A DNA stretch of 64,000 nt from NCBI GenBank assembly GCA_951406725.2, contig OX597820.1:2790001-2854000 (forward strand), read 5' to 3'. A program made the position numbers and the translations under genes. The stretch's first letter is position 1; each line of letters begins with the position of its first letter. Below are positions 1 to 64,000 of the stretch, piece by piece. Below the pieces are notes generated by a model. The model had not been told where the DNA came from. It saw only the letters and a program-made list of their open reading frames with translations, and did not search any database. The stretch comes from Octopus vulgaris (taxonomy: Eukaryota).

Positions 1-268
1 CTTTCGATGCTCTAACGATTCTTCCGACTGAATATTCTTAGAGTAGGATGCAGTAGAATACATACATACACACACACATACATAAATACTACATACACAC
101 ACTTACACATACATACATGCACACACATACATACATACATTCATGCATACATACTACATACACACACATACATACTACGTACACACACACACATACATAG
201 ATACATACATACACATACATGTTTGTTTTGGGTGGTGGTGGAGAGTTTGACTCGGATCCCTATTCTGC

Positions 269-319
269 CCATCTGATGAGTGTGTAAGGGTTAATTCCGC
301 ACGAAACTCCGAGCCATGG
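269..319 (+). ncRNA. Type I hammerhead ribozyme motif, probably inactive (GCC at cleavage triplet)
   Basis: CCAT-CTGATGA-GTGTG..CGCAC-GAAA-CTC C GAG-CC-ATGG; all three stems pair but U16.1 is C. Confidence 0.7.
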
Positions 320-643
320 CAATCATTTGTTAGTATGGAAGCGATGAAGCTGTGTCCTACACTCCAACAATATTCATTGTTTTATAGTTGAGCGATCTTT
401 CCAGTTTTTGACGAAACCTTCACACCAGTTACATGCATGTATGTGCGTGTTTGCATGTATATATGTATGTCTTTCTGCTTGTCAGTCAGTATGTATGTAT
501 AGTGGTGTATGTGTGCAAATTTGTATGTTTTGCTTTATGTATGTATTCTCATGCATATCGTTGCATATCTAGACATGCTCCAGTATATATTTAAATGATA
601 TACTTTAGTAAAGTTTTACAGATTTTTACAGTTCCAGTGATTT

Positions 644-839
644 GTGTATGTGTGTATGTATGTATGTATGTATGTATGTATGTATGTATGTATGTATGTA
701 TGTATGTATGTATGTATGAATGTATGTATGTATGTATGTATGTATGTGTATGTATGTATGTATGTATGTATGTATGTGTATGTATGTATGTGTGTATGTA
801 TGTATGTATGTATGTATGTATGTATATGTATGTATGTAC

Positions 840-870
<31 letters not shown>

Positions 871-1600
871 TGTATGTATGTATGTATGTATGTATGTATG
901 TATGTATGTATGTATGTATGTATGTATGTATGTATGTATGTATGTATGTATGTATGTATGTATGTATGTATGTGTGAATGTATGTATGTATGTGTGTATG
1001 TATGTATGTATGTGTGTATGTATGTATGTGTGTATGTATGTGTGTATGTATGTATGTACATATGTATGTATGTATGTATGTATGTATGCATGTATGTATG
1101 TATGTGTGTATGTATGTATGTATGTGTGTATGTATGTATGTGAATGTATGTATGTATGTATGTATGTATGTGTGTGTGTATGTATGTGTGTATGTATGTA
1201 TGTATGTACATATGTATGTGTGTATGTATGTATGTATGTATGTATGTGTGTATGTATGTGTGTATGTATGTATGTACATATGTATGTATGTACATATGTA
1301 TGTGTGTATGTATGTATGCATGTATGTATGTATGTATGTATGCATGCATGTATGTATGTATGTATGTGTGTATGTATGTATGCATATATATATGTATGAA
1401 TACATAATGTATGCATGTAACGATGTGCACATACATATATAGTGGTCTGTGCATGAATGTATGTCTGTCTGTATGTATGTTGTATCCATGTGTGTGTGTT
1501 GTGTGCGTGTATGTATGTGCGCGTGTGTATGTATGTGTGTGTGCGTGTGTATGTGTGTGTATGCGTTATGTATGTGTGCGTGCGTGTGTTGTGTGTGTGT
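644..1600. repeat. (TATG)n / (TG)n microsatellite
   Basis: Direct inspection. Confidence 0.98.
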
Positions 1601-1738
1601 TAGATTCATGTTTTTATTTAGTAAAATTTTACTTTCAGAAAGATATATTTCCCTTGAAATTCACAACTTTTCCCTTTTCCTTTCGCTGTTTAGTTATTAT
1701 TTTAGAAGGAACCAGTTTCTCATGAAGACCGTTTTGCT

Positions 1739-1825
1739 ATGATTTCGTCTCTGCGAGTGATTATTAACAATCGAACTTGTTATCAATCGTTCACTCGATT
1801 TAATTTGATACGACATTATGGGAAG
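1739..1825 (+). CDS. COX18: COX18 exon 1 (mitochondrial presequence-like N-terminus)
   Basis: ATG at 1739 reads MISSLRVIINNRTCYQSFTRFNLIRHYGK (Arg/Ser-rich, no acidic residues); donor AAG/GTATGT at 1826; phase 0 joins exon 2 in frame. Confidence 0.75.
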
Positions 1826-3084
1826 GTATGTAGTTATTGAAAAAAGAGAAGCCTTTCTCCGCTTTCCATTAATTTATTTCAGACAGACCCAATCCAGAAA
1901 AAGTGGTAACCTCGTCAGAGGTCGGACAGGCGAATCATTTATACAGAGATATATCTTATCTTACATAATTCATTTGTATTTCATTTAAATGCTGGTGTTT
2001 CATAATAACTCTAGTTTCATATTACCTGATGGTGTATAACTACTTCTTGAAATCAATAAAGAATTTTGCAAGTTTCCTCTAAGTGCTAAATGCATAAAGA
2101 CACGTGCTTTTAAAAGGCGCCGGACTAACTTCTAAAGATGCCTCGATCGAATTGTATTTTGATTTCATTATTGTTATTTTGTATTTTCACACAGAAAAAC
2201 CTGCTTTGAGAGGTTGAAATAAAAACTTCAAAGCTTTAAAAAAAGAATCAGTGAGTTTTTGATCAGCACCTGAGTCAGTCCCAAATCGGACAAATTTATC
2301 TTCAAAAATGTTCCAACAATAACTATTTCGGGGTTTTTTTCTCCTTTTTTCCCTTCCAGTCAAGTCTGTTTAGCATTACACCATCATCAAATATGCCCTT
2401 TCCTATTCTAAGACTGCACAGTGTGATATTAGAGCGGTTTGACAGCTATTTCTAGCAGACTTTATAAAGGCTGCCTCCCCTGTTCTATTTATAAGGTGAC
2501 CTGCACTATTAAGTGTGCAGCATCGCCAGTAAATGGGAAGGATTCTGGCAGCTGGAAACTGTCGTTTATTTCTGGGTCAAGTAAGGAACTTCTTTGTTGT
2601 CGGTGAAGCTGTTAGAAATAACAGCCAAATCGCCCTCAAATTACACCCTGCTGTCTTATAAAAGAGAAAAACATTGGATTATGTGTGAAATTTTAGTATA
2701 AAATGCATCAACCATTTGAACCTGGTTGCAGAATGTAAAATAAGAGGAAACGAATGTTTTTATTTCTCCATTGGCAGAAAGATTGAGCTGGTTCTGGCTG
2801 CTTTCGTGGTCATCAATTAATTGGGTAATGAATTCATACTAGTAAACTCACCTTGATGGTCACGGCTAGAACCCATTTACTCTTTACTCGTTTCAGTCAT
2901 TTGACCGTGGCCATGCTGGAGCACTGCCTTCTTTTTAGTCGAGTAAATCGACCCCAGGACTTATTCTTTGTAAGCCTAGTACTTATTCTATCGGTCTCTT
3001 TTGGCGAACCACTAAGTTATGGGGACGTAAACACACCAACATCAGTTGTCAAGCGATGGTGAGGGGACAAGCACAGATACACAA

Positions 3085-3123
<39 letters not shown>

Positions 3124-3718
3124 CATATATACGGCAGGCTTCTTTCAGTTTCCGTCTACCAAATCCACTCACAAGGCTTTGGTCGGCCTGAGGCTATAGT
3201 AGAAAGCACTTGCCCAAGGTGCCACGCAGTGGGACTGAACCTGGAACCATGTGGTTGGTAAGCAAGCTACTTACCACACAGCCACTCCTACGAATCTGTA
3301 CTGTCCGGCTTGACCAGGGCTAAACCACAAGGTGTTTATATGTTTTGAAAATGACAAACCGTAAAGGCTTAGATTTCCTTAACATTCGACTGTCTTGAAA
3401 CATCTCTATTTTCTTCTCATGGAAGACAATCTTCAGGCGGTAAATTAGCAGAATTAATCGAACATCGTGTAGCTTAGTACCCAGGGTATTTGACTCACGA
3501 CCGTACGGTTGCGAGTTCGATTCCTTGCAGCGTGTTGTGTCCTTGACCAACACACAGTTTATGTGTCCTTGAGCAAGACACTTCCTTTCTCGTTGCTTCA
3601 CTCCACTCAGCTGGCAAAAATGAGTAGTACTTTTATTTCAAATGGCCAGCCATGCCACAATCTCAGAAGGATTTCCTTTTGTGCCCCCACCCATAAATTT
3701 TTTAAAAAAGATACACAT

Positions 3719-3995
3719 GGTGGAAAATTGATTTCATAATATGTCTTATAAGAATAATAATGAGAAAGTCGTAAGAATTCAGAATTTCTGTTAAAAAAAA
3801 CTTCATTTCTGTATTATGAATATTCATGTCTCAATTTGCCCAACGTTAGGGCCCAATTTGCCTAAATCTATGAAATTTGCCTAACCTTGGGACACGAATA
3901 TTCATAATACAGAAATGAGGGTTTTTTTTAAAAGAAATTCTTAATTTTTATGACTTTCTCATCATTAAGACATGGTAGGAAATCTATTTTCCACC
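3719..3995. mobile_element. Fold-back MITE with ~110 bp inverted arms
   Basis: GGTGGAAAAT...CATTTCTGTATTATGAATATTC mirrored by GAATATTCATAATACAGAAATG...ATTTTCCACC. Confidence 0.7.
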
Positions 3996-5343
3996 ATTCT
4001 TTTATTTGTTTCAGTCACTTGACTGCAGCCATGCTGGAGCACTGCCCTTAGTCGAGTAATTGACCCCAGAACTTACATACAGTTTTTGTCTATTACCAAA
4101 TCCATTTGCAGGGCATTAGTCAGCCATAAGCCATGTATCAGGTTATTAATTCTGCCTTAAAATTTAATTTTACCAACCTGTGCTTGTCTGCCAGCCGAAC
4201 GATGGTAGCTTTCGGAAAGCTTTGCATAGCTTGCAGCTCTTTTATTATCAAGAATTCAAATGTGTCTGCTTCAATAACATCAAACCATTTTATTGAACAA
4301 CACTGTAAAACTCCATCTATTATTTGCATGTTTCCCACCAGAAAGGAAGAAAACAAAAAAACATGAAATTAGGTGGTGAAGTTTTCCCCCAAGACATGCA
4401 CATTTATTAAAAATAGACATAATCTTGTAATAAAGCTTTTATTTTTTCTTTATTATATATCATCATCATCATCGTCGTCATCTAATGTTCTTTTCTCATG
4501 CTGGCATGGATTGGACAATTTCACAGGAGCTGGCAAGCCAGGGAGCTGCACTAGGCTCTAATTGTGTGTTTTGGTATAGTTTCTAATGCCAACCCCTTTA
4601 CAGAGTGTACTGGGTGCTTTCTACATGGCTCCAGCACCAGTGCTTTTTATGTGGCACCAGCACCTTTGGGGTCGCCAAGTAGCTTGCGAGACAAAAACCT
4701 CTGATTTAGAGTAAATTTGCTACTCACGAAGCAGTGTGTGTTGTGCATCGTATTATAAGGTATTTAAGGCAATCTCAGATTTCTGACTCAAAATGTGGTC
4801 AAACATTTAACATGGACTTCATACACTATCCATTATGCCATGGACTTTTGCTGTAGTTACACTTCTATTTTTCCTCTTGCCATTATCAGGGAGAAAATTT
4901 GTCCAACCCATGCCAGCATGGAAAATGGACATTAATCAATGATGATGATGATGATGATGAAAATTTATGTACAAACTTATGTACAAATTTATGTACAAAG
5001 ATATTTTTGTAACCCCCCAAATTATTGCATTTGTCTTTTTCAAGCTGATATGTGAGTCACTTTGTAGTCATTGAACCTGCTAAAAATAGCAGCTAAATAA
5101 CCCTTGTCTTTAATGTATCTAAATTATATCTAAGACTGCATTAATTAGATGATGTCTGGAGAAAAAATAGACATAATGGTCATGGTTGGAATGGCTTTTG
5201 ATTATTGTTTTGATTATACTAATTTATCTTTTAATTCTTAAAGTAATTAAGAAATATAATTTAAAAATGCTCAGATTCAATGTTTTCTTTGATTGCTTTT
5301 TAACATTCTTTGATGTTGCATTTAATATTTTTCTCTCCCACAG

Positions 5344-5892
5344 ACATCCTACAGCTGCCAAAAGTTCCATCCTTATTCTTCGGGATCCAACTTGACCAAA
5401 TGCAAATGGGATTCTCTACATTCTGCTCAATCTAATATCTACAAATATTCTACTCTTTGCCAACCAAAAACTACAAATTTTGTTGAAAACAATGGCCTCA
5501 GGAAGTTTAAACCGTACCAAAACACAAGTATCTTATCTAAAAAACATTCATTCTTCCCTCTTTATAATCATGAGAGGACATTTTCTATGGAATCTTATTA
5601 TAGATTTTTCTCTCCAGACTTTTTACCAATAAAATATTCATATGAATTTCTCACTTATATTCACACCCTGACTGGCTGCCCCTGGTGGGCCAGTATACTT
5701 GTTGGCACCTGTCTGTTGAGGTCCTTTATAACTTTTCCTTTGGCTGTTTATTCATTATACATTATTGCAAAAGTCGAGTTGCTTCAACCTGAGATACGAA
5801 GACTGTCGCATCGCCTCAAAATCGAAACTGCTAAAGCTGTACGGCAATTTGGATGGGAAATGAACCATGCTCGGATTAAGTATAATCATTCG
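5344..5892 (+). CDS. COX18: COX18 exon 2 (Oxa1/YidC-family insertase)
   Basis: Acceptor tttctctcccacag; encodes HTLTGCPWWASILVGTCLLRSFITFPLAVYSLYIIAKVELLQPEI, a typical Oxa1/COX18 TM1 region; donor TCG/GTAAGT, phase 0. Confidence 0.95.
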
Positions 5893-8751
5893 GTAAGTTG
5901 AAGATGTTTAACGTTTTCTTTACACTCAAATTATTCTGTCAATCGTAACATTTATTAATTCACATTGTTTTGAATTAATCCTGCTTTATCACTTGGCTGC
6001 AAGATTTTATTCATGTGATTATTTATTTCTAACAACCTACACCAGTGTCGCATAACCAGCCCCAGCCCATTCAAAAGTGCCTTGGATCGTTGGGTGACAT
6101 GCTGTGCTTGAGGAGGCCTATTGAGTCAAGTACATCAACATCAATATCAAAATCAAAATCAAATGGAAATTGTAGTTGTGACCCCTGTACCGGTAGCACA
6201 TAAAAATTGCACCATCTGAACCTGGTCGATGCCAGTGCCGCTTTGACTGGCTTCTGTGCTGGTGGCACGTAAAAAGCACCATCTGATCTTGGTCGATGCC
6301 ACCCCCCTCTGGCACATAAAAAGCACCCACTACACTCTCAGAGTGGTTGGCGTTAGGAAGGGCATCTAGCTGTAGAAACACTGCCAGATCAGATTGGGGC
6401 CTGGTGCAGCCACTTGGCTTCCCAGACCCTGGTCGAACCGTCCAACCCATGCTAGCATGGAAAACGGACGTTAAACGATGATGATGACGATGATTGTAGG
6501 GTAGGTGTAAGAGACCAGCTCTGGTCAGTTTGAACATAAAAACAGGGGAAATATTTTGGCCAGATATGGCTGGTTAAAGTGCTGAAGGATTAATACTGGG
6601 GTCAGCAGCATGTAGGTGGGTGGGATGCTGCTCATAAGTGGGCCACTGAGGTGTTTTCTGGTGGGGATTAGACCCTTTCTAAAGCTGTTTCAAAGACACC
6701 CATTCCTGTCCCTCTGTCCTACTCTAACCTCTCATCACCTGTCACAGAAACACCCGCCCCCCTCCCCACCTGCTCAGTCGAGGGAACTCATGGGTTACTT
6801 GGTGACCTCATTGGTGCAGGTGCTGTGTGAAAAGCCCCCAGTACACTCTGTAAAGTGGTTGGCATTAGGAAGGGTTCCCAGCTGTAGAAACCATGTCAAA
6901 GTAGACATGGGAGCCTGGTTCAGTCCTCACACCAGTTCCTGTCAAACTATCCAACCCATATCTGCATGGAAAGCAGATGTTCAATAATAACGATGATTGT
7001 GGGCCACTGAGTTGTTGAAGGCTTTTAGATGGGGTTTTTTTTTTGTGTTATGATTTGTTTAATCTTTGCTGACATAAACGTAACCGTTGATAGTAATGGA
7101 TGCATATGTAGTTCTGTTTTTATATTTAAGATATGATACATCTACTCTTGCTTATTATGGGGTTGGAGGGTGGCTGAAAAAAAAAGAGTAAAAAAACGGT
7201 GTTAAACAAGTCACTGATAAATGAATAAGGGAAAAATAGGGTTTCATTCTGAGACCCCAGGTTGTCCCTGTAACTCACCCAAATAACACCAAACATTTTT
7301 TGAACACATAATGATACTGTTTCATGGCTGGAATAATATTTAGAGTAAAATTTAATAACAAACAATCAATTAATAATGAAAATATAAAAGTGGAAAATAT
7401 TTCATCATCATCATCGTTTAATGTCCATCTTCCATGCATGCATGGGTAGGATGGTTGACATGAGCTGGCCAAGTAGGAAAACTACTCTAGGCTTCTGTGT
7501 CTGTTTTGGCAGGGTTTTTACATCTGGATGCCCTTCCCAAACCCCAACCACTCTGCAGAGTGGACTCAGTGTTTTTGATGTGGCACAAGCACAGGTGAGG
7601 TCAGTTTTGGCATGGTTTTTACAGCTGGATGCCCTTCCAAATGCCAACCACTTTATAGTGTGGACTGGATGCTTTTTACGTGGCACCTGCACTGGCAGGG
7701 TCACCAAGTACCTTGCAAGACGGTGGTAATCAGAACATTTTGGGTAGCTGAGCAATGTAAGTGGTTGCAGAAGCGCCGTTTTGTGCCAGAAGCAGAATCC
7801 TTCACCGATCGTCAATCTGTTTAATCACAGACTAATCCATGCTAAGCTTAACACAGTTCAAAACTGAGCTTACTTTATTATCCTGGATCAGTGATACACA
7901 AGGATAAATGTGTAATATATAGGTGGAGCATCATCATCATCATCATCCATGTGCCCTCCAGTTCCCTTTGTGTTGCCATGTATACAATCAGCCAGGTCCT
8001 TGTTTTCAGGCCATTCTTTATTGTCTTTTGTCCACAAATATCTTTGCTGGCCCCTTGGTTCTCTTCCCCTTCACATTTCTTGTCAGGTTAGTCTTGGAGA
8101 ATGACTCATGGTGCAGTCTATGTTGAAAATATGATAGTCTTGTGGACTTGATTCTTAACGGCAGGTGTCTTTGGACTTCCAACATTTCTAGCACTGCAGC
8201 ATTGGTTACCTCGTGTTTCCGGACTACTCTGGCCAATCTGTGAGAGATCCACATCTCAAAGGCCTCTGTCTACTCCTTCGATGCTCCCTACATTGTCCCA
8301 CTTTCGGTCCTGTGCAAATGTCAAAATATTAAAACCAGGGCAATAAAGAAAGAAAGGTGCAAATACTTACTTTGTATCAATAATGGAGACAATTAAATAT
8401 TTTAAGATTTAACCCATTAGCATTTAAAGTGACCATATCTGGGTAAAATACCCTACATGCTTTATGTTCAAACTGGCCACATCTGGTCTCTCACACCTAC
8501 CCTACAATGTCATTCTAAAAATTAACAATTGCCTCATCAAAATCTCAAAGCTACCAGGTAAATGTAGGATTAATTCAAAACAATGTAAATAAGCATTGCT
8601 TTTGACAGACTAATGAGTATGATGCAGGGATGCTTAACGATCATTCTTTTATGAAGCTTGGAACGAAAAGTTCTGGTTTAATTATATTTCTTTAAAAAAT
8701 TTATCTTCGATCTGTGTAAACTTCGTTACAGGTGTGCATTTTTAATTTCAG

Positions 8752-8899
8752 CTTAAAAAATTGATTCGTGATTTGTATATCAGGGACAACTGTCACCCAC
8801 TGAAGGCCACTTTACTTGTATGGATCCAGATACCCATGTGGTTTTCCTTATCATTTGCTCTGCGCTACATGAGTGATTTCACACCTGGCCTCAATCAAG
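8752..8899 (+). CDS. COX18: COX18 exon 3
   Basis: Acceptor ttttaatttcag; LKKLIRDLYIRDNCHPLKATLLVWIQIPMWFSLSFALRYMS matches the recalled COX18 signature LYVRDNCHPFKATVLVWIQLPMW; donor G/GTAAGC, phase 1. Confidence 0.96.
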
Positions 8900-8982
8900 G
8901 TAAGCTTCTTAGTTTCCGTTTTCTTTATTGAATTGTGACATCGTTTCATCATTGTTTTATCTTCCACATAAAAAAAATCTGG

Positions 8983-9685
8983 GCAGGTGACATGTAAAAC
9001 GCACCCCTGCAGGTAACAGGTAAAATGCACCCCTGCAGGTAACAGGTAAAACGCACCCCTGCAGGTAACAGGTAAAACGCACCCCTGCAGGTAACAGGTA
9101 AAATGCACCCCTGCAGGTAACAGGTAAAACGCACCCCTGCAGGTAACAGGTAAAATGCACCCCTGCAGGTAACAGGTAAAATGCACCCCTGCAGGTAACA
9201 GGTAAAACGCACCCCTGCAGGTAACAGGTAAAACGCACCCCTGCAGGTAACAGGTAAAATGCACCCCTGCAGGTAACAGGTAAAACGCACCCCTGCAGGT
9301 AACAGGTAAAACGCACCCCTGCAGGTAACAGGTAAAACGCACCCCTGCAGGTAACAGGTAAAATGCACCCCTGCAGGTAACAGGTAAAATGCACCCCTGC
9401 AGGTAACAGGTAAAACGCACCCCTGCAGGTAGCAGGTAAAATGCACCCCTGCAGATAACAGGTAAAATGCACCCCTGCAGGTAACAGGTAAACGCACCCC
9501 TGCAGGTAACAGGTAAAACGCACCCCTGCAGGTAACAGGTAAAATGCACCCCTGCAGGTAACAGGTAAAACGCACCCCTGCAGGTAACAGGTAAAACGCA
9601 CCCCTGCAGGTAACAGGTAAAACGCACCCCTGCAGGTAACAGGTAAAATGCACCCCTGCAGGTAACAGGTAAAATGCACACCTGC
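8983..9685 (+). repeat. 26-bp minisatellite GCAGGTAACAGGTAAAA(C/T)GCACCCCT, ~27 units
   Basis: Near-perfect tandem array; no unique spacers. Confidence 0.97.
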
Positions 9686-10862
9686 TGGTCCTATGTAAAA
9701 AGCATTGCTGTTGGTGCCACATAAAAGGCACTGGTGCTGGTGCCATGTAAAAAAGAACCCAGTGCCACTCTGTAAAGTGGTTGGCGTTAGGAAGGGCACT
9801 CAGCTGTAGAAACCAGGCCAAAACAGACAATTGGAGCCTGGTGCAGCTCTCCAGCCATGCCAGCTCCTATGAAACCAGCAAACCCATGCCAGCATGGAAA
9901 ACAGATTTTGTCGGTGGCACGTAAAAACCACCAACTGATCGTGGCTATTGCCAGCCTCCCCTGGCACCTGTGCCAGTGACACGTAAAAAGCACCCACTAC
10001 ACTCTCGGAGTGGTTGGCGTTAGGAAGGGCATCCAGCTGTAGAAACACTGCCAGATCAGAAAATTGGAGCCTGGTGCAGCTCTCCAGCCATGCCAGTTCC
10101 TGTCAAACCACCTAACCCATGCTAGCATGGAAAAGGGACGTTAAACAATGATGATAATGATGATAATATATGGCTACACCCAGCTCTCCTAATGTCTCAA
10201 TAACAATATTTCATTTAGCTTCACTGTAAATTGCCTCATTTCTGCTCTCTTAACCTAAATGTTTCTCCCATTTATTAACTCATTCCTTACCTGCAGTGAC
10301 CTGTAATCTTTTCTGTTATGAAATTCTCTTTATTGTAGAATGCTAATTACAAATCCCACCTCATTGTACCTGTTATTCCAGTCGCTCTGCAGACTGTGAG
10401 CATTTACAACCCACGTTTATATTCTTTCACTTGTTTCAGTCATTTGACTGTGGCCATGCTGGGGCACCGCCCTGAAGGGTTTCACTTGAAGAAATCAACT
10501 CCAGAACATTTTTTGAAGCTTGATACTTATTTTATCAGTCTTTCTTTGCCAAACCACTAAGTTACAGGGATGTAAACAAACCGAGATCATTATTAAGTGG
10601 TGGTGGGAGACAAACACAACAACACACACATACATGCATACACACACACACACACACCATCATCGTCGTCATCGTTTAATGTCCACTTTCCATGCTGGCA
10701 TGATTTGGGACTGTTTGATTGAGGTCTGGAGAGCCAGAAGGCTGCACCAGGCTCCAATATGATCTGGCAAGGTTTCTACAGCTGGATGCCATTCCTAATG
10801 CCAACCACTCCGAGAGTGTGGTGGGTGCTTTTTACATGCTACTGGCTTGGGAGCCAGTCAGA

Positions 10863-13143
10863 CGGTATGGATATTGTACTACGGAGGAACCTCTAGGCGA
10901 CTCTGATCATGCTATGATCATCGCCAATCTGGTTCTTGCGGGTAACAAAAACCTGAACCATCTCCAATCTGCTTCCTTCGATTGGAAGAGAGCAGATTGG
11001 AACCTGTACCACACTGAACTACAGCACCCAAACTGGCATGAATTCTACAACTCTGGAGATGTGAATACTATACTCCAGAGTATCCTGGACTCAATATGGG
11101 CAGCATGTGCAGCATCAGTGCCACGTAAACAGAAAAAGAAGAACCGCCCCAAAAGTGCAATTTGGGAAACTTCAGCAGTCCGACTTGCCAGGAAGGAACG
11201 TCGGACTGCTGAACGGGAATACAAGTTGCATAAATCAGACACCAACAGGAAAAAGCGGAATAAATCTTCCAACCATCTCAAGCAAGTGACAAAAAATGCA
11301 GTGCTTGAATTTGAACAGTGCATAGCAGCCAATCCTGACAGCAAGGTTTTCTGGAAATATGTGCATTCGAAGCAGAGACCTCACTCTCCAGTGGGCCCTC
11401 TTCGCAACCCTCACACAAACCAGATCACTGACGATCCCAAGGAATGCGCAGAACTCATTGCTGAGTGCTATGCAAACATATTCACTGTTGAAAGTCAAAA
11501 ATGTACCATCTTCACCATCTCTAACAGCAAATTCCATAACAACTATGGAATTTACACCTGCAATGCTGCGACGTCACCTTCAAAATAAGTGCAACTATGC
11601 CTCCCCTGGTCTAGATGGAGTTACATACCTGCTTCTCAAACGTGGCAGGTACTTCCTTTTACACCAGCTTTCTATTTTTTTCCAGTACTGTCTCAACAAT
11701 GGTGCTACTCCGGAGCAGTGGAAAACTGCCAGTGTCATTCCTCTGTTCAAAAAGGGTGACCGCACATCACCTGTCAACTATCGCCCAGTCAGTCTCACTA
11801 GCTTTATTGCAAAACTGATGGAATCGTGTGTCAAAGAAACACTCTGGAACTTCTGGAGCTCTCACAGTCTCATCCGACCCTCACAATATGGATTTGTCCC
11901 TAACTCCAGCTGCAGTGACCAGCTTGTCGAGTTCCTTGAGGACATTACTCAGATCACTGACAGTGGCTCATGGGTGGATGTTGTCTACCTTGACTTTGCT
12001 AAGGCTTTCAACTCTGTGCCACACAAAAGGCTTATGGTGAAACTCTCTGCAATGGGTGTGAGGGATGACCTTTTTAACTGGTTGAAATCCTTCATCCTCA
12101 GCCGAAAGGAGGTAGTCACAGTTCTAGGACAGCATTCTACACCATATGAGATGTCATCGGATGTACCACAGGGATCTGTCCTTGGTCCCCTCTTGTTTGT
12201 GGCATACATTAATGACATAGATGCCAATTTAAAGAATGCCACAGTATTGAAATATGCAGACGACATCAAGCTGTACCTTGAAATCAAGAGGACAGATCCT
12301 GTTGTCTACAGCTCTTTCCTGCAATCAGACCTGGACACAATGCAGCAATGGATCACAGACTGGCAACTGAAACTGGCTTTGAACAAGTGTACCACCATGC
12401 ATTTTGGGAGAAAAAACCCTGCATCCACATACTCCCTCCACAACACTGATATCAAGAAATCCTCTTGCGAGCGTGACCTAGGCATCACTGTCAGCAGTGA
12501 TTTGCGTTGGACAAAGCATATCTCTAAAATTGTCAAGAAGGCCGAGGGTGTCTTGGCATCACTTAGCAAGACTTTTGTTAGCCACTCTCCAGCCATCTAT
12601 TTAAAGCTGTATACAGCTATGGTACGACCACACTTGGAATTCGCATAATCAGTTTGGAACCCCTATCTTGCTCAGAACATTGACCTCCTGGAATCTGTCC
12701 AGAGACGTGCAACCAAACGCATACCCTCCATCAGACACCTACCATATTCTGAGCACCTTGTTTCCCTGGGCATGGATTCACTGAAGCTCCGGCGTCTGGC
12801 GACGGACTTGGTAAACACCCACAAAGTTATCAACCACCTCACCAACAACGACACTGAACACCTTTTTGATCTCCATGTGTCTAACACACGTGGACATGCC
12901 TACAAAGTCAGAAAACAGCACAGCTCCCATGACTTTCGGAAACATTTCTTCACGCTCAGAGTTGCTGAAGCATGGAATAAACTGCCTGCGTCAGTTGTTG
13001 ACTGCCATGACACTGCATCCTTTAAGGCCCTCATGCTTTCCGAAATCCGCCGAAACTACACCTGATTATATATACACTTTAGATGAATTGTAGTGCACCT
13101 GAGCACTGTACACAATTATTATTATTATTATTATTTATTTATT
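10863..13143 (+). mobile_element. CR1/L2-clade LINE, 5'-truncated, in COX18 intron 3
   Basis: End of APE endonuclease (LGDSDH); RT motifs NYRPVSLTS, YLDFAKAF, VPQGSVLGPLLF, YADD; C-terminal TRGH..FF..RV...WN.LP; one frameshift near 11500 and a stop at 12646; (ATT)n tail. Confidence 0.93.
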
Positions 13144-14413
13144 GATAACAGGGATGGCAAAAGGAAGGGCATTCATCATCATCATTGTTTAACGTCCGCT
13201 TTCCATGCTGGCATGGGTTGGACGGTTTGATGGGTGGCGAACCAGGAGGCTGCACCAGGCTCCAATCCAATCTGGCAAAGCTTCTACAGCTGGATGCCCT
13301 TCCTAACACCAACCACTCCAAGAATTTAGTGGGTGCTTTTTACATGCCACCAGCATGAGGGCCGGGCAGGCGGTACTGCATCAACCGTGCTTGAATGGTG
13401 CTTTTTACTTGCCACCGACACAGGTGCCAATCAGGCGCTATTGTCATCGGCCACAACAAGTTCACTTGCCTGTAGAAAATTTGCCTCAATGAATCCCCCC
13501 CCCCCCCCCTGCAAGCATGATCGTTAAAGCAACGCTGCCGATGATGACAATGCACAATTTAGAAAGTGTTGACATGTCTTTGTGTGTTCCGGGAAGTGTT
13601 GACATGTCTTTGCTTGTGTAAATTAAAGGAAATTACTTTTGCTTCACTTATTAAATTCTTTAAAAAGGAAATTAAAAGTTTATTAACATTCTTGGTATTA
13701 GCCATACTTGAGCATACATATGTTTGTTATGTATGGTTCCGGGTTCAGTCCCACTGCGTGGCATCTTGGGCAAGTGTCTTCTGCTATAGCCCCGGGCCGA
13801 CCAATGCCTTGTGAGTGGATTTGGTAGACGGAAACTGAAAGAAGCCCGTCGTATATATGTATATATATATATATATATGTATATGTGTTTATATGTATAT
13901 GTGTTTATATGTTTGTGTGTCTGTGTTTGTCCCCCCCCCCCAACATTGCTTGACAACCGATGCTGGTGTGTTTACGTCCCCATCACTTAGCGGTTCGGCA
14001 AAAGAGACCGATAGAATAAGTACTGGGCTTACAAAGAATAAGTCCCGGGGTTGATTTGCTCAACTAAAGGCGGTGCTCCAGCATGGCCGCAGTCAAATGA
14101 CTGAAACAAGTAAAAGAGAGATACATATGTATACATACATATACCATATTTTAATGTGTATAAGGAATGCTTTTTTGGCAAAAATTAGGTTAAATCAATA
14201 TGGGCGTTTCTTATACATTGATAGTATTATAATCCCTTACAAAACCTTTTTTTCCAAATTTTAAGCTCCCCAAATTAAGGGGTTCTTTATACATGAGGGT
14301 TCCTTATATATGTTAAAGTACTGGTTACAGCATCGCTGGGTGATCTAATGTGCTGGTTTTAGGCATCAGTCTCTTCGGAGGCATGGGTTCAAATCCCTTT
14401 TGCTGCCATATAT

Positions 14414-14480
<67 letters not shown>

Positions 14481-14647
14481 TTGTTCGAAAAAAAGTTTGT
14501 TTCTATGTTTTTGTTTTTATGTTTTCATTTCTCATTTTGTTCAACGTTTTTTTTGATGTCCTGTACCCATATATGCATGTATATATACATATATATGTAG
14601 GTATGTACATATATGCATGTATATATGCACTTGTTTATATATTATTC

Positions 14648-14703
<56 letters not shown>

Positions 14704-15026
14704 TCTACATATGTATCTTTGTATATATACATATATGTGTATGTATATATACATCCATGCATCACCACCACACCACACATCACACCACCCCGCACTGACC
14801 ACTTCCCAGCACCTACACCATCATCCACACACCTACACATACATGTCAAGGTCACCAGCCCCCTTCCACACTCACATACACGCACCTACGTTTTGGGATC
14901 ACCACTACTTTATTATCTCCCCTTCTTCCTAGCTCTCCTGTGTGCCCCATCTGTCTGGCATTCACCATGATGGATCGCTAGCCACTAAAACTTTTCTATT
15001 TTCTCTCCCTGTTTATTTCTGTGTTC

Positions 15027-15062
15027 CTTTCTGACGAAGAGCGTAGGCTTGAAACATAAAAG
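15027..15062 (+). ncRNA. Minimal hammerhead motif (GAGC-GTAG-GCTC family) in COX18 intron 3, sense strand
   Basis: CTTT-CTGACGA-A-GAGC GTAG GCTT-GAAA-CA-TA-AAAG. Confidence 0.65.
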
Positions 15063-15904
15063 ACTTTCTCACTTCCCGAGCGTTAAACTAATACATCTGT
15101 TTGTTGTTCTCACTATATATATATATATTTATGTATATCAAGACACACACACACACATAATCAGAAACAGTTAGTGAATTAAATATTTGGGAGTAGCCTG
15201 TAAGCCACGTACCCAACATAGCAAGTCTTCTTCAGATATTCAATGGCTCCTGTTCCACACCTTAAAATGGTAATATTTGGTTCTGTTGGAATCAATCTGG
15301 TAATTAGTCTGGCCATATTCTGACTAATTAATTATACATTTCCCAGTTTGGTTTTGACTGTCCACTGGTCACAGTAATAATTGTAGGGTTAGGGTTACAT
15401 TCAGCTATTTGGTAGGTGTGTGGTTAAGAACCTTGCTTCCCAACCCTTTGGTCCCGGGTTCAGTCTAACTGTGTGGTACCTTGTGCAAGTGTCCTCTGCT
15501 GTAGCCTTGTGAGTGAATTTGGTTGATGGTTGATGGAAACTGAAAGAAGACCAGTGTGTGTGTGTGTGTGAATTTTGCTTCCCAACCACACGGTTTTGGG
15601 TTCAGTCCCAAGTGTCTTCTTCTATAGCCCTGGGTTAACCAAAGCCTTGTGAATGGATTTGGTAGGTGGAAACTGAAAGAAGCCCATTGTATGTGTGTGT
15701 TTGTGTGTCTGGACATCTCATGGTGGCTGTCAATAAGGATTGTCGTCATACAAGTGATGTTGCTCCTTTGCAGTCTTCTCTGCCTTATGGGGAAAATATT
15801 ACTTTGCTTGGAAACGGGTGGAGTTTGGTGCCACAAAGGGAATCTGCCTCCTGCAAGCAAGGAAAACTAGACCTTAAATGATGATGGTACTGTTGCTGTC
15901 TCCA

Positions 15905-16197
15905 ACACTGCTACCACCACCACCACTACCAGCACCACCACCAGCACCACCACCACCAAAGCCACAATTCCCTACACCACCAGCACCACCACTACCACCA
16001 CCACCACTGCCACCACCACTACCACCAGCACCACCAGCACCACTACCACCACCACCACCACTACCACCACCACTACCACCACCACTACTACCACCACCAC
16101 CACCACCGCCACCACCGCCACCACCACCACCACCATCACTACTGCCACCACCACCACCACCACTACCGCCACCACCGCCACCACCACCACTACTACT
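15905..16197. repeat. Imperfect (CCA)n trinucleotide repeat
   Basis: Direct inspection; ~95 nt upstream of COX18 exon 4. Confidence 0.95.
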
Positions 16198-16292
16198 TGA
16201 CTGTGGTTGCAGCAACATCTCGTCATCATCGTTTGAAAAAGTAATTACAACTTATTTCTCTTACGCTCATGAATCTATTTTCGTCATTTCAG

Positions 16293-16417
16293 AGAACCAT
16301 CTCTTCCACCCTGAGCTGGAGACTGAAGGCCTGCTATGGGTCTCCAACATGTTGCTACCAGACAGCACATGGATCCTTCCCGTAGCACTTGGACTCATTA
16401 ACCTTTCCATTATTGAA
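16293..16417 (+). CDS. COX18: COX18 exon 4
   Basis: Acceptor tcgtcatttcag; (E)NHLFHPELETEGLLWVSNMLLPDSTWILPVALGLINLSIIE, the Oxa1-family GxLWxxxLxxPD motif; donor GAA/GTAAGT. Confidence 0.95.
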
Positions 16418-16553
16418 GTAAGTTCATTAATTTTGTTTTAATATGAAATCTTGTCATGATGTGATTAAATTCACTAACGATATACGGAGAGATTAACAAG
16501 TGAAATGAATCAGAAACTCAAAGACATCAACAAGTACAAAGCGTATCCAATAT

Positions 16554-16595
<42 letters not shown>

Positions 16596-16756
16596 GGGGC
16601 AAGCATGGCTGTGTTGTAAGAAGCTTGCTTCCCAACCACGTGGTTCTAGGTTCAATCCCACAGTGTGGCACTTTGAGTAAATGTCTTCTACTATAGCCGT
16701 GGGCCGACTCAAAGCTTTGTCAGTGGATATGGTAGGTAGAAACTGAAAGAAGCCTG

Positions 16757-16803
<47 letters not shown>

Positions 16804-16859
16804 TATATATACACACATTTATATACATATATAAACATATATATATATAGATAGATATA

Positions 16860-16890
<31 letters not shown>

Positions 16891-17397
16891 GTATATAATT
16901 GAATAAGTCAACAAGAAGGTGTATGGTTAGACACTATTCCTGACGGAATACACCATCAGGAATACTGACAACCAATGTTTGTGTGTTTACATCCCCGTAA
17001 CTTAGCAGTTCAGCAAAAGAGATCCAATTGGATAAGTATTGGGCTTTAAAAAAATAAGTACTCGGGTTGATTCATTCAACAAAAAAAACTCTTCAAGGTG
17101 GTGCTCCAGTATGGCCACATTCTAATGACTGAAACAGATAAAAGATAAAAAAAGCCCCCCAAAAAGATTCCATTAAACTCCTTGGTCCCTTGGTAATTAC
17201 CATGTGAAATTAGTTTATGTTTGTGTGAGTACCATTGCCTGTCTTTCATCATTCCTGCAGGGGATTAGAGGTTGTAAGACTTAGCATTTGTTGAATGAAG
17301 TGTATGAAAGCTTGAGAGAGAAAATGTGATAGAAAGAGAGAGAGAGAGTTTTGGAGAGTGAGTGAATGAGAGGGAGAGAGAGTGTGTGTGTGTAATA

Positions 17398-17617
17398 CAG
17401 TAACTCCTTGCCATATCGCAGTTCACCTGTCGTGGCTTATTTAATCTTAGGTCAATTCCTTCATGGTGTTGTTTTGCATTTATTATAAAATAAATATATA
17501 CAAATTATAAAAATGATTAAAAAAATATACAGTACAGTACTGTTTTCTACCTCGTGGATTTTCATCTATCGCGGGGGGTTTTGGAACGTAACACCCGTGA
17601 TAGCCGAGGGGTTACTG
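17398..17617. mobile_element. Tigger/pogo-like MITE (uninterrupted copy)
   Basis: TA-CAGTAACTCCTTG ... CGAGGGGTTACTG-TA termini; related copies at 20948-21688 and 58262-58923. Confidence 0.7.
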
Positions 17618-18041
17618 TAGTTTGAAAAAGATTGTGTGATATTTTGAGAGAGAATGTGATAGATTAACCCTTTAGCATTCAGATTACTCCTCTGCCAAAT
17701 GTAAGGCTTATTTATTCCCCTTGTTTCAATAGAAATAATGCCTTATCTCATGGCTTTCCTGGATTTCAGTGTTGTGATCTGTACAGATGAGACAGTTCAG
17801 CAAAGGAAAGTCCAGGGTGACAAAAAATCCAGGCCAGACATTTGTGACTCTTGCTCAGTTGGGGGACATCTGGTATGGAAAGGTTAACATTGGTCCAGAT
17901 AAGTTGCCCAAACTGGATGGATGAATGCTTACGATTTCTGTCTTGAGAAAATAATGTATCTTTAATTTGACATCTTCATAAATGTTCCACTGGAATTATT
18001 TGGAACTTAAAGTCTAACCTTTTGGCTTCCAAGATGGATTG

Positions 18042-18273
18042 TTAACCCTTTCAGCATTCAGATTACTCTGTCAAATGCTAATCCTTATTTATTCACATTG
18101 TTTTGAATTAATCCTGCATTATCCCATAGCTTTGAGATTTCAATGATGTACTGGTTTACTTTCAGTATGACATTCTAAGGTAGGTTTAAGAGACCAGATG
18201 TGGCCTGTTTGAGCGTTAAACAAGTGGAATGTTTTGGTCGGGTATGGCTTGGTTGAAATGCTGAAGGGTTTTA
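18042..18273. mobile_element. piggyBac-like MITE family (also ~8409-8637, 17664-17887, 19640-19840)
   Basis: TTAA-CCCTTT(C)AGCATT ... AATGCTGAAGGG-TT(TT)AA termini; repeated internal sequence. Confidence 0.6.
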
Positions 18274-18959
18274 AGAGATGTGGTAGCTTTTATTTGTGCT
18301 GCTGATTGAGATGAAATTGTCAACTTGTTTCCATGGTTCTATCTTTAGCAATGATGTGGTGTGATTTGTGTGCAGAAGAGTTCATAAAGTTAAATGGGGA
18401 CAACATGAGTCATTTAGGGGTGTCATGAGGGTGTGGACAAGATTCTGTACCCTGACGAGGCAGATTATTTACTGTGCTAGCTAAGGAGAAAGCTCTACCA
18501 GCCCCAGGGAGATGCTTAACAGCACAATCTAAGAGGAAGACTTAGAATAAGGGGTTGGTCCTGTGTGGAGTCCATAGGTAGACAACTCTGCTGGTTTTTC
18601 TCAGATCATCATCATGATCCATCATCATGATCCATTGTCCATGCTGGCATGGGTTGGACAGTTTGACTGGGCTGGCACGCTAGAAGGCTGCACCAGACTC
18701 CAGTCTGATTTGGCATGGTTTTCTACAGCTGGATGCCCTTCCTAATGTTAGCCACTCTGAGAGTGTAATGGGTACTTTTATGTGCCACTGGCACGGGTAC
18801 CATATGCATGACACCGGTATCTACCATGACTGTGATTTTTCTTGGTTCAATGGGTCTTCTTCTCAAGCATGACATAATGCCAAAGGACTCAGTCATTGCC
18901 TCCGTGAGGCCCAACACTCGAAAGGAACTCAGCCACTTTGCCTCCATGAGGCCCAACGT

Positions 18960-19262
18960 TCAAAGGTTGATTTTAATTTTTGTTGACATGCCACCAGCAC
19001 GGGTGCGCTTGGCTTGATGGGTCCTCTTAAGCAGAGCACATCGCCAAAGGTTTCGGTCACAAATCATTGTCTCTGTGAGGTTCAAAGTTCGAAGGCCATG
19101 CTTCACCACCTCGTCCCTTGTCTTCCTGGATCTACCTCTAACACAAGTTCCTTTCACAGTTAGAGATCGGCACTTCTTTACACAGCTGTCCTTGTCCATA
19201 CACATCACATGACCATACCAGTGCAGTCATCTCTCTTGCACACCACATCTGATGCCTCTTAT
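18960..19262 (-). mobile_element. RTE-clade LINE 3' fragment (similar decayed LINE pieces at ~7940-8310 - and ~39480-39780 +)
   Basis: GRSRKTRDEVV...DRNLWR C-terminal motif; RYFGHLIRM..ER in the 39.6 kb piece. Confidence 0.65.
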
Positions 19263-19936
19263 GTCTGTGAAGCATAATAACATTGCTTTGGCAAAAGTTT
19301 TTCAAAATCTAAAAATCATTGATTTGTTGGGTAGGAGACATTTTGGTGCAGCCGTTTTGGCACCACCAGTTTGGCATTGCTTGTTTGATGCTGATCTAAT
19401 CGACATCAGATGTTTTAATGTATCTCTCTTTCTCTTCTCTCCTCCCCCTCTCCCCCATCACTCTCTCTATGTATGTGATCATATTTTTCTTTATGCATAT
19501 GAAAGGGAAAGAATTAATGTCAATACAGCATCATCATCATCATCATTTAATGTCCTTTTTCCATGCTGGTATGGGTTGGACAGTTTGACTGAAAACTGGT
19601 AAGGTCCTGAACTGCACCAAACTCCATTTCTCTCAAATACTTACCCATTTAGCATTTAAAACCGTCAATCTCCTGCCCAAATATTCTACGGGTTTCATGC
19701 GGAAACTGACCGGATCTGGCCTCTCATGCATACCTTCAATGTCGTTCATAGAAATCTCAAAGCTCTGAGATAATGCATGCCTAATTCAAAACATTGTGGA
19801 TAAATAAGCACTTGACAAAATGACCTGAATGCTAAAAGATTGGAAGTATTATTAACATAGTGCTCCAGTATAGGAGTAAATGTACCCTAAAATGCTGTCC
19901 TCCTGTTATGTGTGATAAACTCATTTTCTGTTACAG

Positions 19937-20044
19937 ATGTATGCATTACAAATGAAGAACACAAGTAAATTTTCAAAAGTAATAACAAACCTCATTCGGT
20001 GTCTCAGTATTGTAATGATACCAATTGGAGCTTCCGTCCCAAGT
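19937..20044 (+). CDS. COX18: COX18 exon 5
   Basis: Acceptor ttttctgttacag; MYALQMKNTSKFSKVITNLIRCLSIVMIPIGASVPS; donor AGT/GTAAGT; 108 nt, phase 0/0. Confidence 0.94.
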
Positions 20045-21700
20045 GTAAGTATTTCCTTTGACAAACCATCACTCATTAACCTTCTATAAATTACTTGTTA
20101 ATGTAACCTTCTGCAGACTTGCAAAAGGCCCGTGCAAGTACCATCAATTAAAAGCTCTGCAGACCAAACGCCAGTAGATTTCAGGGTTAATCAGGAGAGA
20201 ATGCAACCCATTTCTGTGGCCTTCCTCCTGATGGCTTTGCAGCACACAGCCTTTCTTCCTTCACTGATGAGAGGCCCCATCTACTGGATCGACTGATAAG
20301 TAGGTGGTAGGGGACCTCAGGAAAGAATGTGCACCATTTTGAGGCCTTCCTCTCAATAGCTTTACACTCCCCACTGGACTGACTGTCTAGTATTTAACCA
20401 TCACCATCAATGATCTACTGGCGGACCTATCTTTCCTTCCACCTCAGGCCTTTGGCACCAAAATTACCTCCTATAATAGCTTAGAAAAATAAACTGCATG
20501 GCAAACTTTATGCTTCCTGTCAGTGGAACGTCTTCTTAGCTTGTAGGAGCAGATTCCTATCAAAGAGTAACGACCTACCAGACTGCTATTCAGATAATAA
20601 CATCTGTAGATGAAGGGATACTACAATGAACATCATGTATCAATGTTCAAGTTTTGCCATACGGTGGAAAACCTCTTGGCAGAGTCTCTCCCCCTCCCCC
20701 CTGCATTCCAAGAGGCCACCATTTATTTCCCACCACAAATCCTGTCGTGGGCGGCTGTCAACAATGTCCACGAAGGGAGATAACTCCCTGTACTCTCGAA
20801 CCCATGGGGCAGCTCAGAATATCACAATCGCCATTGTTAGCTGCCCTTACACAGTATTTGGCAGCAGTATGACAAATTTTGGCAAAAACATATTCTGCCT
20901 GGTTTTCATGGATTTGTGCTTTATTTTTGGAATAAATAAATAATATACAGTAATCCCTCGACTTTCGCAGGTGTTACGTTCCAACCCCGCCCCTCCCACC
21001 CGAGATGGGTGAAAATCCGTGAAGTAGAAACAGTTCTGTATTCTTTTATTCTTTATTTTTTCCTCTTGTTTCAGTCATTGTGACTGTGGCCATGCTGGAG
21101 CACTGTATTTAGTCGAGCAAATCGAGCCCAGGACTTATTCTTTGTAAGCCTAGTACTTATTCTATTGGTCTCTTTAGCCAAACCGCTAAGTTACAGGGAC
21201 GTAAATACATCAGCATCGGATGTCAAGCGATGTTGGGGGGACAAACACAGAAACACACACATATGCGACAGTCTTCTTTCAGTTTCCGTCTATCAGATCC
21301 ACTCACAAGGTTTTGGTCAGCCTAAATCGTCTAACCACATAAAATATTTTCATTTGTATTATTACATTATGTGGTTAGAGGATTTAGTGTCTATTTTTCA
21401 GCATATTGGCAAAGAAAATTTTTTCTTTTTGCCCTTATTTATAATTTTATAATTTTCACCTTAAGACACTTGCCCAAGGTGCTACACAGTGGGACTGAAC
21501 TCGGAACCATGTGATTGGTAAGCAAGCTACTTACCACACAGCCCCTCCTGTGCTTATATCTTATTTTTAATTATTTTTATTTGTATATATTTATTTTATT
21601 ATAAATACAAAACAACACCACGGTGGAATTGATGTAAGCTTAAATGATAACCGCAAAAGGTGAACCGTGATATGGTGAGGGATTATTGCATTGCCTCTTC

Positions 21701-21784
21701 ATGTTGGAATAATGTGGACCATCAAGTCATCGTGGGTGAAGGATGTTGGAATAATGTGGACCATCAAGTCATCGTGGGTGAAGG
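21701..21784. repeat. Perfect 42-bp tandem duplication
   Basis: ATGTTGGAATAATGTGGACCATCAAGTCATCGTGGGTGAAGG x2. Confidence 0.95.
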
Positions 21785-22670
21785 ATGACGGATGACCTGC
21801 ACGGGTGACTGACGACTTTAGTTAAACTGAAGAAGTGCATGCCATCCACCTCATCACTCTCGTCCGTGGGCAAAAACCAGGAGAAAGACAACCTGGGATG
21901 GAGACAGATGCATTGGATTATCAAGATGCCTACTTGCCTTGCCTTGCTCTCTGCACACTGCAATGTGTTGCTGCATGTGCAGAAATATGCACATACAGAT
22001 AGAAAGAGAGAGAAGGGAGGAAGGAGAGAGAGAAATGTTGGTTTCAAATTTTTGCACAAGGCCAGCATATTTGGGGGGAGGGAGTAAGTCTATTACATTG
22101 ACCCCAGTGTTCACTTGATACTTATTTTATTGACCCCGAAAAGGGAGAAAGGCAAAGTCAACCTTGGTGGAATTTGAACTCGGAAAGTAATGATGGACAA
22201 AATACCACAAACCATTTTGCCCAGTGTGCTGGTGGCACGTAAAAGGCACTAATTCAGCATGGTTGATGCCAGTACTGCCTGAGTGGTCCCTCATGCCGGT
22301 GCCACATAAAAAGCACCCACTACACTCTCAGAGTGGTTGGCATTAGGAAAGGCATCCAGCTGTAGAAACCTTGCCAGATCAGATTGGAGCCTGGCGCAGC
22401 CTCCTGGCTCGCCACTCCTTAGTCAAACAGTCCAACCCATGCTAGCATGGAAAGCGGATGATGATGCTAACGATTCTGTCAGCTCACCACCCTCAATGGG
22501 GGAAACATTAAAATGTCTGGTGTTAAATAAGTCAGTGTTGAGTCAGTGGCACCAAAAAGGCAATGGCAAATTGTTGGTGCCACAATGGCAATGCCTAAAT
22601 GTCTTATAATTCATGTTGTTATGAATTTTTTCAAATTTTATTAAATAATTTTTATTTTCATTCTTTTTAG

Positions 22671-22844
22671 TGTATGTGTTGGTATTGGACATGTTCCAGC
22701 CTTTACGGTCTTCTTCAGAACATTGTGTTGAAATTTCCCAAAGTCAAGCGAACTCTCAAGATTCCAGAAACACCAAGTGAAAGTAAACAGCCACTTCAAG
22801 ACCTTTTTGCTGCTGCTAAAAAGAAGTACACCTGGAAGAAATAG
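22671..22844 (+). CDS. COX18: COX18 exon 6 (terminal)
   Basis: Acceptor ttcattctttttag; CMCWYWTCSSLYGLLQNIVLKFPKVKRTLKIPETPSESKQP...WKK*, the Oxa1/COX18 YWxxSS..QN..L C-terminal motif; TAG at 22842-22844. Confidence 0.95.
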   Translation, partial: CMCWYWTCSSLYGLLQNIVLKFPKVKRTLKIPETPSESKQPLQDLFAAAKKKYTWKK

Positions 22845-23020
22845 GGCCATACTTTTGGATTTTCCAAAAAGAGAAAAAAAAAAATTCTTCCCTTTTTTTT
22901 TTCTTTTGTTTTAGAAAAATACTCTCATGTTTTCAATTTTTACCTCAAATTTAGTTTTTACTTATTTAAAAAAACAGAATTTCTTGTTTGCTCTTTTTGA
23001 CAGAATTGTCTTTTTTTATT

Positions 23021-23026
23021 AATAAA
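23021..23026 (+). promoter_or_regulatory. Probable COX18 polyadenylation signal
   Basis: AATAAA ~175 nt after the stop, followed by a T/GT-rich tract (tttgttgttttt). Confidence 0.55.
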
Positions 23027-23359
23027 ATTTTAATAAGAAATTTGTTGTTTTTATGATAATAATAATAATGAAATTATTGTGTATAGTGCTCAGGTGTACC
23101 ACAACTCATCAAAGGTGCAGGTACAGTGCATAGTACTTTATATATCTAATATTTTTACAACTGTATTTAGGAAGTAGGGTACCTGTGTAGTGGTGGCAGT
23201 GGTGGGGACGTTGTTGTACCTCCTCCTCCTCCTTCACTTCCCCTGATTTATCTATGATACACATAAGCTCCCTAGCACCTTGGGCAAATGTTTTATTTAG
23301 CCCTGGGCTCACCAATGCCTTGTGAGTGGATTTGGTAAATGGAAACTGTGTAGAAGTTC

Positions 23360-23394
<35 letters not shown>

Positions 23395-23840
23395 TCATCA
23401 TCATCATCATTGTTTAACGTCCGCTTTCCATGCTAGCATGGATTGGACGGTTCAACTGGGGTCTGGGAAGCTCGAAGGCTGCACCGGGCCAGTCAGATCT
23501 GGCAGTGTTTCTACGGCTGGATGCCCTTTCTAACGCCAACCACTCCATGAGTGTAGTGGGTGCTTTTTATGTGCCACCGACACAGGTGCCAGACGAGGCT
23601 GGCGAATGGCCACGCTCGGATGGTGTTTGTTACGTGCCACCGGCACGGAGGCCAGGCAAGGCTGGCACGGCCACAATCGGATGGTGTTTGTTACGTGCCC
23701 TCAGCACGGAGGCCAGTCGATGCAGTACTGGCTACGGCCACGTTCGGATGGTTTTCTTATGTGCCACCAGCACTGGTACCACAAAAATACAAATTCCATT
23801 GATGCTCATCGATTTTGATTTGATTTTATATATATATATA

Positions 23841-24042
23841 TTGGTACAAACGGTAAGATAACAAAAGAAAGAAAGAGACCTCAATATTATGTAAATAGAG
23901 GAAATTTATCTATAAAATAATATGTTACATTTACTCAATAGTCAAGATAAAACTGAGTTTCAGATGCCGAAGTGGAAATCCACAACACCATCTCTTCGGT
24001 TATCTGACCAGATAACCGAAGAGATGGTGTTGTGGATTTCCA
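23841..24042 (-). mobile_element. Solo Penelope terminal-repeat fragment with fold-back
   Basis: Matches 48161-48330; adjacent to (TA)n. Confidence 0.8.
23946..24004 (-). ncRNA. Hammerhead motif in a solo Penelope terminal repeat (core variant CCGAAGA)
   Basis: Same family as 48266-48326; followed directly by an inverted partial copy (24008-24042). Confidence 0.65.
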
Positions 24043-24382
24043 GTGTTCAAGTTGAGTAAAAGCCTTCAAAGCAGTGCCCCAGCATGGCCAAAACCCATAA
24101 AAGATACCACCTTTACAATAATTTAATAACACCAAAGCACCAGATGCACTGAACAACAACAACATTATCATAAACATATTTTTACAAGTGCAAGGTCATA
24201 CCCCGGGGGTGGAGAGCAATTAAATGAACCCCCAGTACATGACTGGTACATTAGTTTTCAATGCTAAAGTATGAAGGGTAAATTTGAACTCAGAACCTAA
24301 AATACTTTAATTACTGCAAGGAATTTTCTCTGATATTTTAATTACTTGGTTAAGCTGCCATAATTAGTATTACAATGTGGAG

Positions 24383-24692
24383 GGGCATGGCTTAGTGGTT
24401 AGAGTATTTGGCTCACGATTGTAAGGTTATGAGTTCGATTCCCAGTGGCATGTTGTGTCCTTGGGCAAGGCACTTTATTTCAACTCTCTCCAGTGCCCTC
24501 AGCTGGCATAAACAAGTAGAACCAGTATTTCAAAGGGCCAGCCTTGTCACACTCATCTTCCCAGAGAACTACGTTAAGGGTACACATGTCTGTGGAGTTC
24601 TCAGCCACTTGCATGTTAATTTCCCGAGCAGGCTCTTCCATTGATCAGATCAACTGGAACCCTCATCGTTGTTGTAACTGATGGAATGCCAG
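24383..24692 (+). mobile_element. SINE family D, tRNA-derived (copies ~3468-3660, 30285-30566 -, 43203-43340 -, 61980-62263)
   Basis: A box TGGCTTAGTGG, B box GAGTTCGATTCC, GTGTCCTTGRGCAAG core. Confidence 0.8.
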
Positions 24693-26370
24693 CTTCAATA
24701 TTACACTGCCTCGTACATATATTTTAGTGTTTAGAGTAACCGCTTGTGTGTTGAGGGTGCTTCTGTTCTGCCCCTTCTTTGTTGAGTCGGATGCTGTGAC
24801 ACTGGGCCAGATGTTTCTACCATCCTCAGTGTTCATGCTGTACCATTCCCCCCCTTCTCTTGAGTCGGGTTGCTTATTCAGTGGCTTCTGGAAATATCTT
24901 TTCTCCTCTTTGCACCTAATCCAAGACTCCAGAGCATCGAGTGAATCCTGGTGGCAACAAATCTTTTATGATATCATCATCATCATCATTTAACGTTTGT
25001 TTTCCATGCTGTGATGGGTTGGATGGTTTGACAGGATCTGGCAAGCTGGAGTGCTGCACCAAGCCCTAATTGTCTGATTTGGCATGGCTTTTATTTGTTT
25101 TGGGCAGGATGCCCTTCCTAATGCCAACCACTTTACAGAGTGTACTGGGTGCTTTTTACGAGGCACCAGCCTGGTAGCTTTTTATGTGGCATCAGAACTA
25201 TGACTATACAGAGTACGGTATTAAGCATAGATCTTAGTCTTTTCTACTCTAGGCACAAGGCCCAAAATTTTGGGGGAGGGGTCCAGTCGATTAGAGTGAC
25301 CCCAGTATGCAACTGGTATTTAATTTACTGATCCTGAAAAGATGAAAGGCAAAGTTAACCTAGGCGGAATTTGAACTCAGAACATAAAGATAGATGAAAC
25401 ATCGCTAAGCATTTCGTCTGGCATGCTAACGTTTCTGCCAGCTGATCGCCTTAATAATGATAATCTTTCCTCCTCTAGGCACAAGGCCTGAAATTTTGGG
25501 GGAGGGGGCCTGTTGATTAGATCGACCCTAGTACGCAACTGGTACTTAATTTATCAACCCTGAAAGGATGAAAGGCAAAGTCAACCATGGCGAAATTTGA
25601 ACTCAGAACGTAAAGACAGACGAAATACTGCTAAGCATTTTGCCCGGTGTGCTAACGTTTCTGCCAGCTCCTCGCCTCCTTAAGCATAGATCTTATTGCA
25701 GTGCTTCTGAGCCTTCTCTGGATCAAGTTAAATCTTTTGCTTCTACAATACAAAATAACTATAGCTTACTACAAAAAAAAGAAAAAGCATTAATAATGCA
25801 TAAAGAAATGGAAATGAATGCAGCTGGAATTAAGAAGTTACGGGTGAATATAATGAAACATTTTTATTGTAAAATATAACAGTTGATGTTCAGGTCAAAC
25901 AATAACTCATTTACAATCAAGTAATAAGTTTAGATAATGAATAGATTTGTATTTAAATAGTTAAATTAGTTTTAAATGTTTTAATTCTCATTAGTCCCTT
26001 TTAACGTTCATTGAAATAAAATGCCTTCTTAGACTGTCCAGCAGCCGGAAAGATTCAGAAAATACACATTTAATTTAATTTGAGTAAAAATAAAAATATA
26101 CCACAACCATCATTTTTATCTTAGCTTTTCAAATTTACCATATTTGATGGCATAAAAAGACACGATAGCATATGAAATACACCCCAATTTCAGCAGCCCA
26201 TATTCAGGAAAAAAAGCATTTACTACATTAAAAGATGTAAAATTTAAAGTAATTATTTCAAAGTCTGTTAACCAAAGCAGAAACAGATTACTTTGTCCAA
26301 AAAGTTAGCAGAAGAACTCAACAGAAAGCAAGACAGTTCTATATTTAAGGGATGAGGAATTATGTACATT

Positions 26371-26649
26371 ATTTACATTTGACGGATATTTGTCCTCATC
26401 TTGTTTGTTGTTGGGCATATGGTGTAGTGCTTAAGACCGCGGGCTACTAACCCCAAGATTCCGAGTTCGATTCCAAACAGTGACCTGAATAATGACAATA
26501 ATGATGATAACACCGAAAAATACCTTAGGAACGAGAACCCAGGTTTGAAATTTCCCCAAGACACCTGATGAAGGCTGGAGGGTATATCAGCTGAAATGTT
26601 GTATTGACAGCAAACAAGATGAGGACAAATATCCGTTGAATGTAAATAA
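26371..26649 (+). mobile_element. tRNA-headed, hammerhead-containing element with ~40 bp inverted ends
   Basis: A box TGGTGTAGTGC, B box GAGTTCGATTCC, hammerhead; 26371-26411 is the reverse complement of ~26608-26648. Confidence 0.7.
26561..26604 (+). ncRNA. Hammerhead motif downstream of a tRNA-like head
   Basis: ACAC-CTGATGA-A-GGCTGG AGGGTATA TCAGCT-GAAA-TG-TT-GTAT; second copy at 52178-52218 (-). Confidence 0.65.
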
Positions 26650-27429
26650 TGTATAAAGCAAGACAGCAAATATATTCTACATGATTACAGCAATCAAAAA
26701 GGATCAACTGTTGTGAGCAAACATCACCGGTCCATTGTCATGAGAATTCCTTTTACTGTGCAAGTATTGTTGATGATAATAATGGTTTCAAATTTTGGCA
26801 CAAGGCCAGAAATTTCAAGGGAGGAGTAAATTAATTAGATCGATCCCAGTACGCAACTGGTACTTAGTTTATCGACACCGAAAAGACGAAAGGCAAAGTT
26901 GACCTCAGCAGAATTTGAACTCAGAATGTAAAGATGGATGAAAAACTGCTGAGCAGTTTTCCTGGCCTGCCAACAATTCTACCAGGTTGCCACCTTAATG
27001 ATAATAATAATCCTTTCTATTATAGGCACAAGGCCTGGAATTTTTCAGGAGGGAGGTTAGTTGATACTTATCTTATTGGCTCCGAAAGAATGAAAGGCAA
27101 AGTCTACCTCGGCAGAATTTAAACATAAAGCCAAAAGAAAAGTTGCTAAGCATTTTGTCTGGTGAGCTGAGAATTATTCTACCAGCTCACACCCCCCTCC
27201 TTCATTAGGAACAATAACAATAATTTTTAACTAAATATTATTAAGGGGTCAGACTTGGTAGAAGGGACCATCTGGATTAAAATTAGTCTATAGTAGTGAG
27301 TGTCAGGGACAAAATAAGTTTTTGGGAGACCCACTTTCGCATATAAGACCCGGGAGTGATTTCTGAGACATTTTTATGAAAGAAAAAAAAAAGTGTCTTA
27401 AAAGCCATCATTTATGGTATATTGCACAA

Positions 27430-27674
27430 ACACTGGATATTCAGCATCTCTTGAAGTCTTGACGTATCACTCCTTCACTTTGCTCCGACATTCTATGGAA
27501 TGGTTAAACCTTTCAAGAAACCGTTTCCACTGAGCTTTTTACCAATCTGTGAGAACAGGGAAGTGACCTCCGCTTCTGATTCTTCTTTCCTTTTATTCAC
27601 CGTTGAAGAGATGCTTCATATTTTCCCTTCTTGATTGCAGTGTCAATCCAATAATTCTTCACAAAATGTCAAAT
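27430..27674 (-). other. Probable non-coding (3' UTR) terminal exon; 3' end uncertain
   Basis: Strong acceptor ttttctttgtttgcag at 27676-27675; apparently non-repetitive sequence with early stops in all frames; AATAAA on - near 27595. Confidence 0.35.
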
Positions 27675-28160
27675 CTGCAAACAAAGAAAATACTCTAAAT
27701 CTAACATATCAATGGCTGGTTGGGGCACCGTATTTCATTGTGCAACCATTGCCCAGGGTGCGACAGAAGTAACGCCCTTTTATATTGAATCATGTTGTTT
27801 TCATGAAGCAATACTTAATAGATTTCTTAAAAACTTTGTAATTTTTTTTCCTTAGTTTATTATTTGTTTCTTTAATGCAATAAATTTGTGTTAAAGAAAA
27901 AATGATTTACTAAACATTTATATACAATAAAAGTTATTAAATGCAAAAAGAGCAACACTTCTGCTGCACCCTGAATACTATCAAGTACATTAAAGGCCGG
28001 CATTCTTTCACCTGGACTTGAAGAATCATAAGAGAACTCGGTAGCTTCCGTGATCACGTGTTGTCTTGTCAAATATCAGTTGACGAAATGGGAAGAGAAA
28101 GCTAACGGGTTGTGCGTGTGTGCTTGCTCTTTTGTGTGTGTGTGTACATTCCACAACACA

Positions 28161-28547
28161 TCTTTATATATAAAAGTAAGGTTGTGTGTCTGTCCCCTTC
28201 GATTTAGATTCCTAACTACTCCCACATTTTGCGGTGCAGTTTAACCAAAACCGGGTATCTTATAGTCGTGATTCATATTGAGCCCTTCTGGGTATTAGCG
28301 CGCATCTATGATGAGTCTACGATTTTAAAAAAAATTTACCATCATTTTTTCCATTTTAATGCATTTTTTCGCTATTATATAAGGGAAGTAACTCTCTAAA
28401 AATGTCTACGATGAGTCAACGATTTAAAAAAAAATTTACCATCATTTGTTTTCCATTTTTAATGCATTTTTTTGCTATAACTCTCTAAAAATGCTTATAT
28501 AGTTATTTCCCTTACAAACCCGAGCAACGCCGGGCGATACTGCTTAT
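28161..28547 (+). mobile_element. Non-autonomous Helitron
   Basis: 5' TC(T)TATATATAAA; 3' hairpin CCCGAGCAACGCCGGG + GATACTGCT, shared with 38681-39068. Confidence 0.75.
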
Positions 28548-28954
28548 ATATATAAAAAAAAGAACAGGCACACAAACACACACACAAAGGAGCAAGCACA
28601 CACGCACAACCCGTTAGCTTTCTCTTCCCATTTCGTCAACTGATATTTGACAAGACAACACGTGATCATGGAAACTACCGAGTTCTCTTGTTATGATTTC
28701 TCAAGTCAAGGCGAAAGAATACCTAAAGGTTTCTAAGTCAACACTCCTGAAACATGCAAATTACTTATTTTTCTATCTTTGATCACATTGTTTATATAGA
28801 CGTATTCCTATACGAAACGTAACTTTCAGTGCAGGCTCTAAATTTTATAGAAAATCTTAATGATTTGTGGTATTTCGTTATGCAACCATAAATTACATTA
28901 AATGTTTTTATAAGTCGACACCACATTCTACTGTGTTAGCAGTTTTCTTTTTCA

Positions 28955-29128
28955 TTATTTTGTTAAAGTTATTTCAGTAGAAATTATAACCAGCACTGAT
29001 TTTTTTTGCTGCAACATTTCATATCAAGACATCAGATGTTTGTTTACATCTGACGTCTTGATATGAAATGTTGCAGCAAAAAAATTAGTGTCGGTTATAA
29101 TTTCTGTTGAAATAACTTTTAACAAAAC
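28955..29128. repeat. Near-perfect palindrome (~85 bp arms), probably a MITE
   Basis: TTTTTGCTGCAACATTTCATATCAAGACATCAGATGT / ACATCTGACGTCTTGATATGAAATGTTGCAGCAAAAA centred near 29041. Confidence 0.85.
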
Positions 29129-30933
29129 GATATGGAAAACCTGAAGAGATCATTTTAAAGGGTGTCTAAACAGTGTCAAAGCTATAAACAAAAGCACTCA
29201 TAATCGTAATAATTTCAAATTTTGGCACAAGGCCAGCAATACCGAGTGCGGAGTTAAGTCACATTGACCTCAGTGCTCATCTGGTCCTTATTTCATTGAC
29301 CCCGAATGGATGAAAGACAAAATCGACCTCGGCGGAATTTGAACTCAGAATGTTGAGATGGACGAAATGCCACTTTGCAGTTTGTCTGGTATGCTAATGA
29401 TCCTGCCAGCTCACTGCTTTAACAATCATAATGGTTTCAATTTTTTGTGCAAGGCCAGCATTTGGGGAAGGATTAATCAATTACACTGACCCCAGTACGT
29501 CACTGGTACTTTGATTTACCGACCCTGAAAGGATGAAAGGCAAAGTCAGCATGAGCGGGATTTGAGCTCAGAATATTAAAAAAAGCCGGATGAAATTCCA
29601 TTCAGCATTTCGTCCGACACGCTAAGGGTTCTGTCAGCGTCTTGACCTTCACAATCACAACAAAAGCCACATTGATTTCAGGAAATACTCACCGGCAGAT
29701 TTCCTACAGTAGGCACAGGCATGGCTGTGTGGTAAGAAGTTTGTTTCCTAACCATGTGGTTCTAGGTTCAATCCCAATGCGTGGCATTTTGGGCCGGTGT
29801 CTTCGGGCCGACTAAAGCCTGTGAGTGGGTTTGATAGACGGAAACTGAAAGAAATAAGTGTGTGTGTGTCCACGGCTTGACAACCGGTACTGGTGTGTTT
29901 ACATACCCCGTAACTTAGTGGTTCAGCAAAAGAAACCAATATAATAAGTACCAGATTTAAAAGACAGCAAGTATGGGGATCGATTAATTTGACAAAAAAT
30001 TCAAAAAGGTGTTGCCCCAGCATGGCCGCAGTCTAATGATTGAAACAAGTAAAAAAGATAGAAAAGAGAAAGGAAAGAAAACAGATCCAGAAATGCAAGT
30101 CTGCAAGGCAAGCAATGGAACAAATAAGCAATGGAATTAGTGGTTCCAGGAACACATTTCGTTTCGTTTTCGCATTTCAAAAGAGAGAGAATGAAAGATG
30201 AATTTCATTTCATTGTTTGGCATAAAAAAACATGGAATTACAAGAGACGTGTGAAGGTGAGTAAACTGGCAAACCATTGGTTACAATGCCGTGGGTTCCA
30301 GTTGATTTGACCAACAGAACAGCCTACTCGTAGAATTAACATACAAGTGGCTGAGCATTCCACAGACACGCGTACTCTCAACGTAATTTTCAGAGAGATT
30401 CAGCATGACACAAGATGTGTCAAGGGTGGCCCTTTGAAATACAGGTACAACTCATTTTTTGCCAGCAGAGAAATAAAGTGTCTTGCTCAAGGACACAATG
30501 CGTGGCTGAGAATCGAACTCACAACCTTATGATCGTAGTCCTAATAATCTAACCACTAAACCACGCGAGGAGATATAGTCTGTGAATCTAACTAAACCAT
30601 TAGTGGCCCCAGTGGCATGACATCACAGCTAAAGCAAAATTGTTCACCCTTAAAATATAACAGTGGATCCCCAATTTACTGTTTTGCCTGTGTGGACCCT
30701 CAAAGAGCTTATATGGATCCCGGTTGAGAACTACTGGCTTATAAGGACAGAAGGGAATAGTGATAATAGAATGGGCAACTCTTGTATAATGCTTTTTACA
30801 GCTCAAATTCTTGGCCACTCAGTGCAGGATTTGAACTCACAACTTTATGTTCATGAGCCAAAAGCTGTAACCACTAGGCCAAGTATCTTCCCGTTCGAAA
30901 AAAAAATAAAATTGTAAATTATACTTGCCTTAC

Positions 30934-30999
30934 TTGTTTTTTGAGCCCCAAAAGGTCAAATTTATATAATAGGGTCTTCAGCCATTCCACTTCCATCGG
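30934..30999 (-). CDS. Spliced exon, probable last coding exon of the membrane protein gene ((A)DGSGMAEDPII*, stop 30964-30962)
   Basis: Acceptor tttttttcctcccatag and donor CAA/GTAAGG; phase-1 reading continues the Asp/Gly/Ser character of the previous exon; gene assignment uncertain. Confidence 0.45.
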
Positions 31000-31617
31000 C
31001 TATGGGAGGAAAAAAATAATGATAAATAAAACGAAATGTAGATATCCGTTTCAGCAATAAGAACAACAGAAACCACATTTACCATTGACTACGATACGAT
31101 GGTGGTAGAATGGTAAATGTGTGTCAGATTGGTAGATATGTGGATGATTGGTAAACTTGTAGAATTGGTGGAGCGACAGATAGAACACCCAGTGACAATT
31201 AGTTGTGTTGCTTTATATTTCGGTGTTCAAATCTCTGTAAGAGCCTTTCATCCTCCCGAGGCTCCATAAAATAAATTTTATTGAATATTGATGCTATCAA
31301 TCTGTGTCCCAAATTGAGGGCGGTGCAATGGTATAAACAGAAGAAGGACAATCTAAATGGTAGTAGAATTTAGTAACACCTGGGGCCGTGGCATGCCTTT
31401 GAGTTTGCTATCTCCCTGCCAACTAGACAGGCTTATACAATATAAGTGGAAAAGTTTCACTGAACTTCTGTTTCACAGTATCTGTGTATTTATTCGAAAC
31501 ACCCATATGTTTTTAGTTGAGGTTTTGTGGAAAACATTCAAAATTTGTCTGTATAAAGTATCGATATTTGCCCGACTGATGCAATGCCTTTCAAACAGAA
31601 ACCAGTTTGTATACTCT

Positions 31618-32002
31618 CTTTTACCTGTTTCAGTCATTTGACTGCGGCCATGCTGGAGCACCGCCTTTAGTCGAGCAAATCGACCCCGGGACTTAGTCTT
31701 TGTAAGCCTAGTACTTATTCTATCGGTCTCTTTTGCCGAACCGCTAAGTGACGGGGACGTAAACACACCACCATCGGTTGTCAAGCAATGCTAGGGAGAC
31801 AAACACAGACACACACATATATATATAAACATATATACGACAGGCTTCTTTCAGTTTCCGTCTACCAAATCCACTCACAAGGCATTGGTCGGCCCGAGGC
31901 TACAGTAGAAGACACTTGCCCAAGGTACCACGCAGTGGGACTGAACCCGGAACCATGTAGTTGGTAAACAAGCTACTTACCACACAGCCACTCCTGCGCC
32001 TA
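31618..32002 (-). mobile_element. SINE family A, tRNA-derived with internal microsatellite (many copies, e.g. ~2880-3290, 13730-14118, 16597-17150, 21062-21555, 29712-30055, 42405-42840, 43490-43990, 46080-46465, 47258-47742, 58365-58770, 63450-63822)
   Basis: Head GGAGTGGCTGTGTGGTAAG...GGTTCAGTCCCACTGCG; tail GCTCCAGCATGGCCGCAGTCAAATGACTGAAAC; highly repeated. Confidence 0.9.
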
Positions 32003-32309
32003 TATAGCATTTTAATTTGATGTTTGAGTAAAATAATTTCGTTAAGGATTTCAAAGGATTTCAAAGGATTTCAAATCTATCTATGTTATTTGGAACGTTT
32101 GATGTTTGCATAAAGGATTTTAAATTGATGTATATATGTATAAAGTATTTTGAAGGATGTCAATTATTTTAAATTGATGTGTATATAATTAGTTTTACCT
32201 GTTAAACATATTAAACTTGTTACTTGCACAAAGTACAACGTTTGTGCAATATTCAATTTCAAATATTTTGTACAACCGTCCTTTTCAAATATCGTACTTT
32301 ATGCAAGTA

Positions 32310-32919
32310 CAGTGTGTTCGAAAAGTCTCTCCACAGTAAGTATTGCAAAATAAATACTTGTAAGATGGTATAAAGCTACAAAAGAATATATTAGACTTTA
32401 AAAATACTTCATAAGAGGTGTTGAAAGTGTCTTGCTTCGTTTTCAATACATAAAATTTAATTTCTCTTTTACTGCTGCCGTGTGAGCACTTCCTGGGCTG
32501 ATTTCCGTTTCCTGTGACAGTTTGCGTAAGGACTTTGACGGGCTTGCCAACAGTTTATCAGAAATATTGGAGAGGGTTTCGTCTGAAGGAACAGTAGGCC
32601 TACCGCTTCTTGCTGCCATCTTCCACTGAGCCTCCTGTGTCTCTAAATTTTCTTATCAAATCCCTGAACAGAGTGTCCCGATGTGGAACAACAGGATTTG
32701 GAAAGGTTTCACTGAACTCTCTGTGTATTTGTTTCCGGCACGAAACACGCATTCAACTAAAAACGTAGTTCTTCAATGGTTAGCATGTCGACACGCTGAA
32801 GGGGACACAATGACTGAGGGACAATGGCCGACACCCGGCCGCCCATGCAGTGAGAGCCAGGTTGCGCATGCGCAGGATGAAAAAAAGATTCACTGCGGAG
32901 AGACTTTTTGAACAGCCTG
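32310..32919 (-). mobile_element. Tc1/mariner internally deleted DNA transposon
   Basis: TA-flanked TIRs CAGTGTGTTCGAAAAGTCTCTCCACAGT / ACTGCGGAGAGACTTTTTGAACAGCCTG; transposase N-terminal remnant SGRPTV...SPSKSLRKLSQET on -. Confidence 0.85.
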
Positions 32920-33233
32920 TACGAATTTAAAACACTTTAAAACAACACAAACATAAATTTAGAATAGCTTTTACAAAAATCAGTGAAATTCTTCATACAA
33001 TCGTCAATATAAAATAATTTAAACAAACATCTATTCCTGTTTAAAATATTGCACACAAACATCAATTTGAAATGCTTTTCAAACCAACATCAGTTTAAAA
33101 TATTTTATATTAACAGCAATTTCAAAGCCTTGTATTCCGCTGAGGTTGACTTTGTCTTTCATCCTTTCGGTGTCGATAAATTAAGTACCAGTTGCGTACT
33201 GGGGTCTTTGGAACGAAGATAAGGGAATCAATG

Positions 33234-33935
33234 TCACATTTTAAACTTGAGAAAAGTCTTGCACAGTTTTACTGTTCCGCTTACAGACTGTATTTGTAAT
33301 ATGCGAATCAGTTGGTTGATTTCTTTTCCTGAAAATCCAAGCTTATCCAGACGGACAGTTCGGCATTTACTCACAAAACCAAGTGTTCCTATTATTATTA
33401 TTGGTATAAATGTAAAATTGTAATCCGGATGATATAAAAGCTTGAGGTTTCGAAGCAGTTTTCCATAGTTTTTTCTTCTTTCTCTTTGATTTTCAAAGAG
33501 ACATTCACACATCAGCAAGACAGCTGACCTCTATGACGGTACATACATTTTCTTGTCTGTTCCAGACGACAATATTCGACCTGATATGCTTACACTCGAC
33601 ATGTTTTGATGAGAATGTTCCACCAGTATTCCTTGTGCTGGTATTTGCATACGTATTCAGTAACAGAGCTTTTTTCAGTTATTATTCCAGGTCAATCATT
33701 TTCCCAAATGGTATTGTTTTTGCGACAATGTCATGTCGCATAGGGCCGTAGTACTTTGATGTCATTTTTGGGCATCTGCAAATCACGTGTGTGATGTCTT
33801 CCGTGGAAATATGACATAATCTACATTTTCGGTTGCATCTTAGGAGTCCAAGGGTTTCACTGTCTCTATTGTTGATCAGATATTTAGTAGCAATCTCCCG
33901 ATCTTGGACTGCAAACGCATAGCCTTCAACGTGTA
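33234..33935 (-). mobile_element. R4/Dong-like (restriction-like endonuclease) LINE 3' fragment
   Basis: CRLCHISTEDITHVICRCPKM..RHDIVAK zinc knuckle; PIIIIGTLG..SVSGTVKLCKTFLKF. Confidence 0.85.
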
Positions 33936-33938
33936 ATG

Positions 33939-33973
<35 letters not shown>

Positions 33974-34141
33974 TCCTCCCCGCCCCCACTATCACTATCA
34001 CTTGACAACCAACACAGCAGTTCGGCAGAACGGACCGATAAAATAAGTACTAGGCTTACAAAGAATAAGTTCTGGGTCAATTTGTTCGACTAAAGGCAGT
34101 GCTCCAACATGGCCGTAGTCAAATGACTGAAACAAATAAAA

Positions 34142-34193
<52 letters not shown>

Positions 34194-34500
34194 GCCTGCT
34201 TGCTTAGCCAGCGGGGTGGCGTCATTTGAAGGCTAAAAAAACAATGCGAAGCGCATTGTGACCAGCGATGTGTAGCAACATCTGATAGCCTGGTCGGTCA
34301 CGGTGATCACGGTGATATATATATATATAATCAAAATAAGCAACAAGGATATCCAGATATACCTCTGGATATCCTTGTTGCTTATTTGGATTGTAATCAC
34401 CCCATTTTGAATTATATGGATACCACCATACCAAATTCTGGTGCCTTTAACTTAAGTACCATATTCATCTGAATCTAAATTTTAATGAACTTATATATAT

Positions 34501-34535
<35 letters not shown>

Positions 34536-34554
34536 GTTTTTCTCTCTCTGTGTA

Positions 34555-34592
34555 TCTTTCTGTTGAAGAGCGTAGGCTCGAAACGTTAAAGA
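34555..34592 (+). ncRNA. Minimal hammerhead-like motif (CTGTTGA core variant)
   Basis: TCTTT-CTGTTGA-A-GAGC GTAG GCTC-GAAA-CG-TT-AAAGA. Confidence 0.55.
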
Positions 34593-35579
34593 CTTGTTTT
34601 ATTTATATTTCCTGAGCGCCATACTAATACAATTGTTCGTTTGTTTTCCACCTGCCTTCGTCTTTTGTTTATTTTCATAAAGCTTCCCGTTATGTATGTA
34701 TGTATGTATGTATGTATGTATGTATGTATGTATGTATAAACAAGCTGTTTATTTAGCTTTGTGTGATCATACTCACAGTCCAATCACTGAAATAGGTAAA
34801 AGACAAAATAATATACTACTTAGGGAAGGAAAAGGTAAGTCTTCCAAACGGAGACTTCACGGAATCATAGAACCCCCCCCCCCACACACACACACAAAAA
34901 CCCCCAAAGAACTTCAGGATATCAATTTGTATATTAATTATCCGTACTTACTTTATCAACGATAAAAAGAAAAAGAAAAAACAAATCTTTCAATCCAGTA
35001 AGATATCGAACCCATTACATCGACCATCTAATTTGATCTTTTTTTTTTTTCGCCTTCTGAGAGACATCATTCATGTTTTATTTTTACATGTATCTGAATC
35101 AGATTGAAGACTATTTGCAAAGTAGCTGGGCCTTGAATTTATGTCAACAATAAATAAAACAGTATTTTTTTTTATTATTATAGCGAATGAATGAGAGATA
35201 TTTACGAAAATCCAAATCTTTTTATTGTTAACTGAACATATGTAACTTTAGACGTGATAATAGTAACGTTTCTTTTTTTTTGTTCCTTGTTGCGGTAAAA
35301 ATGTGTATGCCACACCCAACTGCGGCAACCTGAACAAAGATATAATTTCTTTAGTAAATAAAGATTCATTTTACTTTTTGTGTCAGCAAACAGTTTTTTT
35401 TTTTTCGTCTTTTCCATTGTATCTTCTGTTTTCGCACAGCCGCGTAATGCTGTGAAATACACAGAATTAGCGAACGGCGACTCCTACCTTCATTCCTTCG
35501 TCCCCAATCACATTTCACACGTGAAAAAATCGCGCAAAATAACATATTCATCGGGATCACACACACACGCACGCAAACG

Positions 35580-35615
<36 letters not shown>

Positions 35616-35708
35616 TACACACGCAACACATACATACATACATACATACATACATACATACATACATACATACATACATAATACATACATACAAACATAC
35701 ATACATAA

Positions 35709-36570
35709 ATGAAGAAGACAGTAGAATTGACAAAAAGAGCAGCCTCTCTTGGACACAAGACCACTACATCACATCACACTTTGAAAGTTATGCATTTGCA
35801 ATCCAGGAACAGGAGATTGCCACAAAGCACCTGGTGAACAAGAGGGAAAGAGTCGCTCTTGCAATCCCAAGGTGCAACTGCATGTGTAGGCTATGTCATG
35901 TTTCTGAGGAAGACATCGCGCATGTGATTAGCGGCTGTCCTAAAATGTCGTCCCTATGCTGCACGATGTTGTCGCTAAAACAATTTACAATACCATCCGC
36001 AAAAAAGACTGTCCTGAAATAAACTTAGAAAATCCCTCTGTTATGGAATACGTTCATAAACACCAACTCAAGGAATACTGGTGGAATATTCCCATCAAAA
36101 CTTCTGTCAAATGTAAACATAACAGGCCGGATATCGTTGTTTGGGACAGAGGGCAAAGGTATGTACAATCACAGAGGTCAGCTGCCCTGCAGACATCAGT
36201 AACTCTTTGAAAATCAAAGAAAAAGAGGATATCTATGGACAACTGCTTTGAAACCTCCAGCTTCTATATCCAGACTATGAATTCATATTCATACCAATAA
36301 TAACTGGAGCACTAGGTTTTGTTAGTAAATGCTTAAAGGAGAATCTGGATAAACTGGGATTTCCAGGAAGAGAAATCGACCAGCTAATTCGTACATTACA
36401 AGTGCAATCTGTGAGTGGAACAATAAAAATATGCAAGACTTTACTTAAGTTCCAAATGTGAATTTGTCTGTGTTAACAATAACATCCCAAAGATGGAGCC
36501 TTGTATCTTTGTTGGAAACCGGTTCCCTCCTCAGTGGAAGATTTATAATAATTAAAAAATAGAAGAGACA
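35709..36570 (+). mobile_element. R4/Dong-like LINE 3' fragment next to (TACA)n
   Basis: CRLCHVSEEDIAHVISGCPKM, HDVVAK, HNRPDIVVWD (PD-(D/E)xK), ...GTIKICKTLLKF; frameshifted. Confidence 0.87.
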
Positions 36571-36934
36571 TACTAACATAGATACATACATGTAATTTTT
36601 TGCACTAATGGGTATATGTCAATTAGTATGTTGAGTAAAGCACGTTCACATTTTGGGCTACCTGGTGTCATCCACGGTTGGGATATATTTTTCCGCAGCG
36701 TTAGTCAGGATAATAATAATTGAAGAAGGAAACGGAAAAGAAATTTGGTGCCAGTCTTTATTCAGTACGACGATCGTTTCGGCGCGTCCTGCGTCTGTTC
36801 TTTTATGGGTGGGATGTTATGCGTCCAATTGTGTTGCATCGATCAGCGCAGTCTGGGTCACATGACTGTATAAAGCGGTGTCCCGCAGGCATGTGGTTGG
36901 TTATCCGCTGTGTCCGAGTGAAATCGTTGTTGTA

Positions 36935-37406
<472 letters not shown>

Positions 37407-38508
37407 ACGCACACACAAATGGTAAATTCATGATAAAAATGGCGTAGAGTGGGATGTGTGTGCGGGTGGGGGTGGGGGGCACGGGCCGGAGAGAGCGGCC
37501 ATTTTACGTGTGTTTGCTGCAGGCGAAGCAACGTTGCGTGTAACGAAGGGACGCCCAATATGGATGCCACGCAGCGCGGCCCAAACCCAGGCTACGGCTT
37601 CACAGCACGAAAGGTCACATAACGGACGCGCAATGTTGACAGACATTCTGTCCCAACAGTCTTTGTGCCCAATTCTGTGCTCGTCCATTTGGGTTGAATA
37701 TTCAACGAATGCACATGCATGCGCGGAGCTGCTGCTGGTGTGATTCGTGTGGGGATGTGTGGTAAGAAATTTGCTCCCCAAACACGTGGTTCTGGGTTCA
37801 GTCCCATTGCATCGCACCTCGGGCAAGTGTCAGTAATAGAAGACACTCGCTGAAGGGGTGCGACGCTGTGGGACTGAACCCGGAACCATGTGATTGGGAA
37901 GCGAGCTTCTTACTACACAGCCATGCCTGCACCTATATACATAAAAGGTATTGGTATTTAGAAGATCCCAAAAGATCCAAAGAGTGGCAGGTAATGCTAA
38001 TTAAGTGTTAAAGACAGACCACAGTTAAACTCTTGATTCGATCGTAATACCGCTGAAGAGTTTATCTCTTATGATAAAAGGCAGATTTTCTCTGCCTCCT
38101 ACATAGTTTGTTTTTAATACAATTGTACAATATAGAATTTCTTCAATTGGAATTTACCTATGATGTTTCGAAGTAGATTCGATTGGGTCATGGCATATAC
38201 ATTTTTTTCAATTTCACCCCCAATTCAGAAAAAATTCGAGAAAACTCAATATTTTACGATTTGCCTCTCTCATTTCAAATGCTTTACTCCTGCTATTACC
38301 ACACACATTCTGCTACTTTCTCTTATTAATGCTTAAACCAATCCTCAAAAAAAAAAAAAGGAAACAGAGATCTGTCGCTAACTTTTGGTAGTATTCATTG
38401 GCGAGCGTACATCAGTTGTCAATTGTTGAAAGAAAGAAATTGTAAGCTAAGAAGATGTGTGTGTGTGTATGCGTGCGTGCGTGCGTGCGTGCGTGCGTGT
38501 GTGTGTGT

Positions 38509-38540
<32 letters not shown>

Positions 38541-38680
38541 AGGAAGTGAAGGATAAAAATATGGCAAGAAGTGGACACATGTACATATATACATACATAC
38601 ATCCATACATACATACATACATACATACATGTGTGTGTGTGTGTGTGTGTATGTGTATTAATGTGTGTGTGTTGTCTCTC

Positions 38681-39066
38681 TCTATATAAAGCTGAAGTTG
38701 TCTGTGTGCGGCAGGTTTGGTAGCCTTCAACTAACACTATCTCCTCCGAGACCCTGCGACGCAAGTTGACCAAAATTGAGAGTATGATACAAGAAAGGTT
38801 GCTCTTCCTCCCGTAGAAGATAAAATTCAAATCGGACCATGTTAACACCAAAAATTATTTACATCAAAAACGTGCTTTTTTTCTATGAAAATCCCTATTT
38901 TTTACGATTTTTTCACTGCTGTGTCGCCACTTTTTGGTGTATTTCAACCAGAAAAATGTTCACTTGAAGAGAATAACAAGCTAAATAATGCAAAATTTTT
39001 ACTTTTCAAAAAACCCATATTCCAGCGGGTCGAAACAAACCCGAGCAACGCCGGGCGATACTGCTA

Positions 39067-39068
<2 letters not shown>
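38681..39068 (+). mobile_element. Non-autonomous Helitron
   Basis: 5' TCTATATAAAGCTGAAGTTG; 3' hairpin CCCGAGCAACGCCGGG followed by CTAGT. Confidence 0.8.
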
Positions 39069-39103
<35 letters not shown>

Positions 39104-41349
39104 TTTATATTAAAGTATGTCGACCTTATTGTCACGGTTGGGATGCCTGTATGTTATTCTCTTTTATGGTGGTTTATTGTGCTTGAAATGATAAATTCAT
39201 GCAGCATTTACTGTGATTTGCGTTCGACAATTTGGTCACCAGCTGTGTCCATTGTTTCTCAGACAAAACCAGGTTTTGTAGTAGTTTATATAAATCTTTA
39301 TTTTATTGCTTTTCGTAGCAGGTAGCGAACCATACGAAACACACCTAGAATACGTATTCCTAATATCTATATATTTTAATAAAGATAAATAGTTATTTCA
39401 TTAGTGAATGACATAAGCCTTTATTGTTAGAGCTTGACATTAATAGGTAATTAATCCCCGAAGGGGAATTATGAGCCGTAACGTATTAGGTCAGAATAGA
39501 AACCTCTTCTTTAAAGAAGCTTTTTATTCAAGCGTTATGTTGGGTAACGATCGACAGAGTACGATCGCGAATAGAAGTGGCGGAAATGGGTTCCATCGAA
39601 GGATCTCTGGATCAACAGGATGCGTATCTCGTAGATCAGGGGTCTTTCCAGATCGAGCTGGTATTTCGAGCTCACAGATCCGGTACTTTGGGCATTTGAT
39701 TAGAATGGCGCACGAAAGAATCGCAAGACGGCTTCTTGAAGCCGAGTTAACCGGGAGGAGACCTACGAGTAGACCGGTCACGCTCCGTCCATAAATTATC
39801 ATGATGGTTACTCTCATGATCGGATCCTGTTGTGTGCATGTATGTGTAGGAGTACCGACAATTCAGCACCTGACAATTCAAAACATAGACAATTCAGCGT
39901 ATGTAACATATGTAATTCATTATTGCATTATACTGGTGTTGGTTGATTATCAAAAACACAAGCACGTGCAACCTGCGGACACAGCAGTCATGGAAGAGAT
40001 TAACTCTACGTAAACAAAGAGCATACACGAAACAAACACCAGCAAATAAACATGAACATATATATAAATATATATGAAACGATGACTACACCTTTTGAAT
40101 CTTCTACGAAAATTTAACTAGTTAACTACAGGTTCAAAGTAGGGGGATCAGTAAAATTGATCCACCGTTTAATATTTATTGCTTTAGTATTTAAAAAAAA
40201 ATATTTTATATTTCAAATATATTAAATATTTTAAAATATTTTGATTCAATAGACTTAGACTGAGTTTCATCCCCAAAATAACCTTTACCTTTGTCCAATA
40301 AGATGCTCTGCGCTGAATTACTTGCGCTGAATCGCCGCGTTTCGTTATTTGTATTTTGCGCTAGAGTATTCCTATTCGTTCGATGTCCGCTCTGTTTTAG
40401 GTGGTCGTCAACTCTAGACTTTTCCCGCTCGCGCCCTCAGTCGCTCTCGACTTCTCTTTATTCCGCTGATGAACGATCGATTCGTTCCGTTTATAAAATG
40501 GCAAACTTTTTTTTTTACTGTGGACGTAAGTTACTGTTTCAGTTTACTCAGTCTATATTCCTTACAACTATTTACGTTCTGAGTTTAAATGCTTTTGAGA
40601 TCGACTTTACCTTCCATCTTTTCGGGGTCGATAAAATAAGTACCAGTTGATCACTGGGGTCGAGGTCATCGATTCCCCCCACCTTTAAAAAAATCTCAAA
40701 CATTGTACCTGTAGTAGAAAAGAAAAATAAAGCTATTGTTGTTTTGCGTCCTGTTAGCTCTGATTATGCAAAGGTCTGCCTGATCAAGGCTGACCAGATG
40801 TATTCTAAAAGTATTCCAGAAATGCTTCGTCCAAATGTATCATCATCAATCGCTGCACATCACTGTCTTGTGCCCCAGGACTCATGAGGCCCGTTGCCCG
40901 GCTTCCATGGCCTATAAGTGTCAGGGGTCACAACATTCCCCAGAACAGGACACCAATCTATTGTAGGGATGGTGACCCATTTACAGCTGAATGGACAGGA
41001 GCAACGTGAAATGAAGTGTTTTGCTCAAGAACACGATGCACCGCTCGGTCCTGGAATCGAAATCCCATCCCAACCACTAGGCCACCAACCTTTGCGTCCA
41101 ATGTGTACCTGTTTTAAAAAGGTAGGGTGTGATTTTAAGAAATTTGGTTGCTATTCCTAGAAGGTCGAGAGAGTGCACAGAGGCTTTTTGTTGGCTCCAG
41201 TTATTATTAATGTCACCGCTGATGCGTAATTAACCATTTCAATAGCTTCGTGACAACTCCACTGAGTTGTAATTTAAAAAGCTTATTTTGTATATTTATA
41301 TCACATAGCAGGTCATTCATGTAAGCATTTAACAACAGAATATTTTCTG

Positions 41350-42330
41350 TCCCTGAAAATTTATAAAAAGACCAGTCTTAAGGATGCGGTCCTAGCGATA
41401 TTAAGGATGTGATTTCCCTAGGGAGATCCTCGGTTTCAGCGAGGTTTCACATGAGCGACCACGAGAAGAGAGTTCTAGTTGTGTGTTGTCCTTGTTTAAT
41501 GGGGTATGGCCAGTTTATGCTTTCTTGGTAGGAATAGATTTTGTGTTTGTTATTTTCGCAGTTGAAAGAATCAGGATTGGTGTTATTCCTGTCGGAGGAT
41601 CCTTCGACGTTGCTGTTAATGGAATCAGTGCAGTTTGGGCTTGTGGTGTCTCGGTTGCATGGAAATTCCAGGGAAGAATCTTCTGCGTAAGAGTATGCAT
41701 TGTCTGATACAAGGGCAAGTAGGTTAATGATGTGCAGAAGGATGAGACAAAACCGAACCCTACGTCGCACCAGAGGTGACAGAATGAGGGAGAGAAAGAG
41801 GTCCGTCAAGAGAAACCGTAATAACGTAATCTGATAAATAGCTAATGAATAAAGAGATGAAAGACAAATGGCAGGTTAGCCAAATACGACCCAAAAAAGT
41901 TTGTTGATGTCGAGACCGACAACGTTGCTTTCAATAAATCATTCCAAGTCTAGAACATTCTGCTGTGTAATGGGTGAATAAGTCTTTATGGAAGCATTGA
42001 ATCAAAATTCTCAGTTTTTCGCTCAAACAAAGGTCAATGGACCAGGTAATTACGAATTTGTGAGGACTTGTCTCACGCATTTTCTATTGGGACTGATAAA
42101 TGAATGTTTGTGCTTGTAATAACGGTTTTTGAATGTTCGTATACTATCAACATTGCCAGGTAAGTTACCATCTGGTGGACAGTTCCCGCGAGTTCGACAG
42201 TCGCATGATCTTTATTGGCTAACTGTTTGCATTTGTCTTCTATTCAAATCCTTGCAAGCTGAATAACTAACCTCAACACAGTTCCTATTCAATCCAGTTC
42301 CTATATACAATACATATTGCTTATATTTTA
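41350..42330 (-). mobile_element. Old decayed LINE RT fragment
   Basis: Degenerate RT motifs (LHIINLL...SYAEDSSL; LDINKLF) with many disruptions. Confidence 0.5.
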
Positions 42331-42634
42331 CGTATCTTCAATACAATATATATCCCGTCCTTATGTATAAAGTGATTGCTAAAATATGATTTAATTTCTT
42401 TTACCTTTTATTTGTTTCACTCATTGAACGGCGACCATGCTGGAGCACGCCTTGAAGGGTATTGTCGAAAAAATCGATTCCAGTACTTATTTTTAAGTCT
42501 GGTACTTATTCTATAGGTCTCTTTTGTCGAACCGCTAAGTTGCAGGGACGTAAACAAAACAAACCAAAGCAGTGGTGGTGGACGAACACAACACACACAC
42601 ACATTATATATGTCTGTATATATGTATATGTAAA

Positions 42635-42674
<40 letters not shown>

Positions 42675-42895
42675 CACACACACACACGAGAAATTTCTGT
42701 CAGTTTCTACCAAATCCACTTATAATGTTTTTGTCGGCCTGGGGTTATAATAGAAGACCCTTGCCCAAGGTGCAGCACATAGGAACTGAACCCAAGACCA
42801 CACGGTTGGGAAGCAAACTTCTTACCCACACAGCCATGTTTGTACAGATATAAATGTTAAGATATAATAGGTACTCTTGCAAGAATTTTACTTAC

Positions 42896-42961
42896 CATCA
42901 ATGGAACCGTCAGATAAAGTAGAATATTGATGCGGAGGTGAGGTCGTTGTGGTTTCCGGTT
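42896..42961 (-). CDS. Orphan type II membrane protein, short Thr-rich exon
   Basis: Long polypyrimidine tract then gaag acceptor; 66 nt, phase 1/1; (E)PETTTTSPPHQYSTLSDGSID; donor G/GTAAGT. Confidence 0.72.
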
Positions 42962-43814
42962 CTTCAGCAATAATGTTTGACCAAACGAAAAATGAGAAAA
43001 AGAAAAAAAAGAAAAAAATATTGTTTTGTGCGATGTTAAGCATAGCTTGCCATAATCTTCGTTGCTTCATAACAACACAGCGTCCTCCCATACAGATCAA
43101 AATATAGCCACATAATTTTTCTAAATGTTATTATCAGACAACACAGCTTTGAATAAAATACATTTATGTAGAGTCATGCTTGATACACACGCACACACGC
43201 AACTGGCATTCGGTCAGTTATGATAATGAGGTTTCCAGTTGATCCAATCAGAGGAAGTTTGCTCGTGAAATTAACGTGCGAGTGGCTGAGCACTCCCACA
43301 TACAAGGGGACCCTTAACGTAGCTCTGCGGGAGATTCAGCAGCTGAATGTTCAGTAAGCCGTGCCAAATGACGAGCGCCTGAACAGCTGCGCCCGACTCT
43401 ACCGACAAGAACACATGGCTGCGAAGCAAACTTTAAACACCCGACTAAATCCATTTCCTACAACCTAATATATATATATATATATATATTCTTTTACTTG
43501 TTTCAGTCATTTGACTTCGGCCATGCTGGAACACCACCTTTGAGCCGAAGAAACCGACTCCAGGACTTATTCTTTGTAAGCCTGGTACTTAGTCTATCAA
43601 ACTCTTTTGCCGAACCGCTAAGTTACGAGGACGTAAACACACCAGCATCGGCTGTCAAGTGATTGTTGGTGGGGTGGACAAACACATACATCATATATCT
43701 ATATCTATCTATCTACCTACACACACGCACACACACACACACACATATATATATTATATTAAATTAGAGATAAAACCACTATTAGGCAAATCATACAATG
43801 AAAAACTTAAGCCA

Positions 43815-43855
<41 letters not shown>

Positions 43856-44068
43856 GCGGGCTTCTTTCAGTTTACGGCTACCAAATCCACACACAAGGCC
43901 TTGGTCGGTCCGAGGCGACGCAGTGGGACTGAACCCGGAACTCTGTGGCTGGAAAGCAAGCTTCTTACCACACAGCCACGCCTGCGCTTATAAATATAAC
44001 TGGAATTCCTTCATAATGAAGATATTTAAATATTTATAATGATGATTTTTATAAATATTTCATCTCAC

Positions 44069-44356
44069 CTGTGTTAGTAACGGAATGTTTATCTGTAACA
44101 CGTTTCGAAGCAGAAGTGTCCGTTGATAGATCTTTCACATTTGATATGTTTGTGTAAGGCGGAAAAGATGGCGGAGTGGTGCCAAGCGTCGTTTTCGGTT
44201 TTTTGGTAAAAGATTCCGAGTTTGTTTTCGAAGAACTTTTTGTATTCTGCACAGAAGTTGTTGTTTCTGTTTTAATTTTTTCAGTTTCTGTTGGAACATC
44301 CGTCGAAGCTGTTGTCACTGGTTCAGTTGTATTTAATAAATTACCCCGGTTTTTCT
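44069..44356 (-). CDS. Orphan type II membrane protein, Thr/Ser-rich mucin-like exon
   Basis: Acceptor ctctgttctgtctgcag; 288 nt, phase 1/1; (E)KNRGNLLNTTEPVTTASTDVPTETEKIKTETTTS...SVTNT; donor G/GTGAGA. Confidence 0.8.
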
Positions 44357-45244
44357 CTGCAGACAGAACAGAGACAGAAATATTGGTTTCAAATTACATA
44401 TATATGTAACGGCAACACTATTCGTTGTTGCAGATGTGCAAGATGAAAGATCAGTGATCGAAGTTGTAAAGGAATATTTATTTACCGTTACTTTAATATA
44501 TGCCATACCACGACGGGTAGGCTAGTGTAATAGTATATAACATAGTTCGTAAAGCATGCAAGGTAAAGAAAGTTAATTTTGGCCTGAATATGTGTGTACA
44601 TGACCTCATAGTAGTATATACAGAGAGATATGGTAATGTTACAGAGGAAAGAAAGGGAGTTAGTGAAAGTGAGAGTGGTGGGATGAAACAACTGCTTCGT
44701 TGGTGAGTTACCATAGTTGTCCCTTTGTGCCTTTCCCTATAGAGACGGCATTTTGTTCAGCCGGTTGGCCAGACTGGCTTACGAAGTTCTTGTTTTTATA
44801 ACTATCCAAAACCAGCTAGAAGGATAGACATATTGTTGAGACCAATAGATTTCGTTGGGAGTTCTGTTATCTCTATTCTAGCTTTTGGTGGCCTAGAAGA
44901 GGTTAGAAGGGTCAAGTGGCAAAGACATTATTCTGCTTAGTGAGGGCATCTGACAAAAGTAACTGCTGTCACTCACAGACAATCTATTGTTTTACCGTGA
45001 GAAAAGTGCTGTTGAACTGTTGAGTGAAATTTGGCTATCGAGGATCAAATCCGCGCTATGCCTGCATGAAACCATTACACACACACAGACACACACACAC
45101 ACACACATATGCATATACGTAAATGCCGAACGCTGAAAATGAGAGGTCAACACTGCATTTGTGGTAAGCTCTTTACCACACACCCTGCGCCTATATATAT
45201 ATATATATATTGTATGTATGTATGTATGTGTATGTGTGTATGTC

Positions 45245-45275
<31 letters not shown>

Positions 45276-46515
45276 TTATGAGAATTCCTTGATACAGTTT
45301 TGAAGTGTAAAGGTGAATGTTTTTAAAAAAACCATCTTTTAAAACTGTTACAAAGTCTTTTACCAGGATGTTACTAACCTTTTCAAGGAAGAAGTCTTCC
45401 CCCCACCCTAATATGTGAGTGCTTTCGATTAACCTTTTCAAACACGTTTGCTCTTAAAGAGGAAGTTGTTATTTTTGTAGTAGTACAAGCATATTCGCAT
45501 TTGTCATTGAAAATATTTCATCTGTTTCGCAAGATTCTTTTGGAAACCACGCGTTGAGAGAAATATTGGACTTGGAAGGGTGCACTCCGCTAATCAGAAC
45601 ATATGCACTGATTGCACTCCAGTTTTTTTAAACAATAGCAAAATGGTTAAAAATTAATAACAAAACAGTAAGCTGCAGTCAGTGTGTGTGTTTTCTTTGG
45701 CAGAATGACTTTCCCAAACTAAGGTAATATCTATATTTCTATTGAGAGAATAATACAGATTCATGCGATTATATACTTTTGCCATCCGCTTCTTGCTGCC
45801 CGAATTTCATCTCTTTTTCTTGGATGTAGTCAACGCTTCTGCTCTTCAGACTTAAGGATAACAGTAAAAATACTCGAACCAACGAGGGCACCTCAACATC
45901 GTTGTTTGACCTGCTAGAAATAGCAGCTATGTTCGCTCTTATCGTCTTAACAAAGGGACGGACACATCGGCTAATGTTATTCTGGGATAGCTATGGCAGA
46001 AATGCCTTTGATCATAGGTATACTCAACCAGGACTGATTTGGAGTCAAACAACAACGACATAAATGTCTTTTTTATGTTTTATCTTTTGCGTTTCACGGC
46101 CATTGGACTGCGGCCATGCTGGGACAACGCCTTGTCGGGTTTTAGTTGAACAAATTGACCTAGTATTTATTGTTCAGTCTGGTACTTATTTTACAGGTCT
46201 CTTATGCCGATCCGCTAATGTTACGGGGATGTAAATAGACCAACACCGGCTGTCAAGTGGTGGTGGTGTGGAGAAACACACACACACACACACACACACA
46301 CATATGCAACAGGCTTCCACACAATTTCCGTCCACCAAATTCACTCATAAGGCATTGGCCGACCCGAAGGCTATAGTAGAAGCCTCCTGCCAAGGTGCTG
46401 TGAAGTGGGACTGAACCTGAAATCACGTGGTTGCAAAGCGAGCTCCCTAATCACACAGCCACGCTTTAATATTTTTTTAAGAATTTAATAAAATAAAAAA
46501 AAACCTGAAGATTAC

Positions 46516-46708
46516 CGCTGGAGAGAAAGAACAAGGAGGCCACAGCACCGAGAAAAAACAGGAAGAAAACCACCAGAGAAGCGAGCAGCACTTTTAAGCA
46601 GCAACCACCACATCCACCTCTCCTCCGTCTCCTCCGTCTCCTTCGCCTGGTGTCATCGATGCTGACAGAACGGATATTCCTGCTGCCGCGGAAATATCGA
46701 AGCGGTAA
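46516..46708 (-). CDS. Orphan type II membrane protein, poly-Arg/Cys + transmembrane exon
   Basis: Acceptor gtttgttgcag; LPLRYFRGSRNIRSVSIDDT-R10-GGCGGCCLK-VLLASLVVFFLFFLGAVASLFFL-SS; donor G/GTAATC, phase 1. Confidence 0.75.
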
Positions 46709-47466
46709 CTGCAACAAACGGTAAAGTTTATTAATGGCGTGTATTTTATCAAAAGGTTCAAACAATTAAAATTTTGATGCGGAGCCAACAGAATTTGAGG
46801 GGAGGGGGGGAAGCCATTGACTTCGACCTCGGTATTTAACTGGTACTTATTTTAACGGCCCCGAAAGAATGAAAGATAAAGTCGAACTTGATGGAATTTG
46901 AACTGAGGGCCCAAAAGAGGATGAAATGCCACGAAGCATCGTGTCCGGCGTGTTGATGATTGTGGCAGCTCACCCCCCCCACCCTGAATAGAATTAATAA
47001 TTACTGATCTAAAATTTTGGCACACGGCCAGCAATTTCGGGGGAGGGGATAAGTTGACGACGTTGACCCAAGTGAGCAACTGGTACTTATTTTATCGACC
47101 CCGAAAGGATGAAAGGTAAGGCAGAATTTGAACATCAGAACGTAAGAACGGACGAAATGCTGCTAAGCATTTTGTCCGGTGAGCTAACGGTTCTGGCGAC
47201 TGCCTTAAGTTTCAAACAAATAATAAAAGAAAGATGGATGTCATCTGCTATTATTTATTCTTTTATTTGTTTCAGTTATTTGACTGCGGTCATGCTGGAG
47301 CATCGCCTTTAATCGAGCAAATCGACACCAGGACTTATTCTTTGTAAGCCTAGTACTTATTTATTGGTCTCTCTTGCTGAACTGCTTAGTTACGGGGACG
47401 TAAACACACCAGCATCGGTTGTCAAGCGATGTTGGGGGGACAAATACAGACACACAAAACGTATAC

Positions 47467-47580
<114 letters not shown>

Positions 47581-48097
47581 GACGGGCTTCTTTCAGTTTC
47601 CGTCTACCAAATCCACTCACAAGGCTTTGGTCGGCAGGAGGTTATAATAGAAGACACTTGCCAAGGTGCCATGCAGTGGGACTGAACCCGGAACGATGTG
47701 GTTGGTAAGCAAGCTACTTACCACAGAGCCATTCCTGCGCCTATTTATATTGAAGTTTGCTAAAGTTTCCAAATAACGGCAGCATCAAAAATTCGAGATG
47801 CTGTAATTGTGAATATTCCGTTGTTTAGGAAGTGTCTTAAAATACGTTTATCACCCAAAGGTAGGACAAATAACTGCAAGTGTACAAACAACTACAGGTA
47901 TAGTAAACTGAATTCTACTCTATTATTTTTTTGAATGCGTTGTAAGTCTGCCAGGTGTGAAATTGGTAGAATTTTGATGGGAATGTTCCATCAACATTCC
48001 TTGAGTTGATATGTATTTAATTAAAATGTATTGGTTTATGTTTATTCTGGGAGTAGCTGAAACAGTGTGCTTTATTTCAGCAACTGCATCATGTTGT

Positions 48098-48164
<67 letters not shown>

Positions 48165-48265
48165 TAAAAACGGTAAGATAACAAAAGAAAGAAAAAGACC
48201 TCAATTTTATGTAAATAGAGGAACATATCAGTAAATGTAATATGTGACAATTATTCGGTAGCCAA

Positions 48266-48326
48266 GATAAAACTCTGAGTTTCGGATGCCGAGGTGGAAA
48301 TCCACGCCACCATCTCTTCAGTTATC
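48266..48326 (-). ncRNA. Hammerhead ribozyme in the 3' terminal repeat of the Penelope-like element
   Basis: GATAA-CTGAAGA-GATG..CATC-C-GAAA-CTC A GAG-TT-TTATC. Confidence 0.85.
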
Positions 48327-50938
48327 CGGCCATCGGAAAAACGCTATGAAAAATGACCGTTATACAAAGAGAAATTACTGTGTTATTGACCGCTATTTAG
48401 ACAAAAGCGCTATTCGAATGACCGCTAATTAAGGTAGGGGATAAAAAGTTCATAGTATACGCGTAAGTGCGCCTGTTCATACCTACACATGTGCGCCCGG
48501 ATACCCACGTGCGTACGCATACATTCATCGACCCTCACTAGAAAAACGTACACATCTTCACTCGCATCTTTCGCCAAATGTATATGCATATACATACAAA
48601 CCCACACACACACGCGCACCGTAAAAGTTCATACATACGTCTACATACGCACAAGCACAAGAAAAAACAGGGTTACGGGTAACAATGCAGAAAAAAGGCA
48701 TAAGGAAGTATACAAAGAGTAAGCGACGTTTATATACGCACATACCCTTATGCACGCACACACACACACGCCCATATATTCACATACCTGCACACGTCTA
48801 TATACGCATACACACACACGCACGCATAAAAAGGATTATACATACGTCTAAAAAAAACACAGGAAAAATTGTAAAAACACTGAGTAAAATACGTCTATAT
48901 ATATATGTACTCGTATGCACTCACACACGCACACATCTATGTACATACATACCCGCACACACGTACACATCCACACGTGCGTACAAAGGATTCCATATAC
49001 ACGTCTATATAGGCACAGGGAAAAATTCAGGGTGGAAGGTAGAGTACAGAAAAAATTATGTGTAAAAAATATATCTATAAATCAAATTCTCTATAATATA
49101 TGTATAAAAAATATATAAATAAAATAAAAGTAAAAGGTATAATGAGATAAAAAAAACTTGTGCGTGGACATAATATAGAAAGCAAGTTCTATCTGTAATC
49201 TTGAGGGGGACCAAAAACGTAACAAAAATTTGGTCACATGTGAGCATGATCCGAAAACTTCTGTCCTTGAATTTAGACATGTAGCGGGGTCTAAGCTGCT
49301 TTTCCAGATGAGCCATCTTTCCATGTCGCATAGACCACACTTTCCGCTGCCGTTGGTGTAGGGCTTACATTTGGCTAAAATCTTCCAATGGATGTTGTAA
49401 CTGACACCTTTATCTTTTAATGACCATATATGACTGGATAATTTGGTAATTTTCCTTTTGTCCCAAGGTGTGATTATTGAACCTGGCCTTGAAATTACCC
49501 TCTGTAAGGCCCACGTATTTCTTCGTTGAAATCGTGTCTTTAGTGGGTATAGAGTCCACGGTAGCTTCGTAGATGATGGTCTCGGACATGCAAGCTCCAT
49601 TTAGCGGGCATAAATTTTTATCTCTGCATGAACAGCTGTTTTCGTATTGTGATTTTTGTGTGTTGTGTGCGATTGTATTTTTAAAATTGGTAGTTGAGCT
49701 GAAATTAATTTTTAAGTTGTGTTTATTGAAGAGCTTTCTGTAAGTATGGTTAACTGGACAATGTCTATCTATCGGTGCTAAGAAATACTTGCCTATATTG
49801 AAGGTCACCCCGGAGGGAGGTGTGAACCAGATGATCTTCCTATTCCTATTTCTCCTCTTATTTATTGCTGGGCTAGTGATAGGTGTGTAGGTTATTTCTT
49901 CACTAAAACCACTATTTTTTAGAGCCTTATTATATACTGGGGCAACGCTATTAAAAATATCCTTATCGGAGGAGAGGCTAGAAATTCCCTTGCTAATGTT
50001 TTTAATTAAATTTTTAATTACTATAGGGGGATGGCATGAACCTACATTAATATAACTAAGTCTATCATTGGGCTTCATATAAGGCTTATAAATGTTCTTA
50101 TTTAGATCTAAGGATACGTCTAGGAAATTGACAACCGTCAGGTTGGTATCTATAGTTATACTAAGTCCGAAGTTTTTCATTAAATGGATAGTATCCTTCC
50201 TAAATCGATCCTGAGCTGGTCCATTTGTATTAGTGGTTAAGGCGAGGGCATCATTTTTGTAGACGGCGAAATATACATCAGGAAAGGTCTTACCCAACGT
50301 ATCGAGTAGAAATAATCCAATAAGATCGCAAATGCCTGCTCCATCATATGACCCCATGCTCACATCGAAAGCACCCTCTGTGTCGGTAGTTTTGACCCAC
50401 TCTGCGTTCTTGCTGAAAAGTAATGTATTTCTAGCATGGAAGATTATATCCTTATCCTGTGTACTGATTTCTATGAAGTCGCTAGCGAAGACGAGGGCTT
50501 TATCTAGCAGTTCTTTAAAGATAGAGGCATAAAAATCGACAATATCTAATTGTGTAAACCTCGCTTTTTTCTTATTCTCAATGGCTTTAAACCAGTCGAC
50601 GACTTCTATACTATTGGATCATTGTACAAGCCTAGTGGCGGTCTTAATTTTCGCATTTATTTTTCCTAAAATTTCTTTACTAATAATGCCAAGTTCTGAT
50701 TTAGCAGGGTTAATAAGCCTACATTTAGGGTTGGATAGGAAGCTCTCTTTGTGGTCTTTGATTGTAATAAAGGCCTCTTTGTTGGGAAGGACCTCTATTT
50801 TTTAATCTAATTTAAGTCTAGCGGCGACAACGCTAGCTTCTTTGTTAATTTCGTAATAGGTCTGTGGCCTTGCCTTGGTGTAATTATTAATGATGCTGTT
50901 GTGTAAGAGTTGTAAATATTTGCTGTGAATATTGGCCG

Positions 50939-50999
50939 GATAACTGAAGAGATGGTGGTGTGGATTTCCACCTCGGCATCCGAAACTCAGAGTTTTATC
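50939..50999 (+). ncRNA. Hammerhead ribozyme in the inverted 5' terminal repeat of the Penelope-like element
   Basis: Near-identical inverted copy of 48266-48326. Confidence 0.85.
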
Positions 51000-51025
51000 T
51001 TGGCTACCGAATAATTGTCACATAT

Positions 51026-51128
<103 letters not shown>

Positions 51129-51828
51129 ATGCATATATGGGTACAATACATAAAAAAACGAAACGTAGACAAAATGAGAAACGAGAACACAAAAAACAAA
51201 AACATAGAAAACGAACATTTTTCGAACAACGAAAGAAACAAACAAACAGGGAAGCGAGACAAGCAACATAAAGAACAATCCCTTCATCAGTTGTCCCCTG
51301 TTTTATCTACTCCGCGTTTCAAAAGTAGGGACAAGATGTGACTTTGGGATTTTTTTGCGGTGGTAACAAAAACAGGACAGCGAGAACAAAACAGTAAAAA
51401 CAAACGGTGAGGCTGTTAAGCCAAGGATGTTGCACTAACGATCGCCAGATCGCTGGTTCGATTCCCCGACAGGGCGTTGCGTTGTGTTCTTGAGCAAAAC
51501 ACTTCATTCCACATTGCTTGGTGATCATTTCGACACACTAGCGTTGTTAGGGGGCGGGGCGGCACTTTTAAAAGGGCACCACCTTTGGGTCTGCTGTAGG
51601 CAATATGTTTTTTTTTTTTTGTGGTGTCCGGGGGTGGGGCTACGCTAGTGTTTCTACATCTGACGTGTGGCACACCTGTACACCTTTACAGGTAATGTCG
51701 ATTTGATTGAGGGAAGCGAGCTTATGTGCAACACTACAACTTGATCACTCTAAACAAATCATCTGTGGTTGTCCGGCAAGGAATGGCGGAATCCTCGTCT
51801 GTCGTTTAACGACGGGAGATTCCATATT

Positions 51829-51941
<113 letters not shown>

Positions 51942-52177
51942 CCTAACGTCCATCCAACTGACAGAAAAATGAAATGTGAGCAAAAAGTCGCCCTCCAGTC
52001 TTTAATTAAATCCTCAGATGACTGACGTTACACACTATTAACCGCATCCAGCAACCCTATGATTAAAATAACACACAATGAAATATTTCTAGAAAATTAA
52101 CGAGGCAGAATATTAGCAATAGATTATTTACATTATTTACATTTGACGGATATTTCTCCCCATCTGGTTTGTTGTTA

Positions 52178-52218
52178 ACACGTTTCGGCTGATATACCCT
52201 CCAGGCTTCATCAGGTGT
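52178..52218 (-). ncRNA. Degenerate hammerhead motif (cleavage triplet deleted)
   Basis: ACAC-CTGATGA-A-GCCTGG AGGGTATA TCAGCC-GAAA-C-GTGT; same family as 26561. Confidence 0.55.
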
Positions 52219-53132
52219 CTTGGGGGAAATTTCGAACCTGTATATTACAGAATGTGCAACCTACTGCCTCACATACCTTCCCGCTGGCCATATTTACTTA
52301 ATCCATTAACTGCCAAATTTTTTCACTCATATTTTTTGGATTTGCCAAATGTCTTAGGAGTTAAAACAATATATAATATTTAAATTTTCTTCATATGTGA
52401 ATTATTTTGGAAATTATAAATTTTTCGAAAAGTCCCAAACAAGTATATTTATCCTTTTCTATTCAATTGCAATAATAAACATTTTAGTTTTTTTTTTTTT
52501 GAAACTGTAGTATCAAATGCGAAGGTGTATGAAATATCAACGAATGATATAAATGGGAAATGCAAAAACAAAACAAAATACATTTTCAGAACAGTCAATA
52601 TTTTTGTAGTTCAAAAATTGCGATTTATGACATAAAATGTCCTCTAGAATTAACCAGAGCCAATAAGGACAAACTTTAACTGCTAAAATATTGTTAAGCC
52701 CACCTCTGCAAATACAATGTCCATAAGCAATTCACTTTAAATACAACGGACAGCCGGCTTATGGGGCTCATGGCAGGCAATGTGTTATTATATAACGATT
52801 AAAATTGCTCAGTTGATTAGTTGGCCGGTTGCAATATTTGTCATGGCATCTATAGTGTTGGGGAACTAACTTGGGCACCATTTCTCTGTCTCAGATGACT
52901 ACCATGTTGATTTTCCCCACAATCGCTAAGTGGCCCTGGATATCAGCCACAACTCATTTCACCGTCTGCCTTGATGCGTTTCAACAAAACGCCTCGTTCT
53001 GGTTTTATTTCTGCTGAGTTATACAAACATAATGACTCTTAAAAAGCTTATCTCAATCAACTGATTCAGTGAATATAAACATGATGATCTCTCTCTAGTG
53101 GCTTTGAAGATGACAATATTGTGAAAACCCAA

Positions 53133-53348
53133 AGGCGGCGAGCTGGCAGACACGTTAGCACGCCGGGCGAAATGCTCGGCGGTATTTCGTCTGTCTTTAC
53201 GTTCTGAGTTCAAATTCCGCCGAGGTCGACTTTGCCTTTCATCTTTTCGGGGTGTATAAATTAAATATTAGTTGCGAACTGGAATCGATCTAATCGACTG
53301 GCTCCTTCCCCCCAAATTTCGGGCCTTGTGCCTTGAGTAGAAAAGAAT
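53133..53348 (+). mobile_element. SINE family B (other copies, mostly tandem pairs, at 25236-25680, 26785-27190, 29215-29645, 46780-47205; single at 22035-22230)
   Basis: GGCGGCGAGCTGGCAGA...GAGTTCAAATTCC B box; central GCCTTTCATCCTTTCGGGGTCGATAAA block. Confidence 0.85.
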
Positions 53349-54408
53349 ACTGTGAAGACCAATGATCATGGGGTTTGTGGAAACTAAAGCGGGATGTCTC
53401 GGTTATTTATCAGCAGTTGGTAAGCTCTTGTCTCAGATACTAAATCGATTTGGCGATCGATTCGAATGAATATATTGCATGCGATGGAAAAATTAGTTTC
53501 CATCTTCAAGCGAAACTGTTGATATGTTTTTTGCTGTCAGACAACTTCCAGAAAAAAGAGAGAGAAAAAAAAACGGAAACGATTCATTTTCATCTTTATG
53601 ACCTGTTCTTGAAACAGTGCCGAGATCCATCTTACGGAGAAAAGTCTAGAATTCCGATGCCAAAAGCATTTCAACTACACGGCTTAATCACTTCATAGTG
53701 GCAGAAATGTCGAGTGCCGCACTAAGATGAACTGCCTCTTCAATTCAAGACTGTGTACTTGCATTTCTCATGTTTTCAATGAGAGGTGCAAGTACACAGT
53801 CTCTTGTCGGTCCGAGGTTACAATAGATGGCACTTGCCCAAGGTGCCACGCAGTAGGATCCAACTCCAAAGCATGTGACTGGGAAACAAACTCCTCGCCA
53901 CACAGTCGTGTCTGTGCCAAGAAGTCGCGCAATCATCATGTGTGTATGTATATACATATACATCCACACATCCACACACACATGTCCTGGATACGACATT
54001 AAACTGCATTCGATGGGGATGTTCCAGTCCTGGAATTGTGCGGTGATTGGAGACACTCCACAATGACCATTAATCCCAGGTCCGTTCTGACCCGTTGCGG
54101 TAGTCCTTGTCAGGTTACCATTTATGAACTAAATAGCTTTCCCAAGGGCAGAGGGGTCTCCCGTTATATTTGACATAACCGTTGGGTAGGCAGCCGTTGT
54201 AGGAGAAAGATACCCTGATATAAAACTTACAGTGGAAATAGGAGCAGCCATCTTGCAATGCTTGTCATTGGAAACTGTTTTGGCGACCGAGAATATCAAA
54301 GATGTTGCTCAAGCTTTTGTTTCTTTGGGCAAGTGTCTTCTACTATAGCCTCGGATCGACCAAAGCATTGTGAGTGGATTTGGTAGGCGGAAACTGAAAG
54401 AAGTCTAT

Positions 54409-54462
<54 letters not shown>

Positions 54463-54545
54463 GGTCCCGGGTTGATTCGGGGTTAACCACAGTAAATAAG
54501 GTACTCAATACATAGCAGAGTAAAATTAATTTATTATATAGAAGG

Positions 54546-54596
54546 AGCCTCTACAGGACTAGAACTGTTTCATTCAAGAGAAATCTTCAGGAAGCT
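54546..54596 (-). ncRNA. Type I hammerhead ribozyme, left end of fold-back element
   Basis: AGCTTC-CTGAAGA-TTTC TCTT GAAT-GAAA-CAG TTCTAGTC CTG-TA-GAGGCT (one G-U in stem I). Confidence 0.8.
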
Positions 54597-54909
54597 AGTT
54601 AACAAGAATTGCTTTGGCATTTATACATTTAGGCAGGTTTAAAGGGGTGGTGGTGGGGGACTTTTTGGGGGTAGGCATAGCGCAAAATATCATACTTGGG
54701 GGAGTGGTCAAGGAGTCAGTGGTAAATTAGATAAAAGAATAAATAAAAGAATAAAAAAATATATAGAAGAATAGAGTTTTAGGTAAATAAGGAGATTCTC
54801 ACTTATACCTATACACATATGTATACATATATACACACACACACATATACATACACACATACATACACACACACATTTTTATATACACATACATATACAT
54901 ACATATATC

Positions 54910-54957
<48 letters not shown>

Positions 54958-55130
54958 TATGCATATACATATACACACACACATGTATATATACACACAC
55001 GACCACACATACATATACACACAAAAAAATATATACATACACACACATACACATACACACATACACACACATATCCACATACACACACAACACACAAGTC
55101 CCTATATACACATATATACATATACACACA

Positions 55131-55162
<32 letters not shown>

Positions 55163-55551
55163 CATATGTGTACCTATACATACCTACACATACACACGTA
55201 TACATACAAATACAAACCCATTCCCTAATTTTAATTTTATTATCTTCATTTATTACTTTTGTTATCTTTGACCGCTGGTCACAAGCATCTTGGCTACGAC
55301 AGCAAGTCCATTTATCTTTCTACTTGAACACAAGCACTCACTCACGCACGCACACTCACTCACTCATTCGTACACTCATACACATACACGCACGCACGCG
55401 TTATATTCATACATACATACATCTACATACATTCACGTATATACACATACGTACGCGTACCTACAGATTCATGTCTACACTCTTAGAAGACTAGTCTATA
55501 CATATACACCAATAAATATATATACACACATACATATACACCTACATACAA

Positions 55552-55584
<33 letters not shown>

Positions 55585-55711
55585 CGTATATATACATACA
55601 TACACCCATACATACATACATATATACACATACACACACCCACATGTATACATATACATACATATACGCGCATGCATACACACACATATACATACACATA
55701 CACATATACAT

Positions 55712-55760
<49 letters not shown>

Positions 55761-56057
55761 CATACATATACATACATACATATACATATATACACACACA
55801 CATACATACACATATACACATACACGCACATACACATATACATGCGTACCCATACACACACACACACACGCGCATCCATCTATACACATAAGTACACACA
55901 TGCGTAAAAGTATACATATATCTATGCTTACACATACACACACACACGCGCCTCCTTATGTTCATACTTACATGCATACTCAAAAAATAAATAATAAATA
56001 TTAAGTATATATACGTGCAGTTACCTATTATACAGACGGATACATACATATAAACTT

Positions 56058-56108
<51 letters not shown>

Positions 56109-56248
56109 CTACACATATGTACATATACATACACACATACATAACTCTACGTACCTACATATACATAAACACACGAGCGTACACGTATATGTACATATAC
56201 ACATACACATACACACACATATATACATACATACATATACATACACAC

Positions 56249-56309
<61 letters not shown>

Positions 56310-56318
56310 CATATACAT

Positions 56319-56378
<60 letters not shown>

Positions 56379-56502
56379 ATGTATGTGTGTATGTGTATGT
56401 GTGTGTATGCATGCGCGTATATGTATGTATATGTATACGTGTGGGTGTGTGTATGTGTATATATGTATGTATGTATGGGTGTATGTATGTATGTATATAT
56501 AC

Positions 56503-56548
<46 letters not shown>

Positions 56549-56933
56549 TTGTATGTAGGTGTATATGTATGTGTGTATATATATTTATTGGTGTATATGT
56601 ATAGACTAGTCTTCTAAGAGTGTAGACATGAATCTGTAGGTACGCGTACGTATGTGTATATACGTGAATGTATGTAGATGTATGTATGTATGAATATAAC
56701 GCGTGCGTGCGTGTATGTGTATGAGTGTACGAATGAGTGAGTGTGCGTGCGTGAGTGAGTGCTTGTGTTCAAGTAGAAAGATAAATGGACTTGCTGTCGT
56801 AGCCAAGATGCTTGTGACCAGCGGTCAAAGATAACAAAAGTAATAAATGAAGATAATAAAATTAAAATTAGGGAATGGGTTTGTATTTGTATGTATATGT
56901 GTGTATGTGTAGGTATGTATAGGTACACATATG

Positions 56934-56965
<32 letters not shown>

Positions 56966-57145
56966 TATGTGTATATGTATATATGTGTATATAGGGACTT
57001 GTGTGTTGTGTGTGCATGTGTGTATGTGGATATGTGTGTGTATGTGTGTATGTGTATGTGTGTGTATGTATATATTTTTTGTGTGTATATGTATGTGTGG
57101 TCGTGTGTGTATATATACATGTGTGTGTGTATATGTATATGCATA

Positions 57146-57176
<31 letters not shown>

Positions 57177-57497
57177 GTAGATATATGTATGTATATGTAT
57201 GTGTATATATATATGTGTGTGTGTGTTTGTATGTGTGTATGTATATGTGTGTGTGTGTGTATATATGTATACATATGTGTATAGGTATAAGTGAGAATCT
57301 CCTTATTTACCTAAAACTCTATTCTTCTATATATTTTTTTATTCTTTTATTTATTCTTTTATCTAATTTACCACTGACTCCTTGACCACTCCCCCAAGTA
57401 TGATATTTTTGCGCTATGCCTACCCCCAAAAAGTCCCCCACCACCACCCCTTTAAACCTGCCTAAATGTATAAATGCCAATACAATTCTTGTTAACT

Positions 57498-57548
57498 AGC
57501 TTCCTGAAGATTTCTCTTGAATGAAACAGTTCTAGTCCTGTAGAAGCT
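57498..57548 (+). ncRNA. Type I hammerhead ribozyme, right end of fold-back element
   Basis: AGCTTC-CTGAAGA-TTTC TCTT GAAT-GAAA-CAG TTCTAGTC CTG-TA-GAAGCT; perfect 6-bp stem I, GUA cleavage triplet. Confidence 0.85.
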
Positions 57549-57553
57549 CCTTC

Positions 57554-57625
<72 letters not shown>

Positions 57626-57712
57626 AGAATTTATGAAAAAAACAAAAGACGAAGACAGGTGGTGTACAAAGCAAACAGATGTATTAGTATAACGCTCAGG
57701 AATAGAAACAGT

Positions 57713-57748
57713 CTTTTACGTTTCGAGCCTACGCTCTTCAACAGAAAG
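57713..57748 (-). ncRNA. Minimal hammerhead-like motif (CTGTTGA core variant)
   Basis: CTTT-CTGTTGA-A-GAGC GTAG GCTC-GAAA-CG-TA-AAAG. Confidence 0.55.
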
Positions 57749-58765
57749 GGACACAGAAAAAACAAGGTGAGTGTGTAGTGGCTAATGATCTATCATGGCG
57801 ATGTTTGTGCGTCAGTGTTTGTCCCCCCGCCATCTCTTGACAACCGATGTTGGTGTGTCTGCGTCCCCGTAACCTAGCGATTCGGCAAAAGAGCCCGATA
57901 GAATAAGTACTAGGCTTGCAAAGAATAAGTCCTGGGGTCGATCTGTTCGACTAAAGGCGGTACTCCAGCATGGCCACAGTTAAGTGACTGAAACAAATAA
58001 AAGAACATATATATGAACATATATATATATACACACACACACACATGCATACATGCATATGTATGTATGTATGTATGTATGTATTTTATGTATGTATGTA
58101 TGTATGTATGTATGTATGTATGTGTGTATGTATGTATTTTATGTATGTATGTATGTATGTATGTATGTATGTATGTGTGTATGTAGCCTTTCCTTCTTGG
58201 GCCCTGAACACCTGATATACATATACACGCGTATACATACAGTCCGCCCCTTACATACATATACTGTAATCCGTCGACTATCGCGGGTGTTACGTTCCAA
58301 AACCCCCCGCGATAGGTGAAAATCCGCGAAGTAGAAACAGTACTGCACTGTGTATATATTCTTTTCTTTTACTTGTTTCAGTCATTTGACTGCGGCCATG
58401 CTGGAGCATCGCCTTTAATCGAGCAACTCGACCCCGGGTCTTATACTTTTGTAAGCCCAGTACTTATTCTATCGGTCTCATTTGCCGAACCGCTAAGTAA
58501 CGGGGACATAAACACACCAGCATCGATTGTCAAGCAATGCTAGGTGGACAAACACAGACACACAAATGCATATATCTATATATATATATATATATACATA
58601 TATACAACGGGCTTCTTTCAGTTTCCGTCTACCAAATCCACTCACAAGGTTTCGGTCGGCCCGAAGCTATAGCAGAAGACACTTGCCCAAGGTGCCACGC
58701 ATTAGGACTGAACCCGGAACCATGTGGTTGGTAAACAAGCTACTTATCACACAGCCACTCCTACG

Positions 58766-58812
<47 letters not shown>

Positions 58813-60387
58813 AAGTTATTTTAATAATTTGTATATATTTATTTCATTATAAAAGCAAAACAATATTACGGAGGCATCGACATAAGCTTAAACAATAAAC
58901 CGCGATGTGGCGAGGGATGACTGTATTGTGACATAAGGACTCGATGTGGTCGGGGGACTTCATCGGTCCTTCTAGTTTAACCAGGCAACTAGAGGCATGA
59001 TCGTGTGGTTAAGAAGCTCTCTTTGCAACCGCCCGGTCTCGGGTTCGGCCCCACTGCGCCGCGCCGACTAATGCCTTGAGATTGTATTTGATTGATAGAA
59101 ACTGAATGGAACTAGGCAGAAAGCTGGGGGGGGGGGGGCAGAGCCTTGAAGAATTTTTAGTCGAATCAATTGACCCTAATACTTATATTTCAAGTTTGAT
59201 ACTAATCCTGTCGATCACTTTTGCCGAATTGTTAAATTACAGGGACGTAAACACACCAACACCAGTTATCAAGCGGTGGTGGAAGACAAGACTCTCTCTC
59301 ACACACACACACACACACACATAGATATCTATGTATATATACGACGGGCTCTTTTCGGTTTCCGTTGCCTAAATCCATTCACAAGGCTTTGGTTGACCCA
59401 AGGCTATAGCAGAAGACATTTGCTCAAGGTGCCACGCAGTGGGACTGAACCCGGAACCATGTGAATGAGAAGAAAGTTTCATACCACACAATGTGTGTGT
59501 GTGTGTGTGTGTTTGTCCCCCTACCACCTGACAATCGGTGTTGGTTCGCTTACGTCTCCTATCCAATTGAGACAGATAAAATAAGTGCCATACTTAAAAA
59601 ACAGTTACTGGCGTCGACTTGTTTGAGTAAAACCCTTCAAAGCGGTGCCCCAGCATGGCCGCGGTTCAATAACTAAAACAAACAAAAGATTAAAGATAAA
59701 AGACACCTTGACTATTGTTGTTGTTGTTGTTGTTGAGGTCAGGCTAGACCAGGCTGAGCAGATCCATGATCAAAACCAATCTATCCATGACCATCGATCC
59801 TTTCAGATAATAGTTTATAGCATTCTACAATGTCCAGTATGTCCGTTGTTGTTTTAAAGACAGCAGAATGAGACAAAGAGACAATTGCCTGCTGTTTCTT
59901 GCAGGTCAGGTCAAGCAACTTTGATTAAACAGGGGAAATAGAAAATATTTCGTCTTGATTAAAGGGCAATCTAACCGTGACCATCTATGTTTCTTTTTCA
60001 AGTGTAGTTATCGCATGCTCTATTACAAAATATATATTTTTTAGACTCTAGAATGATATCGACGGTAAAATGGCTACTATTTTGAGAGACTTTGATTAAA
60101 CAGGTATAAACATAAGATTATGCCTTTTTTTGTTTTACCGGGCAGGATCGTGGTTTTAAGAAACTTGCTTTACAAATCAACAAGCACGTGGTTTCCGGTT
60201 GAATTCCACTGCGTGATACCTTAAGCAAGTACCTTCTACCATAGCCCTGGGTCGACTAATGCTTTGTGAGTGAATTTCATAGTTGGAAACTGTGGAAATC
60301 CGCCGTGGGTGTGTGTAACATATGGTATAATTATATACAAGGTAAATTTTAGCCATTTCTCCGCAGACTGAAAGAAAATGATGAACA

Positions 60388-60430
60388 ACCTTAATCGATT
60401 TTCGTACCTTCTTAGGTTCTCATCAGAGGC
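60388..60430 (-). ncRNA. Minimal hammerhead with palindromic stem III
   Basis: GCCT-CTGATGA-GAACCT AAGA AGGTAC-GAAA-ATCGAT-TA-AGGT. Confidence 0.75.
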
Positions 60431-60505
60431 GTCCACATCATTTTGACAATCACGAGAGAAACAAGCAGCCAAACTGTTCATATACTCAACAAATGCAGCA
60501 GTTAC

Positions 60506-60750
<245 letters not shown>

Positions 60751-60856
60751 TAATCCAAACAAGAAAACAAAAAAACAAAAAAAACAACAACGCAAGGATG
60801 TGGAACAAATAAAGCCATTGTCTATCAAGACAGACGGGGATAAAGAATAAAGAAAA

Positions 60857-60908
<52 letters not shown>

Positions 60909-61050
60909 TGTATATACAGAAGGGTCCCCATGAATAGACGAAAGCGTTAATAAACGATTATCCAAAATTCCGACTGACCCCTTTTTCTTAATATACAATA
61001 TCGGTACATCACTTCAAACACTCTCTACATACATGTAATTAATTCCTAGC

Positions 61051-61101
61051 GATATCTGAAGAAGGAATTTTTGTATTCCGAAATATTATTATTATTATAT
61101 C
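61051..61101 (+). ncRNA. Type I hammerhead motif
   Basis: GATAT-CTGAAGA-A-GGAAT TTTTGT ATTCC-GAAA-TA(TTA)n-TT-ATATC. Confidence 0.7.
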
Positions 61102-61216
61102 AGACTATGGATAATTAAATTACAACAGTTCTTATAGTCCACTCTGTTGTGCCATTCAAGACAGCTTATATTTTACAAACAACACACAATGCTTCAAGCG
61201 AACTACAATACTCCCC

Positions 61217-61287
<71 letters not shown>

Positions 61288-61603
61288 TGTGTGCATGTAT
61301 GTACGCGTATATATATATGTATGTGTGTGTGTGCATATATATATATATATATATATAGTTGCTATTATGTTAAACTGTCGTACGTCCAAATTTGGCCGAA
61401 TGCGTTTTGTTTTTCAATATTTATTCTTGGTTGCGATAGCCTGTTCTTTTGGTCAAACTATCGTATCTCCAACTGCTTCAGATACCAAGATATGAAAAAT
61501 TGTCAAAGTGTAGTACAACGGTTTTGGTATGGAATGGTGAAACTATTTTTTTTCCTGAAAAAGCAACGTTTTGGACTTACGATACTTTTGCATAATAGCA
61601 ACG

Positions 61604-61604
<1 letters not shown>

Positions 61605-61634
<30 letters not shown>

Positions 61635-61950
61635 TGTATGTATGTATGTATGTATGTATGTATGCATGTATGTATGTACGTATGTATGTATTTATGTATG
61701 TATGTATGTATGTATATATGTATGTATGCATGTATGTATGTACGTATGTATGTATGTACGTATGTATGTATGTATGTATGTATGTATGTATGTATGTATG
61801 TATGTATGTATGTGTGTATGTATGTATGTATGTACGTATGTATGTATGTATGCATACATGCATGCATGCATGTATGTATGTATGTATAAATGTATGCATG
61901 CATGTATGTATGTATGTATGTATGTATGTATGTATGTATGTATGTATGTG
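61605..61950. repeat. (TATG)n microsatellite
   Basis: Direct inspection. Confidence 0.97.
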
Positions 61951-62496
61951 TATCATAGTGTATCGGTGTGTATGAACGCAGGTGGCTTAGTGGTTAGTGT
62001 AACCGGCCCACGGTTGTAAGGTTGTGAGTTCGCTTCCCTGCGACGCACTGTGTCCTTGAGCATGACTCTTTATTTCACGTTGCTCCTGTCCCTCATCTGG
62101 CAAAGATGAGTTGTACCCGTATTTCAAAGGACCAGCCTGAATCTCCTTACGGACTATGCGTGTCTGTGGAGTACTCAGCCACTTGCACGTTATTTTCAAG
62201 AGTAGGCTGTTCCGTTGATCGGATCCGCTGGAACACTTATAGTCGTAACCTACGAAGTGCCAGTTTGTGTTTGTGTTGGGCCACCACCATCCCTTGACGA
62301 CCGCTGTTAGTTCGTTTACATCTCTGTAACTTGGCAGTTTGCCAAACGAGAACGATAGAATATGTACCAGAATTTAAAAAATAGGTACTGGGGTAGTTAC
62401 GTTCGACAACACCCTTCAGGACGATGCCCCCAGCATGGCCACAGTCCAATGAGTGAAACAAAAGTCAAGGTAAGAAAACAATGATAAAAACCTTAC

Positions 62497-62568
62497 CTTA
62501 TGCGTAAATTCCTCATAGTCGTAAAATGCCCGAGTTTCAAAAAAATCTACCCAAGAACGCTCACTCAT
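62497..62568 (-). CDS. Orphan type II membrane protein, probable first coding exon
   Basis: ATG...MSERSWVDFFETRAFYDYEEFTHK then a strong donor AAG/GTAAGG; phase 0 joins exon 46708 in frame. Confidence 0.55.
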
Positions 62569-64000
62569 TGTCTGTTATTGGCACCCGTAATTCAATTCTA
62601 ATTTGGTTTTCTACAATCGTGTTGGTCTTTTGAATTCATTCTTTCCATATTTACCTCACTGTTTCCCTTTCTTAGTATATTCCTCTTGAAGTGGAAGCGT
62701 TTCTATTATAACCATTCGATTTGCAGCATTTCTCCGTCAAAATCTCAAACTTTTTTGTTCTGCTTCGCTTCTCGTTTCGTGAAAGTCTTTGTCCGTTTAT
62801 TCTTCTCTTTAACATTTCAGCTACTTTTGTTTATAAACCAGCGCCGTCGACCACACCCAATCAGAGAGTAAGACACGGTGGGCAGATGGAGACTCGTCAA
62901 GACTGCTGGCTATTCTTATTCATTATTTAACTGTACTTTCTACTTTTTCAGTATCATCACGACTGTCGCCTGTCTATTCCCGTAAGTAATTCTTTTGCAG
63001 TTACGTTCTTTTCATACTCCTTCGCATTATCAATTAAAATGGAAGCGTTTAGTTTCACGTTTTTCTTATCATTCAAACCCTCTCCAATTACACATCTACC
63101 CACGACCCTCACACTTCTTCATTCCCTTTCTTTCCTAAACTTCATTCAGCGTTTCCACCCATTTCATTCCTTCTATTCATTTTTTTCTTCTTTCTTTTCT
63201 TCTTGTTTCAAGTCAATATTACTTTATGTAATTATCAAATATGTTTACTATTTTTAACCAAAAGAAAAACACGGTCGATTGTGCATTTAGAATTGTTCAG
63301 TCGTGAAAGCATGTTTTACTTCAGAGAAAACAACAACTGCACCCACACGGGTGGCGACAAGTAGGAAGGGAAATTGCTCAGACGTTGCATCATTTAATCA
63401 ACCGCTGCACCCCAAGATTCATCACGAACTTGAATAAAAATTAATGATTGTGAAGTCAAAACATTTGCTTTGCAACCACGAGGTTTCGGGTTCAGTCCTG
63501 TTGCGAGTATCTTTTGCTATAGCTCCGGGTCGACCAATGTCGAATTTAGTACACGAAAACTGTGTAGAAGCCCATCCTATATATATGCGTGTGTGTGTGT
63601 GTGTGTGTGCAAGTCTTGTCTGTGTTTGTCCCCACACACACACACCCCAGTTGACAATTGTGGTGTTGGTTTGTTTACGTCTCCCTAAGTTAGTGGTTCG
63701 GCGAAATAGGTTGACAGAATAAGTAGCAGACTTGAAGACAAGTTCTAGGCTCCATGTATTTGGCGAAAACCCATCGAGGTGGTGCCTCACTTTGGTCACA
63801 GTTTAGACTGAAACAAGTAAATATATATGTGCGGGTGTATACGTGTGTGTGTGTGTGTGTGTTGTTGCTCTAAAATAACTGTAGGTGGCGTTAACCAGAA
63901 AAGAGAGCGAGGGACTGGCGCCGCTGAAGAGATTTCACCGATTTTTTGCTAAAGCTTCATGGTTGTTATTCATTCAAATAGGAAACGTTTACAATTAATC

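Follow-up and report, generated by a model that had tools for sequence, protein, structure and literature searches.

A 3.1-kb fold-back element in an octopus intron is probably a single Penelope-like insertion of two head-to-head copies

An inverted, 5'-truncated copy and a one-sided tail of 30–40 bp are common in Penelope-like insertions (PMC8557442), and head-to-head repeats with palindromes at their junctions have also been described, together with the capture of 0.9–1.5 kb of host DNA upstream of a pLTR (PMC3846280). One published element, Penelope-13_HM, has a length of 3045 bp, a (TA)n target, an inverted copy at nt 1–966 and hammerheads at 102 (antisense) and 2944 (sense) (PMC8557442). 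A purified Penelope-like protein cuts and extends both target strands, with two reverse transcription start sites that bound the tail, and the hammerhead, which needs the protein, is dispensable for insertion in vitro (PMC11167929); this work was done on an element of a different clade, and inverted copies are outside its scope. As for the ribozymes, pairs of hammerheads on opposite strands, ca. 100–700 bp apart, are on record, G10.1-C11.1 is highly conserved in minimal hammerheads, and those of metazoans have low activity in vitro (PMC4209133). In Octopus vulgaris, 31 Penelope-like families have been recently active (PMC13282606). We have analyzed a stretch of 64,000 nucleotides of this species (assembly GCA_951406725.2, contig OX597820.1, positions 2,790,001 to 2,854,000), referred to as the window and numbered from its first letter, that contains an element of 3.1 kb with a similar layout at 54460–57561.

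The element lies between two (TA)n tracts, of 45 nt on the left (54415–54459) and 63 nt on the right (57560–57622), which mask any target-site duplication on both sides. The local alignment of 54440–55800 with the reverse complement of 56300–57580 comprises 1261 columns, of which 1194 are matches and 13 substitutions, with gaps in 10 runs. Three of the 13 substitutions (54531, 55755 and 55757) are edge effects outside the arms. The true arms, whose exact identity has its outer limit at 54532/57562 and its inner limit at 55754/56336, differ by 10 substitutions and by gaps that are nearly all repeat-length slips. The left arm (54532–55754, - strand) starts with a unique end of ca. 280 nt that is followed by a microsatellite-like body with short unique blocks, and has a (TA)n tract at its inner end (55724–55754); the right arm (56336–57562, + strand) repeats it in inverted orientation. 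Over the unique blocks the two arms are identical at 276 of 280, 141 of 141 and 160 of 160 columns. The loop between them is ca. 580 nt long (55755–56335), and (TA)n tracts account for 13.6% of the element body. The initial annotation, made from the letters alone, had described two arms of ca. 1.2 kb, near reverse complements of each other around a spacer of ca. 0.6 kb and enclosed by (TA)n tracts, and this description stands. It had also spoken of a fold-back capped by hammerheads; the inverted arms and their outward-facing hammerheads are there, but the ends are unequal, with 72 extra nt (54460–54531, - strand) at the left end only and no counterpart at the right.

The polarity of base composition of the left arm runs on, along the same strand, through the so-called spacer and reverses inside the (TA)n tract at 56329–56366, which is the mirror of the tract at 55724–55754. 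It is within this tract that the orientation of the arms flips, and its self-complementary sequence provides 31 perfect pairs. Hence the unit can be read as a main copy of 1.9 kb, composed of the 72-nt 3' tail, the left arm as its 3' part and the loop as its continuation, and an inverted, tail-less copy of 1.2 kb placed head to head with it. We hold with good confidence that the whole is a single, fairly recent insertion without a protein-coding part, that it belongs to an abundant family of Penelope-like elements, probably in the Hydra clade, and that its tailed main copy faces the shorter tail-less one in (TA)n. The marks of a Penelope-like insertion are found at this locus: a type I hammerhead (as a motif) near the 3' end, a head-to-head, inverted and 5'-truncated partner, a one-sided tail and, for the terminal 351 bp, a dispersed multi-copy family. 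The derivation from Penelope initially proposed is in agreement with all of them. In the window the terminal block was not found a second time in direct orientation (direct pLTR or partial tandem); such a repetition is optional in truncated Penelope-like copies.

The mirror symmetry would be a by-product of the insertion and not a designed terminal repeat. What had been taken for an unusually long inverted terminal repeat is better read as the inverted partner, truncated at its 5' end, that typically accompanies a Penelope-like insertion; this arm spans 966 nt in Penelope-13_HM and only 101 bp in a neighboring element (see below). In MITEs and foldback DNA transposons the terminal inverted repeats extend to both termini, and here 72 nt overhang on the left. 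A dedicated non-autonomous family of this MITE- or foldback-like type, with fixed long terminal inverted repeats and moving as a 3.1-kb unit, is improbable in our opinion, even though it would suit an element that has no ORF and a body long for a Hydra-type 3' region, and although non-autonomous Penelope derivatives exist and capture of host DNA upstream of the pLTR has been described for Pen1_Av (PMC3846280). The difference of 72 nt between the ends argues against it, as does the presence of the same layout in elements that do bear ORFs, i.e., the neighbor with its 101-bp arm and Penelope-13_HM with its 966-nt arm. Non-autonomy as such, without fixed repeats, is compatible with arms that were built at insertion.

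Further evidence comes from the family to which the 3' end belongs. The terminal 351 bp were found in 20 of the 24 listed runs, from 10 studies, and none of these 20 is on record as RNA. In the four runs from which contigs were aligned they numbered 13,491, 2,844, 2,874 and 356, at identities of 85–100%; these are short contigs that cover the terminal 351 bp only and give no copy number, and one of the runs may be the source of the window itself. Thousands of contigs at this level of identity indicate that the terminal 351 bp are an abundant dispersed repeat. The tail is covered by contigs in all four runs. In three of the four, some contigs leave the element at 54529, the place that matches the end of the right arm, and pass into (TA)n (at least 11 in run X1, at least 11 in X2 and at least 10 in X5). 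As these loose ends continue as (TA)n, the tail-less end is a terminus of the family. Among the joints listed for the 351 bp, none changed strand; the inversion point is located beyond this stretch.

At the three arm substitutions located in the terminal block (54549, 54612 and 54613) the family majority (ca. 99, 100 and 90% in X1) has the letter of the right arm, from which it follows that the left arm holds the derived letters. This would fit arms that were once identical and drifted later. Two independent insertions in opposite orientation into one (TA)n tract, or two such copies later homogenised by gene conversion, might be expected of an abundant family that targets (TA)n, and the left-arm letter at 54613 sits where ca. 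10% of the family depth departs from the majority. However, the unique blocks of the arms are 98.6–100% identical, whereas 6,041 of the 13,491 X1 contigs are less than 95% alike to the terminal block, and 3' ends that point outwards together with a one-sided tail are the signature of a single event. We regard this origin as very unlikely.

An artefact of assembly or of long-read fold-back has about as little in its favor. The arms are near-identical, many of their differences are repeat-length slips such as consensus errors give, and the family reads are short contigs on 351 bp, none of which spans the locus. Nevertheless, the right arm stops at the tail-less terminus of the family without mirroring into the tail and the left flank, the arms differ by three clean substitutions in unique sequence, and the host exons on either side are collinear and in phase. 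Indirectly, all this supports the genuine locus that had been assumed at the outset. The host is the gene of the predicted O. vulgaris protein P0001 (216 aa, hypothetical protein), matched by an ORF of the window. The gene (27646–62568, - strand) has five exons and codes for a stretch rich in Arg, a single hydrophobic segment and a tail rich in Thr and Ser; one homologue was detected, in a second species of Octopus. The element is bracketed on the - strand by exon 1 (62568–62497) and exon 2 (from 46708), with GT/AG ends, and the O. bimaculoides model aligns across their junction at 67%. The intronic position originally suggested is therefore upheld, the element being inside intron 1 (46709–62496, 15,788 nt). 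Other features were observed in the window on the + strand, among them two exon-like pieces of an inner-membrane insertase (5326–5901 and 16200–16441), presumably COX18-like, of which only the first matched Pfam 60KD_IMP, below the cut-off (E 0.0062). A remnant of a non-LTR retrotransposon reverse transcriptase lies at 10719–13065 (+; RVT_1, E 4.7e-36), and a 26-bp unit is repeated in 27 copies with 96% matches at 8983–9689.

The insertion may have been assembled by twin priming. The endonuclease of the element would make a staggered cut in the (TA)n target, severing both of its strands and leaving two 3' ends. From one of these, reverse transcription would begin at the outer start site, and from the other 72 nt further upstream, at an inner site. 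The two cDNAs would each end prematurely, after ca. 1.9 and 1.2 kb, and would then anneal or join through (TA)n, which is its own complement. Two start sites plus joining through (TA)n would explain why the 3' ends point outwards, why the tail-less terminus is fixed and why the arms are nearly identical, as well as the junction. The (TA)n microhomology at the junction is suggestive, as a single event in which only 7 nt of the turning tract surely belong to the main copy. A serious competitor, to which we give about one chance in three, is a snap-back in which the 3' (TA)n of one cDNA (56329–56366) pairs with its own (TA)n at 55724–55754 and copies back to 54532, or a variant of it with self-priming on an antisense template. 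Self-priming at palindromic junctions has been proposed before (PMC3846280), the flip does sit in a self-complementary tract with all its 31 pairs perfect, and the arms are ca. 99% identical with the microsatellite body included. On the other hand, a snap-back needs an extra reason for the copy-back to halt at the same family-wide point, although a short TA-rich target match at the stop point could supply it, and the tails of 72 and 76 nt in two unrelated elements require an explanation that two reverse transcription start sites provide directly. Twin priming and snap-back yield an identical final sequence; we infer that twin priming is the likelier, at slightly better than an even chance. In the open-licence literature we have found no account joining Penelope, twin priming and microsatellite.

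The two type I hammerheads face outwards, at 57498–57548 on the + strand (C3 57504, H17 57542) and at 54596–54546 on the - strand (C3 54590, N7 54586, H17 54552), the latter being sense on the host pre-mRNA strand. Both have, at the level of the motif, the core CUGAAGA/GAAA, a stem I of 6 bp and a GUA triplet, so that the motif scans recovered the intact-core hammerhead that had been reported at each outer end. A stricter structural scan of the window detected only these two, against a mean of 0.05 and a maximum of 1 in 60 shuffles. The 3-bp stem II is weak and begins with U.U instead of G-C, and stem III has 4 bp and a loop of 8 nt. The Rfam search at the gathering score gave no match of any kind, and an E-value search gave no hammerhead among the 150 listed of 156 weak matches, which were miRNA and comparable noise caused by the microsatellites. 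The exact pattern of the hammerhead had 0 hits in metagenome_contigs and 0 in viral_contigs. The stem III of the right-hand motif (57526–57541) is imperfectly palindromic, with a self-dimer at -12.8 kcal/mol, which recalls dimeric hammerheads, with no tandem partner here.

The comparison was restricted to the 25 Hydra families listed in the hammerhead table of PMC8557442. Fourteen of the 25 have a U after A9 and a U before GAA, and 4 of the 25 have the same 4-bp stem III as the octopus element, whose stem III loop of 8 nt compares with 1–3 nt in all 25 (PMC8557442). The octopus motif itself had no match in the searched rows of the supplement of PMC8557442. The U.U at stem II had been considered as a sign of a dead ribozyme, and this was dropped after the comparison with the 25 families. 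The element combines insertion in (TA)n with a hammerhead of the Hydra-clade kind, i.e., a stem III of 3–4 bp and often a U.U at the base of stem II, with a stem III loop longer than those listed. Within the 51-nt hammerhead, the listed family substitutions fall at 54549 and at N7 (54586), a freely variable position of the core. With 18 variant places listed over the 351 bp, the confinement of variation to N7 besides 54549 is suggestive but not significant.

No protein is encoded by this copy, in keeping with the lack of coding capacity initially noted. The element has 25 stop-free frames of at least 60 aa, all of them low-complexity repeat translations, the top five residues making up at least 0.65 of each frame versus 0.43 in a real ORF, and tblastn with 23 Penelope-like proteins gave 0 matches overlapping the element. 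The RT plus GIY-YIG ORF is not present and we have filed the element as a Penelope-derived insertion and not as an autonomous element. No ORF start was found in the 72-nt tail either, where the ATGs, checked by eye, meet stops within four codons. The body may be a long 3' region of the family, captured host DNA or a non-autonomous derivative.

The same intron contains a second insertion (48162–51027, - strand), Hydra-type and Penelope-like but unrelated to the first, with broken RT and GIY-YIG frames. For these frames 23 homologues were retrieved, and the insertion carries the CxCx5C, CxxC..E and CxH motifs, which are those of the Hydra clade (PMC8557442). Proteins of this clade are further marked by RWK and DKT and by the lack of CCHH. 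It has a 76-nt tail (48162–48237), (TA)n on both sides, an inverted arm that aligns over 101 bp and outward hammerheads at 48327–48265 (-) and 50938–51000 (+). Its 3' region shows the G/T-rich sense bias found in the 3.1-kb element, in a weaker form. A search for related loci with its RT gave 145 pattern matches, of which 0 were confirmed. Several points speak against the assignment of the 3.1-kb element to the Hydra clade. There is no remnant of an RT or endonuclease by which this copy could be placed in a clade, and in DNA comparisons it shares nothing meaningful with its Hydra-type neighbor (best match, 20 nt). Upstream of its hammerhead, 1.77 kb are non-coding, while published Hydra elements are generally below 3 kb, with a single ORF as a further trait of the clade; the tail is about twice the 30–40 bp described, and the stem III loop exceeds the 1–3 nt of the 25 listed families.

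Around these insertions there are other putative traces of similar ends. Just past the right (TA)n tract, at 57623–57760 (-), another element end was noticed by eye, with a hammerhead-like motif of irregular core and a pyrimidine-rich tail into the same tract, which suggests that this tract was struck more than once. Decayed hammerhead-like or tail-like ends were also seen beside TA-rich tracts at 51130–51300 (-), 60388–60430 (-), 60748–60850 (-) and 61051–61101 (+).

A transcript of the full element is predicted to fold with 1146 pairs spanning more than 500 nt on the - (host) strand and 1212 on the +, in line with the hairpin of more than 1 kb of dsRNA anticipated for either strand, both of which give a duplex above 1.1 kb. 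The initial annotation had also envisaged a self-cleaving site at the 3' base of this hairpin. This part is contradicted by the predicted folding, given that the hammerheads lie inside the arms and that on the - strand all 51 of their bases, and on the + strand 50 of the 51, pair with the opposite arm. In a model of the outer arms, forcing the hammerhead fold costs 84–86 kcal/mol. Even isolated, the hammerhead is marginal, with a fold probability of 0.0004–0.0013 in a nearest-neighbor model without tertiary contacts or protein help, and a rival hairpin forms over the 3' strand of stem I. Predicted to be fully paired with its antisense copy, the ribozyme is unlikely to self-cleave in transcripts that include both arms. 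The host pre-mRNA is thus predicted to fold into a 1.2-kb near-perfect duplex burying the hammerhead, which would then not cut; transcripts initiated within the element would avoid this burial. The host-strand hammerhead of the second insertion is likewise predicted to pair with its inverted arm.

The duplex contains 859 adenosines on the host strand. Octopus has a high level of hyper-editing and an exceptionally high fraction of dsRNA-forming loci, although it was left out of the analysis by repeat class (PMC5625713), and Penelope repeats are heavily edited in lizard (PMC5625713) and X. tropicalis (PMC10636886). From these observations, editing is likely if the intron is transcribed. The duplex, put forward initially as a candidate substrate for ADAR hyper-editing or siRNA production, is by analogy a plausible ADAR target, and editing would be no more than the ordinary outcome for a repeat of this kind. 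In X11, a run presumed to be RNA, A>G was noted at 2 places, compared to 1–2 in the other three runs; contigs of a multi-copy family cannot show editing of the locus. The differences between the arms were also considered as the record of an ADAR-edited template (6 A/G versus 1 C/T transition on the sense strand, p ~0.07–0.13), but the bias is not significant and several of the sites are at repeat edges or CpG, so that this reading is not supported. It is conceivable, although we are rather doubtful, that self-inverting Hydra-type Penelope insertions (two start sites ca. 72–76 nt apart, joined by (TA)n) are a major source of long dsRNA in octopus pre-mRNA, explaining much of the excess of dsRNA loci and of the hyper-editing, each silencing its own hammerhead by antisense pairing.

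The layout described here is already known, being the described footprint of Penelope-like insertions with a near-identical published example, and a single locus matters little. It is a clean specimen for the formation of head-to-head copies, with tails of 72 and 76 nt in two unrelated octopus elements and one (TA)n junction, and it bears on which repeats supply the dsRNA behind octopus hyper-editing. Some interest remains in the length of the tails, in the (TA)n junction, in where the microsatellite body came from and in how much such insertions contribute to octopus dsRNA across the genome. Among known systems, the non-LTR retrozymes of animals are also non-coding and Penelope-related and have a type I hammerhead, but they are defined by two or more consecutive head-to-tail units each with a hammerhead, and in the octopus element the hammerheads are on opposite strands and there is no head-to-tail tandem (bioRxiv 10.64898/2026.07.22.740005). 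With the self-folding repeats that are ADAR substrates, i.e., frog Harbinger and lizard Penelope (PMC5625713) and X. tropicalis Penelope (PMC10636886), it shares a long, near-perfect, intramolecular and non-coding duplex for which no second insertion is needed; in those repeats editing has been measured, while in the octopus the duplex is predicted from sequence. Canonical EN+ Penelope insertions (PMC3846280; PMC11167929) have the same head-to-head inverted copy, one-sided tail, palindromic junction and AT-rich target, and differ from the octopus element in that its tail is of 72 nt rather than 30–40, it has no direct pLTR and its junction palindrome is (TA)n. The closest likeness is to Penelope-13_HM and the Hydra-clade elements (PMC8557442). 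Unlike them, the octopus element has no ORF, a microsatellite-like stretch of 1.77 kb that precedes the hammerhead, an 8-nt stem III loop and a 72-nt tail, but it shares with them the (TA)n target, the size of ca. 3 kb, an inverted copy of ca. 1 kb, outward hammerheads at both ends and, in the hammerhead itself, the U after A9, the U before GAA and the 4-bp stem III.
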